Source: Naegleria gruberi (lineage: Eukaryota). From it: a DNA stretch of 64,000 bases. The translations under genes were made by a program, and so were the position numbers. Within the stretch, counting starts at the first letter, position 1. Each line of letters begins with the position of its first letter. This document shows positions 1 to 64,000 of the stretch, in pieces. The stretch is taken from NCBI GenBank assembly GCA_000004985.1, contig GG738845.1; one strand, 5' to 3'. The notes under the pieces are model-generated. The model was given only the letters and a program-made list of their open reading frames with translations. It was not told where the DNA came from and made no database searches.

Positions 1-682
1 AATCAGATCTTTGTGTTGGACATCCATAGGATTGAATAGTACGATGATGTGGAATTAATTTATCGAGTTTTGAAATTTCTTCTTCCAAATGTTCAACTCT
101 GGCATCTTGTAAATGTTCCAAAAGTCTATTTTGTTGATTCTATATATTATCATCAAGAATTATTATGTTCCGCATAATGTTTGTTATTAGAGTATTCCGC
201 ATAATATTATACATATAATTTACACATTTGATTGTAGATGATGATTATCATTAGCCAAGTTTTATCATCAATATTATTAATAGTAAATAATATAATAGCA
301 AATAAAAACCAGATGATGATGAATATTAATAATAATAATTATTGCTTACCTTCAATTGTTCATATTTAAATTTAGCCAAATTAAAATCTTCAATAGAAAC
401 AGTCTTCTTTTCAACAGCAGCAACAGGCTGTGACTCTACTGGTGCAGATTCTTCAACACTTCTATTAATTGGTGATGAGACTTGTGTGGTTATTGATGAA
501 TTCATTGTTGGTTCAGGTTGTTGTGGAAGTTGTTGTTGTTCAGGTTGTTCTGGTTGTTGTTGTTGGTGGAGTACAGCTGGCTCTGGCTCAACACTACTTG
601 ATTGTTGTGATGCTTGTGTGAGTCCGTTGTTTGGGAAGAAATTTTTGACAAAGTTGGTGGTGAGAGAAACACTGTGGTGCAT
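1..682 (-). CDS. Partial gene of unknown function (Q/P-rich N-terminus, coiled-coil-like C-terminal part). 5' exon 350..682 (ATG 680-682 in AAAAATG context), intron 140..349 (GTAAGC...ATAG, 210 nt), 3' exon 139..<1 continues beyond the window start
   Basis: Minus-strand ORF 326..682 reads through a GTAAGC donor at 349. After the acceptor at 140/141 the same strand stays open to position 1 (NQQNRLLEHLQDARVEHLEEEISKLDKLIPHHRTIQSYG...). The ORF track misses the 3' exon because it lacks a stop inside the window. Confidence 0.35.
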
Positions 683-1320
683 TTTTTAGTGTTGATTGAA
701 TTTGGAAAATAAAAGTGGTGAGCATTGGTGAGAATCGAAACACCAACCTTCTCTATGGAACATTTCGATAATCTTTTTCAAGAATTTAATTCGTGTTTAT
801 TGGTCAGTATATTCAAAAAGGATAAGGTGTTTAAAACTTGGTTTTGGATGTCTGAAAAAATAGCTTTGTTGATTCAGTCCAATTCAGAAAAGATTTATTA
901 AGGGAATGTTGAATTTGATATTAGTTACTTCTCTAAGAATGGATGAGAGTAGAAATTCATTATTTCAATACTTGATATTCAAAACACTCAAATTATTTGT
1001 AAAGCTTATGAGCTGTATTATGTTCCATTGTAATTTTTCTGGTTGACCAGCAAAACTCATCCACATAGACAAATTTAACCTCGTGCAAACTCTACCTAGT
1101 ACACACATTTTCACCATTTCATAATAACTGTATTAGATAATGAAACTTTACATTGTAAAAATATTAGAATTATAAAAAGAGAAAATAAATGGTTCAAAAT
1201 TCACTTTTGAGGGGCATGCTAAAAACTACCCACCAATTTGCTGTGACTCACAACGCAACCCATTTCCGAGCCTTTTCCATTGGACTTTTTAATTGCTTCA
1301 ATAAAACTTTCGAAAACAAA

Positions 1321-2480
1321 ATGCTTGCTGCTAAGAAATCAGGTGCTGCTACTGCTGCCGACAATAAGATTAAAATTCTCTTCGTCACTGGTAACGAAAA
1401 TAAGAAGAAGGAAGTTCAACAAATTATGGGTGAACAATTCCAAGTTGATTCTTTGGCTATTGATTGTAGGTTTTTTAAATCATCATCATGGAAATTTTAA
1501 TTTAACAATAATTATTATCATAACCATGATTACAATGTTTTAATGAAATATTATTTCACTTATCGAAATTATCAAAATTATCAAAATTATATTTTAACGT
1601 TTTTTGGAAATTGTATTATTGAATTTAAATAGTACCAGAACTTCAAGGAGAAATTGATGAAATTTCAAAGGAAAAATGTAGAATTGCCATTCAAAACGTT
1701 TTGACTGATCCAAAGATTGCCTATAAATATGGTTCCGAACACGTCATTGTTGTTGAAGACACTTCATTGTGCTTTAATGCTTTGAATGGAATGCCAGGTC
1801 CTTATATTAAATGGTTCTTGGAAAAGTGTGGACATGAGGGTTTGAACAAGATGTTGGTTGGTTTTGAAGATAAGACTGCTTCTGCTGTTTGCACTCTTGC
1901 TTATTTCCATCCTAAATGGTTGCAAGAACAATTAAAGACTATGAAGGGACACGAACATATGCATGACCATGGTGAATCTGGTTGTTGTGACCACGATCAC
2001 GAACATGATCATCATGAACACAAGCATGAACATAAACATGAACATGGTGAATCTTGTTGTGATCATGACCATCATCATGAACACAAGCACGAACACAAGC
2101 ATGAACATGGTGAAGAAAAGTGTTGTAAGGGATTGAGCCCAGAGGAATGTTGTAAAAATAAGGAAGGAGCTGAAAAGTGTTGTGAAAATGATGAATGTTG
2201 TAAGGAAGGTGAAGAAGAATGGGAAGATGATTGTTGTGATGATGGATGTGGATGTTGTGGAGAAGTTGAATTGGATTTGAATCCAAAAGTTATCAGAGGT
2301 GAAACCACTGGTGACATTGTTCTTCCAAGATCTGCTGAAGGTCCAGCTTTCGGATGGGATCCAATCTTCCAACCAACTGGTTTCACACAAACTTTTGCTG
2401 AAATGACTAAGGAACAAAAGAATACTATCAGTCACAGATATAAGGCTTTCCAAGCTTTGCAAGCTGCCTTGTTAGAGTAA
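1321..2480 (+). CDS. itpA: Inosine triphosphate pyrophosphatase (ITPase/Ham1 family). Exon 1 1321..1465, intron 1466..1632 (167 nt, GTAGGT...ATAG), exon 2 1633..2480. Carries a roughly 110-aa His/Cys/Glu-rich insertion
   Basis: Exon 1 gives [25 protein letters not shown]...LAID. Exon 2 gives [19 protein letters not shown]...[24 protein letters not shown]...[14 protein letters not shown]...[35 protein letters not shown]. This is collinear with human ITPA. The splice restores the conserved IDLPELQGE motif. Confidence 0.8.
1971..2108 (+). repeat. In-frame tandem duplication (about 75 nt + 63 nt units) inside the ITPase insertion. It encodes [25 protein letters not shown] / [21 protein letters not shown]
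   Basis: Two consecutive near-identical nucleotide units: ggtgaatct(g)gttgttgtga(c/t)ca(c/t)ga(t/c)ca...gaacacaagca(t/c)gaaca(t/c)aa(a/g)catgaacat. Confidence 0.6.
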
Positions 2481-2602
2481 ATTTTTGTCTTTTCAATTGT
2501 TGAGTATTTAAGTGTAAGAGATGTGTTTGTCTCGAAAAATTTGTTCTGCCTCAATTCAAAAAACAAGAAAATTCGTGTCTTATTAAATAACCAAAAAAAA
2601 AT

Positions 2603-4429
2603 ATGAGACAACACTCCCTCGTACATCTTTTATTCGGTAGCAGAAATGATGACACACTGAATGCTGCTGATGATGATCAAATGAGCACCTTTGCTGCCAC
2701 TAATGAGCACGATAAAAATCAAGAGAATATTCTTGTTACAATGATGGTTCTAGCTATTGCTTCCTTTTCAATATTTGCTTCGGAGGAGAGTTTCTTTTTT
2801 CAATCATCAATGATTTATAGATTGATTTTGTTCTTTTTGATGAGTGCAATTTCTATTGGATTACTTCAATTAATTATCAAGTTTGTAAATACTAATGATT
2901 ATTGTAGATATGTGATATATTCCCTCCTCATCATTGTGATTGCACAATTTCCATTTGAAAAGTATTCGAGTTTGAATTTGCATGATGAAAAATTGTGGAA
3001 ACATGATGTAGAGTATTCGACTAAGGTTTTACTACCAACTATATATACGAATGTTACTTTTTCCAAGATACAGCACGAGTATAAACTTGAAGAAATTGCC
3101 AAATGGTACAAAATACCAACAAATGATACCTATCTTGTGAATGAAGATGATTTATTTTACAATTCGATACCAAATGATATGAATTATTGTAATTATAAGG
3201 CTAGTATTGATAGTCAATGGTTTGAATATTTAAAGGCTGCAAAGGACATGACAATTATTCCTCTCAATAGAATGAAAATCTTGGAGAAATTCAATTCTAC
3301 TATGAGTTTCAAACTCTACAAATCAGTCTCCAAAATTCTCAACTCTATCAAATCTGTACATGATTTGACATTAACTAAAACTAGATTGGAGCAGGGTATT
3401 TCAAATGAATGTAAAGGAGATTATTTCAAATTGATTTGGTGGGATTTTAATAAGGAGTCAATTATGAATTGTTCATTTATAATCAAGTTTAACACAACCG
3501 AAAGAACCAAGCACGAAACTATTTTAGATTTTGAACGTCGACAAGTGTTGGAGCCAACAGAGCATACATATATTGAGAATTTGTACAAACCCGAATATAA
3601 ATGGGCAGTTGCAAGGAGGACAATACAAGAAACTGAAATATTTGTAAGCATTCAGTCAAAGAGTGTACATGAGGATTTTTCTGAATTATTCATTCCTTAC
3701 TCTAACGCAACAACCTATTCTTCATCAAGTAAATGTAGAGAGGAAAAACATACAGTTTATTTGGGAGATTTCATAATTAAGAATGAAACGAAATACGAGT
3801 GGGTTCACTCTTATGATCCAATATTATTTTATACTGGAGCAATTATGGCTGCTTTTGCCTTTCTATCAATGTGGATATGTAAAATGTTACTAATTATCTT
3901 GATTGGATTTATTATCTATTATTTAATATTTAATCATCAACAAGCAAATGAAGAAGAACACTTAGAGGAGGAAATTATCACGAACATTTTGGAATCCACA
4001 AATCCTGAAACACTTCAACAACCTGTATCATCTTTATCAAATGACATGACATTTTTCAACGTAAATCTTAATGAAGTGAAAATGGAAGAACAGATTGGGG
4101 AAGAAATACTATTGGGACCAGTTATATCATTCGAGGAAATGAGAAATTCCAGAAAATCCAGACCAAACCAATCGAATGATAGTATTAGTCAGGATTCTAA
4201 TGAGGAGGATGAAGAGTTAGGTTCAACTCTTGAACTAGCAGTCAACCCTTCTCCAGCGACATTACAGGAAGGAATTGCAGAACAAACCACTCTATTAAGA
4301 GTGACCAGAAGAAAGAATCCAAGTGTAAAGCGTTCCTTTGAACGAGCCATGGAACCAATTTTAGATATTATGGTAGATGATGATATTATAGAATCATCAC
4401 CAAATCTAAAGAAAATCAAGGAAGAATAA
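2603..4429 (+). CDS. Hypothetical multi-pass membrane protein with an acidic C-terminal tail (608 aa)
   Basis: Long intron-free ORF with ATG in an A-rich context (aaaaaaaatATG). It has several hydrophobic segments (ILVTMMVLAIASFSIF, LILFFLMSAISIGLLQLII, IMAAFAFLSMWICKMLLIILIGFIIYYLIF). I recognise no family. Confidence 0.4.
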   Translation: MRQHSLVHLLFGSRNDDTLNAADDDQMSTFAATNEHDKNQENILVTMMVLAIASFSIFASEESFFFQSSMIYRLILFFLMSAISIGLLQLIIKFVNTNDYCRYVIYSLLIIVIAQFPFEKYSSLNLHDEKLWKHDVEYSTKVLLPTIYTNVTFSKIQHEYKLEEIAKWYKIPTNDTYLVNEDDLFYNSIPNDMNYCNYKASIDSQWFEYLKAAKDMTIIPLNRMKILEKFNSTMSFKLYKSVSKILNSIKSVHDLTLTKTRLEQGISNECKGDYFKLIWWDFNKESIMNCSFIIKFNTTERTKHETILDFERRQVLEPTEHTYIENLYKPEYKWAVARRTIQETEIFVSIQSKSVHEDFSELFIPYSNATTYSSSSKCREEKHTVYLGDFIIKNETKYEWVHSYDPILFYTGAIMAAFAFLSMWICKMLLIILIGFIIYYLIFNHQQANEEEHLEEEIITNILESTNPETLQQPVSSLSNDMTFFNVNLNEVKMEEQIGEEILLGPVISFEEMRNSRKSRPNQSNDSISQDSNEEDEELGSTLELAVNPSPATLQEGIAEQTTLLRVTRRKNPSVKRSFERAMEPILDIMVDDDIIESSPNLKKIKEE

Positions 4430-4513
4430 ATTGTCAAATAGATGCCCAATTCTCTCAGTAACAAGTCCAATTTGAGATTTATTGTTTGAAATCAATAGAT
4501 TCAATATTTACAA

Positions 4514-6220
4514 TTAAAATGATTCCCCTGTTCCCATTTGTTGATTTAGTAATTCTTCATCAAGGTAAGAGGTTTGTCCATTATCAAAATCTGTACTCTC
4601 TATTGTAGTTGCTTGGGTATCGTATTGTGAGTATCTATTATTATTTGTGTGGTCAGTAATTGGTTGAGATGGAAGATATTGATCTGAGAATAGTGATAGC
4701 ACATTTTCTGATTTAAAATTCGCAATAACGTTAGCGATTGGATCTTTCAAACGTATTTCATAATCAATTGTTGCCATTATTGTCTTGTTGGCCTTTCCAA
4801 TTATATTGGCAGTTCCCTTAATAACATTGCTTTTGCCATCCTTTATAAATCCGGCTAAAGGAATCTCAACTTGCCCAACAACTTCGCAATTATCTATTGA
4901 GTGAGCAATTGTTAATTGCACCAATATATAACCATTAGCAATATAGTACATAAATAGTGTGTTGTTTTCAAATTCGAATAACTTTTCAAACGCAAGCTCA
5001 TTAGTTATACCGTATGTCATTCCTGATAATTGTGTTTCATGCTTGAAGAAATCAACTGACAAGAAGAATGGAAGATTGCTCCACTCCTTGGAAAAGTGAG
5101 TCATATTTGGCCTAGTGTTGAATAACTTGAATTGACATTGATTTTCAGAATGGGTTTGAACAAAGTTTACCTTAATTTCTCTAGGTTGAGGTAAATCTTT
5201 GTGTAAAATTGTAACCATTCTATCTCCTTCATCTTCTGGAATATATTTTGGCTCTGGCTTTGTTTGGGGCTTTTCCTTTGGTGGTTCTTGTTTAGGAAGT
5301 ACCAACTCTTCATATATAGGTTTTTCGATAATTGGTGGTTTTCTTAGAGTTGGTTTTTCAATAATGATAACTTCAGGTTTGTAATTACTTTTTACAACAT
5401 CGACAAAAGGTTCAATTTCCTTATAGATTTGAACAGGTGGTTTCCAATCCATAATTGGAGGTGGAGGTTTCACTTCTCGTTTCACTTCTGGTTCAATATT
5501 TACTTGAACAGATTGAGCATAACTAGCAGGTTTCTTTTCTATGAGTGTTTGAACTTCTGCCGATATTGTTAATATGGAGTTAGTTTGGGTTGGAACTGAT
5601 TTCTTTTCCTTTTTCTCCATCATTGTCTCCAGCTGAGTTTCTTGATTTTTATACTTGGCAACAATTTTTGTATACTTTACGTGTTGCTCTGAAAATTTAT
5701 CATTCCATTGTTTGATTTCTTGTTTTAATTGTTCAATCAAAGTTTCATATTTTTTGTTTTGTTTCTTTTCCTTTAACTTTTCTGTATCCAACAATGTATC
5801 TTGAAGGTTTTTGTTGACCTTCCTTAGTGATTCAATTTCTTGTCTTAGTTTCTTATTCTTTTCCTCGCTGTCTGATAATTTTGTAATTTCAATTTGTTGA
5901 AGTTGAATTTTGTTTTGGAGCTCTGATGAGCGTTCTCTTTCGTCCTTTAAATCTCGTTCCAACTCTCCTAAACGATTAATTAATTCCTTATGATTATCCA
6001 AAATAAATTTGAAATTATTTTCCAACTGATCGTATTTAGATTGAAGTTGTTTAATCTTGGTATTTTTACTCCGAATTTCATGTTGAAGAGATAATAATTC
6101 CATCTCATGTTGTTGACGCAATTTAATATCATCAGCTGAGGGCTGAATAGGATTTCCTATTTGTTGTTGTTGTTGTTGCTCCCGACTAACAATCCGTGCC
6201 TGTTGTCGTTGTTGAAGCAT
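4514..6220 (-). CDS. Coiled-coil protein: N-terminal poly-Q, a long heptad-repeat region, Pro/Lys-rich repeats, and a C-terminal about 180-aa predicted beta-sandwich (C2-like) domain
   Basis: 568-aa minus ORF with ATG at 6218-6220 in an A-rich context. The coiled-coil region runs ELLSLQHEIRSKNTKIKQLQSKYDQLENN...LQNKIQLQQIEITKL. The Pro/Lys repeats are KPPIIEKPIYEE / KPEVIIIEKPTLRKPP. The function of the C-terminal domain is not established. Confidence 0.45.
   Translation of the reverse strand: MLQQRQQARIVSREQQQQQQIGNPIQPSADDIKLRQQHEMELLSLQHEIRSKNTKIKQLQSKYDQLENNFKFILDNHKELINRLGELERDLKDERERSSELQNKIQLQQIEITKLSDSEEKNKKLRQEIESLRKVNKNLQDTLLDTEKLKEKKQNKKYETLIEQLKQEIKQWNDKFSEQHVKYTKIVAKYKNQETQLETMMEKKEKKSVPTQTNSILTISAEVQTLIEKKPASYAQSVQVNIEPEVKREVKPPPPIMDWKPPVQIYKEIEPFVDVVKSNYKPEVIIIEKPTLRKPPIIEKPIYEELVLPKQEPPKEKPQTKPEPKYIPEDEGDRMVTILHKDLPQPREIKVNFVQTHSENQCQFKLFNTRPNMTHFSKEWSNLPFFLSVDFFKHETQLSGMTYGITNELAFEKLFEFENNTLFMYYIANGYILVQLTIAHSIDNCEVVGQVEIPLAGFIKDGKSNVIKGTANIIGKANKTIMATIDYEIRLKDPIANVIANFKSENVLSLFSDQYLPSQPITDHTNNNRYSQYDTQATTIESTDFDNGQTSYLDEELLNQQMGTGESF
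6161..6179 (-). repeat. (CAA)6 microsatellite encoding the poly-Q tract of the coiled-coil protein
   Basis: The plus strand reads ttgttgttgttgttgttg. Confidence 0.5.
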
Positions 6221-6435
6221 TTTTTTTGTAAATTGTTTTGGCGGGAAATTTCGTTACATTGATGATTTCCTATGAGGATTGAAACAACTCATGATGATTT
6301 TAAATTGAGATGAGTTGATGAAATTTTCTTTAATAAGTTATTGATTTGTTTAATTTGCTCTTGTATGCTGGTGGTTAGAAGAGTTCCAATATATGACATT
6401 ATTCAATAGTTTATTTAAACTTTCTAATAAAAATG

Positions 6436-7038
6436 TTATAAATCATGTAAAGCATTTTTAAAAGGTTCTTCGTCTAAAGCCTTACTACCAATTGTAATAT
6501 CACTTTTAATAGCATTAATTAAATCATCTAAATTGTCATATTTTTCCATATATCTAATAAAGCCACAAATAGAAATAGTTAAATTTTCTCCATAAAAATC
6601 AGAATTAAAATCATGCAATAAATGTGGTTCAATAGTTTTCTGTTCATTTTGAAAATGTGGATTGTTACCAATACTAATAACTGTTTTACAAGTTATTCCT
6701 CTTATTTTAGCATATCCTATATAAACACCCATTTCGATTTGTGATAATTCTTTACAATTTTCAATTGGTAAATTCGCTGTTGGAATTCCCAATAATTTTC
6801 CTCCTCTTCCAAATCCTTTAATTACTTCTCCTGTTATTTTAATAGGTTTTTCAATCGGAATTACATTGTGTATTCCTATTATAATAAAAATTAATAGGAA
6901 TAATTTGTTTATATAAAAAATTTAATAATGTAACATTTCCGATGATTATTAAAATGATGATTACTCATCAATAATTTTTTTACTGTACATACTCTTTAAT
7001 AAATGATTGGGTATAGTACAAAGGGTGGAAGTTGCCAT
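6436..7038 (-). CDS. rfk: Riboflavin kinase (flavokinase). Exon 1 7038..6993 (46 nt, MATSTLCTIPNHLLK + 1 nt), intron 6992..6877 (116 nt, GTATGT...TTATAATAG), exon 2 6875..6436
   Basis: Exon 2 encodes (R)IHNVIPIEKPIKITGEVIKGFGRGGKLLGIPTANLPIEN...ISIGNNPHF...DFYGENLTISICGFIRYMEKYDNLDDLINAIKSDI, which carries the GFGRGxKxLGIPTAN and NPxF riboflavin-kinase motifs. The minus-strand frame has no ATG between the acceptor and an upstream in-frame stop. The ATG at 7036-7038 (aaaaaaaATGG) plus a GTATGT donor at phase 1 restores the frame. Confidence 0.75.
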
Positions 7039-7277
7039 TTTTTTTGTTTGAAAAGGTTCATTCCGATGAGTCGGATATTTGTAGAGCATATTGTTCCGTA
7101 ATATAGCCTCTGCAGGGTGGATTAATTGCAGTAAATAATTTTAATAAGGATGAGAGAACAGCACAAAATATTTCATAACAATACGAGTGATATTTGAAAG
7201 TTTTACTCTGCAGAGAAGAATTTACAGTGCAAGTAAATGGTAGTATTTTGGAAGAACAAAAATTTTAGCTTTAAAAA

Positions 7278-7982
7278 ATGTCAGAAGTGGACCGTGAAAC
7301 TAAAGTGAGAAAGGAGGTTTTGCGAGTGTAGGTATTAATTTCATCATCATCAACAAATATTAATAATGATCATTATTATTGTGTGGAATGAACAAATTGG
7401 AATCTATAGATTTAATTTGAGGAGAGACAATTTTCAAACTTTACTAGAATACAATGATTATTTGGAAAGGGTTGAGGATATTAGTATGTGTTTTATAATA
7501 ATATATATTTGTTAATCATCATGACAATAGTCTTTGATCTTGCCTATTCAAATGATAATGAAGTTAAATTAAAAAGACAAAAGGAAATGGATGATTTTAA
7601 ACATAATAACAAGACTCTTATCGCTAAAAACAGAGCACTTGCCGAGAATGAATACAAACAACAAATTTTGGAGAAGGAAAAGAAGGAGGCAGTAGAGGAA
7701 GAAAGAAAACATAAGGAATCCCAACTCAAACACTTGAGAGAAGTAACAGTGCAAGAGAAACAAGAAGAAAAGAATGCAACTACAAATTTCCAAGTACCAC
7801 TGGCAATGCAAATGGGATTGAATCAAAAGAGACAGCCAGCTCCGAAAATGATTGCTCAAACAGGAGTTATCTATGCAACTTTACCTCCCGAAGAACAGAG
7901 AAGATACGAAGCAGCAGCTGGTTACACTCCTTCCTTTGTCATGCAGAGAGCTAATCAAGAAGCTTACACTCTTGTTTTGTAA
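7278..7982 (+). CDS. Hypothetical small charged coiled-coil protein. The main ORF is 7488..7982 (ATG at 7521). A possible short 5' exon 7278..7325 (MSEVDRETKVRKEVLR) would join across a 159-nt intron (7326..7484) in phase 0
   Basis: The ORF is KLKRQKEMDDFKHNNKTLIAKNRALAENEYKQQILEKEKKEAVEEERKHKESQLKHLREV...YEAAAGYTPSFVMQRANQEAYTLVL. The upstream ATG at 7278 (aaaaaATG) lies in the same frame and is interrupted by a stop that a GTGTAG..TTAG intron would remove. The exon join is speculative. Confidence 0.3.
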
Positions 7983-8260
7983 TGAATGTATTCATATTAT
8001 ACAGGAGAGATCAATCTTTAAACTCTCGGAATTAGATTTTCAGATAACATATGATGCAAGATTTGGAAGAGATTTGTAAATTAGAAATTGGTTGTTTGCT
8101 TCAAGTGAAGATCGAAGATGTCAACAATAGATGGTGCATATTATACAGGTTCTAATAACTCAATAAAATTTACACTCATCATGAAATTGCACTACAGTAA
8201 TGCTGTTAATACTGTATGTTATTGTTGCTTTATTGTTATTTCGAATAATCATTAGAAAAA

Positions 8261-9370
8261 ATGCTTTCGTTCTCTAGAAGGCTCCTTCTCAAAGGTCCCA
8301 CTATTTCTGCCACAGAGCTGGAAAGTATATTCGGATTAAAAGCACACAACTGTGATGTAAAAACTGCTCTCGATCCAACCAAAGCAAAATGCAAAAAGCT
8401 TGCTCTCTTTGGTGATTCCAAGTTGAGCAATTTAATAACAGAAAAATTAAAACCACTACTTGATGATGAATCAATACCATTGGGAGATATTAGCATGAAG
8501 AGAGAAAGGTACACCATGAACTCAACTCTTGCTTCCTATTTGAAATACAAGCATGAGGAAATTTATCTCAGTATTCTTGAGAATGACATTGAAAAGAGGG
8601 AACAATTGAATGACCACAGTTTGGGAACTGTATTTGAAGCGTTGTTTTATCTTGCTCCACAAGAGAAGTGTATTGAAATTGTGAATAGTTTGATTGAATG
8701 GGTCGATGGAGAAGGTTCACAATATATCAAGGCACCATTAGTGAAATTTTGCATCATGGTTGATTCTATTAATGATGGACCACAGCTCAAAGTGGAGAAT
8801 TGTTTCTCAATGAAAGAAATTACAATGAAGATTGATGAGGATAATAGTCAGGAATTGTTTGGCGATATATCTAAATTCATGATGGAACGTTCCAAAGAAG
8901 CTATTGAAAAACACAATGAAACTAACTCTCTAGATTTCATAATTAATGGAAAAATTATTCAGGGAAATCATTTAGAAGAACCAATAACAGTTCAATGGAA
9001 AAGTAGATCTGGAAATTATTATGATCAGAAGGTCTTTCCGTGTTGTGGTACTTTATGTGTTTTGAATGGTGGAAAATGTAAAAGGAGAACATGGCTCAAT
9101 AAGGATTCATTTCATTCTGGCCAATTGAAAGGATCAGGAAGTAAGAGATGTGGAGGTGGACATGCACCCTCAGGAAGTAGTACAGATCACATCCCCAAAG
9201 TTAGAGCACATTGGTCATGTTGTTACGAACATGCAGAAAGTGAAGGATGCATCCAAAATGGCTATACTAAAAAGTTGAAAGGTCTCGATTTGTTTCCAAA
9301 AGTACCAATATCATCATCACAAGAAGATGAATTAGAGGATATATCCAACACACCTCATTTCAGTGCCTGA
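8261..9370 (+). CDS. RNase III-domain protein, probably mitochondrial (mL44/MRPL3-like), with an unusual Cys-rich C-terminal tail
   Basis: The N-terminus MLSFSRRLLLKGPTIS looks like a presequence. KLALFGDSKLSNLITEKL and GTVFEALFYLA match the RNase III signature regions (ERLEFLGDS and EALIGAIYLD). The C-terminus reads FPCCGTLCVLNGGKCKRR...HWSCCYEHAESEGC. Confidence 0.4.
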   Translation: MLSFSRRLLLKGPTISATELESIFGLKAHNCDVKTALDPTKAKCKKLALFGDSKLSNLITEKLKPLLDDESIPLGDISMKRERYTMNSTLASYLKYKHEEIYLSILENDIEKREQLNDHSLGTVFEALFYLAPQEKCIEIVNSLIEWVDGEGSQYIKAPLVKFCIMVDSINDGPQLKVENCFSMKEITMKIDEDNSQELFGDISKFMMERSKEAIEKHNETNSLDFIINGKIIQGNHLEEPITVQWKSRSGNYYDQKVFPCCGTLCVLNGGKCKRRTWLNKDSFHSGQLKGSGSKRCGGGHAPSGSSTDHIPKVRAHWSCCYEHAESEGCIQNGYTKKLKGLDLFPKVPISSSQEDELEDISNTPHFSA

Positions 9371-9475
9371 GTAATCATGTAAAAACTGGAAATTTTAAAC
9401 TTCCACACAACAGTTCTAAAAATTTTAAAAATAAAATCAATTCTCTCCTCGAACATCAAATTCTACAAAAAAAAT

Positions 9476-10456
9476 ATGGCCCCAAAACGTAAACGTGTTG
9501 TTGATGATGAAGAAGAGGAAGAATATGAACCAGTTGAAGTAATTGATGACTCGGATGATGACGATGATGATGTAGCTGCTTTTGTTGATGATTCGGAAGA
9601 GGATGATGGTGATTTTAAAGAAAAATCATCCAAGAAGAAAAAGAAAGATGAAGGAGATTCAAAGAAGAAGAAATCATCCAAGAAGGAATCAACTAAAAAA
9701 TCCTCCAAATCAAAAGATAAAGATACAAAGGAAACTAAAAAGAAAGCATCAGGTGGTAAAAAAGCTGCATCAACCTCTTCTGGACCTAAAAAGAAGGATC
9801 TCACCATCAAGGATGAAAAGGAAGCAAGACAAGTTGTTTTAGATTTATTTAAAAAGACAAATAGACCATTCAATTTACAAAATGTTATTGATCACTCGAA
9901 AGGTCAATTGAAAAAGGCGATGGCCACTAAGTGTGTTGACCATTATGAAAAGAAGGGTGATTTGAGTGTAAAAGTAAATGGTAAAACAAAGATTTGGTGG
10001 ATCAATCAAGAAGGGTTGGAAGTTTTGAGCAAGGAAGAGTTAAAGGAAATTGATGTAGAAATTAAAGAATTACAAGAAGAATTAGCACAAGTTAGATCCG
10101 AGGTCACACAACTTACAAACGAGAAAGCTAAGTTATTGAAAGCTCCAAAAACAGAAGATTTACCTGCTCAAATTGCAAAGGAAAGAGCTGATTTAGAAAA
10201 GAAGAAGGAAAAATTAGAATCACTTCAATCTGGTTCAGTTAAACTATGTACAATGGATGAAAAGAAGGAAGCTTTAAAGAGTATGGATAGATATCTGAAA
10301 GAATGGAGACTAAGAAAGAGATTAACTAAAGAAATTATTGATAAGATTTCGGAATCTACTGAAAAGAAACCAGCAGAAATTATTGATGACCTAGGAATTG
10401 ATACTGATGAGATTGTTGGTGTTAGTATAGATCAAGTTGGAAAACTAACACAATAA
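9476..10456 (+). CDS. hop2: Hop2 / PSMC3IP (TBPIP) meiotic homologous-pairing protein with an about 110-aa acidic plus Lys-rich N-terminal extension
   Basis: RQVVLDLFKKTNRPFNLQNVIDHSKGQLKKAMATKCVDHYEKKGDLSVKVNGKTKIWWINQ matches the winged-helix part. The leucine-zipper region follows. KKEALKSMDRYLKEWRLRKRLTKEIIDKISE...DDLGIDTDE is collinear with human YCKEWRKRKRM...VGIETDED. Confidence 0.75.
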   Translation: MAPKRKRVVDDEEEEEYEPVEVIDDSDDDDDDVAAFVDDSEEDDGDFKEKSSKKKKKDEGDSKKKKSSKKESTKKSSKSKDKDTKETKKKASGGKKAASTSSGPKKKDLTIKDEKEARQVVLDLFKKTNRPFNLQNVIDHSKGQLKKAMATKCVDHYEKKGDLSVKVNGKTKIWWINQEGLEVLSKEELKEIDVEIKELQEELAQVRSEVTQLTNEKAKLLKAPKTEDLPAQIAKERADLEKKKEKLESLQSGSVKLCTMDEKKEALKSMDRYLKEWRLRKRLTKEIIDKISESTEKKPAEIIDDLGIDTDEIVGVSIDQVGKLTQ

Positions 10457-10512
10457 TTTTGTAAATAATAATAATTTAATTAACTGTACAATAATAATAA
10501 TTAAATAGAAAA

Positions 10513-11282
10513 AATGTCATTAATGAACAAGTGTAAAATCATTACAATAAGTGGAAGACCAGCAACAGGAAAGGTAAAATATTAATCATGATCATAATAA
10601 TTGAATAATGATATAATAGACAAGTGTTTGTTCAGATTTAATTACGAAATTGAGGGAAACATTTCCGAATGATAATATTATTTTCTTGGATTCAAACACC
10701 CTTCTTGCCGAATCATCACCACAATACAACAACATACCTCTCGAGCATAAACAAGAAATTGAAAAACTTAAAAATTCTGGAAAATTGAAATACAATTTAA
10801 ATCCAATGATTATGGCCAACCTTTTGAATTCATTTATTAATTTTCATGAAAATAATCAATTATCATCAGGGTGCAGTAATATAATAATTTACTACAGAGG
10901 GCCTCAATCAGTGGATGTAGCAAATCTTTTGGAATTTAAACCTGATTTGTATATTTATTTGGATGCCCCAAAGGAGGATTTGATTGAAAGAGTTTGTAAG
11001 AGACGAGTGGATTTAATATCTGGAAAAACGTATCACATGACATTGGATGCTGAATTTATCAAGCAAAATTCAAAAGGTTTGAAATTGAGTCAAAGAATTG
11101 GCGATTCTGAAGAATTATTTGTGCCAAGAATTGAAAGATCTGACAAACACTTATTGCCAGTTCTAGAATATTATCAAAACATTCCAAGTGTCCATGTGGA
11201 AATTATTAAGAGTGACAAGGCCTCACCAAGACAATTAGTTTTTCAACATGTTTACAATTCGTGTTTGAAAATATTGAAATAA
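10513..11282 (+). CDS. Adenylate-kinase-like nucleoside-monophosphate kinase homolog with a non-canonical P-loop. Exon 1 10513..10573, intron 10574..10635 (62 nt, GTAAAA...TTCAG), exon 2 10636..11282
   Basis: Exon 1 is MSLMNKCKIITISGRPSNRK, spliced at phase 1 into the ORF-track frame (D)LITKLRETFPNDNIIFLD... The LID-like segment LIERVCKRRVDLISGKTYHMTLD resembles the AK LIERLxGRRIHPASGRxYH. The protein has ISGRPSNRK where a GxxGxGK Walker A would be. Confidence 0.5.
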
Positions 11283-11376
11283 TCTCTTGGTCAACTTGAT
11301 TGGAACAAGTGATTGATCTGATGCAAAAATACTCTTCCAGCAAACAATCATACAGAACATCAGTTACAAACACCTT

Positions 11377-13602
11377 TTATCTTTTATTGTAATAGGTATT
11401 ATTATTTTTGCTATTATTATAAGAAGAGGAATTATTATAAGAGGAATAACGAGGAGGAGATGAATCACTTGCAAATGATTTGAGGAAGTAATCAATAAAT
11501 TGTGATGTGATTGGATTGATGGTTTTTCCCTTTTCATTTTGCAGAACAAAAAAGTGAGTTTCATGCACAGCATTATACTTTCTCTTGTGGACATTCTTTT
11601 CATTGTGTTGACTTCCTGTAATATAGGCATGCACATTAGCTCCCAATACATGTTCATGTGTGAGGAAACTAGAACTGCACAATCTTTGTAAACTCAGAGC
11701 ATCCATCCAATTTGGAACCACAATTAGGAATGAAAGAGATTCTGTAGAGTTTGCTAACAGATTTTCCATATGAGATACCATCATTTGCATCAACTCTTCA
11801 CTAAATGGAGGATTAGATTCGAAACTATTTCAATTAGAGTTAATATTATTTAAAAAAACTTACCATCCAGATTTTGGGAAGAATTCAAAAAATCCTCCCA
11901 ACGAACCAAACCAAAAATCTAAATCTCCACAAGCTGAACAAAAATCTACAAAGTATGAATTCAATGGAGAGGCAAAGTTTTCAGAATTTACATTCATATT
12001 CTTATTGAGAGTTTCAAAGACCTCTACAGGACAAGCAGCATGCAGACCTGTTCCTTCAAATCTCTTTTCTCCTGCTCCAAACATGGCTCCATATCTCAAA
12101 AGTAAGCAATATACAAAATAGTCAAATACACAAGTTGTATAGTCGTTCGATCTATTGAAGAAAATATCTTGTAAAACTTCTCTTTTTCTTGAATCATTTG
12201 CAGAGATGATATTCAATCTGTGATGGAAATGTTTTTTCAGCTTTTCATAGTGGCTCATATTTAATTGGTGACTGGTGAGTATATTTGAAAATCTTTGCAC
12301 CCTTTCTCTATTTTCTAGAATTATTTGGAATGGTTCCTCTTTCTTGCTAATTTTTCCACAAATTTGATTCACCTTCTTTGTGTTAAAGTATTTTACAATA
12401 AAATCATACAATGAGTTACAGTCATTGAAATTCTCCAATACTAATTCACTACTATTGAAATGTAAGAGTAATTCATTCTTGATGGAGGTGTGTATCAATT
12501 CATTACTCTTGGTGGCAATAAATTTACAAATATCATCAGCAACATTGAATACCTTTTCTTGTAATGGTTTTCCAACAAGATCTTTCATTTCTTTCAATTT
12601 TTCCATAATTTCGTCCATGTTATTTGCCGAGTTGAGATACTTTTCATAGTTGGAACAATGTTCAACAAGTTTGGATTTCTCCTCCTCAGATAAACTCTTC
12701 CCAATATTGTCCTGATTGATACATTTCCTAGAGGCGTCAATGTATAATTTCAATGAAACTCTTGCTTCTTCTAAATTTCTTGGAAACATGTTTGCCTTCA
12801 TTGGTACGTCATCAAGTATTTCTCTCCTCAAAGATTCACTGCTCGGATCAACTAAATACTTGTCACTGTTACAAAGGAGGGATGGAACAATTGGATCAGT
12901 GAAATAGTCAATAGTTTCAGATTTGAAATTTTCTCTCAATGCCTTGTTTTCCAAAACTTTTCTCTCCAACATCCATCTATTGAATGATTGTTTTGGAACT
13001 TGATCCATATCTAATTTTTCCTTGAGTAACTCTCTTTGGTATTGTCTCAGAGATGTGATCGAAAGACTTCTCTCCAATTCAACCTCCAATCTCGGAACTA
13101 TTCCCAAGAATTTACAAAGTTTAGGATTCAAGTTTTTAGATATTTCCTCGTGCCTAGATAATAAATTAGAGTGTAAATTGTACAAATGGAAATTGGAAAT
13201 GTATTCAAACAAGCTAATACTATTTGTATAATTTCCATTGAAAGCATTCTCAAGAGGAACAATTTGCACTTGATAGAACGCATTATTTGCCAAATCACCA
13301 AGTGTCTTGTCCATAGCAAAATAGAAATTATCCAACTTGGGAGCGTAATTATTAGAACGTTGCTTGTATGATTGTTGTTTATATCCTCCACCACCACTAT
13401 TACCTACATCATAATCACTATACAACCTCTTATCTTCATACCGATCATTTCTATTATTGTATCTAGAAGATGATGACGATGATGATGATGAATAATTATT
13501 GTTGTTGTTGTATGAATTATTATTATACCGAGAGTTTGATGACGAAGAATAATTATTACGATTATTATTATTGTGATTATTTGAACTCATTTTTTTATTC
13601 AA
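11377..13602 (-). CDS. pcif1: PCIF1 / CAPAM homolog (mRNA cap-adjacent adenosine N6-methyltransferase, NPPF catalytic motif). 5' exon 13602..11864, intron 11863..11825 (39 nt, GTAAGT...AAATAG), 3' exon 11824..11377
   Basis: CPVEVFETLNKNMN...FASPLNSYF...SLGGFFEFFPKSG/C-FESNPPFSEELMQMMVSHMENLLANSTESLSFLIVVPNW...HEHVLGANVHAYITGSQHNEKNVHKRKYNAVHETHFFVLQNEKG is collinear with the human PCIF1 methyltransferase domain ([27 protein letters not shown]...YRSGSQHICKKEEMHYKAVHNTAVLFLQND). The N-terminus is Asn/Ser-rich low complexity. The intron is required to join the two ORF-track pieces 11860..13602 and 11377..11793. Confidence 0.8.
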
Positions 13603-13791
13603 AATTAAGAATAGATTCCTGGAGGAATCTGTTTTTTAATTTTTATGCAATTAAAGAATTGATGATGAGAATGTTTTCATTCTATGTTGTTAACATTTCA
13701 TCAATATATTAAATTGTTCAAAGTTTTAAACTAGTTTAGTCTTTAGACTTTTCCCGCCTAAATAATTCTTCAAAAATTGATTTTAAAAAAA
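13603..13791. promoter_or_regulatory. Divergent intergenic region between the PCIF1 homolog (minus) and the Cdt1-like gene (plus), presumably a bidirectional promoter
   Basis: A 189-bp AT-rich spacer between two head-to-head start codons, with an A-run just before each ATG. Confidence 0.3.
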
Positions 13792-14893
13792 ATGAGCAAA
13801 AGAAAAGCAGACGACATTTCAACAAGTAAATTAACATCACCACCATCAGGTACAACAACGTCTGAGGAGGTCATTGAACCAGTACCTGTACGATCAAGAG
13901 AAAAGAGGAGAGTTGTCCGTAAAGTTACTACTAACAGCACAACAAACGATCAATCAAATAATGTCAACAATACGGAAGTACAACCATCAACCATAATTGT
14001 TACAAATGAGGTGCCATCTGTGGTTACTGTTGTTAAACCAATAACCCAGAAGGAGGAATTTTCCAAGAAGGAGAAGGAAGTATTGGATGAAAATTTTGGT
14101 AAACTCATGTTTACCTTGGGTACCTATTTTCATCGTGGTTTCAGTGACTTTAAGTTGTCTGCAATTAATGAATTATACAAGAATAGTGGAGAACCTTTTG
14201 GTGTTGAAACGTTAAAGATGATTCAATATATTGTTCCTGAACTGTTTACAATTTACTTGAATCATAATCAGGAAATTTGTGTAAATATTAGTAATGACTT
14301 TGAAAAGATTAAAGCCACTATTGTTGGTATGTGGAAGAAGAGAATTGTAACAGTAGAAAAACCACAATCTTTGGAACCACAAATTGAGATCAGAGCCTTG
14401 AATATCACAACAACCAAGCCATTACCAAAAATTGAAAACTCTACAGATAAAACACAACAACCAAAGAAATCTATTGAAGAAATGCTCAAAGAAAATGACA
14501 GAAAAGAGCAAGAAGAATTTGAAAGAGCAAAGATTCTCTCTAAAAAATTTGAAATTGACCGAGTGATAGAAACTTTACTAATCATGTTTACGTAAGTAGT
14601 ATTGATATCTCAAGTTCTCTATAATTTTTTTCAGTATTTTGAAAATGAAAAAGAAATTCAGAATGGACTTGAACACTCTAGTTCAAGAATTGAAAAATCG
14701 ATATACTAAGGAAATCTCTGTTCAAGAATTGAGAACACATTTGGAGCTGTTGTGTAAGCATGTTCCAACATTATTCACTTTGAACTCTTTTGGAAATCTC
14801 AAAGTATTTGAAATGTCCAAAGATGCCAAGTTTGAAAATGCTAAAAAAAGTTTGGAAGAAAGTATGTCGAGGGACAAAAATTGCTGCTACTAA
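13792..14893 (+). CDS. Possible Cdt1-like replication licensing factor (middle domain plus C-terminal winged helix). Exon 1 13792..14591, intron 14592..14634 (43 nt, GTAAGT...TTTTTTCAG), exon 2 14635..14893
   Basis: The ATG at 13792 (aaaaaaaATG) gives MSKRKADDISTSKL... The middle region FGKLMFTLGTYFHRGFSDFKLSAINELYKNSGEPFGVETLKMIQYIVPELFTIYLNH and the spliced C-terminal exon (MDLNTLVQELKNRYTKEISVQELRTHLELLCKHVPTLFTL) resemble the Cdt1 central and C-terminal winged-helix regions. The family assignment is weak. Confidence 0.35.
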
Positions 14894-15303
14894 CCTTACA
14901 GTATTGTATCCTCTATTATTGAATTGTATCAAAAATAATTTAACTTTGGAATTATTTTCAAAATAGAATGCAATATCCAAAGCGTTTTGAGTAGTTAAAC
15001 TAATTGGAGAAGAGACCACTATCAAAAGCTCACAAATATTTTCGAAATATTCTTAGTTTATTGGTGGATTGTTCATCCATTGAAATCCAATAAATTTTTA
15101 ACGAATGTTTAATGGTAAGATTCTAGCTTAGTTTTCCTTTCATGTCCTTACCATGAAATTGTCTTCCACCATAGATGGTGTTCATGATTGATGAAGTACG
15201 AAACGAATGAGATTGTTAACTTATGAGACTGTTAACCGTTGTAACAAATTTTACTCCTTTTGTGCTTTCACTTTAAAGAGCTCTCCATTTCACTCGGAAA
15301 AAA

Positions 15304-16725
15304 ATGGCAAAACCAATTTTCTCCCTTTTCACATTAAAGGCAGAGGTATTGCTGTTGATGGTGCTCCTTCTTCTTTTTACTTCACAAACTTTCCAACAAA
15401 CATGTGAAAGTTTCTTGTTTTCAGAAAACGAATCTCCACCAGAAAGAGCTTTCTGTCCAATTTCTTTTGTCAATTTGGACAACAAGTGCCAATCTTTCAC
15501 AACCATTAACAAGCAGAAGAAAGGTAGTACATGTTCAACAAAATCTGATTGTTATTTCGCTTATATGAATTGTGTCAATCAAAAATGTGTTCCCATGCTA
15601 AGACTACCAGGTGATTCTTGTGTCGATGACAATCAATGTTTGTTTAATATTGTTCCTGCCAATAGAAAAACCATGGTTGATATGGTCAGACCAAAATGTA
15701 TCAACAATAAGTGTCAATTGTACAAAGTTGTGAAGAGAAATGATGGAGAAGAGTGTTTTGTTGATGACAACATCAATACAGTGTATGATTGCAAAGATGG
15801 ATATGTATGTTATAAGTGTTGTGAATCCTGGAAACCAGTCAAGAGTAAATGTGTTCCAAAAGTAAAGGCAAAGAAGGGTGAAAGTTGTTCGAATCCTTCT
15901 GCAGACAATTCCATTATTCCAACTTTCAAGATTTGTGAAAGTGGCTTGTATTGTAAAACAATGAATGATGGAAGTCAATTGTGTACTGAAACACTTCCCA
16001 AGGGAGCCAACTGTGCAAATTCAGAATCTGTATGTGAAGAAGGCACAATTTGTCGTCAAAATTCACCAAGTGATAAAACAATGACTTGTCAAAAGAGCGC
16101 TAGTTATGGAGAGAGTTGTGTTTTGAATTCTGATTGTACTCACAGTTCATCAGCTCTAGTCAGGTGTTACAATAACAAATGTACAAGATGGTACGGAATA
16201 GAAATCAATGGAATTTGTAAGGCAAATGACGAATGTTATTCTGGCTACTGCTCTACTGCTGGTAAATGTGCAGAAAGACCAAGTACACCATGTTCTGGAT
16301 CCGCTTACTGTCAAAACAGTAATTATAATAATTATTGTGCATGTGGAGGTAAGAGTTCATCAAATAGTCCAGGAAAATGTGTAGACAGTTGTTTAGGAGC
16401 AATGATTGATGTAACAACCTGCCTATACAATCAAGGATTATTAGGAAGTGATTTTTATGGAGGATTGGGTTTTCTTCAATATGTAGATGAAGATAGTTCA
16501 TTATTTACTAGATGTAGATATGCCTTCTCAAGACATTATTCTTGTTTGAGAAAATCATGGATTGCTGCTGGAATTCCAACTAAAGGAGACATGGCAGGAA
16601 TTGATTTGGATGCTTATTCGGTTGATGCAAGTCCAATTGTACCAGACGAAGCAAATCAACATCAAATTTCTTTTGGATTGATTTTCATTATTATGATTTT
16701 AATCAATTTTGTAATTTTACAATAA
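15304..16725 (+). CDS. Secreted or GPI-anchored cysteine-rich protein with a signal peptide and a C-terminal hydrophobic tail (473 aa)
   Basis: The ATG is in an aaaaaaATGG context. The N-terminus MAKPIFSLFTLKAEVLLLMVLLLLFTSQTFQ looks like a signal peptide. About 60 Cys residues fall in repeated CxxxxC/NKC patterns. The C-terminus reads GLIFIIMILINFVILQ. Confidence 0.5.
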   Translation: MAKPIFSLFTLKAEVLLLMVLLLLFTSQTFQQTCESFLFSENESPPERAFCPISFVNLDNKCQSFTTINKQKKGSTCSTKSDCYFAYMNCVNQKCVPMLRLPGDSCVDDNQCLFNIVPANRKTMVDMVRPKCINNKCQLYKVVKRNDGEECFVDDNINTVYDCKDGYVCYKCCESWKPVKSKCVPKVKAKKGESCSNPSADNSIIPTFKICESGLYCKTMNDGSQLCTETLPKGANCANSESVCEEGTICRQNSPSDKTMTCQKSASYGESCVLNSDCTHSSSALVRCYNNKCTRWYGIEINGICKANDECYSGYCSTAGKCAERPSTPCSGSAYCQNSNYNNYCACGGKSSSNSPGKCVDSCLGAMIDVTTCLYNQGLLGSDFYGGLGFLQYVDEDSSLFTRCRYAFSRHYSCLRKSWIAAGIPTKGDMAGIDLDAYSVDASPIVPDEANQHQISFGLIFIIMILINFVILQ

Positions 16726-16872
16726 ATTTATCTAATCACAAAATGTCCGTTACTTTCGTGTCCAAATTTAAATTTATTTTGGTTTAAACAACTCCCAAAC
16801 AATATCAGAACGTAAAACCTATCTCTATTTAGTTAGATATTGGTGAATGTTTAATTCTGAGGGAAGTGAAGA

Positions 16873-17142
16873 ATGGAAATAAATGCTGAGCTTGTCTTTA
16901 TCAATGCCCTTCCAGACTACATAATATTATTAAAAGAAGACTTTATTTATAATAATTATAAAGCTAATTTAGAAATAATTAAATTAAAAACTGAACATTA
17001 TTATGATTTTTATATTAGTGTTGAAGGTATTGTATGTCCTTTCCAAATTGCCAAAATTTTTTCCAAACAATTCATAAAAACTGACAAGGAATTAGTTAAA
17101 TCCATATCAAAATCTCTGGCACTTATGTTATTTGATTACTGA
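16873..17142 (+). CDS. Small ORF (89 aa) of unknown significance
   Basis: An ATG-initiated ORF with no recognisable family. It may be non-coding. Confidence 0.15.
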   Translation: MEINAELVFINALPDYIILLKEDFIYNNYKANLEIIKLKTEHYYDFYISVEGIVCPFQIAKIFSKQFIKTDKELVKSISKSLALMLFDY

Positions 17143-17242
17143 AGTCCTATTTGCAAAATTGTTGTTTATTATTTATTATTGGTGAGGTAATATCTAATCC
17201 AAACCTTATCATTGGATTTTCTTAACATATAGTACAAATAAT

Positions 17243-19327
17243 TTATTGTTGAATCTTTTCCTTGACAACCTCAAATATTTCATAAAGAGTGTCCCAATCA
17301 GGATTAATAAAGTAACACCACCTACATGTCCAATCCATTTGAGTAAAATACAACCCTCCAAATATAGCAAAATAGGAGAACAATAAGCCAGCGCTGACAA
17401 TTCTGACCCACAATGTGAATTTTCCCACCCTTCTCGTTTTTTCACTACAACAAAAGAAGCAACAGCAAAAGAATGCAGAGCATGCATATAATAGTTTGAA
17501 AGGTTTTGATTTTGAGAAATTCTTCCACTTGGAGGGTTTTCCATTCTCCAAATCCAAGTTTTCCTCCCCATCTTCATTACTAGAATTTCCAAGAAGTTTT
17601 CTCCTTTGAGGTGTCTTATTGTTCAAATCTTTCTGTTGAGCTGCTTGTTCTTCATATGGATTTGGATGTCTCATTCGTGGAATGAAAATCATTGTGGATA
17701 AGAAACCAACAAGTAATCCTCCAACGTGAGCAAAATTATCAATCCAAGGAATTAATCCAACAATTACCTGAGCGACAACTTGAATGGTAATTAGAATGAA
17801 ATCTCTTTTTGGACTTGGCATGTACCTCCAATTCATCCATAAATCTGCATAAATGCCTCCGAGAATTCCAAATAGAGAACTTGAGGCTCCAACTGTGACA
17901 ATTTCTGGAAGAAAAAGAGCACTCAATAGATTGCCACCAACACCACTAATGAGATAAATGAAGCAAACAAAGATACATCCCCAATGTCGTTCAAGTGGGA
18001 GCATGACTGACATTTGCCACATCATATTGAGGCACAAGTGAACTATTCCACCATGAAGAAATATTGGAGTGAGTAATCTATAGACTTGCCAATTGGGAGA
18101 AATAATCAAAGTACCTTGTTTGGCTCCCAATTGCACAAGAGTTGCTTCTGGTGGGCCAATTAATGGATTGACCAAGATGGACTCAAGTCCACCTAATCCA
18201 ACACTCACTGCAAACATTATTATTTGAACAATGGTCAATCCAATTGTGAGGAATGGTGTCTTTTTGTGTTCCTGATTGACAGTTCTATTGACAAGGAATG
18301 GATTTTTACTGTCTTTCATGAACTTGCTTGAAAAGTAATTGGAAACAAAGTTTTTGGATGGTTTCTGGAGGAGAACGTCATCTTGTAAATCATTTTCATC
18401 CATTACATCACCCAGAGATTGTCCATTTCCTCTTTCAAACATCAATTCTGGTGTTTCACTATTGGAATTCGATTTGCCCTTATCCTGTTTTTGAAATCCA
18501 AAAGAGTTAATTTCCTGTCTCATTCTCTTAATCTTATCATCCCATTTCTGCTTTCTTTTGAGTTGCTTAACTTGTTGTGGACTTTGTCTCTTTGGGTTGC
18601 TTGTTGGAGATGAACTTCCTTGATTCCTAGGAGAATCGTGAAGATTGAGTGGGGATGGCATTGGTGAGGAGGGAATGAGATTCCTCGTTGAGGATGCATT
18701 CGATACAGGTGATGAATAATCCACTGCACTTGGAGATTGTGATAAAATCGAAGAGTTGGAAATATTGAGTGGACCAGCACTTTGTTCCTTTAACAATTTT
18801 CTCCTAAAGAACCCTGAGAGTCCACCACCAGAATGTTTCGATTGTTGTTGTGGAGCGAGTTCTCTGGTTTTCTTTTTGGGAGTGGAATTTGCAGAGTTGG
18901 ATTCAAGATCGTTGTGGAGTGGAATTTCTTCAATTTCATCAGTCATTACCATGTCCATCAGTTCCAACATGATTGAATCGGGTCTTCTCACTCGAGGCAG
19001 GGAAGAGCTACTGCTTCTGTTTGATGACTCATTCACTCTGAGAGCTGAATAGGAGCCAGGTATACCATCAGTGTTGTTATTTACATGGTGTTCATTAGAG
19101 GAAGATTGTGGAATACTTGATGATGAAGAAGATGACGGAGGTTTTGGAACTGGCCTCAGACTAATGACATTCTCTGTAAGCTCCACAGAGATGACATCTT
19201 CAGAGGATGAAACTGATGACGAGTTTGATGTTGTAGTTGGAGGTTTATGAGAACTTAGGGAAGAGAAGGTAACACTATTCGATGGAAATGCAAATGAGTA
19301 GTTGGTACTAGTATTCGTTGAGTGCAT
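17243..19327 (-). CDS. Rhomboid-family intramembrane serine protease with a long Ser-rich N-terminal region
   Basis: Rhomboid motifs are present: LLTPIFLHGGIVHLCLNMMWQ (HxxxN), GASSSLFGILGGIYADL (GxSx active-site region) and FAHVGGLLVGFL (AHxGG). Six to seven predicted TM helices occupy the C-terminal half. The ATG is at 19325-19327. Confidence 0.75.
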   Translation of the reverse strand: MHSTNTSTNYSFAFPSNSVTFSSLSSHKPPTTTSNSSSVSSSEDVISVELTENVISLRPVPKPPSSSSSSSIPQSSSNEHHVNNNTDGIPGSYSALRVNESSNRSSSSSLPRVRRPDSIMLELMDMVMTDEIEEIPLHNDLESNSANSTPKKKTRELAPQQQSKHSGGGLSGFFRRKLLKEQSAGPLNISNSSILSQSPSAVDYSSPVSNASSTRNLIPSSPMPSPLNLHDSPRNQGSSSPTSNPKRQSPQQVKQLKRKQKWDDKIKRMRQEINSFGFQKQDKGKSNSNSETPELMFERGNGQSLGDVMDENDLQDDVLLQKPSKNFVSNYFSSKFMKDSKNPFLVNRTVNQEHKKTPFLTIGLTIVQIIMFAVSVGLGGLESILVNPLIGPPEATLVQLGAKQGTLIISPNWQVYRLLTPIFLHGGIVHLCLNMMWQMSVMLPLERHWGCIFVCFIYLISGVGGNLLSALFLPEIVTVGASSSLFGILGGIYADLWMNWRYMPSPKRDFILITIQVVAQVIVGLIPWIDNFAHVGGLLVGFLSTMIFIPRMRHPNPYEEQAAQQKDLNNKTPQRRKLLGNSSNEDGEENLDLENGKPSKWKNFSKSKPFKLLYACSAFFCCCFFCCSEKTRRVGKFTLWVRIVSAGLLFSYFAIFGGLYFTQMDWTCRWCYFINPDWDTLYEIFEVVKEKIQQ

Positions 19328-19747
19328 TATCTGAGTGTATATTTTTTTAACTGTTAAATATTTTCAAAAAATTAATTCAAAATAGGAAATCCCTTAATTA
19401 AGGAAATGACAGAACATTGAGAATCAGTAAAATCTGATATGGTAGCGGATTTTTTTCTATCTATTCTGCTAAAGTTATGAACCTAGTTGCCACTTATTTT
19501 ACTTATTTTATTGTTGTGCACAATGATAATAGTTTGCTGGTTGACACTTATTATTAAGGTGATTCATTCTATTGCATACGTTTAGTTTTGCCACTTTAGT
19601 GGGATGATTTCGTATCTAATATCTTTAATGGAGGTCAGAAACCTTGCCTCGCCGAGTGAACGATTGTTAGTTCTTAATGTGTTAACCAATATTTTTGAAA
19701 ATTCCATAATTCACCTGTGTAAATGTGAATATTTCTAATCTCAATCA

Positions 19748-20962
19748 CTAGTCAATCAAGTCAACATTTGAAACGTCTTCAGTACTAAAGGGAGTTACAG
19801 GAGTTACAGCATCACTACTCGAATAATGGTTTTGTGATTTTTCTTCCTCCTCTTGCTCTTCCTCATCAACAACAGTTGCCACAAATGGTGTAACAACATC
19901 ATTACTCTGCTCTGTTCCTGAAAAAGGAGAAGTACTTCTTGTAAAGAGTGTAGAACTTTTAGGTCTATCTTCAACATCTTCATCACCGTTCGCTGGTGTG
20001 ACAACATTGGTTTTTGGAGGGGATTTATGAAGATCTTGAGCTGATTTAGTCATGGTTGCAGTGCCCAATCTATATGCCGTTGCAGGAACATTTGTAAAAG
20101 CATCCACAGTTAAAATCCTTGCAGCAGATGCGCCGTGAGGTGAATAAGTGTAAAAAGAATCCAAATTGGTTGGTGTTAAGGTTGTTGGTGTTGGTGGAAC
20201 ATGAAGAAAGTCTTGATAATCCTCCGATGTTACTTGAGAACCAAGTCTAATGAGCCTCAGAGTGACATCTTGGACGATCGTTACCTCCATCCAATGCCCC
20301 ACCATGATCGAATTTGAAACAGTTTGTTTGAATTTATAATAAACCACCCACTCCAATCCATATTTCAATAATTTTTCATTTTCCTTCTCCAACATTTTCC
20401 TTATCCTCGTTTTTACATTCTTATCATATCGCCTCATATATCTCATCTTTAGTAGTGGTGCAATGTAAATTAAAAAGACAAATATGAAACCTCCAATGAA
20501 AAAAGTGAAAATGAATAAGAAAATAAATAGTATCAACATGATATAATAGAATCGATCATATTGTTCCATTCTAGTTTCATAATGTTTCAAAATAAAATTG
20601 AGAGGTGAAATAATACTTTCATTGGCAGTTGAAAAGAAATCCTCTGCATTTGGAATTCCTTCTCCACTCAATTCCTCAATCAGTATTCTTGATGGCCGTA
20701 TCGTTAATGGTGATCCACAAAATTTCCTTGTACCCTCATAGACAATTTCCATCTGAGGTCCACCAAATGGATATTGCTTAATGTTAGTAGAGTTGTTTAA
20801 AAATCGAGAACTTGATACAGCCGAATCGGAACGAAGAATGGGATGTTTTATAAAACTCTGATTGGGTACTAATAAGGATGCATGGCTGAGTGAGGGCACA
20901 AAGAGTGAAAAGTTAGATTTCGAAGAACCTGCATCCGTGGCAGTTGTGGTTGTTGTGGTCAT
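19748..20962 (-). CDS. Hypothetical single-pass membrane protein (404 aa), poly-Thr N-terminus, acidic C-terminus
   Basis: Minus ORF with ATG at 20960-20962 (aaaaaacaATGacc). One strongly hydrophobic segment reads FYYIMLILFIFLFIFTFFIGGFIFVFLIYIAPLL. No family recognised. Confidence 0.4.
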   Translation of the reverse strand: MTTTTTTATDAGSSKSNFSLFVPSLSHASLLVPNQSFIKHPILRSDSAVSSSRFLNNSTNIKQYPFGGPQMEIVYEGTRKFCGSPLTIRPSRILIEELSGEGIPNAEDFFSTANESIISPLNFILKHYETRMEQYDRFYYIMLILFIFLFIFTFFIGGFIFVFLIYIAPLLKMRYMRRYDKNVKTRIRKMLEKENEKLLKYGLEWVVYYKFKQTVSNSIMVGHWMEVTIVQDVTLRLIRLGSQVTSEDYQDFLHVPPTPTTLTPTNLDSFYTYSPHGASAARILTVDAFTNVPATAYRLGTATMTKSAQDLHKSPPKTNVVTPANGDEDVEDRPKSSTLFTRSTSPFSGTEQSNDVVTPFVATVVDEEEQEEEEKSQNHYSSSDAVTPVTPFSTEDVSNVDLID

Positions 20963-21302
20963 TGTTTTTTATGAATGATGTGAAGGATGATAATTTAGAG
21001 TGTGGTGGTTTTGGGGGTGTTGATGAACCTGTTGTTAACATGAACAGGTTTGGTGTTTTTTTACAAGTATGAATTCGTCGGTTATTCTGTTATTGAGGAA
21101 CAATGATTGACGAACTGAGATTTGACAAAGTTGTTAACAACCAACTGCACTGGCAAGTTGTTTTTGTTAGGTGTGCGCTGTTAGCATGCTATTTGTTATT
21201 TAACATATTTAGAAAGATAACTTCATTGCTACCAATAATCTTTCCAATTCAATCATTGTCATATAGAATAGTTATTATTTTAAACTGTGGCGGGAAAGAA
21301 AA
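20963..21302. promoter_or_regulatory. Divergent intergenic region, presumably a bidirectional promoter
   Basis: A 340-bp spacer between head-to-head genes with start codons at 20962 (minus) and 21303 (plus). Confidence 0.25.
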
Positions 21303-23198
21303 ATGATTTGCAAATGGCGCCAAAACATGTACAAAAAAATGTTTCAATTCCCTCAGAGCAGAGAAGATTTCATGCTCTTTGTTCAGCAGGTGGCGAGGGA
21401 GGATGTAAAGAAGTGTCTGGCTGGTATCACAACCACTCATCCCGAGTTGGTGCAACAATTTGTGAGTGTTTCACCAAAGCAACAACCCTCTCCGACACTT
21501 TATCAACAACCTCCTTTCATACAACAGCAACCTGTAATATCTAATAATCAACCATCTTCATCTCCTCCTCCAAAATTCTCCTCTTATTCAACCACACCAG
21601 CAACTAGTAATCAGGAATATACATCACATCTTTCTAGAAATGTCTCAACGAATCAAAATACAGCTCCTTCTCAAACTAAGAATAATCCAACACCAAACTC
21701 TAATCATCAACAACATGTAAATACTCCCAACAGATCCAGCACAACAACTCCAAAAACAGTGTCACCCAATAGTAAGCGAGTTCAACCACCAGTAGCTGCA
21801 ACAAATAAATCTGCATTGAAAGACAAGTCGCCCTCGCCTAATGAAAAGGTGAAGAAATCACCAACAGAAGGAAAACAGGTGACAATCTCCGAGAGACTAC
21901 TAAAGCCAACCATATCAATGCAGAAAAAGTTTGAAAAAGGTCAAGTTAAAAAGCCAACTTCTGAAAAACAATTTAAGGACCTAAGAAAGGAGCAAAACAA
22001 GTCAACTTCCTTATTATTAAAGAAGAAACCTATTACTCCAAAGAAGGATGCTAAAAAATCGAGCCCAAAACAAAATATTTCAAAAACTGTCTCTAACGAA
22101 AGTAATATCAGCACAGCAGAAAGGGAACAGGAAAATTCTGAAGACGAATCAAACATTGACAATTCTCAAGAAGAGGAATATCATGAAGAAATTATTGAAA
22201 CCAATTTGGATATTAGTAATATTTCGAATGATCCTTCAGAATCATATCATTCAAATGAATCTCAATCAACAACACCTAAGAAATCTCAACCTGCTTCAGC
22301 AAGTTCTTCACCTAAAAATCAGAATTCTTCCACGAATTCCATCCAACAACCTCCATCACCAAAAATATCACCTAAGAGAGAAGTTTCTCAGCCAGTAATT
22401 GTGAATCAATCAAACAGTGTACAATCCAAACCTTCCGAAAAATCCCTTATTTCCAATCAAACTCAACCCATCAACAGGACAAGTCCAACAAAAAGCAACA
22501 CCACAAATAACAATTCTGAACAGCCATCAATTTCTTCAATTTCAAATCATTCGAATAATCCTCAATACGATCAATTGGAAGAGATGGTTCTTAATGACCT
22601 CCTCAACGAGCTTGTAAGAGAAGAACACTTGGCAAACAAGAAACGAGCTCATCAAGAAATCAAACTGATTGAAAAAAAGAATCAACAAAACGACAAGTAT
22701 GACGAAATTCTAAAGCTATTAACTCAATTAGAACAGGACGAACAGTCGATACGAAAGAGATTTACGAATAAGAATTATTTATTGGACAGCACAATGAATA
22801 GTGAGACAAGTACAAGTACAACAGAGGAGGTGGGCGAGGAGGGGACATATGATGGGCTTGGTGTAGAAACTATCAAAACTATTCAAAAATTCAAAAGAAG
22901 AAACAAGAAATATTTTGAAGCGTTTTGTAGACCTCACGATTTATCTATTGATACTTTAATGCAAGTGTAAGTAATTCTTAATACTTTTTCCAGTTTAAAA
23001 AATTAAAAGAATTGGAGAGGATATTTTGAAGGAGGTTATTGCTGATGTTTGTGACGAATTCTCTGATGCCATGTCAGATATTGTTAAAAACACAGCCGCT
23101 CAAGAATTTGGAATGAATGAAACATCTTCAGATATTTCATCATCAATGAATAGGACAAATGATGAAGACCTTTCTACCACATTAAAATCGTCCTTGTA
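21303..23198 (+). CDS. Hypothetical Ser/Pro/Asn/Thr-rich low-complexity protein with a C-terminal coiled coil. Exon 1 21303..22966, intron 22967..23009 (43 nt, GTAAGT...AAAAG), exon 2 23010..23198
   Basis: ORF-track piece 21303..22970 ends at a GTAAGT donor. A phase-2 splice joins an open 62-codon exon (V)IGEDILKEVIADVCDEFSDAMSDIVKNTAAQEFGMNE...TTLKSSL. The N-terminal region about 50 aa long (EDFMLFVQQVAREDVKKCLAGITTTHPELVQQF) is the only non-repetitive part. Confidence 0.4.
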
Positions 23199-23626
23199 AT
23201 CCTGTTATTTCTTTGTTGAAGGGACGATCTTATTAAAAGACAAAAAACGTCTGTGAGCGTTACAATGAATACTAAATGTTACAGATGTTTCAGAATTAAC
23301 TTATCTGGGTCTTAAAAGTACCAAATAAGTTAGCCATTTTCTGTACAAACATCGGTTCAAAATTCTTCGATTTCTTTCATTAAAATATCAAAATAAAAAC
23401 GCTTAATTGTTGTGATAGTATTTAATTCACAAGTGGAGGGAACTTTTAGTGCGCCATTTATTTTATCATTACACAATTAGGCTGCAGTTGACGACATTAT
23501 AATAGTATAAAAAACAACAGACAAACAAGCTAGTTTGCTGGCTTTTATATTATATACTATTAAAGAACATTGATAGAGTAACAGTAATATAGTAGTAGAG
23601 TAAATTAATGAATTACAAATACAATA

Positions 23627-26443
23627 ATGGGTTCAGCACTCTCAACTCGGTACCCCTCATCAGGCTCTGAAACATCATCATCTTCGGTAAACCACACCCC
23701 TCGAGAGAGTAGAGTGGTGGTTGTTGCCAAGAGAGCCAATTCAACTCCAAACCTTAAAAGCGACTTGAATGCTTCACCTACAAATTTTTCCTCATCAAAC
23801 AATGTGGCCAATAGTGCCACCACTGTTAATACCTCTCCAACATCTTCAATGAATAATAATATATCACCTTCAATGAATCAATTTAAATTTCCAAGACATG
23901 GAGCGAATGGTTCTCGGTCATCTTCATTCACGAGAAGCATTCATGGAGGTACAATATCAACAGCAACTTCTGCTGTACAGAATGCCAACTCTGGTTCATG
24001 CAATAACATCCCTTATTCAAACAATAATAATTTTGATACAACATCAATGGCATCTATTCAGCCATCAGTTATCACAACAAGTAATATAAAACTTCAAGCT
24101 CATGAATCTGCAATATCATTACTAAGGTTCAGTCCAGGTGTAGCAAGAACTCCATCGCCCGACAATACATCAGATGCTCTAAGCTCACCAAAATCTATTG
24201 AACAATTAGTCGATAATACCCACATTTTTACAACAAGTAATCCAAGTATCGTAAGTTCTATTGGAAATAATCAGTCTCCTTCCCCTCCTACATTAAGCTA
24301 TTCCAACACTCCAACAGGAACCACGATAAGTCCTTTTAATAGTGGAAGTTGTTCCACTCCTCCTGTTCCTTCTGTTTCCACCCCACCTACTGTCACCTCT
24401 ACTTCATTGCCTCCAATTCACCCTCAAACAATTTCTGGGTTTAATAGTGTTTCAAGTCCAAATAATGTCAATTCTGCCTCCAATACTGCCTCTCCAACTC
24501 ATTTCACATTTCCTTCACACACTCCAACTCTTTATCCCATTCAAACGGAGAGCAATTCTTTACCGAGTATTGACAGAGTATCTACTCCTAATAGATATAG
24601 GCATATTCCACCGAATGCTTTTGCAGCTTTTAATTCAAACAGAAGAGGATCAGTCACTAATCCTATTGTACCTGTTGCTATTGTTGAAAATAACAATTCA
24701 GGGACCTCACATTCAATTGAAGTGACCAATTCTTTTTCGTCTCTTTCACAATGGGGCGGAATTAATGAGGAAATTATTCTTCCTGAAACACAGAAAATGA
24801 ATGAATACAATAAGGAACTTAAAAAACAGGTTAAAAGCACCATTAGTCCAGAGGATTTAACTAGATTGGAAATTGGTGACAATAGCGATATTCTCATTCA
24901 AATGCTTCTTTATAATCCAATAGCAACAGTAATCACAGATTTGGACGGGAATATTATTGTGATGAACGAACCCTTTAAGCAACTATTCAGAGTGGATGAT
25001 CCAGAAACCATTACAAGCATTTCAATATTCATTCCTAAAGAATACAGAAAATTTCATGAAAAGATTCTTAGAAAATATAAGAAAAAGAACAGACCAAAGA
25101 TTAAGAGAGTAACGTTGGGATTAACACAATATGGTGACAAAATTCCAATATCCATATCAGTCACCTCTTCTGAGCTTCAAAGTTCTGGAAAACCTGTCTA
25201 TATTTGTTTTATCAAGGATCTTACAAGTGAATTCAAACTTAACACCCTAGACGTCATGTATCAAAATGTTACAGGACTTTCTTCTATTCCTATCATTGGT
25301 ATAGACCAAGATTGTAGAATTACATTATTTAATCATGCAGCCGAAGAGACTTGGATGATTAGTAAAACAGAGGTACTCGAAAATAATGTTAAAATTCTAA
25401 TGCCAGAGGCAACAGGAAAGGTGCATGACAAATTTGTGACTGAGTATATTATTGGTAAAAGAGAAAAATCAGTCATTGACAAAGTTAAGCAAGTCATTGG
25501 AAGAAGAGTTGGAAATGGCAAAGAATTCCCACTAGAAATTAAGGTGGCTGAGGTTAAGCACGAACTCAACAACAAGAGATCATTCGTTGCATTTTTAAGA
25601 GATTTAACAGCTGTCATGACTGCAAGAGAGTTTCAGTTGACTCTTTACCCAGAAAAAGTTGTAAATATGTTAGAGTCAGGAGAAAGAACTATTCACCATC
25701 ACCACACTTGTGCCAGTGTTTTGTTTTGTGATATTGTTGGTTTTACAGAAATATCTAGACAAATGGAAAGTAATGAATTGGTGATGATTTTGGATGAAAT
25801 TATTTCAATGTTCGACAATCATCTGTTAAGCAAATACAGAATTGAAAAGATTAAAACAATGGGTGACAATTATATGTGTGCAACTGGACTGGATGACAGT
25901 ACTGACCATGCGAATAATATTGTTGAGGCTGCTATTGAAATGCAAAAATTAATGCATGAATTTAATGAGAGACATGCCGAATTGAGACTTAGATTTCCAG
26001 ATCATTGCAACAATTTTGGACAAGTTATTTCTGTAAGAGTTGGTGTTAATTCGGGAGATTTAGTAGCAGGTATTGTTGGTAACAGAAAACCAGTTTATGA
26101 TGTTTTTGGAGATAATGTCAATCTTGCCTCAAGAATGGAAAGTTCAGGAATTGAATCACAAGTCCAAATCACTCCAAAAACATATAGCTTATTGAAAAAT
26201 GAATTGAAACAATATTTTACAATAAGAAGGGATAACAAGGTTAAAGGTATTGGTCTAATGGATACGTACATTACAAATCTCTCCCCCGAAAGTTTTGATA
26301 TGAAAAGTGCAAGAATTAATTCTCGTCACGCTCATCAAAACTCTGGAATACCTAATATTGGAGATATTGATGAGCATTCATTCTCTCTAACATCCACTTC
26401 CATTGAAGACGATATTGATGGAGTTGAACATTCGAATTTATAA
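23627..26443 (+). CDS. N-myristoylated PAS-PAS class III adenylyl cyclase (single CHD catalytic domain), 938 aa
   Basis: The N-terminus MGSALSTR carries the N-myristoylation consensus Gly2/Ser6. A long Ser/Thr/Pro/Asn-rich linker follows. There are two PAS-like segments (LIQMLLYNPIATVITDLDGNIIVMNEPFKQLF... and VTGLSSIPIIGIDQDCRITLFNHAAEETWMISKTEVLENN...). The cyclase domain reads TCASVLFCDIVGFTEISRQ...YRIEKIKTMGDNYMCATGL...VRVGVNSGDLVAGIVGNRKPVYDVFGDNVNLASRMESSG. The Lys in EKIKT and the Asp in YDVFG indicate ATP specificity. Confidence 0.8.
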   Translation: MGSALSTRYPSSGSETSSSSVNHTPRESRVVVVAKRANSTPNLKSDLNASPTNFSSSNNVANSATTVNTSPTSSMNNNISPSMNQFKFPRHGANGSRSSSFTRSIHGGTISTATSAVQNANSGSCNNIPYSNNNNFDTTSMASIQPSVITTSNIKLQAHESAISLLRFSPGVARTPSPDNTSDALSSPKSIEQLVDNTHIFTTSNPSIVSSIGNNQSPSPPTLSYSNTPTGTTISPFNSGSCSTPPVPSVSTPPTVTSTSLPPIHPQTISGFNSVSSPNNVNSASNTASPTHFTFPSHTPTLYPIQTESNSLPSIDRVSTPNRYRHIPPNAFAAFNSNRRGSVTNPIVPVAIVENNNSGTSHSIEVTNSFSSLSQWGGINEEIILPETQKMNEYNKELKKQVKSTISPEDLTRLEIGDNSDILIQMLLYNPIATVITDLDGNIIVMNEPFKQLFRVDDPETITSISIFIPKEYRKFHEKILRKYKKKNRPKIKRVTLGLTQYGDKIPISISVTSSELQSSGKPVYICFIKDLTSEFKLNTLDVMYQNVTGLSSIPIIGIDQDCRITLFNHAAEETWMISKTEVLENNVKILMPEATGKVHDKFVTEYIIGKREKSVIDKVKQVIGRRVGNGKEFPLEIKVAEVKHELNNKRSFVAFLRDLTAVMTAREFQLTLYPEKVVNMLESGERTIHHHHTCASVLFCDIVGFTEISRQMESNELVMILDEIISMFDNHLLSKYRIEKIKTMGDNYMCATGLDDSTDHANNIVEAAIEMQKLMHEFNERHAELRLRFPDHCNNFGQVISVRVGVNSGDLVAGIVGNRKPVYDVFGDNVNLASRMESSGIESQVQITPKTYSLLKNELKQYFTIRRDNKVKGIGLMDTYITNLSPESFDMKSARINSRHAHQNSGIPNIGDIDEHSFSLTSTSIEDDIDGVEHSNL

Positions 26444-26496
26444 ATTATTAATTTTCCATGTTAATTATTATTCTAAAAAAAAGAATTTATTAAAAA

Positions 26497-26808
26497 ATGC
26501 AACAAGTTGATGATAATTCATCGGATGAATATGATGACATTCACTTGGTGTTCGACATTCCGGATTTTAATTTAATTGAAAATTTAAAATTTGAAAAGTA
26601 TTCAATTATTGGGATGGACACTGATAGACCAATGGTGAAAATCGACAATTTTATATTTGAAGGAAAATTTGAAAATTTACTATCGGATACTGCTATTTGT
26701 GTTGAACAATATCAATCGGACGACCATCACCATCATAAACCGACTGTTATTTCCACAAGAACTATATTAAAATTGAACAGAGTATTAATTGGACCAAAAA
26801 AGCTTTAA
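26497..26808 (+). CDS. TFIIIC subunit 6 (GTF3C6 / tau55-related) homolog
   Basis: IHLVFDIPDFNLIENLKFEKYSIIGMDTDRPMVKIDNFIFEGKFENLLSDTAICVEQ aligns with human GTF3C6 QLVLVELSGIIDSDFLSKCENKCKVLGIDTERPILQVDSCVFAGEYEDTLGTCVIFEE. Confidence 0.6.
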   Translation: MQQVDDNSSDEYDDIHLVFDIPDFNLIENLKFEKYSIIGMDTDRPMVKIDNFIFEGKFENLLSDTAICVEQYQSDDHHHHKPTVISTRTILKLNRVLIGPKKL

Positions 26809-26983
26809 TGGACAAGTTTTATCAATTGATTTTCAATACACCACACATAGAAGGAAATATTGAAACTATATGAGCATGGCCAAATGAAACATTTCAAAAA
26901 TACTAGTAGAGAAACAACATCTTCAATTAATTGATGATGAAGAATTGTTTCAATTTTGATATTAATAAAATTAATAAGAAAAA

Positions 26984-28192
26984 ATGAGCAACAACCAACA
27001 AGGAAATTACATTAATTTTCGGCCTTCATCATCAAATAATGGTGGCGGAGGTAGTTATGGTGGATCATCATCATCATCCTCCTCTAAGAAACAACACAAA
27101 TATCCAAAACGTCTGAGTCAAAATCAAGAAAAGACTAAATCATCATCAGGAAGTGAAAATATTTATCGACCACAACTTGCTGCACCAAGCAATGCACCAC
27201 TTCCATCAGCAGAAGAAATGTATAATAGTAGAACTAATCAAGATAGAGACACTAGAAACAAATCACCTATTAAACCGTTAAGAAATTTCAACAATTGGGT
27301 TAAAGGAGTATTGATCCATAAATACGTACCAACACAATCAACAGTTTTGGATATTAGTTGCGGAAAGGGAGGTGATTTATTTAAATATCACTTTCGTAAT
27401 ATCAAGAATTATGTTGGTGTAGATATTGCTCTTTCATCTCTTGTAGATTGTATTAACAGATATAATGAAAATTCAACACAATTTAAATTTCCAATGTCTC
27501 TAGTTCATGCTGATGTAGGAAGGGTATGTATTTTGATTTATTTATTATTTTGAACTTTTTAGAGATCAATTGAATCAGCTTTACCTAGAGGACTGCTCTT
27601 CGATGCTGTCAGTTGTCAATTTGCTGTTCACTACATGTTTGATGCTGAAGAGCATGCTAGAACTCTCTTGAGAAACGTTTCTGAGAGATTGAAAATTGGT
27701 GGTAAATTTATTGTCACAACGTCAGATGCCTATGTTCTTGTAAAAATGTTAAGGGCAGCTCAAGGCCTTACTCTTAAGAATGAGGTGTTCGAAGCAACTT
27801 TCCATTGCACTAGTGAAAAATCATTCCCTCAAACATTTGGTAATCGTTATGATTTCCAATTAGTAGATGCTGTTGATAGATGTGCTGAATATCTTGTTCC
27901 TCCAAAACATTTCATTGATTTGGCCAAGGAACATAATTTGTCCCTTGTTGAACATTTGAATTTCCATGATTTTTATCAAAAGTATGGCAGTAATCAAGAA
28001 ACTAAGGTAAATGTTAAACCAGAACTCAAATTGGAAGGTATGACAGAAGATCAATGGACTGCCATCTATTTGTACAGAGCTTTTGTTTTTGAAAAGATTG
28101 GAGATGACACCTCACTAGTTCAAGATTATCAATTTAATCAACCTTCAGGATATAGAAAACTTTCTGAATCTGACATTATCTCACTTAAATAA
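26984..28192 (+). CDS. rnmt: mRNA cap guanine-N7 methyltransferase (RNMT/Abd1). Exon 1 26984..27523, intron 27524..27562 (39 nt, GTATGT...TTTTTTAG), exon 2 27563..28192
   Basis: LRNFNNWVKGVLIHKYVPTQSTVLDISCGKGGDLFKY (the SAM-binding VLDLGCGKGGDL motif), then FDAVSCQFAVHYMFDAEEHARTLLRNVSERLKIGGKFIVTTSDA, FGNRYDFQL and WTAIYLYRAFVFEK. All are collinear with human RNMT. The phase-0 splice joins ORF-track pieces 26984..27553 and 27635..28192. Confidence 0.85.
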
Positions 28193-28393
28193 ACACCCTA
28201 GTATTTTGTTAACTTGAACTTCAATTCTAAATTAAAACCATCAAGACCATTTAATATCCACGACAATTATAACCTACAACAACCTTCATACAGAAAACAA
28301 CTTTATTTTTACCTCAAGGTTCACCTTTGTAGTTGAAATAAAGTCATTGAGTGCACTTTGAAATCTCTATCAACAAGTAAGAAAAAAAAAACA

Positions 28394-29278
28394 ATGAGCA
28401 AGAACTTCAACTTTAGATCTGAGAAAGTGTCGTCATCCAGTACTGCTTCCACCAGTGGTAGTAGCAGTGGCAACAAGAAGGATGTTACCAAGACAAGTTC
28501 TATGTTTAAATCGACCAAGCCAACTGAAAATAATTCAACAACCACCACTATTACATATAAGGACATGCCAATAACTTTCAAAAAGGAAGATGTCGAAGTG
28601 ATATCGAACAGTGGCATTGTTCTCATCAAGACTTTTAGAAATCATCCAAACCTCCAACAAGATTTAATTAATTACTGCCTCAGTGCATTGAGAGGAAATG
28701 AGGAGGGCATAACTGGAACTGAATTTCCTACCGATGAAACAACCTTTCAAAAGTGTTTCCTCGACATTCCATTCGAACAATTCAACTCTAAATTTGCCGA
28801 CATTATTTGTGGAGCAGCCATGAAAGTAGCCAAAGAACATTGCAAAATATTACAAGACTATCAAGATGATTTCCGTATAGCTCAACTATGCTACTATACC
28901 AATAAGGGAAAGCTAGGATGGCACAGAGATAGAATTAGTGGATTAACCCCAGAGGAGCAACATTTAATAGTAAGTCCTGTGGTATCCATGTCTTTAGGCA
29001 ATGATTCTATATTCAGTTACAAACTCAATACTATCAATGAAACCACTGGAAAATTAGAATATGGAACGGAAGCCATCGATCTTCAATTGAAATCTGGAGA
29101 TATTCTCATCTTTGGAGCCACTCAACGAATGTTCTATCACTGTGTTAAAAGAATTATTCCATCAACCAATCACCACAAACTGGATATGGACGGATTGAGT
29201 GGGAGAATTAATATCACACTAAGGGAGGGAACTTACTATCCAGAAAACATTGGTGCTCCAACTGCAAACTTGTTTTAA
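28394..29278 (+). CDS. AlkB-family Fe(II)/2-oxoglutarate dioxygenase (nucleic-acid demethylase or repair enzyme); subfamily not assigned
   Basis: GWHRDRIS (the HxD iron ligands), PVVSMSLGNDSIFSY, GDILIFGATQRMFYHCV (the second His) and RINITLRE (the 2OG-binding Arg) are collinear with E. coli AlkB (LHQDKDE...PIVSVSLG...GDVVVWGGESRLFYHGI...RYNLTFR). The ATG is at 28394 (aaaacaATG). Confidence 0.7.
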   Translation: MSKNFNFRSEKVSSSSTASTSGSSSGNKKDVTKTSSMFKSTKPTENNSTTTTITYKDMPITFKKEDVEVISNSGIVLIKTFRNHPNLQQDLINYCLSALRGNEEGITGTEFPTDETTFQKCFLDIPFEQFNSKFADIICGAAMKVAKEHCKILQDYQDDFRIAQLCYYTNKGKLGWHRDRISGLTPEEQHLIVSPVVSMSLGNDSIFSYKLNTINETTGKLEYGTEAIDLQLKSGDILIFGATQRMFYHCVKRIIPSTNHHKLDMDGLSGRINITLREGTYYPENIGAPTANLF

Positions 29279-29405
29279 TAAACTCAAAGGTAGCACCTTC
29301 ATTCCCTGGCCAATTCGTTCTTTTTATTATCCATTCGAATTCAAATTGTTTAGTAAAGTTTCGAATGGTTCATGATGAGTGTGATGAAAGTTCTCTACAA
29401 AAAAA

Positions 29406-31256
29406 ATGCTGAATCATCAGCAGCTGAATCATCATTTCGAGTCGGAAAATGAAGTAAAATCTTCAACATCATCCATGCGAAATAATGTAAAGAATACAAC
29501 AACAACAATAATAACAACAAATGGGACAATACATAGTATTGTAGGAGGAGGAGGAGGAAATAATTTTGAACGAAAATCAACATCCTCACCGAGAACATTA
29601 GACTATACTAATAGTAATAATAACAAACAAAAACTTTCCTTTATAATGAATAGATTAATTCTATTCGGAGCCTTGTTGCTATTTATTTATTTAATTTATG
29701 TCATGCTCAAGTTTCATAGTACAGTGAAGAGTAATGAAAGTACAACCAATAATCGAATTAAAAGCGAGTTTATCAGTGAGGATGATCCGTCCACAATTAA
29801 AAACATTATCAAGGAACAAATTGAACAAGAACAGCAGCAGCAAATAGAGGATAAATCCGATGCTGATAATATTCTAGATAATATTCTAGATAACGCTACT
29901 AGTAAGAAGGGTAACAAACAACAATTGGATGGTAATATAATTGATACGACGAATATTGATTCTGTCAATACGAAAAATGTAAATTCCAATAGTAATAGTG
30001 TGAATAAGAATACATTCAGTACAAGTATAATGGATGAAGAGGCACAAATTGAATTGGTTTGTAATTTAAATATTCAACGATCGGATTCTTGTTATAATAA
30101 TTGTAACAAGATTAATGAAATGAAAAAGGAATTGGAATTATATTGTAAACCTAAAGATAGTGATGAATCTTTGATGAAATGTACAAATTTATATAATTCA
30201 CTAATTTGTCAAACTAATAATCTAGTAATGGATTTGCAAAAAATTTCAAAATCAAATTGTTTGAAATATAGAAGTCAATATAATTGTGTAAATAATAATG
30301 TTAAATCTATGTATGTCTATGAAAAGAATGCTTTCAAATTGAATTGTAATATAAATTTTAGAAATTCCAAATTTTCCATTGATTTCCAAAAGGACTATTT
30401 CAACTCATTCAATTATGATACATTTAAGAATTTAAAAGTTATTGAGAATGAAAATCTAGTTACCATATTAGTTTTTAGAGAAAATGGAATTAGAAATGAA
30501 ATTAACAATATTTATTACTTTATTAATGAGTTATATAATACATATATGGTAATTGAACTTTTTGATTTGGGAGTAGAGTGGGATTTGATTCATATAGTTT
30601 TTATGGATGAGCACGAAAATTCAAAATTCGACTCTATATGGAAATTAATGTTCAAGCAAACTAGGCAACTAAATCAAATATATCCAGAAATGAATCAATT
30701 GGTCAAATTCCAACATGTTCTATTTCAACCTTCAGTTTACAATTCTCCAATTATTAATTATTCCAAAAATGTTAACCATGATTGCCAATCAGTTGATTTG
30801 CTCAACAATTTTGCGAAAATTATCCTACGTAAATTGAGTACCGTTACTACATTACCATTTAAAATAGCTCAAAAGTCACTCTTGGTTGTCTGCATGTACC
30901 AAGATGATAGATTGAAACAGTATTGGACCAATACTGATACACAAGTTAATTACCAACTAATTGACTATTCAACCTTTTCAACATTGAGTATACCACAACA
31001 AATAATTCTATCCTCAAAGGCCAATTTGTTGATTGGCAGAGGTGACAAATTAATTTATTCTTTATTTATGAAACATGGCAATTATGTAATTGAACTAGTT
31101 GATACAGATTCACAAACTTCCTATCAAGAATCATTTAACAATATTGCACAATGGAAGGGACTTCAATACGAGAAAACACATACAATGACTATTTTAAATG
31201 GAGGTCAAAGAGATTTTAATATATTTTTGAATTTAGTTTTATCTAAAATAAAATAA
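29406..31256 (+). CDS. Type II membrane protein, possible GT61/DUF563-like glycosyltransferase (616 aa)
   Basis: The ATG is in an aaaaaaaATG context. A single N-proximal TM helix reads LILFGALLLFIYLIYVML. The luminal domain has conserved-looking blocks (SSKANLLIGRGDKLIYSLFMKHGNYVIEL resembles the GT61 GVHGAGLTN...VIE region). The assignment is tentative. Confidence 0.3.
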   Translation: MLNHQQLNHHFESENEVKSSTSSMRNNVKNTTTTIITTNGTIHSIVGGGGGNNFERKSTSSPRTLDYTNSNNNKQKLSFIMNRLILFGALLLFIYLIYVMLKFHSTVKSNESTTNNRIKSEFISEDDPSTIKNIIKEQIEQEQQQQIEDKSDADNILDNILDNATSKKGNKQQLDGNIIDTTNIDSVNTKNVNSNSNSVNKNTFSTSIMDEEAQIELVCNLNIQRSDSCYNNCNKINEMKKELELYCKPKDSDESLMKCTNLYNSLICQTNNLVMDLQKISKSNCLKYRSQYNCVNNNVKSMYVYEKNAFKLNCNINFRNSKFSIDFQKDYFNSFNYDTFKNLKVIENENLVTILVFRENGIRNEINNIYYFINELYNTYMVIELFDLGVEWDLIHIVFMDEHENSKFDSIWKLMFKQTRQLNQIYPEMNQLVKFQHVLFQPSVYNSPIINYSKNVNHDCQSVDLLNNFAKIILRKLSTVTTLPFKIAQKSLLVVCMYQDDRLKQYWTNTDTQVNYQLIDYSTFSTLSIPQQIILSSKANLLIGRGDKLIYSLFMKHGNYVIELVDTDSQTSYQESFNNIAQWKGLQYEKTHTMTILNGGQRDFNIFLNLVLSKIK

Positions 31257-31263
31257 GCAAAGC

Positions 31264-34200
31264 TTAATCACTAATGACATATTCCTCTGGCTCTTCCTCG
31301 TCATAGGATTCTTCACTATCAAACTCTTCATCTTCAGACGATTCAAACACGTCCTTCTTGTTATTATCGAATTCTTGATTTTCTACCTGTTTGAACTTGT
31401 TGTAATCCAATCGATTGACCATGAGGGATTGTTCTTCCTCTTCTTCACTAGGGGAGGCACTCGAAGCATCTTCTTCTGCTGGTCTTGAAACTCTCACAGT
31501 CTTTTGGCCATATTGTGAACGAGGAGGAACGTAATCATTGGTAACTGTTTGTTTCACACCCATTTCACTTTCACTACTGGTTGTGGATTCATCGTCTTCA
31601 TCAACCATCTTTTCAGGTATTTGCATTTTGTTTGGAGGTAAATAGAGTAAATCTTGTTTTTCAACACTTGGTAGCAAGTGTTTTCTGTGTTTACCAATCC
31701 ATTTAGGAGAGGCTGCATCAAACAGAGAAGGAATAGTAAACGTTGAAGCCTTGTCATTTTGATCCAACCACGATTTAAATGATGTCAATTGGTTAATTAC
31801 CTTCAATTGATTTCCATTCTTTGAGAAAATTGGTTGGTTGATACGTCTACCACCCATTTTCAAAAGTGGATTCTTCTTTACATCTGCCGTATTTTGATCT
31901 AATTTAACCTTTTGAATTGGTGGTAAAATATTTCCAATAATTGCCAACAAGTTATTATTGTTGAATTGCAATGACAAATGATAGGCATCAATATAATTAC
32001 TATTCATAATGTAATAGCTTAACAATAATTCATTCTTCTTCTCTTTCTTCAAATATTGTTCAATCCACAAACTTTCCATTTCATCAAATGGGAATATAGA
32101 AAGCAAATCAATGAAACAATTTCCAATCAAGGAGTAGTAAAGCATACAGTAGAATGTTCTTCTCTTCTCACTTTCATCCTCCATACTTCTGCAATAATCA
32201 AAAGCCAAGTGATACATATCATTAGTTAAATATATTAAGACTTGAATATTGGAATCAATTGAATACTTCGATGAAGTGGTTATATCCATGTCGGAAGTGT
32301 TCGAAGTAGTTGAATCAGACAAAATGTTTAACAAACGCTGTGCTGAATTAAATGAGCAAGATTTGATTAAAATACTGAGTATACTTGAAACCCATTCATC
32401 CAATTCACTGAAAGAACTTTCGCTATTGTTAATAAATAAGTTCGAAAGGTAATGAATAGCTTGATTAAGAATTGAGTCTTGGGTACGTTTAGTGTCCAAC
32501 AGCCATAATCCAACAGCAAAGTGTTGATATGGAGCTGGAATGTTGAATTCCTTAGCATACTTATTTAAAATTGAAACGTCATTACCATTTGAATGTGAAT
32601 GGTTATTATCAATAATTAAATAGAATATAATTAAATGTTTGAGTTGGAGTGAAATATTACTATTATAGATTTGTAAAATGAAATTTTTCAAATCTTTTGG
32701 TGGATATTCTACTTGGCATTTCTCTGCCATATGTTCTATTAAAAAGTTTTTAGTGTTAGTAACATTATGAGTAGGTACCATATCGCTGTCAACACTAGTA
32801 AGATTCATAATATTCAAAATAGAATTGAATTCATCTTCACTAACATTGATCTTGTTGATAGGGAATGGTTGTTCTTTTCTTTGATCCCACTCGGTTTGTA
32901 ATTGGGTATAATTGTAAATATTAGATGTCATTGGTAATAAACCATTTTGAATTAACCATATCATGGTTTTAGCATATTCCACCTTGAAGGTGATAGTCTC
33001 CTTATATTTTACTAGGCTAGGAGTATAGTCATCACCAACATTTTCAATTAACTTAGCTCTATGAATTATTGATTGAATAAGCAAACATAAGGTTTCAAGT
33101 TTGCGAATTGATTTTTGTAACACCTTTTTGCATTCCTGTAACACAAGTGGAGGAGTTGTACGATTTGTATTTTCAAGTAATTGTTGTAAATTTTTTTCCA
33201 ATTCAGAAAATTCGTATTCTTGTGTATTCTTGATCCAAATAGTAATATCCTTAATATCGTGGACGATAAATCTTTGTTTAATACTTTGACTTGTACTCAT
33301 TGGAGCATCGTTATTGAATGGTAATATCAAATCCTCTTGATTTAATACAGTTCCTTCGATATATTCTACCAATGTTGATATTAAATTATTATTGTACAAA
33401 TCTTCGAACAAGTTGTTCATGTTAGATCTGTATTGATGTAATAATTTTTGTAAGGAAGGATTGGCTATCAAGGTATTGTCATTTTTCATTGTGATAGTAT
33501 GAATAGATTGATTTGTCAATACACTAATCTCCAGTCTTGTCAAGTTATTTGACTTATATTGAACGTAATCATGAACATGAACATCCAAGATATTACAATA
33601 CAAATTTTCAATGTCTATACATGCTAAACTAGACTCTAGTTGATCAGTTAAAATCCAAATATTCAAATTGAATATGAGTAATTTGACACTACCTCCATCT
33701 TGTAGTAAAATCAGAGAAGAATACTTGTCAATATTAACTAATTTAACTTGAACCAATTGTTCAGCATAATCTCTCAAGTCAATATATTGCTTAGATTGAT
33801 ATGATTTAAAGTAATCAACAAAATAAAACATTACAAGTTCGTTTGCCTCTGTTCCAACAAGAAGAGTAAAATCATGTTGTTTGCCAATATTATTAATTGA
33901 AATACTTGTAATACTATCATTGCACAATTGTTGAGTAAATACTTTCTCTAATAAATTATTCAATATCTTGTAAAATATAATCTTTCCACTTTCAAATCCT
34001 ACAATGATTAAATCCTTTTCTTTGCTATAATAAATACTAGTTGGATTATCAAGAGGTAAATATTTAAAATTAAAATCATGATCCATAAGACCTATACCAT
34101 TATTTGTTAATACTACAAGGTGATTTTCAACAGCCAAACAATTATTAATTTCATAATCAAGATTAAAATGTCTTAATTTTCTACCACTAGATAAATCAAT

Positions 34201-34497
34201 AGTAAATAATTCCTTTTCCTTTGTAAAACAACAAAGAATCTCTCCAGCACTATCACTAGGTGAATAATAACAACAAGTATTAATATCGGATGGTGAATAA
34301 AATGTTGCAACAACCAATTTGGTCTCGTTATCAACAATCTTTACTTGTCTCCCTTCAGTGATCACAAAGGAAACAAAACCATCTGATGTTATTCTTCCTT
34401 GTTGAGCATTCTTCACTCCCGGAATTTCCCTTCCCAAACACAATTCATAGGGAAGCCTCATAGATAATTGATGAGTAGCCAATGAAGGAGTGGTCAT
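31264..34497 (-). CDS. Large (1077 aa) beta-propeller plus alpha-solenoid protein with an acidic tail, possibly a Nup120/Nup160-family nucleoporin or another vesicle-coat-like scaffold
   Basis: Intron-free minus ORF with ATG at 34495-34497. The N-terminal 400 aa show WD-like strand patterns (VVATFYS, LVVLTNNG, LIIVGFESGKIIFYK, TLLVGTEANELVMFYF). The C-terminal part is alpha-helical. The protein ends EEDASSASPSEEEEEQ...ESSEDEEFDSEESYDEEEPEEYVISD. The functional assignment is a guess. Confidence 0.35.
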   Translation of the reverse strand: MTTPSLATHQLSMRLPYELCLGREIPGVKNAQQGRITSDGFVSFVITEGRQVKIVDNETKLVVATFYSPSDINTCCYYSPSDSAGEILCCFTKEKELFTIDLSSGRKLRHFNLDYEINNCLAVENHLVVLTNNGIGLMDHDFNFKYLPLDNPTSIYYSKEKDLIIVGFESGKIIFYKILNNLLEKVFTQQLCNDSITSISINNIGKQHDFTLLVGTEANELVMFYFVDYFKSYQSKQYIDLRDYAEQLVQVKLVNIDKYSSLILLQDGGSVKLLIFNLNIWILTDQLESSLACIDIENLYCNILDVHVHDYVQYKSNNLTRLEISVLTNQSIHTITMKNDNTLIANPSLQKLLHQYRSNMNNLFEDLYNNNLISTLVEYIEGTVLNQEDLILPFNNDAPMSTSQSIKQRFIVHDIKDITIWIKNTQEYEFSELEKNLQQLLENTNRTTPPLVLQECKKVLQKSIRKLETLCLLIQSIIHRAKLIENVGDDYTPSLVKYKETITFKVEYAKTMIWLIQNGLLPMTSNIYNYTQLQTEWDQRKEQPFPINKINVSEDEFNSILNIMNLTSVDSDMVPTHNVTNTKNFLIEHMAEKCQVEYPPKDLKNFILQIYNSNISLQLKHLIIFYLIIDNNHSHSNGNDVSILNKYAKEFNIPAPYQHFAVGLWLLDTKRTQDSILNQAIHYLSNLFINNSESSFSELDEWVSSILSILIKSCSFNSAQRLLNILSDSTTSNTSDMDITTSSKYSIDSNIQVLIYLTNDMYHLAFDYCRSMEDESEKRRTFYCMLYYSLIGNCFIDLLSIFPFDEMESLWIEQYLKKEKKNELLLSYYIMNSNYIDAYHLSLQFNNNNLLAIIGNILPPIQKVKLDQNTADVKKNPLLKMGGRRINQPIFSKNGNQLKVINQLTSFKSWLDQNDKASTFTIPSLFDAASPKWIGKHRKHLLPSVEKQDLLYLPPNKMQIPEKMVDEDDESTTSSESEMGVKQTVTNDYVPPRSQYGQKTVRVSRPAEEDASSASPSEEEEEQSLMVNRLDYNKFKQVENQEFDNNKKDVFESSEDEEFDSEESYDEEEPEEYVISD

Positions 34498-34695
34498 TTT
34501 TTAAAGCAGAAAAAATTTATTCGTTCTTGTTCAAATAAGTTTTTCAAATTTTCATCATCATCTTTATTTCTATTATATAAAATACAATATATTCGAGTAA
34601 TCATATGGTGATGACCGAAATCCTTCGGAAGTTCGGAAGGTTGAAGAGGTTTTTAATAATTTAATATTTTCATCAAATTATAAATACTAAAAAAA

Positions 34696-36679
34696 ATGAG
34701 AGAAGTTGTAACGCTGCAATTTGGTCATTATTCAAACTTTATTGGCTCACACTATTGGAACACACAAAAGAATGTATTGGAAGGATACAAGCCATTGATG
34801 AATAATTATCACATTCCAAATTTTCGTCCTGAAGTGGAAACAAGTGTCTTATTCCGAGAGACTAGAGGTGGTTATTCGATTCATTCAGAAGATGAAGCAC
34901 TAGAATATTTTCCTAGATTGTTAGTTTTTGATTTGAAGGGATCAAGAGGATCTTTGAGAAAGAATAATGCTGATCCTTATCAATCAGTTGATCAAGAATT
35001 TATCAATCAACATAAGAATATTACTCGTTGGGATAAATTGGAAGTGATGAAGACTTTTGAAAATACTAAACAAACTAAATTTACAAAACAACAATTAAGC
35101 AAGAATGAAAATACACGTGAATTGGTATTGAGTGACGATGAAAGTGAAGTCAGTCAATCACAAGAACCACAACAAAAGAAACAAAAGAAGGAATATAGTA
35201 GAATAGATATTGAACAGGATTTGGAGGAAAATGTCTCGTTATGGAGTGATTATCTTCAAGTGGATTTTCATGACAAGACTATTTGTGAACCTCTCCAGTT
35301 CCAATTTGAAGCAGAAAGTTTCAACGCTCTTAATTATGAATCCTCTGAAGGATTTTCCATGAATAGTGCCTTTGATGTTTATTCTACAGGAAGAGAAGTT
35401 TTACATGGTAATTTTAGTTTGGATCAATACGATGATTTTTCTTCTCAATTAATGTACTTTGTTGAGGAATGTGATAGCTTGGATGGTTTCCAAATTTTCA
35501 CAGATTCTTTCAATGCTTGGGGATTGACCTGTACTGAATTTATTGAAATGATCAAAGATGAAGTTGGAACCAAAGTGCCAATTATTGCCTATGCATCATC
35601 TCCATATATTCCATCTTTTGCTAGTGACACTGATAGATCCAAGTTTATTTTGAATACTTGTCTCACTTATTGTGACCTCTATGAAAATGCAAGCTTGTTT
35701 ATTCCAAACAATGCTCAACAATTAGAATCTATGGCTTCTAGTCCATTCTTCTCTGGATTTGATGTAAGTATAAGTTTTAATACTTTTAGATTCACAATAA
35801 TTCCATCAATTTAATTTGAAATATTCGAAATGTTAATAGCCAAGAAAAATGTATCACTCTGCTTCAGTTATGGCTGCTGCTTTTGATTCCGTCTCTCTTT
35901 CCTATCGTCTCAATGGCCAAGGTAATAAGCAAATTGGCATGCACACATTCGCACAAGAAATGACTCCTCTTTCCTCACTTAAAATTGCCAATATTAATTT
36001 GGCATTCCCATATGCTTACACAATGGGATCATCTCTATATCAAAATTTGAGAGGTCTCAATCCAATTCATCAAAATAATCTCTTCACACCACTCCTCTCT
36101 AATATTGCCTCTGGATATGACAGTGAATCTCCATTTGCTCACTCTCTCATTCTCAGAGGTTTGAATCCAGTTAGTGTTCCACTCTATCACGATTCCGATC
36201 TCAAGGAATTGGATCAATTACGTATGAAGAAATACGGAGGTGAAGAATTGGAAAAGTACAGACACCTCATTGGATGCAATTCTCATAGTGAAATGATTGA
36301 AAATTATATGGGACAAACAAGAAGTTACTCCAAACATGCCTTCCATGTAAATCAAGCATTCCAAACACCATATACCTTCCCAAGAATCCTCAATAATGAA
36401 ACACTTTCAGATAAGGGCTTTTTGAGAGAGGCAGGCGCAAATGCAGCAGAACGTGTTGAAAGTTGTCCACTTGGAGCTTACTTGTCGAATAGTAGAAACT
36501 TTGTCCAACACATCAAGGAACTCAATGAATACTTTGACATGCTCAACGGAGGTACTTCTGCTCTATTTTCTGGTGGATTGACTGGTGCCACAACTTTCAG
36601 ATACAAAATTTCCAAAGATGAAATGAAAGAATACAAGGAAGTCATGGGCAGAATGTTTGATAATTATGAAGAATCATAA
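34696..36679 (+). CDS. mstA: Misato / DML1 (tubulin/FtsZ-related mitochondrial-distribution protein). Exon 1 34696..35763, intron 35764..35839 (76 nt, GTAAGT...TTAATAG), exon 2 35840..36679
   Basis: The N-terminus MREVVTLQFGHYSNFIGSHYWNTQ is the Misato/tubulin GTPase signature (compare MREIITLQLGQCGNQIG). The phase-0 splice joins ORF-track pieces 34696..35814 and 35849..36679. Confidence 0.75.
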
Positions 36680-36804
36680 ATGTTTGTCCAATCTTCAATG
36701 TTTAAATTTTAATTTCCAAATTCTAATATGATTTCAATTATTCTTTGCAACTTCTTCACCAATATTATAAATCTTTTAAAGTAATTTTATTTACAATGAA
36801 GAAG

Positions 36805-37344
36805 TTATTTAGCCAACTTCTTTCGAATTTCCTCACTCAACCATTTCACACCATCTCCAATACCTTCCCCACTCAAAGCATTTGAGGAAACTATGGTCCA
36901 GCTCTTATTTGAAATGTTGTGTAATTTCAAAGATTCAGACACTTCGGAGGAACTAAGGGAATTTGCCAAGTCTTGTTTGTTGGCAAAGAACAGTATTGGT
37001 ATTGGTCTTTCTTTAATTTCTTTCAACAGAATTGTCAGCTCATCTTCTGCGACTGCAACTCTTACACGATCAGCACTATCAACAACAAAGATAACTCCAT
37101 CCACTTCCCCGTAAAAACTCTCCCACAAATTTCTATACTTTCCCTGTCCAGACATATCAAACACTGTAAAATTAAGTTTCTCATAATCAAAATTCTCTTG
37201 ACTGTAACCAACAGTTGGAACAACATTTGTTTCACGTTCCTTCTTTGGCTTTAAATGATTAATAATTGTTGATTTTCCGCTGTTATCCAATCCGCAACAA
37301 ACAATCTTTACACTTTCCTTCTTTTTAGAATTAAAAGCTCCCAT
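36805..37344 (-). CDS. arl6: ARL6 / BBS3 (ARF-like GTPase of the BBSome pathway)
   Basis: [33 protein letters not shown]...[21 protein letters not shown]...[24 protein letters not shown]...[14 protein letters not shown]...[27 protein letters not shown] is collinear with human ARL6 at roughly 55% identity ([71 protein letters not shown]). The ATG at 37342-37344 is chosen over the ORF-track start at 37392. Confidence 0.8.
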   Translation of the reverse strand: [179 protein letters not shown]

Positions 37345-37714
37345 TTTCTTTTTAATAATATAGGTTGTATTAATTATAATAGCAAAATACAAGGTGCCCG
37401 AGCAACACAGTCGACTGAGTTTTTTTGATGAGGTTTTTTGATGGTCAAGTTCTCTACAGCTTTAAATGCGTACAAAAATGGCGCCACAATTTTCATTAGC
37501 CTTATTGATAATAAGAGATGATGGAAATACAAGTTATGATAAAGATATTATCTTTATAATAAAAATCCATACATTTAATACAATCCTAAGTAATTACATG
37601 TAAAATAGTGCATTTTTGATTCATGAGTTTCTGAATTCTACCACTACATTACTTTGTGAATCTAACTAACTTATTCCATAAAATTTACAAAAATTTATTA
37701 CAAAATTCCATGAT

Positions 37715-38755
37715 TTAAATTTCCTCAGATTTATACTTGATAGGTGGATCAAGAATAACAAATCTTGAAGCTATCAATGCCAATTCTTCACTTGGTTTAG
37801 TTCTTTCAATAATTGCTTGAATTCCACCCAAAGTTCTCTCAAGTGCCAAACCAAAATCATTATCTCCATGAATTGTATAAAAAGCCAAAAATAAAGCACT
37901 CACAACATCACCAGTTCCAGTAAAAGAACCTGGTAAACGTTTAAACTTGATTCTATACTTTTTCTGAGAATGTCTATTACTGGCATACAAGACAAGAGTT
38001 TCCTTATCATTATTAAATTCCACACTGGTCAAAACAACGACAGGAATATTATATGGTTCACTGTGGAATAAATTAATGACATCGAGAGCATCTTGTTCAG
38101 TTTCAATTTTCTTTCCACTCAATGTTTCTGCTTCGAATTGATTTGGTGTAATGACAGAGGCACGTTTCAAAACTTGATCTCTATAAATTTGAATCAATGA
38201 TTCTGGCACATATAATTTTCCAGCGTCACCCATAACTGGATCACAAACTAAATTTATACAATATCATCAATTATTGATTGTATAAATATAATTTTTCTAA
38301 TTTCTCAACATACCATAAATTAATTTTGGATTTTTCTCAACTAATGAATCATGGATATGCAAAATATTAGACAAGAATGTTTCACTTCCGATATATCCTG
38401 TAAGTAAATGAGTATAAGATCCTTCCAAATTATTCATTTGTAAACCTTGAAATAATTGTGCAAGTTCATCTCCACTAAGTGTTTGTCCCTTCCATCCTTT
38501 CGAGTAGCCAGTATGATTAGAAAATTGTACCGAATTAATAAAATCAACTTCAAAGCCTAATAATTGAAGAGGAAAAACAGCAGCTCTATTTCCAACATAT
38601 CCATGAACCACATGACTCTGAACACTCAAAACCTTTCCGTTCAAACATGATGGTATGCTAGAATAATCAATGGTTGTTGGTGCAACTGAAGACGATGATG
38701 ATGCAGTTTGTGATGAGGACATTTTTTTATAATGATTCTCTTTGAGCGCATTCAT
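37715..38755 (-). CDS. pdxK: Pyridoxal kinase. 5' exon 38755..38314, intron 38313..38248 (66 nt, GTATGT...AAATTTAG), 3' exon 38247..37715
   Basis: Exon 1 reads [43 protein letters not shown]...[10 protein letters not shown]. Exon 2 opens with (V)[15 protein letters not shown]..., the PdxK VCDPVMGD motif, and carries [12 protein letters not shown]. The phase-1 splice joins the two ORF-track pieces. Confidence 0.85.
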
Positions 38756-39683
38756 AACAAATTATTCTTCTAGTCTACTACTGGTATGCTGCTTCAAGTG
38801 CAATTATTACAATTGTAAAGATGACATTGATTGAGGAAAATAGGAGAGAGTCCAAGATACTGAGAATTAATGAGAATTAATTATCTTTGTCTTTCCGAAG
38901 AAGAAAAAATCAATAAAATTGAATTTTAAAAAATGAAACAGTGTACGATAGAGTCGGATTTTTATTTTGTTGAAATTCAAGTGTAGGTTTTTAGGGATTG
39001 TGACGATGATTGTGGAAAATGTGATGATTTTTAATTTTGGTGAACCATGATAATAATAATTGAAAATATGGAATTTTTTGATAATGTTAATATGTTTTTT
39101 GGCATGATGGAATATATTTATTGTTGAATTGTTTAATTTAATTTAATATTTATTCGGAAAAGACAACAGGATAAAAGTAAAAATCAATTTGTTCAATTAT
39201 TGAATGAACAGATAGCATCATTATTTGGTAAAACTTGCATTAATTTTATGAATGTTCAGGTGCTGTATTATTCGAAAAAGAATAAATTGGCAATCAATGC
39301 CATTGATAGAAAATACTTGGTACATTTATATAATTTAATGCAATTTATTGAAAATGGAGAATATAGAATTATTAAATCATCTCCCTATTTACACACAATT
39401 ATTAGTAATAATAGATTATATTGTGACCATTTATTATTGAAAACAATAGTACAATAGAGAGTGTGCAGACTACTACTAGCTCAACATATGTAAATAAAAT
39501 TCAACACTAAATATATTTTCCAAATTATTTAAGCCATCTAGCTCGTAAGAGAGAACAACGGTCTATCTAAGTGGCATTAAGGGTCATAAGCACTAAGCGT
39601 AAATTATTTTCATTGTAATCTAAAAATTAATGAGACGTAAATCTCTCCGATCGTAATGTATTAGTACACATTAATTAAAAAAA

Positions 39684-39902
39684 ATGAGTCAACAAACCCA
39701 AGTAGTCATTGTCGATGGTTATGGTGCTGTCAGTAGCAATTGCGATTATCAACCAACAGCACAATTTGTGCCTGGGAACTATAGATCTGATGTTGAGATT
39801 GAGAAGGCCAATGAAGCATTGGCTTGTGTTATGGGTGAATTGTTTGACAATGGATTTACATTTTTGGTCAAACATGGTGAAAACTTTATTTTTAAAAAGT
39901 AA
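39684..39902 (+). CDS. Small ORF (72 aa) with a strong start context, unknown function
   Basis: aaaaaaaATGagtcaa gives MSQQTQVVIVDGYGAVSSNCDYQPTAQFVPGNYRSDVEIEKANEALACVMGELFDNGFTFLVKHGENFIFKK. The sequence is non-repetitive and runs of rare codons are not obvious. No homolog recognised. Confidence 0.25.
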   Translation: MSQQTQVVIVDGYGAVSSNCDYQPTAQFVPGNYRSDVEIEKANEALACVMGELFDNGFTFLVKHGENFIFKK

Positions 39903-39945
39903 GGCTGGCTAATACTATCAATAAATTGAATTTATGTTCTAAGGA

Positions 39946-39951
39946 CAAAAT
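39946..39951 (-). terminator. Pol III terminator (T4 run) immediately 3' of the tRNA
   Basis: The minus strand reads ...ACTCATCA-ATTTTG directly after the discriminator base. Confidence 0.45.
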
Positions 39952-40041
39952 TGATGAGTGTGGGATTTGAACCCACGCCCTTGCGGAACACGGTATTAAT
40001 CATACCTTAACGTGTCGTCTTAGACCACTCGACCAACTCAC
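39952..40041 (-). tRNA. tRNA-Leu (anticodon AAG) with an 11-nt intron between positions 37 and 38
   Basis: The minus strand reads GGTGAGT-TG-GTC-GAGTGGTCTAA-GAC-G-ACACG-TTAAGG[TATGATTAATA]C-CGTGT-TCCGCAAGGGC-GTGGG-TTCAAAT-CCCAC-ACTCATC-A. It has a 7-bp acceptor stem with one G-U pair. The D arm is the class-II type (3-bp stem, GAGTGGTCTAA loop). The anticodon loop TTAAGGC is identical to human tRNA-Leu-AAG. The variable arm is long and the T loop is TTCAAATCC. Confidence 0.85.
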
Positions 40042-40170
40042 CATATGCATCACAAAAAACAAGCCATTTAGGATTAAATTAAAGAATTCAATTTAATGTA
40101 AGTGTGGAAGCAAAATTAACAAAAAACATTATGAAAATTTAAAAAGAATTCAAATTTACAAATAGTTAGC

Positions 40171-41151
40171 TTAAACCTTATTTTCAGGACTTTGTTGAGG
40201 TGTTGATTCAACCTTTGGAGCAGTTTCTCTACCCTTTACAATAGTATAAGCCATACTACCAAAGATGGAAATGAAAGTACCCACAACACTGACAGAATCC
40301 AATTTGTCACCAAAGACAACAGCACCAAGCAAGCTTTGAACACAAGCCTTACAAGTACCAGAGATGGTGTGAGTGAGAGAGGAAGTGACATTAATTTGGA
40401 GGAAAGTGGCAACATTGATCAAATAGCCCAAAACGCTACTAACAATCAAAATGAAAATGAAACGAGTATCAGTAATATGTGGACTAGATAAGGCTTCACT
40501 TAAATCACCAGTAACCAAACAAATAATGAACAACAAGACGGAACTGATAATATTGTTGTAGAGCATCAAAACCCATTGGTTACTAACCAATTGCATCTTT
40601 GACTTGACAAAGATACCATAGAGAGCGACAAAGGCACTAGATAACAATCCATAAATAACACCCAACCAAGTGAAATCCATACCATCCAAACCAGCCTTTC
40701 CTAAAACTCCAATAATATAACCAATTAATACAACTCCACAACAATACAAGATATTTAAACTTGTTGTTTGCTTGTGTAAAACATAGATGAACAAGGCAGT
40801 AAAACAAATAGAGAGGGATCTAGCAATTTGATATAATAAAACATCGGCAACTTGCAAACACAAATTATTAAAAACAAGCATACCAATGAAGAGAATAGAA
40901 AGTGGAGCAATTTGTTTGGCACGATCCATATTAAATTCTGGTGCCGGAATGAAATTTGGAAGAATTGGATGAGAGGCTGCTTGTAAAATGATCGCAAACA
41001 CTAATTGTACCAAAGTCATTGTCATGGCTGGGAATGTATATTCCTTAGAACTTAAAATATACTTGTTTGCGAATACTGTTGATAACGAAATAACAAAGTA
41101 GAAGGCCACTGCGCTGGCGATAATAGATGTTGAATAATGTTTTTCAGTCAT
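40171..41151 (-). CDS. Nucleotide-sugar transporter (SLC35 / TPT-DMT family, GDP-fucose-transporter-like), 10 TM
   Basis: VFANKYILSSKEYTFP (the NKYIL motif of the SLC35C/E family) and multiple TM helices throughout. The ATG is at 41149-41151 in an aaaaaaaATG context. Confidence 0.7.
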   Translation of the reverse strand: MTEKHYSTSIIASAVAFYFVISLSTVFANKYILSSKEYTFPAMTMTLVQLVFAIILQAASHPILPNFIPAPEFNMDRAKQIAPLSILFIGMLVFNNLCLQVADVLLYQIARSLSICFTALFIYVLHKQTTSLNILYCCGVVLIGYIIGVLGKAGLDGMDFTWLGVIYGLLSSAFVALYGIFVKSKMQLVSNQWVLMLYNNIISSVLLFIICLVTGDLSEALSSPHITDTRFIFILIVSSVLGYLINVATFLQINVTSSLTHTISGTCKACVQSLLGAVVFGDKLDSVSVVGTFISIFGSMAYTIVKGRETAPKVESTPQQSPENKV

Positions 41152-41394
41152 TTTTTTCTTATCAAATTTTATTTTCCAAACTACTTTCGCGCCTTTTTTT
41201 CTTTCTTTAAGAATTAAGTTTTATTTCCAATGAGGAATTGGAAGATTTCATAGGAACAACATAATATTATTCCAGCTTGTTTTGTTTCATAATTGAAATG
41301 AGAATTCATAAATATTTACAACAACAGTAAATAAAATCAAATTGAAATCTTCTAATTGTAAAGTACCAAGTTCTTTTAAATTTATATTAAAAAA
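41152..41394. promoter_or_regulatory. Divergent intergenic region between the transporter (minus) and the actin-like gene (plus)
   Basis: A 243-bp AT-rich spacer between head-to-head ATGs. Confidence 0.25.
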
Positions 41395-42525
41395 ATGGCA
41401 TCAGACACTGAAGTTGATTGTGTTGTGATTGATTGTGGATCAGCTTTTTGTAGAGCTGGTTTTGCAAGTGGAGATTCTCCTAGAGCTGTTTTTCCTCCGA
41501 TTGTTGGTCGACCGAAACATCAGTCTCTTATTATTGGAATGAGCCAGAAGGATGCCTACATTGGTGATGAAGCATCAACTAGGAGGAGAGGAATTTTGAT
41601 TTGGAAATGTCCAATCGAGAAGAGGATTGTTACAGGATCATGGGATGATATGGAAAAGATTTTATATCATACATTTTATAATGAGTTGAGGGTAGATCCT
41701 CAGGAACATCCAACTCTAATGTCTGAAAGTCCATTCAATCCAAAATCAAATAAGGAAAAGATGACTCAGATTATGTTTGAAACATTTGAAGTGCCTGCTT
41801 TTTATATGGCAAATCAGGGAGTGTTGGGATTAATTGATTCTGGAAAGAGTAGTGGAATAGTATTGGATTGTGGAGAGGGTGTATGTCAATCAGTTCCAAT
41901 TTATGAAGGAATGGCACTGCCACATGCCACTATGGAATTGGATTTTGCTGGAAGAGATGTGTCTGCATGGTTAATGAGTTTTTTGATGGATAAAGGATAT
42001 TCTTTGTATAATACAACAGCAGAAAAGGAAATAGTAAGGGATATAAAAGAGAAATTGGGAAGAGTTGTTTTAAATTTCTCAGAAGAAGTAAATTCACCAA
42101 CCACGAAAGAGGAAGAATATGAAATGCCTGATGGCAACATTTTCAAAATTGGAAAGGAAAGTTTTAAAATTACAGAACCATTTTTTACTCCAACTTTATT
42201 GAATATGGAATCGTATAGTTTACAAGAAATGATTTTTCAATCCATTTCCAAATGTGATTTGGATCTGAAAAAGGAAATGTACAATAACATTGTTCTTGCA
42301 GGTGGAAGTACATTATTTAAAGGATTTCATGAGAGATTAAGTAAGGAATTGAATGAAATTATTCCAACAATGGTTCATTCGAATATTTCTGCTCCACCTC
42401 ACCGAAAATATTCAACATTTATTGGTGGAACAATTTTGGGAAGGTTGTTATCGTCTCAAATAGTTGGTCCAACCTCTGAAAGAATTGATTCACAAAACAG
42501 TTCTTCTTCTTGGTCTCTCAAGTGA
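41395..42525 (+). CDS. Divergent actin / actin-related protein (roughly 50% identity to conventional actin, altered C-terminus)
   Basis: VVIDCGSAFCRAGFASGDSPRAVFPPIVGRPKHQ, KMTQIMFETFEVPAFYMANQGVLGL, GIVLDCGEGVCQSVPIYEGMALPHA, EKEIVRDIKEKLG, YEMPDGNIFKIG, LAGGSTLFKGFHERLSKEL and ISAPPHRKYSTFIGG are collinear with actin. The last about 20 actin residues are replaced by ...SSQIVGPTSERIDSQNSSSSWSLK. Confidence 0.75.
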   Translation: MASDTEVDCVVIDCGSAFCRAGFASGDSPRAVFPPIVGRPKHQSLIIGMSQKDAYIGDEASTRRRGILIWKCPIEKRIVTGSWDDMEKILYHTFYNELRVDPQEHPTLMSESPFNPKSNKEKMTQIMFETFEVPAFYMANQGVLGLIDSGKSSGIVLDCGEGVCQSVPIYEGMALPHATMELDFAGRDVSAWLMSFLMDKGYSLYNTTAEKEIVRDIKEKLGRVVLNFSEEVNSPTTKEEEYEMPDGNIFKIGKESFKITEPFFTPTLLNMESYSLQEMIFQSISKCDLDLKKEMYNNIVLAGGSTLFKGFHERLSKELNEIIPTMVHSNISAPPHRKYSTFIGGTILGRLLSSQIVGPTSERIDSQNSSSSWSLK

Positions 42526-42699
42526 ATACAAAGAATATGGATCCTCACTAATTCATAGAAAGTGCTTTTAATCATCAAAATTGAAAATGTTATTCTCTTC
42601 TTTTTTAAATGTAACTGTTGTTTTTATTCTTCTTGATTCTTGATGTACGTGATATCAGTGGAAAATTTATAATAAGCCACAAACAAAACTACAAAAAAA

Positions 42700-43989
42700 A
42701 TGAGCACAATGCAGACAATTCATCAACAATCAACGATATCATTGGATGCTCACTATCGACAACAACAACAACCTGAGATGATAATAATAGATGACATAGA
42801 GGAGGAACAACAAACCGATAATACTAGTATGGTGACCGATATTGTTGTTAACGGTAATGAAAATATTGATGTGAGTAGAGCGGTGAAAAGTAATGGCAAA
42901 ATTGAAAAGAGGAAACGGATGCTGGAAAGGAGAAGGAACAAGATACATCAAATTAAAAGGAAATGGAAGGAAGTGAATAATATGCGAGCTTGTGTAGAAG
43001 AGGAAGTTGAAGAAAATAATGCAACAACTAACTGTGGTAATGCAATTTCCAAAGATGACTTGAAGAATGTGCTGTCATCTTTACTCGAAGGAACAGTCCT
43101 ACAAGCTATGAAGACAATGCAAGAGGAAATATCTTCTCTCAAGGAGCAACAGGAAACACTCCTCTCTATAATAGCCAAATCCGAAACTTCAAATAATACC
43201 ACTAGTGTTATTACCACTCCACAATCATCTACTTCCACTACTCCTACTCCTCCTCATCATTTCTCTAAGCAACAACCTTCACAAGTACCACCACCACCAT
43301 CATCACACCTCTTACATCAACCTAAGCATCACGGTTCTGTAGATAAAGATTGCTGGGTTATTTGGAATAATGCAATTTATGACAAGTTACATCTTTTGAG
43401 AAGAATGAAAACAATTAAATATCATGAATGGGAAGATTTCGTGGCAAGAGATGCTCTCATTTGGAGGCGACACTTTGAATTGAAAGATCAATATAAAACC
43501 TCTGACAAGAAACAACATTACACACAATATGTGGACTATATTAGTCCAGTAATGCATGCTAAGGAATTTCTTGGAAAAACCCTCCAAAAAATCAGAGAAG
43601 GATCATTCAAGAACAAGGAAGTATCTCAAGATATGCTTAACAAAATGCTCGATAGTGTTTCAAAGGAGGCCAACATTGGCCCATACCAACAAGACATGCT
43701 CAAGAAGAAGGAAATTACACCCAAGTCCAAGATTAACTCACCTTTCTGGTGGTTGAATCTCGATATTTATAGACAGCTTTCAATTTTGGTGGAAATGAAA
43801 ATTGTTTCCAAAGTTGATTGGAATAATTACATGAAAAAGGTAATGCAACTGAGTGACTCGATTTTGGTTGAAACTGACCGAGCCCAGAAAATCATTACCT
43901 TTGGCGAGGATTTAATGAAATCTATCAAAGAAAAGACCTCTACTGACAAGTGGTTCCAATTTTTACAAAAGAAGAGATTGGAAGAGTAA
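42700..43989 (+). CDS. Hypothetical protein (429 aa) with Q-rich N-terminus, basic/coiled-coil middle, and a conserved-looking C-terminal helical domain
   Basis: The ATG is in an aaaaaaaATG context. No family recognised. The C-terminal block is DCWVIWNNAIYDKLHLLRRMKTIKYHEWEDFVARDALIWRRHFELKDQYK... Confidence 0.4.
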   Translation: MSTMQTIHQQSTISLDAHYRQQQQPEMIIIDDIEEEQQTDNTSMVTDIVVNGNENIDVSRAVKSNGKIEKRKRMLERRRNKIHQIKRKWKEVNNMRACVEEEVEENNATTNCGNAISKDDLKNVLSSLLEGTVLQAMKTMQEEISSLKEQQETLLSIIAKSETSNNTTSVITTPQSSTSTTPTPPHHFSKQQPSQVPPPPSSHLLHQPKHHGSVDKDCWVIWNNAIYDKLHLLRRMKTIKYHEWEDFVARDALIWRRHFELKDQYKTSDKKQHYTQYVDYISPVMHAKEFLGKTLQKIREGSFKNKEVSQDMLNKMLDSVSKEANIGPYQQDMLKKKEITPKSKINSPFWWLNLDIYRQLSILVEMKIVSKVDWNNYMKKVMQLSDSILVETDRAQKIITFGEDLMKSIKEKTSTDKWFQFLQKKRLEE

Positions 43990-44187
43990 GTTACATACTA
44001 CACAATCCAATTTTGCGAGTAAAGGACTGTGTTTAAAATAATTGTTTTCTTCTTTTTTTCTGTTTTCTTCATTCACCCAGGTGTTATTAATTACCAAAGC
44101 CATGCTAAGAATAAATAAAATGTGAAACGGTTTTTCAAAAACACAACCGTTACATTTCAAATTTAAAAAAAAAGCAACAACAACAAT

Positions 44188-46722
44188 ATGGCACCCAATA
44201 TCACCTCCAAAGCCAACAATGTGGTCTTTATCGACGCAACACCATCCACACCAACTAAAAAGACCACCAAACAACGTTCTACCACACCCATCAAGTCTCC
44301 CACCAAAAACACAATCATGAATTTCTTCTCCACCAAGAAACAAACACCCTCATTGTCAATTACAACACAATCTACAAACAACAGCTGTTGTCTTACAGTG
44401 GCATCACACACTGCTACAACCACCACTCCTCTTCCTCCTACTACAAATGCTAGCACCACCACAAGAAATAATGATGCCCTTTCGATAACCTCCGAGGAGG
44501 ATGATGTTATCATGATTGAATCATCACAAGAAAGTTTAATTATTACTAATAGATTACCTCAAGTTGTGGTTATGGAAATGATTAATGATAGTCATATTGT
44601 TAATAATAATAATAATACTAATAATAACATGATAACATCCATGATGACTGGTGTTAATACCACTCCAAAGAATGACAAGAAGAGAAAGTATGAATTATCA
44701 CCATCTACCGATGAAGAAAAGAAGGAAAATATTGATCCTAAACAAATGAATGCAATTCCATCTTCACCAATTGTTTCACCAAAGAAGAAGAAACTAAAAG
44801 AAACTATTGTTACTGCTTCTGATAGTATTGCTAATACTACTGCTGCTACTACTGCTACAACTCCTTCCTCAACAACAATTAGTGATAAAACACCAACAAG
44901 TGTCGAAGAATGTGAAGAACTAATTCAACAACTTGTTAATGAAGTGAAAAATCTCAAACCATCATTAGATGACTCTTCAAAGTTGAGAAAGGATGAAAAG
45001 ATTAAAAAGTACTTGAAGAAATTATTTGAATTTTGTCAATCCAATAAGGAATTCCAAGCCAATAAGAATACCTATCCATTCAAACCTGCATTTATTAATT
45101 TATTGATTGCTTACTGTCAAGGTGTTGCCTCTCTAGATGTTGATGAGTTGATTCAGGATGTGAGAAAGTCATGGATTAAGATTGCCCAAAAGAAGCAACT
45201 CGTTACTGGAACAATTGATGAAAATACCATTGACAATTTACTGCCAACAATTGATGCCATGAAGAATGCCATCAATTTGCACTTGGAGAGAAAGGTTTAT
45301 GGTGTTAAGGATTTGTGTGAAATTAGTGTTTGGGAAGCAAGAAAACTTTCCTCTCTCACCACCAAGGTTGGTTCCACAGCTAGAGATTGTGCCACCCTGG
45401 CTAAGCAAATGAGAAGTAACTTTAAAAAGATTGCTGAAACTAAAGGAAAGGAAATTAACAAGTTACAAAAGCTCAAAGTCAAATTGGAGAAGCAAGCTGC
45501 TAAGGAAACTAAGAAGGAAGCAAAGAAGGAGGCAAAGAAGGAAGTTGCCTCGAATGCTGCCACTCTCACCTCTCCAAAGAAGAATAAGCAAACTCAAGTC
45601 AAGTGTAAGAGTATCACACTTTTCACACAAAAATGTAACATTCTTAAAGAGGATAAGGTTGTTTCTGCTCCTGTTTGTAGAGTTCAAAGTGGAAAGACCA
45701 TTGAAGAAATTGATTTGGCAATTGCTGCTCAAAACTATCCAGTCTCTCTCAAGGAAACAATTGCCTCCATGAAGAAGAATCCACTCAAAAAGCCAAAAGT
45801 TGCCTTCAAATTCATTTCACTCTTTGGTAAGGTTCATACTTTCCATAAGGACGAAGAAGAGTGCCAATCCACTGTTGTTAACGGAAGAAAACCACTTGCT
45901 AAGGATCCAAACATGACCTATCCAGAAGAGGATGAGGAAGAGATGGAAGAATTGGTTTTGGGTGAAGCTGATCTTGCTGTTGAAGGTGAATGCCTCGATT
46001 CTGAAGATGATGATGGTGAAGAACTTGAATTTGATTCAGAAGACGATGTAAATATGGAGGAAGATAATATTTGTGCTGATGACATTATTGAATATGAGGA
46101 TGGTAAGATTGAACATGTTGAAACAAGTGAAATCTCCAAGGATCAACAAAAGAAGAAGAAGAGACAACAATTATCTGATTTGGATCCAATCTTTGAATGT
46201 TCAAATCAATTACAAGAAGTTACTTTCACTGTTGATGAAGATTTCATCTTTGACATTTCTGAATTGAATTGCAATCAAGTGTTTTGGTGGCAAAATCAAT
46301 CAGCTCCAAAGAAGAATGTCACTGCCACTGAAACTGAAGCTAAGAATGCAACCAGTTCAACTGATGCCACCAATTCAGACAAGATGGATACTACTTCTGA
46401 TGGAACAACCACAACAGAAACAGGTGAAAAGAAAAGCAAGCCTAAAAAGCAACAAGGTGCTTCTGTTCCAGGAGAAATCAAGTTTGTCAATCAAACAGAC
46501 TCTTTCACCTCTCCTTCCAAGTCTGATGTTTGGGAATCTGGTCAAATGGAACATTTGAAGATCATTCTCACTACATGTGCAACTAAACCAGAAATTGTCG
46601 CTGCCATGCTTCAAAAATTCCCATCTCTCTCAAAGAACAGAGTCAATAAGAAGATTAAGGACATTGTTGTCAAGGAAAAGAGAGATGGCGATAGTAAGAC
46701 CAAATTTTATTTGAAGGAATAA
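44188..46722 (+). CDS. Possible CAF-1 large subunit (CHAF1A/Cac1)-like protein, based on its architecture: basic N-terminus, K/E/R-rich coiled coil, acidic ED block, C-terminal helical domain. 844 aa
   Basis: The N-terminus is basic and T/S/P-rich with a MNFFS motif (PIP-box-like but lacking the canonical Gln). The KER-like region reads KLQKLKVKLEKQAAKETKKEAKKEAKKE. The ED-like acidic block is EEDEEEMEELVLGEADLAVEGECLDSEDDDGEELEFDSEDD. The C-terminal domain reads ...EHLKIILTTCATKPEIVAAMLQKFPSLSKNRVNKKIKDIVVKEKRDGD. The call rests on architecture only. Confidence 0.3.
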   Translation: MAPNITSKANNVVFIDATPSTPTKKTTKQRSTTPIKSPTKNTIMNFFSTKKQTPSLSITTQSTNNSCCLTVASHTATTTTPLPPTTNASTTTRNNDALSITSEEDDVIMIESSQESLIITNRLPQVVVMEMINDSHIVNNNNNTNNNMITSMMTGVNTTPKNDKKRKYELSPSTDEEKKENIDPKQMNAIPSSPIVSPKKKKLKETIVTASDSIANTTAATTATTPSSTTISDKTPTSVEECEELIQQLVNEVKNLKPSLDDSSKLRKDEKIKKYLKKLFEFCQSNKEFQANKNTYPFKPAFINLLIAYCQGVASLDVDELIQDVRKSWIKIAQKKQLVTGTIDENTIDNLLPTIDAMKNAINLHLERKVYGVKDLCEISVWEARKLSSLTTKVGSTARDCATLAKQMRSNFKKIAETKGKEINKLQKLKVKLEKQAAKETKKEAKKEAKKEVASNAATLTSPKKNKQTQVKCKSITLFTQKCNILKEDKVVSAPVCRVQSGKTIEEIDLAIAAQNYPVSLKETIASMKKNPLKKPKVAFKFISLFGKVHTFHKDEEECQSTVVNGRKPLAKDPNMTYPEEDEEEMEELVLGEADLAVEGECLDSEDDDGEELEFDSEDDVNMEEDNICADDIIEYEDGKIEHVETSEISKDQQKKKKRQQLSDLDPIFECSNQLQEVTFTVDEDFIFDISELNCNQVFWWQNQSAPKKNVTATETEAKNATSSTDATNSDKMDTTSDGTTTTETGEKKSKPKKQQGASVPGEIKFVNQTDSFTSPSKSDVWESGQMEHLKIILTTCATKPEIVAAMLQKFPSLSKNRVNKKIKDIVVKEKRDGDSKTKFYLKE

Positions 46723-46857
46723 TTCAATCAGCTGAATATTTTTTCTCTCTTCAACATTGAAGAAGTGTTTGAAAGAAAAAACTCTAGTTATATGTAGCAT
46801 TAATAAAAAAAATTCAATAAATGGAATGGGCCTTTTGTGATAGTTAAAATCAACTAA

Positions 46858-48075
46858 TTAATTTTGGTTTGGTATTTGTGTATTGCCTGTATCAACAACA
46901 CCTAGACTCATAACCTGGAAGTAAACTGAAGGATGAATGAGAGATCGTCTTGGTGATTTCAAAAGGTGAGCCTCAAAGAATGTTCCCTCTTCTTTTGGTG
47001 GTTGCTTTTCAAGTTTCTTTGAGAGTAATCTTACATGTGAAAAATATTTACAGGTTTCACCTAGAACTGTTCTATCATCTAGTTCATGTAGAGTATAATT
47101 AGTGTACAAGAAGGCAATTTGATATTTTCTGGCAATTTTCTTCATTAGTCGAATTATTTCGTCCAAACTTAAATCCTCCTTTTCTGATATCTTGCTATTG
47201 ACCTTTGACTGTACAAGAGAGGTCAAAATAACAGCCAAACTATCAATTACTACCAATCGAAGAGAGTTGTAGAAATTATCTTGTTCACTTTCTATGAGTT
47301 TAACCAATTCTATTAACAGAGTCTTCAATTCTTCCGGTGTTGAAACATCCAACACTCTGATTTTTGTAAATGTCTCTACGAGTGAGCAAATTTCATCAGC
47401 TTCCACTTGTGACTGTTGTGTAGCTTGAGATTGTCTAATTTGTTCATTATATAGATTGCTCTTTGATTCATACATCATGGCAAATTCTCTTGCATTGAAA
47501 GATGAATTTGTTGAAATCCACAAAACTGTATCTGAATTCTTTTCAATAATGGTATTGAGTGACACAGTTTTACAGAGACAAGTTTTTCCACTTGATTGAA
47601 ATCCAACAATTTCTGTCAATTCTCCACATTGAATTCCTCCATCCAACAAGCTATCCAATTGACCACTTCCTGTATTCAGTCCAGAAACTCTAATTTTACC
47701 ATCATTGAGTGCCATTTGTTCTACACTGACACTCTTTGGAGCATATCTTCCCAACAAGTATTCTTGTAAAATATAAACTTGTTTTTTTACAATATTCATA
47801 TTAAAATTAAAATTTGATGGAAGCGATTTGATAGAATATTTTCCATTATTATCAGTCTCCTCTTCCTGCACAGATACAACCCTTTCATCCTGATTTTGTA
47901 GAGCAACAACACTCTCATTATTCTGCAATTCCGAATTGTACCACCTCTGCATTCTGTTCGTCAAATTTCCGGCTGAATTGAAAACAACATCTTCCACACT
48001 CTCAATCCCACTCCCACACATCAAAATGTACAGTGATCGAGGAATGTTATTCTTATGTTCGGATAGTAGAGGCAT
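46858..48075 (-). CDS. RAD51 paralog (RecA-like ATPase; RAD51B/C/D/XRCC3 class)
   Basis: RVSGLNTGSGQLDSLLDGGIQCGELTEIVGFQSSGKTCLC resembles the RAD51-family ISTGSxxLDxLLGGGIExGxITELxGExxxGKTQLC Walker A region. A Walker B-like LRLVVIDSLAVIL segment is present. 405 aa. The ATG is at 48073-48075. Confidence 0.55.
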   Translation of the reverse strand: MPLLSEHKNNIPRSLYILMCGSGIESVEDVVFNSAGNLTNRMQRWYNSELQNNESVVALQNQDERVVSVQEEETDNNGKYSIKSLPSNFNFNMNIVKKQVYILQEYLLGRYAPKSVSVEQMALNDGKIRVSGLNTGSGQLDSLLDGGIQCGELTEIVGFQSSGKTCLCKTVSLNTIIEKNSDTVLWISTNSSFNAREFAMMYESKSNLYNEQIRQSQATQQSQVEADEICSLVETFTKIRVLDVSTPEELKTLLIELVKLIESEQDNFYNSLRLVVIDSLAVILTSLVQSKVNSKISEKEDLSLDEIIRLMKKIARKYQIAFLYTNYTLHELDDRTVLGETCKYFSHVRLLSKKLEKQPPKEEGTFFEAHLLKSPRRSLIHPSVYFQVMSLGVVDTGNTQIPNQN

Positions 48076-48268
48076 TTTTTTTATTATTATTTGAATATTT
48101 TAATATTTAAAATTCTCCCAATCAGTGGATATATAAGACTAATATTTGGGCGGGAAATAATTATTAGTGGGCCACGGAATTACAGTCAAGAACAAATGGT
48201 GAAGATTTACTAGAATTCTCAAATGAAAGATTTTAATCTCATTATTTCTTCTTACTGCTTGTTGTTAG

Positions 48269-51200
48269 TTAGTTGTGAATAATTTTGAATTTGTAATTGA
48301 TGCTCGATTCATCATGGTTCACCTTTTCACAATAGCACAAGAATTTCAAGTGGTGACCCAGTACTAATTCCCTTGCTTGTTTGAAAGTTTCTGAGCCAGT
48401 GACTGGAAGTTTCTTATTTGTTGTTGCTCCTTTCTTGTAGGCAAATATTTGCTGAATAGCTCTTGTATCCAGAGTCAATGTTACATGCTTTCCAACCTTT
48501 ACTTGGAATAGGAGGTCATGATCTGGTTTGGTAAATTTATGATTGCAATGGCCACATATTTGATCTGTATCCACAAACCAGGTTGAATCTGAAGTAAGTT
48601 GTTTTTGACAATGTGGACAAACAGGAACTGTTGGACGATCTCCAATTTCTAAAATGTCTGAAATATATCCTTCCACATTTCCAACACTTTTCTCAAAGCA
48701 AGTAAACTCATAATTAATAGAATTGAGAATGGATTGTGATTGAATCTTTCTTCCATTTTTCTTTAAAAATCCTTCTTCTACTCTCAATCTGACGCTGTAT
48801 GGGAATTTCACATCACTTGCTTGTTCCAATCCACTACTAGTGGAAGGATAAATCATTGAAAATTTGTCTGCTATTAATTGAGTAGACTCGTGCATATCCT
48901 CAGTTCTTTTTACCAATATATTGTGAATAGTTACATTTGTTCTATTGCTACTAAAACCATATGCGACAGCCAATAGCATGGATGTTTCTAACAATAGACT
49001 ATCCAATCGTAAAATGATATTAGAATGTTTCTGTAATACATAAACGGAAAACTTAGTGGTATTATCATGATTATTTTCGGCTATATAAATAATCTTTCCC
49101 TCAATGTCACATCTGTGTACTCTCGAGCTATTTTCATCATTCACTACGTCTTCAACACCTCCATGAGATTGTTGAGTATCTCCAGAAATTGGTTGATCGA
49201 AATTATAATACAAGCTATGTTTGTAGGAAGAATGAGGAGCAATATTTTCAGGAATTGGATCTACACCAATGACGGAGCCCATACTGAAATTATCTTCTGG
49301 AGGAATAAATTTACAAGAGGTGTGTTGTTTGTTTGTGGTAAAGAAATATACAGGAATGAGAGGATTGGTAAATTCGCTTGAATTAGAATAATTACTCAAT
49401 TGGGAATCAGTTGTAAGATTATGTTCAGTGTGATACATTGGTGAAACAATGGAATATAATTCATCATTTGGTCCAATATAAATTCTATCCTTAAATGAAC
49501 AAACATCAAATTGGAAAATTTTGCCTTGAGAAATGTTAGGGTCAAATATTGATTTCCAATAATCATATTCATGACTACCTGAAGGGAGTAAAATTACACA
49601 AAGACTTCTTGATTTGGAACATTGAATGAGAACACTGTTGGACATGTTTGATTCATTTGCAAGTTGAGGAATTCTATTGTAAATCTCATTAAAAGAGCTT
49701 TCCAATGTTTGTCTAATATAATCATAACTCCAAACACGTTGTATTACTCCCTGAATGTTAACATAATAAGATGGGAAGAAGGCTGAATGAAGTTGTTTGT
49801 AAATGATTTCAAACTTCTTTGTGAAAGGACCATTTGAAATTCTGGAAATTAAATGATAATTTCTTTCATAATCCTGTTCACTTTGGGATGAAAAGTCAAT
49901 TCTTCTTCTTGGAGTGTTGATAATATTCTTATGTCTGACATGGGTTGGAGTTGATCTAATACCTTGGGAAGTTCTTGGAGGAGTTGAAGGTGTTGCATTA
50001 TCATCACCTGTCAAGTCCATATTATCCTCATTGGAATCTTTAGAAAGCATTGGGAATGTAAATTTTGACTCTAGTTGTTCAATATCTTGTTTCAACTCGT
50101 TAACATCTGAAGATTGAGAATTACATTTCATTTCAAAAACGTAGGATATTACAGGTCTTGGTCTGAAAATCCAATCACTATTTGAATCATGGGGATCGCT
50201 AGATGGTGTAATGTGGAATAAATTTGTTGCAATTTCAATAATACTTCCAGGTTCTAAATTCCACTTGTCTCTCATTTCTCTTAAGAGGAATACATCAAAG
50301 AAATCATTTTCTTCCAAATTTTTTTGAAGTATTTCATTATCGTGAGGTTGGGTAGGTCTTTTTAACATTTTACAAATACATAGAGACAGATTCGGATAAA
50401 TTTGTGGTGAAGAACTGAAAACTAGAATTTTCAAAACCATACTGTCTTTTGGGGAGTTAGGTTGTGATAAAGTCATACCAGAACCAATATTGGCAAATAC
50501 TTTTTCATTCAAGCATCCATTAACTGCTCTAATAAGTTTAGAAACAAATCTACCTGATGATTTTACAGTTAGAATCTTCTTTAAATGTTCCCATTGTGAA
50601 AAGAATTGATCAGTACTATTTCCTGATGATGACTGTTGAGAAAGAGAAACTGTACGTTCAGCCACTGGTGGTGCCTTTGATTTTCTGAGTTTATCTAACC
50701 AACTTTCTCCAACAACATTATTATCATTTACAGTGTTATTTTCAGTCATGACATCATCTTCAATATCCTCGTCAGCTACTACTTTGGATTTTCTGTTGGA
50801 GAAGAGTAAATTTTCAACCTCACTTTCTCTTGGATTTCCAACTTTTTTCTTAATTCCCTTTAGTCTAGTTTCCAAATCAAATCCATCTTCTCCTGATATA
50901 ACGATATTATTATTCTTTGGTGGGGATATTTGTTTAGGTTGTTGTGGTGGAGGAGCACTTTTTTGAATTTGTTGAGGGGTTGAATAATTAATGGCAGAAA
51001 CCATTTGACTGAATTGTTTGTCTCTATTATTCATTGTTGTAGTATCTTCCTCTTCACTATCAGTAACAATTAAATCATCAATATCAATTGTTGGTTTTGA
51101 AGATGTCCTATTATTCATCACTTGTTTTTGTTGTGTTAAATAAGTTGAAATGAGTGCAGAATTATTAAGTGTAGCTTGAGGTGCACTTGCAAATAGTGCT

Positions 51201-52204
51201 GCATTCACTCCACTCAATACAGCCATTGTTGGTACTGGAATAGTTGGATTTGTTTCTTCATCTGAAAAATCGTCAATATCGTCATCTTTTTCAATTTCCT
51301 TTGGTATATGATAGGATATTGAATTATTTTGAGATTTTCTTTTTTGAGTTGGTGTTTTGTGAGGTGTAGAACTATAATAGTGTGATGAAGATTTTCTTGT
51401 ACTGGCAGATGAATTATACGAGAAAGAAGGAGGAACAATAGTCTTCTCTAGAGATGGAATTATTCCTTTGTTCAATGGTTGTGACATTTGAGAAGATGTT
51501 GTAGATTTGGTTTGAGATTCCTCATCGTAATTCATATCATTATCCTCATCTGATGAAGAATAATAAATTCCTGAAATTTTTTCTGGAATTGATTTCTTTG
51601 TAATTTTTCTCTTTTTTGGTGAGGTTGATCCCTTCTTTTTCTTGTTAGATTTGTTGGATGATTTGTTTAGACTAAGTGAAACACTTGGTTCATCGAAATA
51701 TTTATCAAAATCATCGTCACTAATCACTTCATCCTCTACTACTTTGGAATTTTTCTTAGGTGTTGGTTGTTTCTTCTTTCCAATCGGTAAACTCATATTA
51801 ACTTCATCATCTTGACTTTCTCTCATAGAAGATGAGGAAGATTTCTTCTTATCAAAAACAGCAGACAAGACAGCATTGCTTTCCTCTGGACTCACATCAA
51901 TTCCAGTCTTGTTTGCATTATCTTCATTTTGTGAATCCTCATAGAATGATTGTGAATCTTGTTGTTGCTTTCCATAAATTTTGGAAAATTTTGTTGGTTT
52001 GTAAGTAATTTCTTCATCAGAATCCGAAGATGATTCTCCACGAAATTGTATTCCTCCACCTCTTCCAACAACATTATTTCCTCTAGGTATTTGTTTTGAA
52101 AGGAGTGCAAGCTGTTTTTGCTCTGCATTTTGTCCTCCAGAGAGTGGTGTCCTAATGGAAACCTTGTTAGTATTCAATGGTGCGTTATTTCTAACTTTCC
52201 ACAT
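48269..52204 (-). CDS. Large (1311 aa) Ser-rich protein with a C-terminal OB-fold-like domain carrying a C4 zinc ribbon (RPA70 DBD-C-like). The candidate class is a ssDNA-binding scaffold (CTC1/RADX/RPA1-like)
   Basis: Intron-free minus ORF. The N-terminal 800 aa are low-complexity S/D/E/K-rich. The C-terminal region has CPHCQKQLTSDSTWFVDTDQICGHCNHKF (C-x2-C-x17-C-x2-C) embedded in beta-rich sequence. The function is inferred weakly. Confidence 0.35.
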   Translation of the reverse strand: MWKVRNNAPLNTNKVSIRTPLSGGQNAEQKQLALLSKQIPRGNNVVGRGGGIQFRGESSSDSDEEITYKPTKFSKIYGKQQQDSQSFYEDSQNEDNANKTGIDVSPEESNAVLSAVFDKKKSSSSSMRESQDDEVNMSLPIGKKKQPTPKKNSKVVEDEVISDDDFDKYFDEPSVSLSLNKSSNKSNKKKKGSTSPKKRKITKKSIPEKISGIYYSSSDEDNDMNYDEESQTKSTTSSQMSQPLNKGIIPSLEKTIVPPSFSYNSSASTRKSSSHYYSSTPHKTPTQKRKSQNNSISYHIPKEIEKDDDIDDFSDEETNPTIPVPTMAVLSGVNAALFASAPQATLNNSALISTYLTQQKQVMNNRTSSKPTIDIDDLIVTDSEEEDTTTMNNRDKQFSQMVSAINYSTPQQIQKSAPPPQQPKQISPPKNNNIVISGEDGFDLETRLKGIKKKVGNPRESEVENLLFSNRKSKVVADEDIEDDVMTENNTVNDNNVVGESWLDKLRKSKAPPVAERTVSLSQQSSSGNSTDQFFSQWEHLKKILTVKSSGRFVSKLIRAVNGCLNEKVFANIGSGMTLSQPNSPKDSMVLKILVFSSSPQIYPNLSLCICKMLKRPTQPHDNEILQKNLEENDFFDVFLLREMRDKWNLEPGSIIEIATNLFHITPSSDPHDSNSDWIFRPRPVISYVFEMKCNSQSSDVNELKQDIEQLESKFTFPMLSKDSNEDNMDLTGDDNATPSTPPRTSQGIRSTPTHVRHKNIINTPRRRIDFSSQSEQDYERNYHLISRISNGPFTKKFEIIYKQLHSAFFPSYYVNIQGVIQRVWSYDYIRQTLESSFNEIYNRIPQLANESNMSNSVLIQCSKSRSLCVILLPSGSHEYDYWKSIFDPNISQGKIFQFDVCSFKDRIYIGPNDELYSIVSPMYHTEHNLTTDSQLSNYSNSSEFTNPLIPVYFFTTNKQHTSCKFIPPEDNFSMGSVIGVDPIPENIAPHSSYKHSLYYNFDQPISGDTQQSHGGVEDVVNDENSSRVHRCDIEGKIIYIAENNHDNTTKFSVYVLQKHSNIILRLDSLLLETSMLLAVAYGFSSNRTNVTIHNILVKRTEDMHESTQLIADKFSMIYPSTSSGLEQASDVKFPYSVRLRVEEGFLKKNGRKIQSQSILNSINYEFTCFEKSVGNVEGYISDILEIGDRPTVPVCPHCQKQLTSDSTWFVDTDQICGHCNHKFTKPDHDLLFQVKVGKHVTLTLDTRAIQQIFAYKKGATTNKKLPVTGSETFKQARELVLGHHLKFLCYCEKVNHDESSINYKFKIIHN

Positions 52205-53622
52205 TTTCCTAGGATTTATTTGATGATAATAGAAGGCAAAAAGTAGCCTAAAAAGTTGAATTTATATTATTTGATGATCAAAAATATTTAATTTTGTGTG
52301 ATGAAGTAAATGTATGATCTCTGTGGTTGTTGATTTTTTTTTAATGATGAAAATTTTTCAACTTGGGGCTGGAAAACATGTGTTTGAAAAATCCAGAAAA
52401 ACAAGGAATCTTAAATGACCAACAATATTTTACCAGATAAGAATCAATCATGACTGGCCAAATTATTCGAAATTTTAAACTTTTCTTCTTAAGGTGGCGG
52501 TAGGGTCTTCCAAAAATATTCCTTCAATGAAAAAAAAAATGTTTGCAATGAAATACAATTTTGCTCCTTTACATTCTCATTGAACAAGCAATTATAAGCC
52601 ATCTTCGATTCATCTTTTATTCTACTTGCCTGTTTGATGTCTAATACTCTTCAAGTTTTTATACATCAATTTTCTATCATCATCACAAATATTTAATTTT
52701 TGTTATTTATAATTTGAATGCAGGGTTACTGTGCCAGTTTCACCTAGTTTCACTCATCAGAGAATACACACGATCCAACTACAAGTTGTCTATCTAATGA
52801 ATTGGTTCCGAGATGTTTGCTAATGCTTTGATTGTGATTTTGAGCAAAGTTTTGGCTGTTTTGAAATAAGCAAACAACAAAATAATCACAAAAAAAATGA
52901 AAAGAGGGTTGTGTTTTGGTGTGGGAGTAAAATAAGTTGTTTTGTCACCAAGATTCTATAATGTAAAGAATGGATTTGTTGGTAAAGTTCCTATTCACCA
53001 CAAGGAACTGAATGGCACTATTTGTTGTCTACATTACAAGCAATTTATTGACAAATATTATGAAATGGAGAAAAAATTCACAAACTCAAACTTAGGAACA
53101 ATTCAAACAGTACAACAAAATACCTCTACTCCAAATCAATGTTATCATTCCATGTACATTCCGAAAAAGCTATTACAACTCTGGTACCTTCGACCAACAA
53201 GTGTACTAATAACAAGAAAGTTTGAATTGTGTTCATAAATGATTTTTTATTAAAATTACTAAATTTGCCATTTTGCCAATAATAGATATTCGAATATTTG
53301 TAAACCAACATTTGCACTTCCAATTAAAATAGGCGAACCGCCACCTTAATTCTTTCTTTCAATAAGAAACAATTAATATTATTTAACTGGAAATTGTTTA
53401 AAAAAAATGAGCAGTTTAGTTTTTAACTATGGTAATACTTTTGTCAATGTGCCTCCCCAACAACAAATGTTGCTACAATTAATTTGACTGGATTATTGTC
53501 GAGTATTCTTCCATCATCAACAACTTTACAAAATTCGTTAATTATGATCCGAACCAACACTCAAGCTGAACAACCGTCAACACGCACGAAGTTAGCTTTT
53601 GTGTATTAATATTATTACATTT

Positions 53623-54189
53623 TTATTGGATGATCGTAAAAACTTCAATTTCAGTAACTTTGAAAGTATTAGTGCCTGCCAAGTAGGTGTTAGCTTTAAA
53701 GCTTTGAGGTTCCATTCCACAAGGTAATTCATAGGTTGTACCAAAATTGGAAAAAGACTTTGAGTTCCTATTACAATCATCAGCAATATATATGTCATGA
53801 TTTCCAAAGGTTGGAAGATAGTGTGGATGATTGTAAATGGCTTGTTGTTTTTGGTCTTGTTTGACATTGAATTTTGTAATATGATAACTTCCATTCAATT
53901 TTTCAAGCTTGAAAAGAAATGCTGCATCGTCACAAGCAAACTCATAATTTGATTTCCAATTTTGAGATGAAAAACCTCCAAATATTTTTCCAAATTCGGA
54001 CTTGATAATTGTTAAGGTTGCTCCTTGATTATCACATTTTTCATGGAAGATTTCAGAACTGAATCCATCTTCACTTGCTCTGAATAATAATTTTGGAGTT
54101 TGTTGGCTCTTCGTGAAGGTAGATAATTCGAGACCAACATTTTCAATGGAAGAAAGAATTTGTGAGGAAACAAAGTGGTTTGGTTGCAT
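53623..54189 (-). CDS. TLDc-domain protein (188 aa)
   Basis: LLFRASEDGFSSEIFHEKCDNQGATLTIIKSEFGKIFGGFSSQNWKS...DDAAFLFKL...HDIYIADDCN matches the TLDc pattern LLYRGSRDGFSAxAFHxxCDGKGPTLTLIK...GxxFGGY...W...DxxSFLFSL. Confidence 0.55.
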   Translation of the reverse strand: MQPNHFVSSQILSSIENVGLELSTFTKSQQTPKLLFRASEDGFSSEIFHEKCDNQGATLTIIKSEFGKIFGGFSSQNWKSNYEFACDDAAFLFKLEKLNGSYHITKFNVKQDQKQQAIYNHPHYLPTFGNHDIYIADDCNRNSKSFSNFGTTYELPCGMEPQSFKANTYLAGTNTFKVTEIEVFTIIQ

Positions 54190-54315
54190 TTTTTATTGAA
54201 AATATTTTGTTGAAGGAAAAAGCTCAATTAAGGGAATAATGGAACAAAAAAAACTCAACAAGTTCGATTAGCATTGTTCTTCTTAAACCAGAAATTAGCA
54301 AGTAAATAGTGAAGG

Positions 54316-55553
54316 ATGGTTTTGAATCAAACTCATGAACATGGTGATTTAACTGACAAGAACAAGCTATTGAATCAGGAATCACCAACTAGTTATAATC
54401 CTTCTCCTAATAGTTATTATTCCAACCCTTCGGACCCATATTTACATCAGCAAGGGAGCTTGGAAAATGTAAGTTGAAAGAGTTGATTAATATCTTTCTC
54501 TGACTATTATAATAGGTTAAACAACACAATAGCAATGATGAGGAAAAGATATGTCGTTGTTGTCATGGAGTTTTAACAAGTAATGATGATTATATTTCTC
54601 CGTGCAAATGTACAGGTTCCATGAAGTTTGTTCATCGTTATTGTTTGGTATGTTTTTCAATTATCTCATATGTTAACTAGGCTTAGGATCAATGGAGAAC
54701 AGTGAGTCCAAAAGCAACATCTTTCTATCAGTGTGATATTTGCTCACATCCTTATGATATCAAAGATGTGGATGAGAATGGTAGGGTTTTAGATGAAACA
54801 GAAGTGAAAGAACAAGGTTGTGGTTATAAACCTAAATCAATACTCAAGTTTGGCACATTAGTAACTCTTGACTTTTCAATCATTCTAATTGTTTGGCAAG
54901 TATTGGTATTATTATGTGCTGGTTTCTTTGCTTTGTGTGATTATGATTATGGATTGAGAGCTAAATTGTTTGGTCTGGATATGAATATATATCTGGTTAC
55001 CTATATGTAAGTATATTAGAAATTTGAGGAAATGGATTAATAGTTCAATAATAGTTGTGGATTGGTAATGTTCTTCTTCATTATGGGCATGTTAGGATTG
55101 TGCTGTACTGGAATTGTTATCTTGAACAAGATGATGAATGACACCTTCTGTGGGAATTGTTTAACTAATGACCACTATTACTCTCATAATACATACCCAT
55201 ACTATGGCAGAAGGCACTCCAGACGTTCAGCTTTGTACCATTGGTACTGTTTTTGGCCATCCTTGTATGGTCGTCCAATATATGGTAGTTCTCCACATTG
55301 TTTCCCATTCGGTTGCTTTAATTGTGGAACTGGTTTTTCTGGAAATTGTGGAAAATGTGGTGATTGTAAAGGAGAAGGTGTATTGATTGTTCTTGTTATC
55401 ATTGTTCTTGCAGTGGCTATTGTAGGATTAGTGTTTGGTATGATTCTTATGGGATTGCTAGGCTATAGAATATTTTCTAGAAGAATTTCCGTTTTGAAAA
55501 AGAAAGACCAAGCTAAGTATCAACAAATTCAAAATTACTGGCCTCTTCCTTAA
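54316..55553 (+). CDS. RING-CH (MARCH-type) E3 ubiquitin ligase with a C-terminal TM anchor. Exons 54316..54468, 54516..54647, 54687..55006, 55055..55553. Introns 47, 39 and 48 nt
   Basis: Exon 2 gives EKICRCCHGVLTSNDDYISPCKCTGSMKFVHRYCL. Exon 3 continues DQWRTVSPKATSFYQCDICSHPYD, completing the C4HC3 RING-CH signature. The donors are GTAAGT, GTATGT and GTAAGT. The acceptors are TAATAG, GCTTAG and AATAG. Exon 4 carries a Cys/Gly/Tyr-rich segment and a TM helix (VLIVLVIIVLAVAIVGLVFGMILMGLLGY). Exons 3 and 4 are ORF-track pieces 54702..55010 and 55062..55553. Confidence 0.7.
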
Positions 55554-56707
55554 ATCCTTAAATTTCATCAATAGCATAAATAATAGACATTATAATCTCT
55601 TATTACTAGTTAAAATTAGTTATTAGAGTAAAGATGATATTAAACATGTGACGTTATAATTAACATGTTCGATATATAGGTTTGAATTTTAACAACTTCA
55701 ATAACTTCAGATTCCTCAATTTAAGTACCACTTCCAACATGGAAGTGTGCACATGCATGCTAGTTGCACTGATGGTAATTATTGGCGATACATGTTGATA
55801 TGCAATATCAGAAATAATGATGGATGTGTTCACATGCTCGTTACACAACCAAATTTGTTGAAACTTAGTGAGAAGTAAATGCATGCAGTGCTAAAACTAT
55901 ATGGCAATGAATTGTGAATGTAGACATGTGAGACATGTTCCAACTCGTGAGATTAACATGTTGATAAGGCAAATGCTCGGTTGTTGATTAGTTAGATCTG
56001 CCTTAGCAAAGCGCCACAGTCATTACCTTTAGCGTGTGGTAACCACATCCGTATTCATCATTCCTATTACTGTTGATCTTATTAATATTCCTACATTAGT
56101 GTTTGTATCCGAGAGTTCAAAAAGCAACCTCAACTTGTTGTGAGGGAAAATATGGCTGCATGTGGTAGCGAACAGAACCATAATGGATTTGTACGGGGTA
56201 ATCTCTTCACTACAAATTAGTACAAATAATTGAGGAATTGTGTGTGCACAAAGATCAATTTTGCTCCATGCTCCTCCACTAGCTCTTGCTGTATGCTGTT
56301 TGACTTTGTTCAAAACTTGGACACATGATTCTAATAGAAGCTAACCACCAAGTTGATCCTTTTCTTTTTGACATTTTCTCACAACAAAAGCATATCAATC
56401 AAGGGAATGTTCTCACCAATCATACCATTATTTTAAACTTTTATTACTGTAAGTACATGGGAGTGAGAAAAAAACACGTTCTTGTGCTCGGCCAAATTTA
56501 ACCCTTACATTCTATTTAAGGGAGATGAAAAACGTTGTTTCCACCGCGAACTACAAATTTCGTAGGTACAAAATGAACTTTTTACTGAAAAATTTCCAAA
56601 TGAGGAATGATACCACAGTGTTTTTACAATATTCTGTTGTGGTGTGCGCTTTAAGAGGCTGCTATCCATGTGAAAGTTGCAAAGATTCGAAACAAAAAAA
56701 CAACAAC

Positions 56708-59700
56708 ATGAGGATAAGAAATTATTGCTTCATTGTAATTGCCTTACTGCTACTTTGTTCAGGGGTGATTTTGGTGCGAGGTTTGTCATGCTCAAAAGAA
56801 GAAGATTGTGCTGATTCTTCAGGTTCTTGTATCAATGGAAAATGTGAGTGTTGGAATAACCATAAGACAGGTGATTATTGTGATGTATGCATTAGAGGTT
56901 ACGTTGGTGCCAATTGTGAAGATTGTGCCGCTGGTTTTACAAAAGACCCACAAGATGGGTCAACATGCTTGGCCAATTGTAATCCAGCTTGTTATAGAGG
57001 TGATTGTGTTGGCACTAATCTTTGTGAATGCAATACAGGTTGGGATGGAGCCACATGCAATGTTTGTGCTAAAGGATATAGTGGTACAGATGCTTTTGGC
57101 AATCTTTTATGCGACGTAAAAACCTGTGTTCCTGGATGTGGTTATCATGGAAAATGTGATGTTCCTCCAAGTACTTGTAAGTGTGATTATGGTTGGGAAG
57201 GGGCTGTTTGTAATATCCCTCAATGTTATGGAAACTATGCCTGTGGTAATAACTCATATTGTTCATCCGCTTTCGAATGCTCATGTGTTGAAGGTTATAA
57301 CCAAACTGCAGCTGGTTGTGTGCCAAATGTTTATAATTGTCCTGTACCATGTGGAGATCATATGAAATGTAACTCTTCATTACTTTGTGCATGTGAACAA
57401 GGTTATGATAGTATCAATGGTGCTTGTTACAAAACATGTCCTTCTAATAGTGTTAGATCTGGAACTGATTGTGTTTGTGTTGCAGGATATTCCTTAAATA
57501 ATGGTGTATGTGAAAAAGAATGTAAAGACTGTACCAATGGAGTTTGCTCCAATGGAGTTTGTACATGTAATGATGGTTTTGAAAAGAAGGGAGAGTATTG
57601 TTACAAGCCATGTTCAGTATTTACTGGAACAGTTGGTGCTACTTGTGCTATTGGTGGTATTTGTAAAGCTAATGGTCCATTCTTCTCCTGTTCGTGTTCA
57701 GAATCTGGTAAAGAAGAGTTTAATGGAGTTTGCAGAACACCTTGCAATCCTGCTTGTGGTGAAAATACTGAATGTAATGAGAATTCAATTTGTCAATGCA
57801 AATCAACACTCGATCAAGATAAATATTCATTCGATAATGCAACCAGAAAGTGTTATCCAAATTGTACCAAATGCAAATTGGAACATCAAACATGTAACAA
57901 TCCAGATGATGCAAATTGTTTCTGTGACAGAGTGAGAGGTTATTTACCAATTTATGATTCCAATGGAGTTGTCATTTCCTGTGAAAAACCATGCAATCCT
58001 GCTTGTATGGGATATTCACACTGTGTTAATGGTGATCATTGTGAATGTGATACTGGTTATACCAATTATGGAAATGAATATGGTTGTGTGAAAACCTGCA
58101 CATCAGCTTGTATTGGTTTGAGTTGGTGTAGTGACGCTATTTGTTATTGTCCTTCTGGATATCAACAACATAGTAATTCAACAAGTATTTGGTGTGAACC
58201 TGTTTGTTCAACTCCATGTGGTGCTAACATGGAATGTAGTGCTCCAGACAATTGTACTTGTAAAGCTGGATATGAAGTGATTGGAAGTGAATGTATCAAA
58301 TTATGTCCTTCTAATAGTGTTAGATCTGGAACTGATTGTGTTTGTGTTGCAGGATATTCTTTAAATAATGGTGTATGTGAAAAAGAATGTTCTCCAGAAT
58401 GTACCAATGGAGTTTGCTCCAATGGAGTTTGTACATGTAATGATGGTTTTGAAAAGAAGGGAGCTTACTGTTACAAGCCATGTTCAGGATTTACTGGAAC
58501 AGTTGGTGCTCCTTGTGCTGCTGGTGGTATTTGTAAAGCTAATGGTCCATTCTTCTCTTGTTCGTGTTCAGAATCTGGTAAAGAAGAGTTTAATGGAGTT
58601 TGCAGAACACCTTGCAATCCTGCTTGTGGTGAAAATGCTGAATGTAATGAGAATTCAATTTGTCAATGTAAATCAAATCTCGATCAAGCTAAATACTCAT
58701 TCGATAATGCAACCAGAAAGTGTTATCCAAATTGTACTAAATGCAAATTGGAACATCAAACATGTAACAATCCAGATGATGCAAATTGTTTCTGTGACAG
58801 AGTTAGAGGTTATTTACCAATTTATGATTCCAATGGTGTTGTCATTTCCTGTGAAAAACCATGTAATCCTGCTTGTATGGGATATTCACACTGTGTTAAT
58901 GGTGATCATTGTGAATGTGATACTGGTTATACTGATTATGGAAATGAATATGGTTGCGTGAAAACCTGCACATCAGCTTGTATTGGTTTGAGTTGGTGTA
59001 GTGACGCTATTTGTTATTGTCCTTCTGGATATCAACAACATAGTAATTCAACAAGTATTTGGTGTGAACCTGTTTGCTCCACTCCATGTGGTATTAATAA
59101 GCAATGTAGTGCTCCAGAAGAGTGTTCATGCAAGATTGGCTTTGATGACGTGAAAGAGGTGTGTGTTGAATCTTGCCAAGTAGGTTACTCGAGAGCCGAA
59201 GATGATGATAAGTGCTATGCCGATTGTAAAGTCTGTGGAGCTCACTCTTCTTGCTATCACTCTGAATGCGTTTGTGATTTGGGTTATCAAGTAGATGCTA
59301 GAGGTGATTGTTCTTCAGTTGTCCATGACAATAGCACAGGGAATACTACTGCAGGTAATAGTTCTACTTCTGGTGGCTGTGATCCAATATGTAATCCAAC
59401 AACTAGTTCCTGTCTGGATGGAGCTTGTATTTGTAAAGACAATTTGGAAATGATTGGTGGTGAGTGCGTTCATGTTTGTTCTTTAGATTGTGGTATTCAT
59501 GGAATTTGTCAAAATACCACAGGCAGTGCAACTTGTAACTGTACTGATTTCTTTGAAGGAATGGCATGTTCCACCTGCAAGAGTGGTTTTTCATTGATTA
59601 ATGACCGATGTGTATGTGATGATTCTTCAGGTCGTGCTTTGGTGGGTGAGAATTGTATCTGTAACTCTGTAGCCTCGTTTAAACAAGTTGGTACAGAGTG

Positions 59701-62700
59701 CGTTCGTTCTGAACCAAATTGTAGATATGGATGTGGTAATGGATTGTGTAGATTTGTGAATAATGTTACTTCAGACACTGAGTGTGTGTGTTCAGCTGGT
59801 TTCATTTCTACCAATCAATCCAATTGTAATGATTGTGATAGCAATCAAGGCTTGATTCTCTCCAATGGTTTGTGTGTATGCAATGTTAGACTTGGTTTCA
59901 GATTATCAACAATAGATGGGAAATGTAAAATTTCCACACCAATTTGTGCTGACAAATGTGGTAATGGTGAATGTCAATTCGTTGATTCCACAACTGATTT
60001 GGCAGAATGTAAATGTAATGTAGGTTATATGACTGTTCGTGGCTCTGGAAAGATGTGTTCCGAATGTGCAACAGGATACTCACTTTCAAATGGTGTTTGT
60101 AAACTCATTTGTCCTGAAGAATATTCTGGAGATGACTGTTCTACGTATACTCCAACATCTGCTTGTGTGAATCCACCATCAAACTCTCTTTCTTTCTGTA
60201 AATCTGTTGTCTCTTATCAGGTGAAAAATACCTTATATATCCAAGGAGCTCAAAGCCCATCCCAAGCCAAGGAAATGTTCTTTACCAACATGAAATCAGT
60301 AGATGAGGCTGCTAGTAATATCCTCTCTCAAGTATTGAATGAATTTGCAAAACAAAACATGTCTTGTGATTCCAATTGTATTGCTGTATCAACCAAATCC
60401 ATTTGTTACCAATACATTAGTTCATGTTCTGTTGATAATTCCAATGTTGCAGTTGAAAAGAAGCTCTGTAAAAGTGTTTGCAATTACATTTTGAATAATG
60501 AAGTTGTGACTTATCCTGATGTTTATGCTAATAGTTGTAATAGATTACCAGAGACAAATTGTTTTTATGGTACTTATTTGCCTCCAGCCACCAGCTGTTT
60601 TGGAGTTCCTTACTTGAATTCTTCAGTTTGTTCTGGAAAAGGACGTTGTGTCGATACTGACTCTTGTTCATGTAATCAAGGGTTTACAGGTAGAAACTGC
60701 CAACTCCCATTCTGTTTTAACATAGATAGCTCTGACCGTTTGGTTTGCTCATCCAATGGTGAGTGTGTTGGAGTTAACAAGTGTAATTGTAAATCTGGTT
60801 TCACTGGTAAAGACTGTTCTATCATTAATTGTAATGGAAAGAGTGAAGCTGAAGGAGGATGCTCATTCCATGGACAATGTTCTGCTGAGCACAAGTGTGT
60901 TTGTTCTGGTAACTTTGTTGGTGCTTCATGTTCAGAATGTGCAACAGGATTCACTGGAGTAAATTGTGATATTCCAATTTGTAATGGTATCAAAGCTAAT
61001 GATAAGACAGTGTGTAGCTCAAGAGGATCATGTATTGTTGATGGTGGTGAGCCAAAATGTTCTTGCTCCTCAGGATATAGTGGAACCAGTTGCCAAAACT
61101 TTAAATGTAATGATATTGACAGATCTAGTTCAGATGCTTGCTCCAAACATGGTAAATGTATAGCACAAAACACCTGTGTTTGTGCTGGTAATTTCGATCC
61201 GCTGAGATATTGTTCCACTTGTACACCTGCTTTCAATGGAACTGATTGTACAGAGAGAATTTGTTCAGATGAGTTGACTTGTAGTGCCCATGGTAAATGT
61301 AATTCCAATTTCAAGTGTGACTGTCAAGGAAACTGGGTTGGTGATTTCTGTAACCAATGTAAAGATGGATTCGTTGGAACTAATTGTCAATTTGAATGCT
61401 CACCATCAACAAAGTGTAGTGGTAGAGGATCATGCAACATGGATGGAACTTGTCAATGTACTGGAAATAGTATTGGAAAAAATTGTGAACAATGTGCAAC
61501 AGGATGGTTTGGAGCAAAATGTGACTTTTCCATTGATTCCACAAGCTTTGGATTCTCTAGTAAGGGAGATTCTTTATATGGAACTGTTTATTCCAACCTT
61601 AAAAAGAAATTTGCTTGTTCTGACCTTGTAACAACAACTGATATTCTTGGAATTGGTGCTGTATGTGTTTTGAATCCTGAAAAGAGTTCCATGGAAATTA
61701 TTTTAGGTCTCTCTGCATCCGTTAAAATTGGTAGTACTTTACAATTCAAGAAATATTTCGATTCACTTGAAACAACTCAAGTCACAATTTCAACTAAGGA
61801 TTATGTGGCAGTTTCACCACTCGCAAACTTGATTTCAGATAAGCCAAGCGTATCCAAAGCTTGTGGAAAAGTATACTTGGATGCTTCATCATCTGTTTCA
61901 ATAGATCGTAGAACTTTGCTCTTCTCGTGGTCAAATATTTTAGCTCCAACAACACATGATGCAGATACTTTGAATGCATTCCTTTCTTCAGTTACATCTT
62001 CTGGTGTTTATATTGGAGGTGCTGATTTGAGCGTAGGTTCTTACTCAGTCCAAGTAACTGTAACAAGCTCATTCTCTCTTGAAAAATCAACTTCTACCGT
62101 TTCTTTTGATGTATCTGATTTGACATCCCCAACTGTGGCTATTAAGGAAGGTCTTGAGAGTAGTATAATCATTGGTAAAAGTTCCGTCATTACACCAACT
62201 GTAACTTTCCCTTCTTGTTATAAGGGAGAGGGACCAATTAGTTATGTCTATACTTTGGATACCACAAAATCCATAAATGTTGATGTAAAACAAAAGGGTG
62301 AATTATTGATATTTAATGATGATTATACTAAAATAACTGAAGAGGGTGATTATTACTTTATTTTGACCACAACTCAAAAAGGAGCTGCTGATGTTAAGGT
62401 ACCATTCAAAGTTACAGCCAAAGCACTTCCACTTGTTGTTTCTTTCAGTGTTCGTGACATGGTTCAATCTTTTGAAAATGATGTAACTTTCACAATCATC
62501 ACTCGTGACCCAAGCAATCCAAGTAATCCTGGAGGAGATGTTGTCTTGTCATGCACCAATCTTGACACTGCCACAACTTGTGATGGATTTTCAAATTCTG
62601 CAAGTAATATTAATCAAACTACTCGCAGTTTCAAACAAGGAATGCAACCAGGAACTTATATGTTCACAGCAACCTATACTAAGGGATCTAGAAAGTCTCA

Positions 62701-64000
62701 ATCTTCTGTAAAAGTCACACTTTTGGACAAACCAAAATCAACAATTATTAGAGTGTTAGTTTCCCCTCCTAGGAGTGCTGATTTGACAGCAGTTGATCCT
62801 TCTACTGAACTAGTTCTTCAAGCTACAACAATGGATACATTGAGTTCAGATAGAGTCTTTACTTGGAGCTCTCCTGATATTGACCTTACCTCAATTACCA
62901 CTTCCAACAAGTATATTGTAATTCCAAAGAGCTCTCTCGTTCCAGGAACTTCCAATACTGTTAAAGTTAAGATTGTAGATGGCACTAGATCTGGAGAGGC
63001 TGAAATTTCTTTCTCTGTTAACTCTCCTCCAACACAAGGTATTTTAGAAGTCACACCATCCACAGGTATTGCTTTATCTGATGAATTCCAAATTAAGTGT
63101 GGAAATGGTTGGTACGATGTTCAACTTCCTTTATCTTTCAAATTCATGTACAAGGAAGAAAATCAAACAAATTGGAAAACTCTATCAGAACAATCAGAGA
63201 AGAGATCCTTGGCAACATCCTTACCATTTGGTGTGTTGCAAATCAAAGCCATTGTTTACGACTCATTGGGAGCATCGACTGAAGCAATCACTACAGTAAC
63301 CACTATACTTCCAGATGCTGGAGCAGTCCTGAGCATTTTAACCTCACAACAAGGGACAGTCACTGTTTCAACACTTGCTTCTGCTCTCAGTGTTGTTGGA
63401 TCAGTTACGGGATTGACTACAGATCAAAAAGCAGCAATGCAAGAGGCCAGTAAGACTTTTGTTAACAAGTACTTTGAACAACAATCTCAAAAAGACAGTT
63501 TGCTTGAAGAATCATCTTCCTCTGCCTCATCTAAACTTTCAGTTATTTCTTCTATCAGTAATTTTGTAAAAAATCTCCCTGATGAGACTGTTTCAATGGT
63601 TATTCAAAAATTCTCTAAAACTATGGGTTCTGCTTCTACTAGTTCCTCAATTAGTATGGGTAGTGACGATATTTCCTCATCAACCAAGTCAGCAAACTCT
63701 CTCAGAGAACACGTTACTCAAAACATGGCTAAGAGATTTATTTCTTCCTTCACCAAGAATGATTTGAAGACGATTGACGATGTTTATGCCAGTCTTGTTA
63801 GCATTCAAGTTAAATCTTCTGTCGCTGATATGCCAGCCACTAGAGGAGAGGGTGTGGACTCAAACACTTATGCAAGACTTGTCAGTATTCCAACTTTGAA
63901 TGGATTGTCAGAATTGGTTAAGGATCAGGGTGTCTCTTCATTCAAACTTTCATCAACATTTGGTGATAATTCCAAGATTAAGAGTTTAGATAGTGTTAAA
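56708..64000 (+). CDS. Giant secreted EGF/laminin-EGF-repeat protein (over 2430 aa inside the window, 3' end beyond the window). Signal peptide, about 45 Cys-rich EGF-like modules, then a Cys-poor beta-rich region with a REJ/PKD-like character
   Basis: The ATG at 56708-56710 gives MRIRNYCFIVIALLLLCSGVILVRG (a signal peptide). The frame then stays open to the window end. Repeated CxxxxCxNGxCxCxxGxxGxxC modules are typical of tenascin/laminin-type EGF. From about 61500 the sequence switches to S/T/V-rich beta-strand repeats with recurring LLFSWSN / VFTWSSPD motifs. The gene is absent from the ORF track because no stop codon occurs before position 64000. Confidence 0.8.
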   Translation, partial: MRIRNYCFIVIALLLLCSGVILVRGLSCSKEEDCADSSGSCINGKCECWNNHKTGDYCDVCIRGYVGANCEDCAAGFTKDPQDGSTCLANCNPACYRGDCVGTNLCECNTGWDGATCNVCAKGYSGTDAFGNLLCDVKTCVPGCGYHGKCDVPPSTCKCDYGWEGAVCNIPQCYGNYACGNNSYCSSAFECSCVEGYNQTAAGCVPNVYNCPVPCGDHMKCNSSLLCACEQGYDSINGACYKTCPSNSVRSGTDCVCVAGYSLNNGVCEKECKDCTNGVCSNGVCTCNDGFEKKGEYCYKPCSVFTGTVGATCAIGGICKANGPFFSCSCSESGKEEFNGVCRTPCNPACGENTECNENSICQCKSTLDQDKYSFDNATRKCYPNCTKCKLEHQTCNNPDDANCFCDRVRGYLPIYDSNGVVISCEKPCNPACMGYSHCVNGDHCECDTGYTNYGNEYGCVKTCTSACIGLSWCSDAICYCPSGYQQHSNSTSIWCEPVCSTPCGANMECSAPDNCTCKAGYEVIGSECIKLCPSNSVRSGTDCVCVAGYSLNNGVCEKECSPECTNGVCSNGVCTCNDGFEKKGAYCYKPCSGFTGTVGAPCAAGGICKANGPFFSCSCSESGKEEFNGVCRTPCNPACGENAECNENSICQCKSNLDQAKYSFDNATRKCYPNCTKCKLEHQTCNNPDDANCFCDRVRGYLPIYDSNGVVISCEKPCNPACMGYSHCVNGDHCECDTGYTDYGNEYGCVKTCTSACIGLSWCSDAICYCPSGYQQHSNSTSIWCEPVCSTPCGINKQCSAPEECSCKIGFDDVKEVCVESCQVGYSRAEDDDKCYADCKVCGAHSSCYHSECVCDLGYQVDARGDCSSVVHDNSTGNTTAGNSSTSGGCDPICNPTTSSCLDGACICKDNLEMIGGECVHVCSLDCGIHGICQNTTGSATCNCTDFFEGMACSTCKSGFSLINDRCVCDDSSGRALVGENCICNSVASFKQVGTECVRSEPNCRYGCGNGLCRFVNNVTSDTECVCSAGFISTNQSNCNDCDSNQGLILSNGLCVCNVRLGFRLSTIDGKCKISTPICADKCGNGECQFVDSTTDLAECKCNVGYMTVRGSGKMCSECATGYSLSNGVCKLICPEEYSGDDCSTYTPTSACVNPPSNSLSFCKSVVSYQVKNTLYIQGAQSPSQAKEMFFTNMKSVDEAASNILSQVLNEFAKQNMSCDSNCIAVSTKSICYQYISSCSVDNSNVAVEKKLCKSVCNYILNNEVVTYPDVYANSCNRLPETNCFYGTYLPPATSCFGVPYLNSSVCSGKGRCVDTDSCSCNQGFTGRNCQLPFCFNIDSSDRLVCSSNGECVGVNKCNCKSGFTGKDCSIINCNGKSEAEGGCSFHGQCSAEHKCVCSGNFVGASCSECATGFTGVNCDIPICNGIKANDKTVCSSRGSCIVDGGEPKCSCSSGYSGTSCQNFKCNDIDRSSSDACSKHGKCIAQNTCVCAGNFDPLRYCSTCTPAFNGTDCTERICSDELTCSAHGKCNSNFKCDCQGNWVGDFCNQCKDGFVGTNCQFECSPSTKCSGRGSCNMDGTCQCTGNSIGKNCEQCATGWFGAKCDFSIDSTSFGFSSKGDSLYGTVYSNLKKKFACSDLVTTTDILGIGAVCVLNPEKSSMEIILGLSASVKIGSTLQFKKYFDSLETTQVTISTKDYVAVSPLANLISDKPSVSKACGKVYLDASSSVSIDRRTLLFSWSNILAPTTHDADTLNAFLSSVTSSGVYIGGADLSVGSYSVQVTVTSSFSLEKSTSTVSFDVSDLTSPTVAIKEGLESSIIIGKSSVITPTVTFPSCYKGEGPISYVYTLDTTKSINVDVKQKGELLIFNDDYTKITEEGDYYFILTTTQKGAADVKVPFKVTAKALPLVVSFSVRDMVQSFENDVTFTIITRDPSNPSNPGGDVVLSCTNLDTATTCDGFSNSASNINQTTRSFKQGMQPGTYMFTATYTKGSRKSQSSVKVTLLDKPKSTIIRVLVSPPRSADLTAVDPSTELVLQATTMDTLSSDRVFTWSSPDIDLTSITTSNKYIVIPKSSLVPGTSNTVKVKIVDGTRSGEAEISFSVNSPPTQGILEVTPSTGIALSDEFQIKCGNGWYDVQLPLSFKFMYKEENQTNWKTLSEQSEKRSLATSLPFGVLQIKAIVYDSLGASTEAITTVTTILPDAGAVLSILTSQQGTVTVSTLASALSVVGSVTGLTTDQKAAMQEASKTFVNKYFEQQSQKDSLLEESSSSASSKLSVISSISNFVKNLPDETVSMVIQKFSKTMGSASTSSSISMGSDDISSSTKSANSLREHVTQNMAKRFISSFTKNDLKTIDDVYASLVSIQVKSSVADMPATRGEGVDSNTYARLVSIPTLNGLSELVKDQGVSSFKLSSTFGDNSKIKSLDSVK
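57436..59170 (+). repeat. Near-identical tandem duplication (2 x about 867 bp, over 95% identity) inside the EGF-repeat gene. It duplicates a block of about 8 EGF modules (289 aa)
   Basis: Copy 1 starts tgtccttctaatagtgttagatctggaactgattgtgtttgtgttgcaggatattcc at 57436. Copy 2 starts with the identical string at 58304. The ORF-track shadow ORFs 57501..57935 and 58368..58961 (MVYVKKNV...PMEFAPMEFVHVMMVLKRRE...) are the same out-of-frame reading of the two copies. They are offset by 867 nt, with a 3-nt indel (KDC versus SPEC). Confidence 0.8.

Follow-up and report, generated by a model that had tools for sequence, protein, structure and literature searches.

The ITPase locus

The window, which is the whole 64,000-nucleotide stretch of Naegleria gruberi DNA analysed in this study (contig GG738845.1), is AT-rich, with a GC content of 34%. 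Its plus strand carries an ITPase gene of two exons, which join into an uninterrupted ITPase frame and encode a protein of 330 residues when a large insertion in exon 2 is retained (Table 1). In the list of open reading frames, the plus-strand frame at 1701-2480 belongs to exon 2. The position of the intron is common to N. gruberi, N. lovaniensis and N. fowleri. The in-frame extension ahead of the annotated start is a possible organellar presequence, and comparable N-terminal extensions that are basic and poor in acidic residues are found in N. lovaniensis (59 residues) and N. fowleri (79 residues). The mitochondrial-proteome supplements of PMC8134430, in a possibly incomplete form, do not have the ITPase among their entries.

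Table 1. Features of the ITPase gene and of its insertion, in window coordinates.
Feature	Coordinates	Strand	Description
Optional N-terminal extension, in frame, 44 aa	1189-1320	+	Upstream ATG immediately 3' of a TAA stop
Exon 1, ITPase	1321-1465	+	Annotated Met start (MLAAKKSG...AID); ends in codon phase 1
True intron	1466-1632	+	167 nt, GT..AG, GC 17%
Exon 2, ITPase	1633-2480	+	Holds the insertion; TAA stop included
Segment spliced out in XP_002683257.1	1861-2217	+	357 nt, GT..AG, GC 39%; removal judged erroneous, almost certainly
His/Cys/acidic insertion, 121 aa (WLQEQ...VELDL)	1917-2279	+	Replaces human ITPA loop 123-133
Conserved insertion start, 10 aa	1917-1946	+	9 of 10 residues invariant in three species
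His-rich segment	1947-2117	+	HxH runs and GES-CC-DHDH units; length varies between species
Duplication copy 1, 25 aa	1971-2045	+	TRF and protein-level comparison
Duplication copy 2, 21 aa	2046-2108	+	TRF and protein-level comparison
CC-rich acidic segment, 54 aa	2118-2279	+	Best conserved part of the insertion; Cys pairs all invariant

Enzyme identity and catalytic core

The spliced product matches the Pfam family Ham1p_like (PF01725) with 156.4 bits (E 1e-45, cut-off 22.5), and the match falls in two stretches that are separated by the insertion. The best match in NCBIfam is TIGR00042 (RdgB/HAM1), a model tuned for prokaryotes. Its score of 127 bits lies under the cut-off of 145.35, probably because the insertion splits the match. 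All of the invariant columns of a 70-sequence ITPase alignment occur in the N. gruberi protein, at N25, K28, E51, E90, D91, F288, G289, W290, D291, K311, N312, S315, H316 and R317. In the numbering of human ITPA, we take the invariant columns to include K19, E44, D72, F149, W151, D152, K172, H177 and R178.

AlphaFold2 models were made, with a 70-sequence alignment, for the N. lovaniensis orthologue and for the product of N. gruberi exon 2. The ITPase core of the N. lovaniensis model has pLDDT values above 90, and modelling of the N. gruberi exon-2 product gave a consistent result. Foldseek matched the N. lovaniensis model to human ITPA (2I5D/2CAR) with an E value of 9e-23, a target-normalised TM-score of 0.85 and an rmsd of 2.0 Å. 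Its HMM score, its conserved residues and its ITPA fold, a central mixed sheet with two lobes, place the N. gruberi protein in the ITPase/Ham1 family, and the catalytic core of the Naegleria enzyme is intact as judged from its residues. An earlier, sequence-only reading of this DNA had described an ITPase with an in-frame insertion rich in His, Cys and Glu. The PF01725 match of 156 bits supports that identification, and the peptide it quoted is present exactly.

A second eukaryote-type ITPase of Naegleria was not found among the ITPase matches listed. Thus, the gene studied here seems to be the housekeeping copy and the sole eukaryote-type ITPase of Naegleria. The protein is expressed. It was detected under XP_002683257.1 in N. 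gruberi whole-cell proteomes by 8 peptides with a log2 LFQ of about 30 (PMC9035749, supplementary file 2), and these peptides cover 62% of a short, 211-residue model of the enzyme. The proteome search used this short model, so that peptides inside the insertion cannot be reported from it.

Position, composition and parts of the insertion

The insertion had previously been placed at 1930-2285, which is close to the proper bounds given in Table 1. It had also been said to sit at a surface loop of human ITPA, and alignment supports this position: when the N. lovaniensis orthologue is compared with human ITPA (2i5d) by phmmer, the alignment is interrupted between residues 122 and 134 of the human protein. 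In N. gruberi the insertion contains 26 Glu, 23 His, 17 Cys, 12 Lys, 12 Asp and 11 Gly residues, with Asp and Glu together accounting for 38 positions. The combined content of His and Cys in the insertion is 33%, while each of them represents 2.5% of the remainder of exon 2, and only 11 of the 121 residues are hydrophobic. Eight vicinal CC pairs take up all but one of the 17 Cys residues. At this base composition, the probability that an open frame of 121 codons arises by chance is about 7e-5.

Three parts can be distinguished. The insertion begins with the motif WLQEQLK(T/K)MKGH.H.HDHG, which is nearly invariant across the three Naegleria species. This start is predicted to form an alpha-helix that extends a core strand (residues 140-151 of the N. 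lovaniensis model, residues 93-108 of the model made from N. gruberi exon 2), and pLDDT drops there from about 84 to 54-60. The His-rich segment that follows holds most of the 45 gap columns of the insertion alignment. The CC-rich segment has the spacing CC-x7-CC-x8-CC-x4-CC-x10-CC in N. gruberi, and its conserved motifs are an 18-residue block running to ECC, the motif EEWED and a 12-residue block. The N. fowleri insertion has one CC more. Except for two short helices, one at the start and one in the (S/T)PEECC region, the insertion has pLDDT values below 50 in the AlphaFold2 models. These low values fit an insertion that would be disordered without metal, but the shallow alignment in this region, just three sequences deep, may also account for them.

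Coding status of the insertion and the public gene model

The public model of this gene (XP_002683257.1, EFC50513.1, UniProt D2UYP5) is a protein of 211 residues named 'predicted protein [Naegleria gruberi]'. Removal of 1861-2217 from the joined exons 1321-1465 and 1633-2480 gives this protein exactly, which assigns the window to N. gruberi NEG-M. The sequence-only reading had held that the insertion is not an intron, and had seen no GT..AG boundaries in it with a frame-preserving length. The latter statement was wrong, as 164 such pairs occur in 1900-2300 and the public annotation uses one (1861-2217). The insertion could be considered an unrecognised intron or an annotation artefact, spliced out as in the 211-residue model. 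A frame-preserving GT..AG pair exists and is used by the reference annotation, and the proteomic identification, made against the short model, cannot discriminate between the two structures.

Several results speak against the intron. The spliced-out segment takes in more than the insertion, since its removal costs 119 residues, among them a 15-residue core strand that bears D128 and C135, both invariant across 70 ITPases. The GC content of the segment is 39%, as compared with 38-39% for the exons and 17% for the genuine intron. In addition, the homologous insertion is annotated as coding in N. lovaniensis (XP_044546365) and in N. fowleri (XP_044558154 and CAG4719320), so that three independent annotations of these two species retain it. 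The insertion is 363 nt long in N. gruberi, 336 nt in N. lovaniensis and 336 nt in N. fowleri, each length being divisible by 3, and the indels between the species are in frame.

The genomic loci of N. lovaniensis and N. fowleri were recovered, their coding sequences were rebuilt, and dN/dS was calculated by the Nei-Gojobori method. Between these two species dN/dS is 0.046 for the insertion and 0.012 for the core, and within the insertion the values are 0.028 (CC-rich half) and 0.095 (His-rich part). Their DNA identity is 75% in the insertion (baseline 52%) and 58% in the intron (shuffled baseline 53%). N. gruberi differs from both at saturated synonymous sites, and its amino-acid identity to them is 74% in the insertion and 81% in the core. 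All 14 alignable Cys columns are invariant, as compared with 44 of 63 other columns (Fisher p = 0.016). Of the 17 His columns of the insertion, 10 are invariant and 7 vary.

On this comparative evidence the insertion is coding and under purifying selection. The signals of selection, the exon-like GC content and the coding status of the orthologues led us to reject the intron, which we regard as extremely improbable. The loss of the core strand, the exon-like GC, the coding orthologues and the protein-like evolution of the segment together indicate that the public N. gruberi model is almost certainly in error in splicing out 1861-2217. The earlier judgement that the insertion is not an intron therefore stands, although the splice sites it had found lacking do exist.

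Internal tandem duplication

The internal twofold tandem repeat noted in the sequence-only reading was recovered by TRF, with a period of 75, 2.1 copies and 79% matches over 1953-2108. Over the 21 aligned codons the two copies have 14 identical codons, 7 synonymous differences and no non-synonymous difference. The duplicated GES-(G)CC-DH.H unit occurs twice in N. gruberi and once each in N. lovaniensis and N. fowleri. Since the duplication is absent from the latter two species, it arose in the N. gruberi lineage. Micro-repeats of 12 nt are also present in the N. gruberi insertion.

The repeat had been taken as a sign of recent expansion. This dating does not hold, because 7 of the 21 codons differ, which is near saturation for two-fold sites. 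Judged by their substitutions, the copies are old, specific to the N. gruberi lineage, and kept constant by selection.

Distribution of the insertion and searches for relatives

Comparison of the orthologues points to a lineage-specific insertion. Between the FEDK and FGWD motifs, about 110 other eukaryotic ITPases (from the best 120 of 1092 matches) have 40-47 residues, as compared with 153 residues in both N. lovaniensis and N. fowleri and a larger number in N. gruberi. None of these approximately 110 ITPases, within the same best 120 of 1092 matches, has the insertion. The close relatives N. lovaniensis and N. fowleri do share it. It corresponds to no annotated domain in Pfam or NCBIfam. 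A heterolobosean ITPase from outside Naegleria was not present among the ten EukProt matches looked up. From the species that carry it, the insertion predates the split of N. gruberi from the lineage of N. fowleri and N. lovaniensis, and its age is then at least that of the N. gruberi-N. fowleri split.

Apart from a sub-threshold match to ZIP, searches of Pfam and NCBIfam with the insertion gave no family at E <= 1, and a search of PDB sequences gave nothing at E <= 10. The match to Pfam ZIP (PF02535) has 16.3 bits (E 0.006) against a cut-off of 35.1, and it is compositional. Membership of the ZIP transporters was rejected, as this sub-threshold match is confined to the His-rich stretch and the protein is a soluble ITPase. 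Membership of a metallothionein family was also rejected: there is no such match in Pfam or NCBIfam, and the module is internal to a 330-residue enzyme and is not a free-standing polypeptide.

Larger collections were searched as well. A degenerate DNA pattern for EECCKNKEG had 0 matches across metagenomes, and patterns back-translated from the insertion profile had 600 metagenome matches, 0 of which were confirmed by tblastn. The CC-rich half gave 0 matches in an exhaustive HMMER search that covered 1.84 billion cluster representatives. The Naegleria proteins themselves were not recovered either, presumably because their cluster is represented by an ordinary ITPase. Neither the insertion profile nor the CC-rich half gave anything useful in word-index protein searches, which also missed the N. 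lovaniensis and N. fowleri orthologues. A local hmmsearch does score these orthologues, with an E value of 6e-56. Thus, the word-index negatives are uninformative, as known positives were missed, and the word index appears to be blind to the low-complexity sequence of the insertion. These searches ran without a positive control and suggest only weakly that the module has no relative outside Naegleria.

The literature was searched by function (Naegleria ITPase), by accession and for Naegleria with 'histidine-rich', and no description of the insertion was found. In NCBI the orthologues are entered as 'hypothetical protein' or 'uncharacterized protein'. The insertion is so far undescribed in the literature found by function, by accession or by 'histidine-rich'.

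A candidate metal-binding module

The explanation that we favour, with moderate confidence, is that of a eukaryote-type ITPase with a translated and selected insertion at a hairpin tip, which would act as a flexible metal module. Binding of transition metals by the insertion is the best reading of its composition and conservation pattern. It is suggested by the 33% content of His and Cys, the invariant Cys pairs, the HxHxH pattern, the small number of hydrophobic residues and the predicted disorder. In this explanation a segment of 112-121 residues that extends a beta-hairpin of the central sheet at its tip would form a flexible, multi-site transition-metal module, in which a short conserved helix is followed by a variable His-rich stretch and then by a CC-rich end. 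The His-rich stretch would offer a set of HxHxH ligands suited to Zn or Ni. The CC-rich end would be metallothionein-like, its seven invariant vicinal Cys pairs lying among acidic residues, and could form thiolate clusters suited to Zn, Cd or Cu(I). The module may be disordered without metal and condense around metal ions.

Human ITPase requires Mg2+ and has its highest activity in the presence of a reducing agent, and Cd2+, Co2+ and Ca2+ inhibit it (PMC5075207). This sensitivity to metals and thiols makes a local, high-capacity sink or sensor for soft metals or oxidants plausible. The most likely role would be to tie a Mg-dependent, thiol-sensitive ITPase to the metal and redox status of the cell. 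Inhibitory thiophilic metals might be trapped before they reach the active site, or, alternatively, metal loading might switch the activity or the assembly of the ITPase. A further role in cytosolic metal buffering is possible in Naegleria. No Naegleria metallothionein is described in the N. fowleri copper paper, where metallothioneins are those of other organisms and of the yeast cup2 complementation, and the word 'metallothionein' is absent from the 2022 paper on Naegleria copper metabolism. The abundance of the ITPase differs by 0.27 log2 (q = 0.52) between copper-limited and copper-replete N. gruberi (PMC9035749), and this unchanged abundance counts against a copper-specific role.

No metal-binding family among Pfam, NCBIfam or PDB sequences matches the insertion, and its His-rich part is variable in the manner of low-complexity regions; both observations weigh against a metal module.

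Alternative explanations

It is unlikely, in our estimation, that the insertion is a tolerated low-complexity expansion, produced by replication slippage in a surface loop and harmless, with no function of its own. Such an origin would agree with the length of the His-rich segment, which varies by species, and with the lineage-specific duplication and the 12-nt micro-repeats of N. gruberi. It would also agree with the lack of a predicted fold for the insertion in the AlphaFold models, with the lack of a homologue in the metagenome and cluster-representative searches, and with an abundance that does not respond to copper. The evolution of the segment is difficult to reconcile with this account, however, because dN/dS of the insertion (0.03-0.05) is near the value of the catalytic core, every alignable Cys is invariant and the old duplicate copies have accumulated synonymous differences exclusively. 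In addition, the start helix, a 21-residue motif stretch, EEWED and GCCGEVEL are conserved despite the saturation of synonymous sites.

The conserved cysteines could instead belong to a redox module, in which vicinal Cys residues serve either as a thiol/disulfide (or Fe-S) switch or as a sacrificial antioxidant, and metal binding is incidental. Oxidative or nitrosative stress leads to an accumulation of deaminated and oxidised purine nucleotides, which would suit a redox-responsive ITPase, as would the seven invariant CC pairs. The activity of ITPase also peaks with a reducing agent (PMC5075207). A pure thiol switch leaves the 17-23 His residues unexplained, however, and above all their HxHxH pattern, and no motif of known Fe-S or thioredoxin-fold proteins matches in Pfam or NCBIfam, so that we consider a redox module improbable. 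Another use of the CC pairs would be S-acylation, for which vicinal Cys residues are frequent sites; alternatively, the acidic, His-rich loop could dock to a partner or a compartment. The loop is exposed and flexible in the AlphaFold models, which would suit a targeting or interaction module. Its setting is strongly acidic, however, with Asp or Glu at nearly a third of its positions, and lacks the hydrophobic and basic neighbours that are typical of acylation, which makes this function very unlikely.

Significance

A broader proposal can be made, which we put forward tentatively and regard as doubtful: the Naegleria ITPase may be a protein of two functions, in which an orphan module, part metallothionein-like and part His-rich, turns an enzyme that is abundant in the cytosol, and possibly present in mitochondria, into a buffer or sensor of metals. 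If this is true, sanitation of the nucleotide pool would be gated by, or shielded from, fluxes of Zn, Cu and Cd in a bacterivorous amoeba.

The correction of the reference gene model (XP_002683257, D2UYP5) affects proteomics searches as well as structural and functional inference from that entry. In addition, the His/Cys module is conserved and selected in the genus to which the pathogen N. fowleri belongs, and the metal homeostasis of this pathogen is being actively studied. Human ITPA does not have the loop. The enzyme is otherwise conserved, so that the loop is specific to the parasite and a possible handle on N. fowleri.

Comparison with known systems

The Naegleria ITPase has the same fold as human ITPA and yeast Ham1 (PF01725; PDB 2CAR, 2I5D, 2J4E), whose catalytic and substrate-binding residues it retains, and it is about 55% identical to other eukaryotic ITPases over the core. 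It differs from human ITPA at two sites. The hairpin loop 123-133 of the human enzyme has 11 residues, whereas a His/Cys/acidic segment of 121 residues takes its place in N. gruberi. The Naegleria enzyme also has, unlike human ITPA, an additional helix of 12 residues ahead of the VVEDT strand.

Metallothioneins, including protist forms with Cys doublets, have repeated groups of Cys at short spacing and are unstructured without metal. They are Cys-rich with grouped Cys, as is the CC-rich half of the Naegleria insertion, which has about 24% Cys and a single aromatic residue (Trp). The Naegleria module differs from them in that it is a loop inside an enzyme and is very acidic, and in that it is a putative metal binder by composition. 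Tails or loops that are rich in His and bind metals are known from HypB, SlyD, UreE and Hpn and from the cytosolic loop of ZIP and CDF transporters. The alternating HxHxH pattern with Asp, Glu and Lys in these proteins is also seen in the Naegleria insertion. In contrast to them, the host of the Naegleria module is neither a metallochaperone nor a transporter, and its His runs are interleaved with CC pairs.

Gene model and detection of the insertion

The public N. gruberi ITPase model (XP_002683257.1 / D2UYP5, 211 aa) treats 357 nt of coding sequence as an intron (see table), and a conserved strand of the enzyme core is missing from the model as a result. The His/Cys-rich insertion is undetectable in proteomics studies whose data are searched against XP_002683257.1. 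In addition, a word-indexed protein search with His/Cys-rich insertion queries missed the known positives, the N. lovaniensis and N. fowleri orthologues, which HMMER scored at E 6e-56. Low-complexity His/Cys modules appear to escape the word index, and therefore "no hit" results for such modules are unreliable.

Positions of features in the N. gruberi window and at the ITPase loci of N. lovaniensis (L001) and N. fowleri (L002)
Feature	Window (strand)	L001	L002	Occurrence
ITPase extension from upstream in-frame ATG	1189-1320 (+)	3824-4000	2764-3000	3/3 Naegleria genes
Smaller ITPase insertion	1704-1739 (+)			conserved in 3/3 Naegleria species
Coding segment dropped as intron	1861-2217 (+)
Gln/Pro-rich ORF, 118 aa, near ITPase	326-682 (-)
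ORF of 608 aa	2603-4429 (+)
Charged-residue-rich, coiled-coil-like ORF, 568 aa, near ITPase	4514-6220 (-)
RdRP-domain gene		5153-8827 (-)	4215-7134 (-)
EGF-like cysteine-rich repeats	~56800-61300 (+)

Gene neighbourhood and the wider window

Both N. lovaniensis and N. fowleri have an NHL-repeat gene and an ABC transporter gene before ITPase and an RdRP-domain gene after it, whereas the downstream neighbour in N. gruberi is the ORF of 608 aa, which contains hydrophobic stretches and may encode a membrane protein. Local gene order around ITPase is therefore not conserved. Far from this gene, the EGF-like repeats include two near-identical stretches of 40 aa, CEKPCNPACMGYSHCVNGDHCECDTGYT(N/D)YGNEYGCVKTC, at ~57980 and ~58850, which suggests either that an extracellular Cys-rich gene is repeated in tandem here or that a segment was duplicated recently.

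Possible N-terminal extension and second insertion

Translation starts at a downstream Met in the public ITPase models. An upstream in-frame ATG would extend the protein by 44 aa in N. gruberi, 59 aa in N. lovaniensis and 79 aa in N. fowleri, and frames of these lengths would remain open by chance with probabilities of ~0.03, ~0.01 and ~0.002, respectively. The N. gruberi ATG is immediately preceded by a TAA stop. All three extensions are basic and Ser/Thr-rich, with nearly no acidic residues up to an (E)ENK-ML junction that is common to the three species. The extension looks like a mitochondrial presequence, which would be reached via alternative initiation.

The enzyme also carries a second, smaller Naegleria-specific insertion, located after the helix ending in ...IQNV and before the VVEDT strand. 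This segment, predicted to be helical in the AlphaFold model of the N. lovaniensis orthologue (residues 73-80), adds 12 aa relative to human ITPA.

What the first reader, a model, noticed from the sequence alone, without database searches (positions are those of the whole stretch)
23627..26443. Myristoylated PAS-PAS adenylyl cyclase, a sensor-cyclase architecture not found among the classical dictyostelid cyclases
The single-CHD class III cyclase has substrate-defining Lys (EKIKTMGD) and Asp (YDVFGDNVN), which predict ATP specificity, and both metal-binding Asp residues are present. Two PAS-like domains and about 380 aa of low-complexity Ser/Thr/Pro/Asn sequence precede it. An MGSALS N-terminus matches the N-myristoylation consensus. 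PAS domains commonly bind heme, flavin or small ligands. This would therefore be a membrane-tethered candidate redox, gas or light sensor making cAMP as a homodimer. The known D. discoideum cyclases (ACA 12-TM, ACG, ACB/AcrA, sGC, GCA) have different architectures.
Basis: partly seen in the sequence, partly recalled or inferred. Interest (0 to 1): 0.6.

Follow-up and report, generated by a model that had tools for sequence, protein, structure and literature searches.

The report
Naegleria heme-PAS sensor adenylate cyclase
The gene is real, but it belongs to the amoeboflagellate Naegleria gruberi, not a slime mould; it encodes a cAMP-making enzyme whose two sensor domains closely resemble the heme-based oxygen sensor of bacterial FixL, so it is a good untested candidate for a direct oxygen-to-cAMP sensor.

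Summary
Window 23627-26443(+) is one uninterrupted 938-aa ORF: an MGSALS N-terminus, about 400 aa rich in Ser/Asn/Thr/Pro, two PAS domains, and one class III cyclase domain carrying all six catalytic residues and the Lys/Asp pair that predicts ATP use.

The framing is wrong. The protein is identical to Naegleria gruberi NAEGRDRAFT_45237 (XP_002683265.1, "predicted protein"), so the comparison with Dictyostelium cyclases does not apply.

The new point is that both PAS domains are of the FixL/DosP heme type. Each alone matches only heme-PAS structures in the PDB. The proximal heme histidine (H477, H600) is invariant in all 14 PAS domains of the family examined. The model superposes on BjFixL heme domains at about 1.3 A. 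Bacterial kinases annotated as FixL carry the same double His-bearing PAS module.

Orthologs exist in N. fowleri and N. lovaniensis. They keep the MGSxxS start, while the linker between it and the PAS domains is unalignable. Relatives with a cyclase domain occur in diatoms and in uncultured organisms, at least two of them eukaryotic.

Best reading: a soluble homodimeric adenylate cyclase, possibly myristoylated, gated by heme ligation (most likely O2). Heme binding, the ligand and the direction of the response are all untested. I rate it a new variant of a known kind, of moderate interest.

The parts
23627..26443 (+). Complete intron-less CDS, 938 aa plus stop. Equals Naegleria gruberi NAEGRDRAFT_45237 / XP_002683265.1 / UniProt D2UYQ8.
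23627..23650 (+). N-terminus MGSALSTR: Gly2 and Ser6, the N-myristoylation-type start.
   Evidence: Conserved as MGSSVSVG in N. fowleri and N. lovaniensis. Two distant homologs also start with MG.
23651..24826 (+). Low-complexity Ser/Asn/Thr/Pro-rich linker (aa 9-400), presumably disordered.
   Evidence: Composition. No significant similarity to the N. lovaniensis N-terminal ORF. 32% identity to N. fowleri against 57.5% in the PAS domains. Half of the allelic differences (5 of 10) fall here, the rest in the C-terminal tail.
24884..25231 (+). PAS1 (aa ~420-535), FixL-type.
   Evidence: Alone it matches only FixL and DosP heme-PAS chains in the PDB (E 1e-7). AF2 gives a PAS fold.
25055..25057 (+). 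His477 codon. Aligns with the proximal heme ligand His200 of BjFixL. Arg494 (25106-25108) aligns with the distal Arg220.
   Evidence: Lies in the F-alpha helix of the model.
25259..25615 (+). PAS2 (aa ~545-663), FixL-type, ending in the DLT motif.
   Evidence: Pfam PAS 552-659. Alone it matches only FixL/DosP significantly (E 9e-10). Foldseek to BjFixLH gives TM 0.91-0.93, rmsd 1.3 A, 32-33% identity.
25424..25426 (+). His600 codon. Aligns with BjFixL His200. Lys621 (25487-25489) sits at the Arg220 position and Glu606 at the Arg206 position.
25616..25699 (+). Short helical linker plus a cyclase-transducer-like helix-Pro-helix (MTAREFQLTLYPEKVVNMLESGERTIHH). Pro675 is invariant.
   Evidence: Pro invariant in 49 aligned cyclases. 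Helices at aa 666-673 and 676-683 in the model. Linker length 14 aa against 24 aa in most relatives.
25700..26272 (+). Class III (IIIa-like) cyclase homology domain, aa 692-882. Residues: D702 and D747 (metals), K743 and D825 (adenine), N832 and R836 (transition state).
26273..26440 (+). Acidic, poorly conserved C-terminal tail (aa 883-938).
   Evidence: Low pLDDT at its start.

Best explanation
NAEGRDRAFT_45237 is a cytosolic adenylate cyclase with no transmembrane segment, possibly N-myristoylated. It most likely works as a homodimer with two symmetric active sites, because each chain supplies both metal Asp residues, the adenine-specifying Lys/Asp pair and the transition-state Asn/Arg (shown from sequence).

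Its regulatory module is a tandem of two FixL/DosP-type PAS domains. Each is predicted to hold one heme b through a proximal His on the F-alpha helix (H477, H600). This is inferred from homology. Binding or release of a diatomic ligand, most likely O2 (alternatively NO, CO or a change of iron redox state), would reposition the FG loop and the basic residue at the BjFixL Arg220 position (R494 in PAS1, K621 in PAS2). The change would travel through the DLT motif, a very short helical linker and the Pro675 transducer element into the cyclase dimer, altering cAMP synthesis (inferred by analogy with FixL, DosP and sGC).

The conserved MGSxxS start, followed by a long disordered spacer, would let the enzyme sample membranes reversibly (inferred). 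Whether ligand binding raises or lowers activity cannot be predicted.
For: - Identity and gene structure.
- Cyclase domain and catalytic residues: Pfam E 9e-50. Residue-by-residue alignment to AC5/AC9 C1 and C2. Positions confirmed. The cyclase-domain fold matches Rv1625c, AC9 and others at TM 0.8.
- Heme-PAS assignment:
  - Each PAS domain searched alone against 177,635 PDB sequences matches only FixL (E 1e-7 to 9e-10) and DosP/EcDOS among significant hits. No LOV, PYP or other PAS chain reaches E<0.001.
  - The proximal His column is invariant in 14 of 14 PAS domains from 7 family members at 22-57% identity. The Arg220 position is Arg in 10 of the 14 and another polar residue (Lys, His or Gln) in the remaining four (Lys in N. 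gruberi PAS2). The distal hydrophobic positions 236 and 238 are kept.
  - The tandem-PAS model's best PDB matches are DosP and the FixL PAS-A/PAS-B dimer. Single BjFixL heme domains superpose at rmsd 1.3-1.4 A.
  - Both His residues lie in the F-alpha helices of the models.
  - Bacterial kinases labelled FixL by JGI match 84-95% of the tandem module (E down to 5e-66) and also carry His and Arg in both PAS units.
- Conservation: orthologs in N. fowleri and N. lovaniensis show 57.5% identity in the PAS domains (vs N. fowleri) and 67% in the linker plus cyclase domain (vs N. lovaniensis), against 32% in the N-terminal region (vs N. fowleri). A second N. gruberi-like allele has all 10 differences outside aa 304-898.
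- N-terminus: MGSALS / MGSSVS is conserved, and it lies in one continuous ORF with PAS1 in N. fowleri.
- Precedent for O2-to-cAMP signalling in Discoba: HemAC-Lm of Leishmania, which uses a different heme domain by my recollection of the original paper (PMC4534343).
Against: - No experiment exists. No paper in the held library mentions this gene.
- Heme binding cannot be read from sequence with certainty.
- In PAS2 the BjFixL Arg206 position is Glu606 and the Arg220 position is Lys in N. gruberi, Gln in N. fowleri and His in N. lovaniensis. O2 stabilisation as in FixL is therefore doubtful for PAS2.
- Naegleria PAS1 has an FG loop three residues shorter and lacks the Ile215/Ile216 equivalents.
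- AF2 confidence is lower (70-80) around the F helix and FG loop, and no cofactor was modelled.
- A myristoyl group without a second membrane signal gives only weak membrane affinity (established knowledge). The modification itself is unverified.
- The residue numbering of BjFixL rests on my recollection that His200 is the ligand. It is consistent with the 140-270 construct length seen.
Confidence: 0.55

Rival explanations
1. It is a PAS-PAS adenylate cyclase, but the PAS domains carry no heme. They would bind another small ligand, or serve only as dimerisation and protein-interaction modules. The conserved His would then be structural or would bind something else.
For: Several secondary FixL heme-pocket residues are not kept: Glu606 at the Arg206 position, a variable residue at the Arg220 position in PAS2, and a shortened FG loop in PAS1. 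PAS domains often signal without cofactors (PMC7729029). The Leishmania PAS-PGK responded only weakly to heme.
Against: The His is invariant in 14 of 14 family PAS domains and present in 976 of 1154 related PAS units, with Asp following it in 849. The only significant PDB sequence matches are heme-PAS proteins. The model fits BjFixLH at 1.3 A.
Confidence: 0.28
2. It is heme-based, but the physiological signal is not O2. It would be NO, CO or cellular redox state (ferric/ferrous iron), as has been argued for some heme-PAS proteins.
For: The Arg220-equivalent that favours O2 in FixL is replaced in PAS2 (Lys, Gln or His in the three Naegleria species). Two hemes per chain could serve different ligands.
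Against: PAS1 keeps Arg494 at the Arg220 position in all Naegleria orthologs, with Lys483 at the Arg206 position and Arg482 adjacent. The closest characterised relatives, FixL and DosP, are O2 sensors.
Confidence: 0.12
3. It is a light-regulated (LOV or other flavin-PAS) cyclase, comparable in logic to the BLUF cyclases NgPAC1-4 of the same organism.
For: Naegleria has four photoactivated BLUF cyclases (PMC5608697). LOV-PAS tandems appear among the weaker fold matches.
Against: There is no GXNCRFLQ/NCRF cysteine motif. No LOV chain reaches significance in the sequence searches. LOV structures rank below DosP/FixL at 11% identity.
Confidence: 0.02
4. It is a guanylate cyclase, or a catalytically dead pseudo-cyclase.
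For: Pfam PF00211 does not separate adenylate from guanylate cyclases. UniProt labels the orthologs 'Guanylate cyclase domain-containing protein'.
Against: The substrate pair is Lys743/Asp825, not Glu/Cys. All metal and transition-state residues are present and conserved in the N. lovaniensis ortholog and other relatives. The apparent loss in the N. fowleri model is a splice-annotation error, because the genome encodes the segment.
Confidence: 0.03

Closest known systems
FixL (Bradyrhizobium japonicum / Sinorhizobium meliloti), including double heme-PAS FixL-type kinases
   Same: The sensor module is homologous. There is tandem PAS, an F-alpha proximal His, a basic residue at the Arg220 position, the LMPxxxxxxHD motif, and a DLT motif leading into a helical linker. 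Bacterial FixL-annotated kinases align over 84-95% of the tandem module and have His in both units.
   Different: The output is a class III cyclase domain, not HisKA/HATPase. The host is eukaryotic. A long disordered N-terminus with an MG start is added. Arg206 and the FG loop are not fully conserved.
DosP / EcDOS (E. coli heme-PAS phosphodiesterase)
   Same: A heme-PAS tandem controls a cyclic-nucleotide enzyme. It is the top structural match for the tandem PAS model and gives sequence hits for both PAS domains.
   Different: DosP degrades c-di-GMP through an EAL domain. By my recollection it has heme only in PAS-A with a distal Met ligand; this was not checked here.
HemAC-Lm (Leishmania major oxygen-sensing adenylate cyclase)
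   Same: It has the same proposed logic, in a related eukaryotic supergroup: a soluble heme protein makes cAMP in response to O2 (PMC4534343).
   Different: By my recollection of the original report, its heme domain is a globin, not PAS. No globin domain is detected here.
Soluble guanylate cyclase (NO receptor)
   Same: The PAS, helical linker and cyclase-domain arrangement is shared. sGC chains are the best whole-model fold matches. It is heme-controlled.
   Different: In sGC the heme sits in an H-NOX domain that is absent here. sGC is a heterodimer with one active site and is GTP-specific.
Rv1625c/Cya and mammalian AC C1/C2 (class IIIa cyclase domains)
   Same: The catalytic domain has the Lys/Asp substrate pair and the transducer element with its invariant Pro. 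Like Rv1625c, the complete residue set is in one chain.
   Different: Those are membrane-anchored by 6 or 12 TM helices. This protein has none.
NgPAC1-4 (BLUF photoactivated cyclases of N. gruberi) and mPAC (LOV cyclase of Microcoleus)
   Same: They are sensor-domain-plus-cyclase one-component enzymes, and NgPAC1-4 occur in the same organism. Cyanobacterial cyclase domains, Microcoleus among them, are the nearest prokaryotic catalytic relatives.
   Different: The sensors are flavin-based light sensors. No flavin motif is present here.

Membership tests
Class III nucleotidyl cyclases (cyclase homology domain) | Cyclase homology domain (Pfam PF00211) above the curated threshold | tested here: met
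   169 bits against a cutoff of 21.9, aa 692-882. The fold matches solved cyclase domains at TM ~0.8.
Class III nucleotidyl cyclases (cyclase homology domain) | Two metal-binding Asp plus transition-state Asn and Arg in the same chain (homodimer-competent) | tested here: met
   D702, D747, N832 and R836 align to the AC C1/C2 residues.
Adenylate (not guanylate) cyclase, class IIIa | Substrate-specifying Lys and Asp (Glu/Cys in guanylate cyclases; Thr/Ser replaces Asp in class IIIb) | tested here: met
   K743 in EKIKTMGD and D825 in YDVFGD.
Adenylate (not guanylate) cyclase, class IIIa | Measured cAMP synthesis | not testable with these tools
   Needs an enzyme assay.
FixL/DosP heme-PAS subfamily | PAS fold | tested here: met
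   Pfam PAS and PAS_9. AF2 models with pLDDT 78-88. Foldseek to BjFixLH gives TM 0.91-0.93.
FixL/DosP heme-PAS subfamily | Proximal His on F-alpha (BjFixL His200) | tested here: met
   H477 and H600. Invariant in 14 of 14 family PAS domains. Located in the F-alpha helices of the models.
FixL/DosP heme-PAS subfamily | Distal/FG-loop Arg (BjFixL Arg220) and propionate-binding Arg206 | tested here: inconclusive
   PAS1 has R494 at position 220 and K483 at position 206. PAS2 has K621 at 220 and E606 at 206. The Naegleria PAS1 FG loop is 3 aa shorter.
FixL/DosP heme-PAS subfamily | Bound heme b and ligand-dependent spectra | not testable with these tools
   Needs purified protein.
FixL sensor histidine kinases (orthology) | HisKA and HATPase_c output domains | tested here: not met
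   No such Pfam hit; a cyclase domain is present instead. Only the sensor module is shared.
LOV photosensors | Flavin-adduct Cys motif GXNCRFLQ | tested here: not met
   The motif is absent. No significant LOV sequence hit.
N-myristoylated proteins | Gly2 after the initiator Met, a small residue (Ser/Thr) at position 6, no Pro at position 7 | tested here: met
   MGSALST. First ATG of the frame. MGSSVSV in N. fowleri and N. lovaniensis.
N-myristoylated proteins | Actual lipid attachment and membrane localisation | not testable with these tools
   Needs metabolic labelling and a G2A mutant. There is no second membrane signal (Cys or polybasic patch) in aa 1-45.
   100% identical to a Naegleria gruberi protein on a 1.56-Mb contig. 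The neighbouring ORFs encode typical eukaryotic proteins (rhomboid, TFIIIC, cap methyltransferase, ELYS).
Globin-coupled or H-NOX-coupled cyclases (HemAC-Lm, sGC) | Globin or H-NOX heme domain | tested here: not met
   No such Pfam domain at E<=1.

The most novel reading that the evidence does not exclude
This would be the founding member of a protist family of heme-PAS-coupled adenylate cyclases. The family would be a eukaryotic, direct O2 (or gas) to cAMP sensor, assembled from a bacterial double-heme FixL sensor module and a class IIIa cyclase domain. It is present in Naegleria, including the brain pathogen N. fowleri, in diatoms and in uncultured protists. The same heme-type PAS unit is amplified to 13-32 copies per protein in Euglenozoa. 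This would be an oxygen-sensing route unrelated to prolyl-hydroxylase/HIF systems, and a heme sensor class (PAS to adenylate cyclase) not found described in the held paper library.
Probability: 0.35. Interest if true: 0.7.

Novelty: new variant of a known kind. Interest (0 to 1): 0.45.

Why it matters
If the prediction holds, Naegleria would have a one-protein link between ambient oxygen (or NO/CO) and cAMP. Direct heme-PAS gas sensors have mostly been studied in bacteria. The one eukaryotic O2-responsive adenylate cyclase I found cited (Leishmania HemAC-Lm) uses, by my recollection, a globin instead.

Naegleria moves between oxic water, anoxic sediment and, for N. fowleri, host tissue. From memory of the genome paper, which I could not retrieve, it is thought to switch between aerobic and anaerobic metabolism. 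An O2-gated cyclase would be a concrete, testable entry point into that switch.

The protein is small, soluble and intron-less, so the test is cheap. It could also serve as a gas-switchable cAMP tool.

At the same time the finding is not exotic. Sensor-cyclase fusions are abundant in Naegleria and in bacteria, both parts are well-known families, and the gene is already in public databases as an uncharacterised protein.

Tried and rejected
- Dictyostelid origin: rejected by an exact match to N. gruberi.
- The Naegleria genome paper (Cell 2010) could not be retrieved. Statements about its cyclase counts therefore come from a later pangenome paper or are marked as memory.
- A single-sequence search with the PAS-PAS segment in the word-indexed database returned only one hit, a limit of the index. 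It was repeated with a profile and with the exhaustive representative search.
- BLASTP of the N-terminal 408 aa against the N. lovaniensis upstream ORF found no significant similarity. The linker is not conserved; only the first six residues are.
- The AFDB Foldseek library was unavailable, so N. gruberi paralogs and the UniProt taxonomic spread of the architecture could not be listed.
- The first prokaryote-genome scan failed because the alignment was too diverse. The second kept only the 80 best of at least 586 cyclase-domain relatives. None had a FixL-type PAS next to the cyclase domain. This is suggestive, but it does not prove absence from bacteria. P0241, a collinear 30%-identical homolog on a 50% GC contig with PGA_cap and Lactamase_B-Rhodanese neighbours, may be bacterial.
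- LOV/flavin reading: rejected.
- Transmembrane anchoring: rejected.
- Second PAS or cyclase gene in the window: none.
- Literature searches for the locus tag or for a heme-PAS adenylate cyclase found nothing.
Full report
**1. What is in the sequence**

Window 23627..26443 (+) is a single ATG-initiated ORF of 938 codons with no interruption. The frame opens only five codons upstream of the ATG, so MGSALS is the first possible start.

Pfam finds one cyclase homology domain (PF00211, aa 692-882, E 9e-50). It also finds PAS (PF00989) in two stretches, with PAS_9 and a weak PAS_8 hit. The first 400 residues are 53% Ser/Asn/Thr/Pro. No 19-residue window approaches transmembrane hydrophobicity.

**2. 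Whose gene it is**

The protein is 100% identical to 'predicted protein [Naegleria gruberi]', locus NAEGRDRAFT_45237, XP_002683265.1, UniProt D2UYQ8, on a 1.56-Mb contig.

- The neighbouring ORFs encode typical eukaryotic proteins: a rhomboid, a TFIIIC subunit-6-like protein, an mRNA cap methyltransferase that appears to be split by an intron, an AlkB-like oxygenase and ELYS.
- The window is therefore heterolobosean, not dictyostelid.
- Naegleria species are reported to carry at least 81 cyclases (PMC9928731) and 50-80 PAS proteins (PMC10468136).
- N. gruberi has four characterised BLUF photoactivated cyclases (PMC5608697).
- No paper in the held library mentions this locus.

**3. The catalytic domain**

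HMMER alignments to mammalian AC5 and AC9 place the query against both C1 and C2 halves.

- FCD702IVGFT and IKTMGD747 supply the two metal-binding Asp residues (the C1 role).
- K743 and D825 are the adenine-specifying pair, and N832 and R836 are the transition-state residues (the C2 role). Positions were confirmed.
- One chain thus holds the full set, as in homodimeric class IIIa enzymes such as Rv1625c, which is also a close fold match.
- Lys/Asp, rather than Glu/Cys, predicts ATP. This rests on established knowledge of class III cyclases, not on an assay.
- A Pro (P675) about 27 residues before the first metal Asp is invariant in all 49 aligned cyclases. In the model it sits in a helix-Pro-helix (aa 666-683). 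This corresponds to what I recall as the cyclase transducer element of class IIIa/b enzymes.

**4. The PAS domains are of the FixL/DosP heme type**

- Sequence. Searched alone against all PDB sequences, PAS1 gives significant hits only to FixL, with DosP/EcDOS just below significance. PAS2 gives significant hits only to FixL (E 9e-10) and DosP/EcDOS. No LOV, PYP, Aer, HIF or other PAS chain reaches E<0.001.
- Key residues. I aligned 14 PAS domains from seven family members (22-57% identity) with Bj and Rm FixL.
  - The proximal heme ligand column (BjFixL His200) is His in every sequence: H477 and H600 here.
  - It is embedded in the FixL-like motif (I/L)(L/F)(M/I)P-x6-H(D/E).
  - The Arg220 column is Arg in every PAS1 but one (Lys in P0096), including R494 here. 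In PAS2 it is Arg, Lys, His or Gln, and K621 here.
  - The distal hydrophobic positions 236 and 238 are kept.
  - Arg206 is only partly kept: K483 in PAS1 and E606 in PAS2.
  - The Naegleria PAS1 FG loop is three residues shorter.
- Structure.
  - AF2 models have pLDDT 87.9 for aa 403-902 and 78.0 for aa 415-672. They show two PAS folds with both His residues on the F-alpha helices.
  - The tandem model's best PDB matches are DosP and the FixL PAS-A/PAS-B dimer (E ~1e-16).
  - Single BjFixL heme domains superpose at rmsd 1.3-1.4 A, TM 0.91-0.93 and 32-33% identity.
  - The whole model also resembles the PAS, coiled-coil and cyclase part of soluble guanylate cyclase.
- Bacterial counterparts. 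A profile of the tandem module retrieves bacterial histidine kinases that JGI annotates as FixL. They cover 84-95% of the module at 28-31% identity (E down to 5e-66). These kinases have the His and the Arg220-type Arg in both PAS units. The double-heme layout therefore has a bacterial counterpart.
- Other cofactors. [quoted passage not shown] The LOV cysteine motif is absent.

**5. Conservation and family**

- N. fowleri (FDP41_007470, 762 aa) and N. lovaniensis (C9374_010461) have orthologs.
- Identity is 57.5% in the PAS tandem (vs N. fowleri) and 67% in the linker plus cyclase domain (vs N. lovaniensis), but 32% in the N-terminal region (vs N. fowleri).
- A second N. gruberi-like allele differs at 10 positions, all within aa 67-303 or 899-917. 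This is consistent with constraint on the PAS-PAS-cyclase core.
- More distant collinear homologs are P0004, P0005, P0096 and P0241. P0004 and P0005 sit on contigs with eukaryotic genes such as Ras, zf-MYND, WD40 and EMC3.
- The exhaustive profile search found 2,265 cluster representatives at E<1e-30.
  - Eight of the top 150, beyond the family members already recovered, also carry a cyclase domain.
  - These include the diatom Conticribra weissflogii protein KAL7466838.1 and MMETSP transcripts.
- Among the 80 best prokaryotic cyclase-domain relatives from 185,579 species genomes, mostly cyanobacteria, none has a FixL-type PAS beside the cyclase domain.
  - The fusion may therefore be eukaryotic.
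  - The scan was truncated, and P0241 might be bacterial.

**6. The N-terminus**

- N. gruberi starts MGSALSTR.
- N. fowleri starts MGSSVSVG, in an ORF continuous with PAS1.
- N. lovaniensis has an MGSSVSVG ORF 24 nt upstream of the annotated gene, in another frame. It was evidently split off by annotation, or by an intron or frameshift.
- The sequence between this start and PAS1 is unalignable between N. gruberi and N. lovaniensis, and its length varies (about 170-390 aa).
- Gly2 with Ser6 and no Pro7 fits the N-myristoyltransferase substrate pattern (established knowledge). Conservation of just these residues supports function.
- There is no Cys and no basic cluster nearby. Any membrane association would therefore be weak or switchable, so 'membrane-tethered' overstates the case.

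**7. Mechanism proposed**

Shown from sequence:
- A soluble single-domain cyclase with a complete catalytic residue set.
- A tandem of FixL-type PAS domains with conserved proximal His residues.
- A DLT motif and a helical linker to a conserved Pro element.
- A conserved MGSxxS start.

Inferred:
- Homodimerisation.
- One heme b per PAS domain.
- Ligand-dependent FG-loop movement, transmitted through a 14-residue linker into the cyclase dimer. Most relatives have 24 residues there, and P0004/P0005 have 20.
- O2 as the most likely ligand, because PAS1 keeps the Arg220-type Arg and the nearest characterised relatives are O2 sensors.

The sign of the response is open. By my recollection, O2 switches FixL off and DosP on.

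**8. Comparison with known systems, and novelty**

- It works like FixL or DosP on the input side and like Rv1625c-type class IIIa cyclases on the output side.
- It is not a FixL ortholog, because it has no kinase domains. It is not an H-NOX- or globin-coupled cyclase either.
- The functional analogue is Leishmania HemAC-Lm, an O2-responsive soluble adenylate cyclase, which by my recollection uses a globin heme domain rather than PAS.
- I found no description of a heme-PAS-coupled adenylate cyclase in the held literature. That library is incomplete.
- The gene has been public since 2010 as an uncharacterised protein, and its Pfam domains are computed automatically.
- I therefore rate it a new variant of a known kind: a new pairing of two well-understood modules, in a eukaryote, with a specific and testable ligand hypothesis.

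**9. Verdict**

| Item | Rating |
|---|---|
| Observation | confirmed |
| Interpretation | partly supported (wrong organism and comparators; sensor class can be sharpened to heme-PAS; myristoylation plausible and conserved, tethering overstated) |
| Confidence in the full mechanistic statement | 0.55 |
| Confidence that it is a PAS-PAS adenylate cyclase | about 0.9 |
| Confidence that the PAS domains bind heme | about 0.6-0.65 |
| Confidence that O2 is the signal | about 0.4 |
| Interest | 0.45 |

Noticed in passing
Related proteins P0127-P0272 (no window coordinates): The tandem-PAS profile hits giant proteins of 2.4-5.5 thousand aa built from 13-32 FixL-type PAS units. Examples are Bodo saltans CUG33156.1 (annotated 'methyl-accepting chemotaxis protein'), a Hemistasia-like transcript, a shorter 602-aa diatom Odontella transcript and many metagenome contigs. 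Of 1154 units, 976 keep the F-alpha His and 753 keep the Arg220-type Arg. No other Pfam domain was found in those scanned. Arrays of putative heme-PAS domains of this size appear undescribed in the papers I could search.
   Followed up: partly
L001 5465-7830 (N. lovaniensis) and L003 3001-5433 (N. fowleri): There are annotation problems in both orthologs. N. lovaniensis splits the MGSSVSVG-starting N-terminal ORF (5465-5962) from C9374_010461 (6001-7830); the two parts are in different frames. The N. fowleri model FDP41_007470 skips 'VFGDTVNMASRMESS', which includes the catalytic Asn and Arg, although ORF 5059-5433 encodes it. Both species have an intron after the YD of the substrate-Asp motif that N. 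gruberi lacks.
   Followed up: yes
window 25616-25699 (aa 664-691): The distance from the PAS2 DLT motif to the conserved transducer Pro is 14 aa in the three Naegleria proteins, 20 aa in P0004/P0005 and 24 aa in diatom and most other relatives. The differences are not multiples of seven. The consequence for signal polarity is unknown. N. gruberi alone has a His4 run (aa 689-692) just before the first cyclase strand.
   Followed up: partly
window 23627-26443, allele P0126: A 939-aa near-identical allele from an ENA assembly differs at 10 positions. All lie in the low-complexity N-terminus (aa 67-303) or the C-terminal tail (aa 899-917), and none in aa 304-898.
   Followed up: yes
window 26984-27553 and 27635-28192 (+): Two adjacent ORFs match the N-terminal and C-terminal halves of the mRNA cap guanine-N7 methyltransferase domain. 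This is evidently one gene with a short intron of about 80 nt.
   Followed up: no
window 26497-26808 (+): A 103-aa ORF starting 54 nt after the cyclase stop codon matches the TFIIIC subunit 6 triple-barrel domain (E 8e-7). The gene spacing here is very tight.
   Followed up: no
window 17243-19327 (-), 28358-29278 (+), 31264-34497 (-), 21303-22970 (+): Other neighbours are a rhomboid protease with a ~400-aa N-terminal extension, an AlkB-like 2OG-Fe(II) oxygenase and an ELYS-domain nucleoporin. There is also a 555-aa low-complexity Ser/Asn/Pro/Gln-rich ORF with no Pfam match directly upstream of the cyclase. The RasGEF gene that lies upstream of the ortholog in N. fowleri and N. lovaniensis is not the immediate neighbour here.
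   Followed up: no
L004 531-2561 (P0241): A collinear homolog with FixL-type PAS domains and a cyclase domain (30% identity over 481 aa) lies on a 50% GC metagenome contig. Its neighbours are a PGA_cap gene and a Lactamase_B-Rhodanese gene, which could indicate a bacterial host. If so, the fusion is not confined to eukaryotes.
   Followed up: partly

Follow-up and report, generated by a model that had tools for sequence, protein, structure and literature searches.

An ARL6/BBS3 orthologue of Naegleria gruberi with a short N-terminus and a predicted myristoylation motif

Introduction

The locus studied here raises two questions, i.e., which member of the Arf family of small GTPases it encodes and what the presence of such a gene tells about the organism it comes from. 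It is located at 36805..37344 on the minus strand of a 64,000-nt stretch of DNA, which was analysed as a whole and is referred to as the window in the following. An earlier note on this DNA had read the encoded protein as ARL6/BBS3 and had deduced a source organism with cilia or flagella, in tension with a sequence composition it described as dictyostelid-like.

The deduction started from the premise that ARL6 is generally restricted to organisms that build cilia. This premise is backed by Dewees et al. 2022 (PMC9250359), who found ARL3, ARL6, ARL13 and ARL16 to be virtually always missing in non-ciliated taxa. The sole exception for ARL6 is the non-ciliated heterolobosean Neovahlkampfia, which has two divergent putative ARL6s, maybe with a cilium-independent function (PMC9250359).

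Results

Gene structure and nucleotide-binding motifs

The minus strand of 36805..37344 forms an unbroken open reading frame of 179 codons followed by a TAA stop. Its translation agrees with the coordinates, the length and the N-terminus (MGAFNSKKK) reported earlier, and the C-terminal end of the protein reads EEIRKKLAK. The start ATG is found at 37344 within an A-rich context (AAAAAGAAAATG). A TTG-start ORF from the mechanical ORF list (36805..37392) is the same frame extended by only 16 residues upstream. The features of the gene are as follows.

36805..37344, minus strand: complete single-exon CDS of N. gruberi Arl6a/ARL6/BBS3 (from translation; identical to XP_002683577.1 / EFC50833.1)
37318..37344, minus strand: N-terminus MGAFNSKKK with Gly2, Ser6 and Lys7 (N-myristoyltransferase consensus), then polybasic KKK (from a PROSITE-type pattern)
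37270..37293, minus strand: P-loop / G1, GLDNSGKS (from alignment)
37144..37158, minus strand: switch II / G3, DMSGQ, with Ser replacing the Gly of other members of the Arf family (from alignment)
36970..36981, minus strand: G4, NKQD, guanine specificity (from alignment)

The Pfam Arf domain (PF00025) covers residues 7-173 of the protein with 174.6 bits (E = 1.7e-51) compared to a cut-off of 22.3 bits. Together with G1 (GxxxxGK[ST]), G3 (DxxGQ) and G4 (NKxD), this places the protein within the Arf family. The NCBIfam scan matched generic small-GTPase and prokaryotic GTPase models only; it is uninformative for ARL6 since the library is aimed at prokaryotes.

All nucleotide-binding motifs are intact. 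Ser25 of the P-loop aligns with human Thr31, the site of a BBS3 mutation. The catalytic Gln67 of switch II is retained (human Gln73), and Gly161/Ile162 correspond to human Gly169/Leu170 in the alignment.

The protein already has public entries. The record XP_002683577.1 / EFC50833.1, to which it is identical, is annotated as 'ARF/SAR family small GTPase' [Naegleria gruberi NEG-M], while its UniRef name (D2UYR4) is ADP-ribosylation factor-like protein 6. In the family-wide survey of Vargová et al. 2021 (PMC8358228, Suppl. Table 1), XP_002683577.1 is listed as NgrArl6a with an IQ-TREE-based, conclusive assignment to the group Arl6, and the NgrArl6a entry of their dataset has exactly the sequence of the window protein. 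Their table also provides a prediction of 'yes' for myristoylation of the N-terminal Gly as well as predicted S-palmitoylation at C16 and C17. That is, Arl6a, its assignment to ARL6 and its predicted myristoylation are already known from public databases and a published survey. We use the name Arl6a throughout.

Orthology to ARL6

Judged by sequence comparison, Arl6a is an ARL6/BBS3 orthologue and not ARL2, ARL3 or ARF. Given that Arf-family proteins are all 30-40% identical to one another, this has to be weighed against the alternative that the protein is another member of the family (ARL3, ARL2, ARF1 or a lineage-specific ARL) that merely resembles ARL6.

Among all PDB chains searched with phmmer, the top matches are all ARL6, namely human 2h57 with 195.5 bits and bovine 6vbv (from a BBSome complex) with 195 bits. 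These are followed by Chlamydomonas ARL6 (4v0k, with BBS1) with 176 bits and T. brucei ARL6 (4bas) with 145 bits. Among the chains other than ARL6, ARF1 scores best with ~141 bits, and ARL3 reaches ~131 bits. Thus, the animal ARL6 is 55 bits above the best non-ARL6 structure, while the T. brucei ARL6 structure is barely above ARF1 (145 vs. 141 bits), which is what a mere resemblance could look like.

For primate ARL6, we observe an identity of 55% over 92% of the query using local BLASTP, 54.7% within the multiple alignment and 51.7% in a global pairwise alignment. The primate reference (P0108) carries the human ARL6 sequence of PDB 2h57 in its N-terminal 180 aa. With 51.7-55% from three alignments, the earlier estimate of about 55% identity to human ARL6 over the whole length was accurate.

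The closest matches from a search of 5.8 billion proteins are heterolobosean, i.e., an ENA sequence (94%), Naegleria fowleri (88%), Willaertia magna (81%) and Acrasis kona (60%). Among the matches listed after these, the named ones are ARL6s of animals, oomycetes, haptophytes and jakobids (50-58% identity), except for a few with uninformative source names.

We also compared Arl6a with its paralogues based on 40 Arf-family sequences, i.e., search matches plus 14 N. gruberi and 12 Euglena paralogues (PMC8358228 Supplementary dataset 1). In this alignment, Arl6a reaches identities of 48-55% with the ARL6s of animals, algae and oomycetes, while no paralogue of N. gruberi or Euglena exceeds 41%. 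That is, distant ARL6s are closer to it than any Arf-family paralogue. The respective neighbor-joining (NJ) tree (179 columns, 200 bootstraps) places the protein inside the ARL6 clade with a moderate bootstrap of 75% and apart from Arl2/Arl3, Arl1/Arl5/Arf1, Arl8/Arl18, Arl13, Arl16, Arfrp1 and Sar1. The grouping with ARL3, ARL2 or other non-ciliary ARLs, which the earlier note had named as the outcome that would speak against ARL6, did not occur.

Finally, the switch II region follows the ARL6-type pattern F-D-M-S-G-x-G-[KR]-[YF]-R-x-L-W-E. Within the 40-sequence sample, FDMSGQG[KR][YF]RNLWE (minor variants allowed) was found in ARL6 orthologues only. From our own reading of this sample, this form of switch II may be diagnostic of ARL6.

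Given the bit score difference, the named database matches listed (all ARL6), the NJ placement, the switch II motif and the identities to ARL6s versus paralogues, and with the ARL6 assignment made independently in a published phylogeny (PMC8358228), we consider a mere resemblance to ARL6 highly improbable.

ARL2, ARL3 and ARF were considered as the identity of the protein and are rejected in view of the PDB scores, the tree, the switch II region and the identities.

Source organism

The window has a G+C content of 33.6% overall and of 29-38% when computed per 2-kb window. Such a value is AT-rich, but it is usual for N. gruberi and clearly higher than in D. discoideum.

The AT-rich composition, along with low-complexity tracts, would also be seen if a dictyostelid or some other amoeba without flagella were the source of the window, with ARL6 as a contaminant or a horizontally acquired relic. 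We regard this reading as next to impossible. Seven window proteins (ARL6 and six others, distributed over 4.5-52 kb) are exact N. gruberi NEG-M proteins on one contig of 1,555,553 bp, the nearest relatives of the ARL6 are those of N. fowleri (88%) and Willaertia (81%), and the G+C content of 33.6% points away from a dictyostelid, too. The tension with a dictyostelid-like composition, as raised in the earlier note, stems only from an organism guess made by eye and is gone once N. gruberi is known to be the source.

The exact matches to NEG-M proteins already refute a dictyostelid origin as such.

Being a classic amoeboflagellate, N. gruberi forms basal bodies and flagella de novo, which takes no more than about 1 h after a stimulus (PMC3144413; PMC10802493). 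The inference of a source with cilia or flagella, and not D. discoideum, was thus correct, and the host of Arl6a is a flagellum builder, as expected for a member of the ARL6 group. The genome of N. gruberi also encodes the other cilium-correlated ARLs, namely Arl3, Arl13 and Arl16 (PMC8358228).

Within the 64-kb window, there are no genes of the BBSome subunits BBS1, 2, 4, 5, 7, 8 and 9. BBSome genes are reportedly present in N. gruberi according to the genome paper that appeared in Cell in 2010 and to later phylogenetic profiles. The literature retrieved on BBSome and IFT gene content of N. gruberi held indirect mentions only and no explicit statement.

Other genes in the window

The other genes identified within the window are listed below, where the direct surroundings of ARL6 are marked as neighbours.

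4514..6220, minus strand: 568-aa 'predicted protein' XP_002683571.1 with Pfam C2-C2_1 (first C2 of RPGRIP1, E = 4e-16), C2 at ~4739..5077
17243..19327, minus strand: rhomboid-domain protein, 694 aa
23627..26443, plus strand: 938-aa protein XP_002683265.1 with two PAS domains, then an adenylate/guanylate cyclase catalytic domain (E = 9e-50)
26984..27553 and 27635..28192, plus strand: mRNA cap guanine-N7 methyltransferase, two ORFs
31264..34497, minus strand: ELYS-domain protein (ARL6 neighbour, housekeeping)
34696..35814 and 35849..36679, plus strand: Misato/DML1 tubulin-like protein, two ORFs (ARL6 neighbour, housekeeping)
37715..38233 and 38297..38755, minus strand: pyridoxal-kinase-like gene, two ORFs (ARL6 neighbour, housekeeping)
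TPT-family transporter (ARL6 neighbour, housekeeping)
41395..42525, plus strand: actin-family protein, 376 aa (ARL6 neighbour, housekeeping)
56453..64000, plus strand: open frame of at least 2516 codons that runs off the window end, with REJ (E = 4e-35) at ~62594..63328

Among the neighbours of ARL6 in the window, no operon-like cluster of ciliary genes is found. The Misato/DML1, pyridoxal kinase and mRNA cap guanine-N7 methyltransferase genes are each seen as a pair of same-strand ORFs that are 34-81 bp apart, which fits short spliceosomal introns. Unlike these three split-ORF genes, the ARL6 gene has no intron.

Based on its C2 domain, XP_002683571.1 is a candidate RPGRIP1L/NPHP8-like transition-zone protein, in which case the window would hold a second ciliary gene. 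It is probably the protein that the earlier note had called coiled-coil/C2-like. Its N-terminal half is coiled-coil-like, and its PDB match to RPGRIP1L ('fantom') is marginal (E = 0.29).

The REJ module that had been claimed for the giant gene at the window end is real, as can be seen from the Pfam REJ match (E = 4e-35). Within the same frame, it is preceded by Teneurin-type EGF repeats (aa ~1390-1640). No PLAT or channel domain of this frame is found inside the window, past whose end the frame continues; if the protein is polycystin-1-like, as the earlier note had suggested, its channel part would be located beyond that end.

For the actin-family (41395..42525) and rhomboid (17243..19327) genes, the ORF translations lack an exact counterpart in the protein collection, whereas six other window proteins have one. 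For both genes, the public models probably differ from the ORFs, i.e., by introns or other start codons.

N-terminus and membrane anchor

The N-terminus of Arl6a matches the full N-myristoyltransferase consensus (G2, A3, S6, K7) when screened for the pattern M-G-{EDRKHPFYW}-x-x-[STAGCN]-{P}. Gly2 had been reported as being unlike human ARL6. Human/primate ARL6 also has Gly2 (MGLLDRL...), and therefore Gly2 per se is not the difference. Instead, human ARL6, with an Arg at position 6, is scored 'no' for myristoylation, while Arl6a has Ser6 and Lys7, matches the motif and is predicted 'yes' (PMC8358228). In this form, the proposal of a possible myristoylation that differs from human ARL6 holds.

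In the alignment to primate ARL6, the P-loop is 6 residues nearer to Met1 than in human ARL6. Respective P-loop offsets are 17 for Arl6a vs. at least 23 in 97/124 ARL6-type sequences obtained from the protein search. Given that the segment in front of the P-loop is 6 residues shorter, the hydrophobic, amphipathic stretch of animal ARL6 is absent and MGAFNS-KKK is found instead. That is, Arl6a does not show the metazoan-type N-terminus, i.e., a ~15-residue amphipathic helix after Gly2 that is non-myristoylated.

A short, motif-positive N-terminus is observed in 19/124 ARL6-type sequences, including those of N. fowleri, Willaertia, Acrasis, Andalucia and several protist sequences, while 79/124 have a long N-terminus with Gly2 only. 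Among Discoba, the ARL6 N-termini of Euglena, Andalucia and Acrasis read MGLFQSKKR, MGAKFSKKK and MGSVLSSGKKKK, respectively.

Natural variants

An environmental contig (L001; ENA metagenome ERZ929261, contig k127_104680, 1..3916) corresponds to 35.8-38.8 kb of the window and encodes an identical ARL6 protein. Compared to the ARL6 CDS of the window, it shows two synonymous substitutions, and there are several indels of 2-37 bp in intergenic DNA only. The contig stems from an N. gruberi-like strain that is very closely related. Further natural alleles are represented by two other members of the cluster, P0001 (94%) and P0123, with the N-termini MGNFGSKKK and MGNFGSKTK.

Discussion

We consider it very probable that the ARL6 orthology of Arl6a goes together with a BBSome-linked role in the flagellum. 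From orthology and the ARL6 literature, we infer that GTP-bound Arl6a most likely binds BBS1 (via its beta-propeller) of the BBSome. During the change from amoeba to flagellate, it would recruit the coat-like BBSome to the membrane at the flagellar base or to the flagellar membrane, and this recruitment would control the traffic of flagellar membrane proteins. Membrane attachment of Arl6a is probably provided by a co-translational N-terminal myristate in combination with the adjacent Lys-Lys-Lys, where the lipidation is suggested by the motif.

As the main alternative, Arl6a could be a true ARL6 that acts mainly outside of the flagellum in Naegleria, e.g., on cytoplasmic vesicles or microtubules, such that BBSome recruitment would be minor or the task of Arl6b, the second Arl6 paralogue of N. 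gruberi. The existence of two paralogues fits this reading. So does the T. brucei ARL6, which binds tubulin and is distributed over vesicles in the whole cell body (PMC3793860); however, even this protein is tied functionally to BBS1 and flagellum length (PMC3793860). The two divergent putative ARL6s kept by the non-ciliated Neovahlkampfia (PMC9250359) are a further point in favor of a function beyond the flagellum. Within N. gruberi, in contrast, Arl6a is the conserved copy, with 52-55% identity to animal ARL6 and a canonical switch II that keeps the catalytic Gln, while Arl6b is the divergent one (37.6% identity to Arl6a, FDLSGAG). We thus consider a mainly non-flagellar Arl6a rather unlikely and favor the BBSome-linked flagellar role. 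Still, Arl6a may act at another site than its animal counterpart, since TbARL6, the nearest relative studied by experiment that has a short myristoylated N-terminus, is located on cytoplasmic vesicles and binds tubulin and is not flagellum-resident. Furthermore, the ancestral ARL6 role could be divided, given the second, divergent paralogue in N. gruberi.

The heterogeneity of ARL6 N-termini, including the short form, is already described at family level in the literature, so that only a mechanistic consequence of the short anchor would be new. A possible one, which we put forward as speculation that has the odds against it, is that the Arl6a of Naegleria and Willaertia, like the ARL6s of other Discoba (Euglena, Andalucia, Acrasis, T. 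brucei), uses a very short myristoyl plus polybasic anchor in place of a GTP-regulated amphipathic helix. Membrane binding could then be largely constitutive or electrostatic, not nucleotide-switched. As part of the same proposal, Arl6a (with Gln) and Arl6b (without Gln) would split the ancestral role between the flagellate and amoeba stages.

The gene itself adds little beyond correct bookkeeping and marks a source with a flagellate stage. With this, the phylogenetic-profile reasoning that ARL6 implies cilia is shown to work. The short myristoylation-type N-terminus that Arl6a shares with other Discoba is the only mildly interesting point. Naegleria may be a convenient system to study ARL6 anchoring and switching during de novo flagellum assembly.

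Comparison with known ARL6 proteins

Human and bovine ARL6 (2h57, 6vbv) are 52-55% identical to Arl6a over the whole GTPase domain and share with it GLDNSGK[ST], FDMSGQG[KR]YRNLWE, NKxD and the catalytic Gln. With respect to human ARL6, the differences are found at the N-terminus of Arl6a, which is 6 residues shorter, is without the amphipathic segment and has the predicted myristoylation consensus plus KKK, as well as in a two-residue deletion before the IKER/IKHRR segment (pairwise alignment).

Like Arl6a, the ARL6 of T. brucei belongs to Discoba and combines a short N-terminus with a myristoylation consensus. This consensus is well conserved, and the protein has been found to be N-myristoylated by experiment, with genetic and functional links to BBS1 as well as to flagellum length (PMC3793860). 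In sequence, it is far more divergent from Arl6a than human ARL6 (145 vs. 195 bits). A further difference lies in its vesicle localization and tubulin binding (PMC3793860).

The second N. gruberi protein, Arl6b (XP_002681589.1), is listed as Arl6 in PMC8358228 and is sister to the ARL6 clade in our NJ tree (bootstrap 64.5%). It shares 37.6% identity with Arl6a, from which it differs by the P-loop GLEGSGKS, a switch II without Gln (FDLSGAG), the lack of Gly2 (MVGFF...) and a C-terminal extension. Its locus is found elsewhere in the N. gruberi genome, i.e., outside of the window.

Chlamydomonas reinhardtii ARL6 (4v0k-4v0o), which is 48% identical to Arl6a, provides a structural model of GTP-dependent BBS1 binding. 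At the position of the switch II Gln, which Arl6a keeps, it has Ala (FDMSGAG). The switch II Gln is absent in Arl6b (Ala instead, FDLSGAG), in Chlamydomonas ARL6 (FDMSGAG) and in Euglena Arl6 (FDMGGAK), i.e., its loss recurs within ARL6.

What the first reader, a model, noticed from the sequence alone, without database searches (positions are those of the whole stretch)
56708..64000. Giant secreted EGF-repeat protein with a REJ/PKD-like distal module, truncated by the window end and invisible to the ORF track
A single open frame of more than 7.2 kb starts at the ATG at 56708 with a signal peptide. It encodes about 45 tenascin/laminin-type EGF modules and from about 61500 a Cys-poor beta-rich region with repeated LxFSWS / VFTWSSPD motifs and S/T-rich strands. 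These are reminiscent of the REJ (receptor for egg jelly) module of polycystin-1-like proteins. If TM, GPS and PLAT parts follow beyond 64000, this would be a PKD1-like ciliary or adhesion receptor. The ORF track lists only out-of-frame fragments because no stop occurs inside the window.
Basis: partly seen in the sequence, partly recalled or inferred. Interest (0 to 1): 0.55.

Follow-up and report, generated by a model that had tools for sequence, protein, structure and literature searches.

The report
Naegleria single-pass EGF–REJ–GAIN surface protein
The open frame is real and is the first 2431 codons of an annotated but unstudied Naegleria gruberi gene for a giant surface protein that carries the outer REJ and GAIN parts of polycystin-1 on a single membrane anchor, with no channel part.

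Summary
Observation confirmed. From ATG 56708 one frame stays open for 2431 codons to the window end (chance about 1e-76).

The window is Naegleria gruberi. The ORF is 100% identical to residues 1-2431 of NAEGRDRAFT_45249 (XP_002683274.1, 2628 aa, "predicted protein").

Architecture:
- signal peptide
- about 37 EGF-like modules, including a recent 8-module tandem duplication
- six beta-sandwich domains forming the REJ module (Pfam REJ, E 4e-35)

The 197 residues beyond the window hold the rest of the GAIN domain, a Ser/Thr/Pro stalk, one TM helix and an 18-aa tail. There is no PLAT domain and no 11-TM channel part.

The GPS cleavage triad H-L-T is replaced by S-T-G. The Gly is invariant in all 16 aligned family members, so self-cleavage is unlikely.

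The gene belongs to a Naegleria-wide family with TM, GPI-like or kinase-linked endings.

Verdict: the REJ call is right and the PKD1-like receptor-channel idea is wrong. The closest analogue is single-pass sea-urchin suREJ1. It is most likely an adhesion or recognition receptor; that function is inferred. It is a new member of a known kind, of moderate interest.

The parts
56708..56782 (+). Start codon and predicted signal peptide (residues 1-25, MRIRNYCFIVIALLLLCSGVILVRG)
   Evidence: This is the only hydrophobic 19-mer within the window part of the protein. The same start is used in the public model XP_002683274.1. Three other in-frame ATGs lie upstream (56525, 56573, 56600), after the stop at 56450. 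They are not used by the annotated model.
56783..60097 (+). First EGF-like array (residues 26-1130), 171 Cys, about 28 six-Cys modules
   Evidence: Cys density is 13-17 per 100 residues. EGF signature motifs are present.
57440..59176 (+). Tandem duplication of an 8-module EGF block: 57440-58306 (residues 245-533) and 58307-59176 (residues 534-823)
   Evidence: The DNA copies are 93-95% identical with a period of 867-870 nt. The protein alignment is near-identical with one 1-residue indel.
60098..60607 (+). Non-EGF cysteine-rich, partly helical insert (residues 1131-1300): probable Frizzled-type cysteine-rich domain
60608..61525 (+). Second EGF array, teneurin/tenascin type (residues 1301-1606), 49 Cys, about 8 modules
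   Evidence: Pfam EGF_TEN scores 73.6 bits (cut-off 65), with its best stretch at residues 1306-1409. EGF_Teneurin, EGF_2 and EGF also match here.
61526..63307 (+). Six beta-sandwich (PKD/FN3-like) domains forming the REJ module (residues 1607-2200)
62594..63328 (+). Pfam REJ (PF02010) match, residues 1963-2207, profile positions 154-420 of 452
   Evidence: E 3.9e-35 and 121.8 bits against a cut-off of 25. E 2.1e-36 on the sub-fragment.
63317..63817 (+). GAIN subdomain A: seven-helix bundle (residues 2204-2370)
63839..64000 (+). Start of GAIN subdomain B (beta sandwich, residues 2378-2532), cut by the window end. The rest lies up to 594 nt beyond the window: degenerate GPS (C2492, C2506, S2522-T2523-G2524), S/T/P stalk 2536-2584, TM about 2585-2610, tail 2611-2628.
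   Evidence: The full-length protein P0008 is identical to the window over residues 1-2431. The AF2 model has strands at model residues 779-933, a disordered stretch 938-985 and a TM helix 984-1015.

Best explanation
The ORF is the single-exon 5' 93% of Naegleria gruberi gene NAEGRDRAFT_45249, which encodes a 2628-residue type I membrane glycoprotein.

Order of parts from the N-terminus:
1. signal peptide
2. about 28 EGF-like modules
3. a Frizzled-type cysteine-rich domain
4. about 8 teneurin-type EGF modules
5. six PKD/FN3-like beta sandwiches that make up the REJ module
6. a GAIN domain
7. a Ser/Thr/Pro-rich, probably O-glycosylated stalk
8. one transmembrane helix
9. an 18-residue basic tail that ends in a conserved hydrophobic-Glu-Leu motif

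This is the polycystin-1 / adhesion-GPCR type of ectodomain cassette (REJ + GAIN) mounted on a plain membrane anchor. There is no 7-TM or 11-TM signalling body.

The GAIN domain has lost the H-L-T/S self-cleavage triad. It reads S-T-G, and the nucleophile position is an invariant Gly. The protein therefore probably stays in one piece.

Most likely mode of action (inferred from domain content, not shown): a long, rod-like cell-surface adhesion or recognition receptor of the amoeba. The EGF arrays and the cysteine-rich domain would bind substrate, prey or other cells. The REJ-GAIN unit would be a rigid membrane-proximal base. The short tail motif would recruit a cytosolic sorting or signalling partner.

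The architecture is shown by the evidence here. Ligand, location and signalling are inferred.
For: Organism and gene identity:
- Three neighbouring ORFs are exact matches to N. gruberi proteins on a 1.56-Mb scaffold.
- The ORF equals residues 1-2431 of XP_002683274.1 / D2UYS4 with no mismatch.

Domains:
- Pfam REJ E 3.9e-35 and EGF_TEN above its cut-off.
- The AF2 model of residues 1600-2628 has pLDDT 80.5 and pTM 0.71. It shows beta domains, then 7 helices, then about 13 strands, then a disordered stalk, then a TM helix.
- hhalign of the post-REJ region against relatives with a canonical C..W..GC..CxCNHLT motif gives probability 96.7% and E 3.4e-10. It places S-T-G opposite H-L-T (raw sequences). 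One of those relatives has a Pfam GPS hit.
- C2492, C2506 and G2524 are invariant in 16 family members.

Membrane anchor:
- There is one strong hydrophobic segment at residue 2586, followed by KKKK.
- Paralogues end the same way, or with a terminal hydrophobic GPI-like signal.
- The tail motif [VILFM]-E-[LM] is present in 16 of 24 single-pass relatives, against 1.2 expected from shuffles (maximum 6 in 2000).

Frizzled-type domain.

Precedent: sea-urchin suREJ1 is a REJ protein with one TM segment that binds an extracellular polysaccharide ligand (PMC10855541).
Against: - The last 197 residues lie outside the window. They come from an automated gene model that I could not check against DNA or transcripts, because the genome is absent from the position index.
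- No expression, localisation or binding data exist. Literature searches for the locus tag and for paralogue tags found nothing.
- The GAIN assignment rests on a predicted structure and on profile-profile homology. A family profile searched against PDB sequences found no GAIN protein, and Pfam GPS does not match.
- The tail-motif statistic ignores the relatedness of the sequences.
- An adhesion function is a generic inference from EGF/PKD/GAIN content.
Confidence: 0.6

Rival explanations
1. One reading: a PKD1-like receptor-channel subunit, with GPS cleavage, a PLAT domain and 11 transmembrane helices encoded downstream of the window.
For: - REJ and GAIN are otherwise typical of the polycystin-1 family (PMC9672506).
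- More distant relatives from metagenomes combine EGF + REJ + canonical GPS with 7-9 hydrophobic segments (P0033, P0034, P0036, P0038, P0039, P0044).
Against: - The full-length protein is only 2628 aa, with a single TM and an 18-residue tail.
- There is no PLAT or PKD_channel Pfam hit.
- The GPS triad is replaced by S-T-G.
- At least nine close paralogues and orthologues end in the same single-anchor way.
- The conserved tail motif sits at the very C-terminus, as in distant single-pass relatives. This argues that the stop codon is genuine.
Confidence: 0.03
2. A ligand-binding partner of a separate polycystin-2/TRP-type channel. It would work in trans, as proposed for sea-urchin REJ proteins, possibly on the flagellum of the flagellate stage.
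For: - suREJ1 has the same layout (REJ, one TM) and triggers ion fluxes on ligand binding (PMC10855541).
- PKD2-like channels act in mechanosensing in other protists (PMC7935092).
- The organism builds flagella: an RPGRIP1-type C2 gene lies in the window.
Against: - No channel partner was identified here.
- There is no evidence of flagellar targeting.
- The tail is only 18 residues.
- The family also includes GPI-like and kinase-linked members, which fits a general ectodomain cassette better than a dedicated channel subunit.
Confidence: 0.15
3. A structural surface-coat, matrix or cyst-wall glycoprotein. It would be anchored only transiently, be shed by proteolysis in the stalk, and have no receptor function.
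For: - The ectodomain is very large and repetitive, with 22 N-x-S/T sites and a stalk that is 65% Ser/Thr/Pro.
- A recent internal duplication points to length variation.
- The multigene family with GPI-like members resembles surface-coat families.
- A homologue lies next to telomere-like repeats.
Against: - The cytoplasmic motif is conserved across distant relatives.
- A kinase-linked paralogue exists. Both argue that the anchor end matters.
- The GAIN/REJ module is conserved at 25-54% identity along its whole length. That is more than a spacer would need.
Confidence: 0.15
4. An annotation or assembly artefact: a pseudogene, or a collapsed or expanded repeat, rather than a functional gene.
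For: The internal 870-nt near-identical duplication could in principle be an assembly error.
Against: - 2431 stop-free codons have a chance of about 1e-76.
- The two repeat copies differ by 5-7% and by a 3-nt indel that keeps the frame.
- Domain-by-domain conservation is seen in N. gruberi paralogues, N. lovaniensis, N. fowleri and metagenomes.
Confidence: 0.03

Closest known systems
Sea-urchin sperm receptor for egg jelly 1 (suREJ1 / SpREJ1)
   Same: An extracellular EGF module or modules plus a REJ module, one transmembrane segment and a short cytoplasmic tail. It is a REJ protein without the polycystin channel body (PMC10855541; PMC9672506).
   Different: - suREJ1 has C-type lectin modules and a single EGF (from my own knowledge of Moy et al. 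1996, not checked here).
- The Naegleria protein has about 37 EGF modules, a Frizzled-type CRD and no lectin hit.
- Sequence similarity is confined to the REJ profile.
- The organism is a heterolobosean amoeboflagellate, not an animal.
Polycystin-1 family (PKD1, PKD1L1-3, PKDREJ, suREJ3)
   Same: A REJ module directly followed by a GAIN domain next to the membrane, PKD-type Ig-like domains upstream, and a large adhesive ectodomain.
   Different: - No HL/T cleavage triad.
- No PLAT domain.
- One TM instead of eleven.
- No channel-like C-terminal half.
Adhesion GPCRs (ADGRE5/CD97, CELSR1, BAI3, ADGRG6, latrophilin)
   Different: - No 7-TM domain.
- No tethered-agonist logic is possible without a receptor body.
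- The GPS is degenerate, with only two of the usual Cys.
Frizzled-type cysteine-rich domains of MuSK, ROR2, sFRP and Frizzled
   Different: - No Pfam Fz match.
- A longer helical insert between Cys2 and Cys3.
- The model confidence is low.
- No Wnt pathway is known in Naegleria (my own knowledge).
Naegleria paralogues (e.g. NAEGRDRAFT_76453, _74497, _49279, _31787, _52311, _68543; N. lovaniensis C9374_000695; N. fowleri FDP41_001861 and FDP41_005856)
   Same: The same EGF - REJ - GAIN(S/R-T-G) cassette over about 930-950 residues, at 25-54% identity.
   Different: - They differ in the number of EGF modules.
- Only P0009, P0013 and P0031 have the CRD insert.
- The anchors differ: TM plus basic tail, a terminal hydrophobic GPI-like signal, or TM plus protein kinase in NAEGRDRAFT_66049.

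Membership tests
REJ-module proteins (Pfam PF02010) | Significant match to the REJ profile above the curated cut-off | tested here: met
   121.8 bits against a cut-off of 25, E 3.9e-35, residues 1963-2207, profile positions 154-420 of 452. E 2.1e-36 on the fragment alone.
Polycystin-1 family | GAIN domain fold (helical subdomain A plus 13-strand subdomain B) next to the first TM | tested here: met
   [not shown]
Polycystin-1 family | GPS motif with the H-L-T/S autoproteolysis triad and conserved Trp and Cys (PMC9672506) | tested here: not met
   S2522-T2523-G2524 aligns with H-L-T. The Gly is invariant in 16 family members. The CxC pair is absent and the Trp is absent in this protein. There is no Pfam GPS hit.
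Polycystin-1 family | PLAT/LH2 domain after the first TM | tested here: not met
   Only 18 residues follow the TM in the full-length protein. There is no PLAT hit.
Polycystin-1 family | Eleven TM helices with a polycystin-channel-like C-terminal half | tested here: not met
   Apart from the signal peptide there is a single hydrophobic segment, at residue 2586. AF2 gives one TM helix. There is no PKD_channel hit.
Adhesion GPCRs | GAIN domain fused to a 7-TM secretin-like domain | tested here: not met
   The GAIN fold is present but there is only one TM helix.
suREJ1-like single-pass REJ receptors | REJ module, one TM segment and a short cytoplasmic tail | tested here: met
   The suREJ1 layout is taken from PMC10855541.
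suREJ1-like single-pass REJ receptors | C-type lectin carbohydrate-recognition modules and binding of egg-jelly fucose sulfate polymer | tested here: not met
   No Lectin_C hit at E up to 1. Ligand binding cannot be tested with these tools.
EGF / teneurin-type EGF repeats | Match to EGF-family profiles above the cut-off, and a six-Cys periodicity | tested here: met
   EGF_TEN 73.6 bits (cut-off 65), EGF_Teneurin 28.3 (24.3), EGF_2 26.1 (22.1). There are 17 strict EGF signature motifs and 220 Cys in the two arrays.
Frizzled-type cysteine-rich domain (Fz CRD) | Ten-Cys helical fold similar to the Fz, ROR and MuSK CRDs, and a Pfam Fz match | tested here: inconclusive
   [not shown]

The most novel reading that the evidence does not exclude
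The REJ-GAIN cassette is an ancient free-standing ectodomain module that is not tied to 7-TM or 11-TM bodies. In Naegleria it has expanded into a family in which an uncleavable GAIN domain (invariant Gly at the nucleophile position) is coupled to single-pass, GPI-type or kinase anchors. The single-pass members would signal through a conserved cytoplasmic hydrophobic-Glu-Leu motif. Together with a Frizzled-type CRD, this would place several building blocks of 'metazoan' adhesion-receptor signalling in a discoban protist. It would also offer a natural cleavage-dead GAIN system for asking what GAIN domains do apart from exposing a tethered agonist.
Probability: 0.3. Interest if true: 0.55.

Novelty: new member of a known kind. 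Interest (0 to 1): 0.35.

Why it matters
GAIN domains are described as a hallmark of adhesion GPCRs and polycystin-1 (PMC9672506). Most thinking about them centres on self-cleavage and the tethered agonist.

A well-conserved, apparently uncleavable REJ-GAIN unit on simple anchors in an early-branching amoeboflagellate shows two things. The cassette can work as a plain structural or adhesive base. And it was combined freely with different anchors: TM, GPI-like, kinase, and multi-TM in relatives.

For Naegleria biology, including the pathogen N. fowleri, which has orthologous family members, these are candidate surface adhesion molecules that nobody has studied.

For the genome scan, the practical lesson is that the finding is a correctly spotted gene that is already annotated. 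Its exciting conditional reading (a PKD1-like channel receptor) is excluded by the 197 residues just outside the window.

Tried and rejected
- **The search for homologous proteins with residues 1565-2431.** It returned only two metagenome proteins and none of the Naegleria proteins, although these are in the collection. It was useless for identifying the gene. The full HMMER scan solved it.
- **The look-up of encoding contigs for two window genes, to extend the DNA past 64000.** The N. gruberi genome is not in that index, so the downstream DNA, the stop codon and possible introns could not be read.
- **afdb50 fold library.** It was not available, so no comparison with AlphaFold models of PKD1L or PKDREJ was possible.
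- **Sequence profile of the post-REJ region against PDB sequences.** Only chance antibody light-chain hits (E > 0.1) came back. GAIN homology is not detectable this way.
- **Local HMM of the GAIN-like region against all collected relatives.** It found only the Naegleria-type family and P0079, not the relatives with a canonical GPS. The profile-profile comparison was required.
- **Pfam on the cysteine-rich insert.** No Fz hit.
- **Literature searches.** Searches for Naegleria + REJ domain, for the locus tags and for the paralogue tags found nothing. Searches for Naegleria + polycystin or PKD2 gave only incidental mentions.
- **Ideas considered and dropped.** A prokaryotic or viral origin is excluded because the neighbours are actin, ELYS, Misato and Hop2. 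The idea that the homologue P0001 is truncated by its contig is excluded because its ORF ends in a hydrophobic tail before telomere-like repeats.
Full report

Translating window 56708-64000 in frame 1 gives 2431 codons with no stop. With the region's base composition (A 29%, T 33%, G 21%, C 17%), a stop is expected at 6.9% of codons. A stop-free run of this length has a chance of about 10^-76. The other five frames carry 75-317 stops.

The nearest upstream in-frame stop is at 56450. The ORF list shows only short out-of-frame ORFs in this interval. The reason is that the tool, by its own description, omits ORFs that run off the window. The "invisibility" is therefore a technical artefact.

The N-terminal 25 residues are the only strongly hydrophobic stretch in the window part and look like a signal peptide. 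Cysteine density is 13-18 per 100 residues up to residue about 1600 and drops to 0-3 afterwards, while Ser+Thr rises to 22-32%. The quoted motifs (LLFSWS, VFTWSSPD) are present.

- The module count is about 37 six-Cys equivalents, not about 45.

**2. Where the window comes from.**

The neighbouring ORFs encode eukaryotic proteins:
- actin, Misato, ELYS and a Rad51-like ATPase
- a triose-phosphate-transporter-type carrier
- Hop2 and rhomboid
- an RPGRIP1-type C2 protein
- a PAS-adenylate/guanylate cyclase

Three of them are exact matches to Naegleria gruberi NEG-M proteins on a 1.56-Mb scaffold: NAEGRDRAFT_45237, _45247 and _29369.

**3. The gene.**

A word-indexed homology search with the distal 867 residues returned only two metagenome proteins. 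A full HMMER scan of 1.84 billion representatives found 423 relatives. The top one, P0008 (2628 aa), aligns at residues 1565-2431.

P0008 is identical to the window translation at all 2431 positions. It is EFC50530.1 / XP_002683274.1 / D2UYS4_NAEGR, "uncharacterized protein NAEGRDRAFT_45249". The gene is therefore already annotated, is colinear with the genome (no intron) through codon 2431, and continues for only 197 more residues.

I could not read the downstream DNA, because the genome is not in the position index. The C-terminus therefore rests on the public gene model.

**4. Anatomy.**

*Pfam.* On the window protein Pfam gives:
- REJ: E 3.9e-35, residues 1963-2207
- EGF_TEN: 73.6 bits, cut-off 65
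- EGF_Teneurin, EGF_2 and EGF

*Predicted structure.* I aligned the roughly 1000-residue distal region of 16 family members (A1) and predicted the structure of residues 1600-2628. The model has pLDDT 80.5 and pTM 0.71. In model numbering (add 1599 for protein numbering) it shows:
- residues 1-601: strand-only domains, read as six beta sandwiches
- residues 605-770: seven helices
- residues 779-933: about 13 strands
- residues 938-985: a disordered segment
- residues 984-1015: one long helix, the TM

This agrees with the published description of the polycystin-1 REJ region as FN3-like folds followed by a GAIN domain (PMC9672506; PMC3677617).

**5. The GPS site.**

More distant relatives carry a textbook GPS, C-x-Y-W-N..W..G-C..C-x-C-N-H-L-T-D-F, just before their first TM. 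These are metagenome proteins P0033, P0034, P0036, P0038, P0039 and P0044 with many TMs, and P0030, P0037 and P0040 with one TM. P0039 has a Pfam GPS hit.

A profile of the Naegleria family's post-REJ region (A3) aligns to a profile of those regions (A4) with hhalign probability 96.7% and E 3.4e-10 over 286 columns. The alignment sets I-S-V-Q-S-T-G-S-Y opposite C-A-C-N-H-L-T-D-F. So:
- S2522-T2523-G2524 occupy the H-L-T positions.
- C2492 and C2506 correspond to the first two GPS cysteines.
- The C-x-C pair is gone.

In the 16-sequence alignment C2492, C2506 and G2524 are invariant. The cleavage chemistry needs a Thr, Ser or Cys nucleophile at the third position (PMC9672506). An invariant Gly there makes self-cleavage very unlikely. 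This is an inference, not a test.

**6. The end of the protein (outside the window).**

After the GAIN domain come three parts:
- a 49-residue stretch that is 65% Ser/Thr/Pro
- one hydrophobic segment (YIALILLIIPVVLVVVGIIGLTVWL)
- the tail MKKKKNSNKDTNLVELRSV

There is no room for a PLAT domain or further helices, and no such Pfam hit.

Close relatives end in one of three ways:
- the same way (P0010, P0011, P0012, P0020, P0021)
- with a hydrophobic segment at the extreme C-terminus after a Ser/Thr-rich stretch, the usual look of a GPI signal (P0013-P0017, P0022, P0024, P0026, P0001)
- with TM plus a protein kinase (P0027 = NAEGRDRAFT_66049)

Among 24 single-pass relatives with short tails, 16 contain [VILFM]-E-[LM], typically N-x-V-E-L-R near the C-terminus. 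Shuffled tails give 1.2 on average and at most 6 in 2000 shuffles. The sequences are related, so this is not a clean probability. The tails are otherwise dissimilar, however.

**7.

(a) *Tandem duplication.* Residues 245-533 and 534-823 (nt 57440-58306 and 58307-59176) are a tandem duplication of an eight-module EGF block. The DNA copies are 93-95% identical, and the two differ by one in-frame codon.

(b) *Cysteine-rich insert.* Residues 1131-1300 interrupt the EGF arrays with a 14-Cys, partly helical segment. The evidence on what it is:
- It is conserved in three relatives.
- Its C-x8-C-x6-C-x13-C-x3-C spacing resembles Frizzled-type cysteine-rich domains.
- The only PDB sequence hit of its profile is the ROR2 CRD (E 0.5).
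- Pfam does not call it.

I regard a Frizzled-type CRD as probable but not established.

**8. The family.**

Accession look-ups place members in:
- N. gruberi: at least 11 paralogues among those checked
- N. lovaniensis
- N. fowleri: FDP41_001861 and FDP41_005856

Metagenome homologues exist as well. One of them (P0001, 35% identical) sits on a 4.1-kb contig whose ORF ends in a hydrophobic tail about 200 nt before an array of TTTGGG-type repeats that runs to the contig end.

No paper in the searchable library mentions this gene or the paralogues I queried.

**9. What it most likely does.**

Shown: a type I membrane protein whose ectodomain is signal peptide - EGF array - (probable Fz-type CRD) - EGF array - REJ - GAIN - stalk.

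Inferred: it stands on the amoeba's surface as a long adhesive or recognition rod. The GAIN domain is an uncleaved structural base rather than a device for exposing an agonist. The conserved tail motif binds a cytosolic partner.

The nearest functional precedent is suREJ1, a one-TM REJ protein that binds an extracellular polysaccharide (PMC10855541).

Rivals:
- an in-trans partner of a TRP/PKD2-type channel
- a shed coat or matrix protein
- an 11-TM polycystin, which is excluded
- an artefact, which is excluded

**10. Comparison and novelty.**

The protein passes the membership test for REJ-module proteins and for EGF repeats, and it has a GAIN fold. It fails three defining features of the polycystin-1 family: the HL-T/S triad, PLAT and 11 TM helices. 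It also fails the 7-TM requirement of adhesion GPCRs. In layout it matches suREJ1, but it lacks lectin modules.

It is a new, uncharacterised member of a known kind (REJ/GAIN ectodomain proteins), with three details that may be worth a specialist's look:
- the invariant Gly in the GPS
- the free combination of the cassette with different anchors in one genus
- a possible Frizzled-type CRD in a discoban

Interest is moderate (0.35). The conditional claim that would have made it striking is refuted.

Noticed in passing
[not shown]
   Followed up: partly
window 57440-58306 and 58307-59176: A recent tandem duplication of an eight-module EGF block (289/290 residues). The DNA copies are 93-95% identical, with one in-frame codion difference in length (one codon). 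Copy number might vary between strains.
   Followed up: partly
beyond the window: residues 2611-2628 of P0008, and the tails of relatives: A short cytoplasmic motif, hydrophobic-Glu-Leu/Met (often N-x-V-E-L-R), is found in 16 of 24 single-pass relatives, against about 1.2 expected from shuffled tails. It may be a sorting or adaptor-binding motif.
   Followed up: partly
L001 3876-4112: The metagenome homologue P0001 ends about 200 nt before an array of TTTGGG-type telomere-like repeats that runs to the contig end. That family member is therefore probably subtelomeric.
   Followed up: no
relatives P0027 and P0033 (not in the window): The same EGF-REJ cassette occurs with other membrane and cytoplasmic parts. 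In N. gruberi NAEGRDRAFT_66049 it is joined to NHL repeats, one TM and a protein kinase. In a metagenome protein it is joined to a canonical GPS, several TM segments and a RhoGAP domain between them.
   Followed up: partly
tool behaviour, versus 29 and 32: The word-indexed protein search returned none of the Naegleria proteins, including the 100% identical self protein, although the exact look-up shows they are in the same collection. Negative results from that tool should not be read as absence.
   Followed up: yes
window 52205-56707: An unusually long (4.5 kb) stretch without a long ORF lies upstream of the gene, in an otherwise gene-dense window. It holds a 188-aa TLDc-domain ORF on the minus strand (53623-54189, E 1e-27). 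It also holds two adjacent plus-strand ORFs (54702-55010 and 55062-55553) with hydrophobic segments and no Pfam hit, possibly exons of one gene.
   Followed up: partly
window 23627-26443 (+) and 4514-6220 (-): A PAS-PAS-adenylate/guanylate cyclase (exact match to NAEGRDRAFT_45237) and an RPGRIP1-type C2 (ciliary transition zone) protein lie in the same window.
   Followed up: no
window 48269-52204 (-): A 1311-aa intron-free ORF immediately upstream has no Pfam domain. It is Ser-rich and low-complexity in its N-terminal half, and has a Cys-x2-Cys...Cys-x2-Cys pattern (CPHCQK...CGHCNH) near its C-terminus. Its exact sequence is not in the gene-position index.
   Followed up: no
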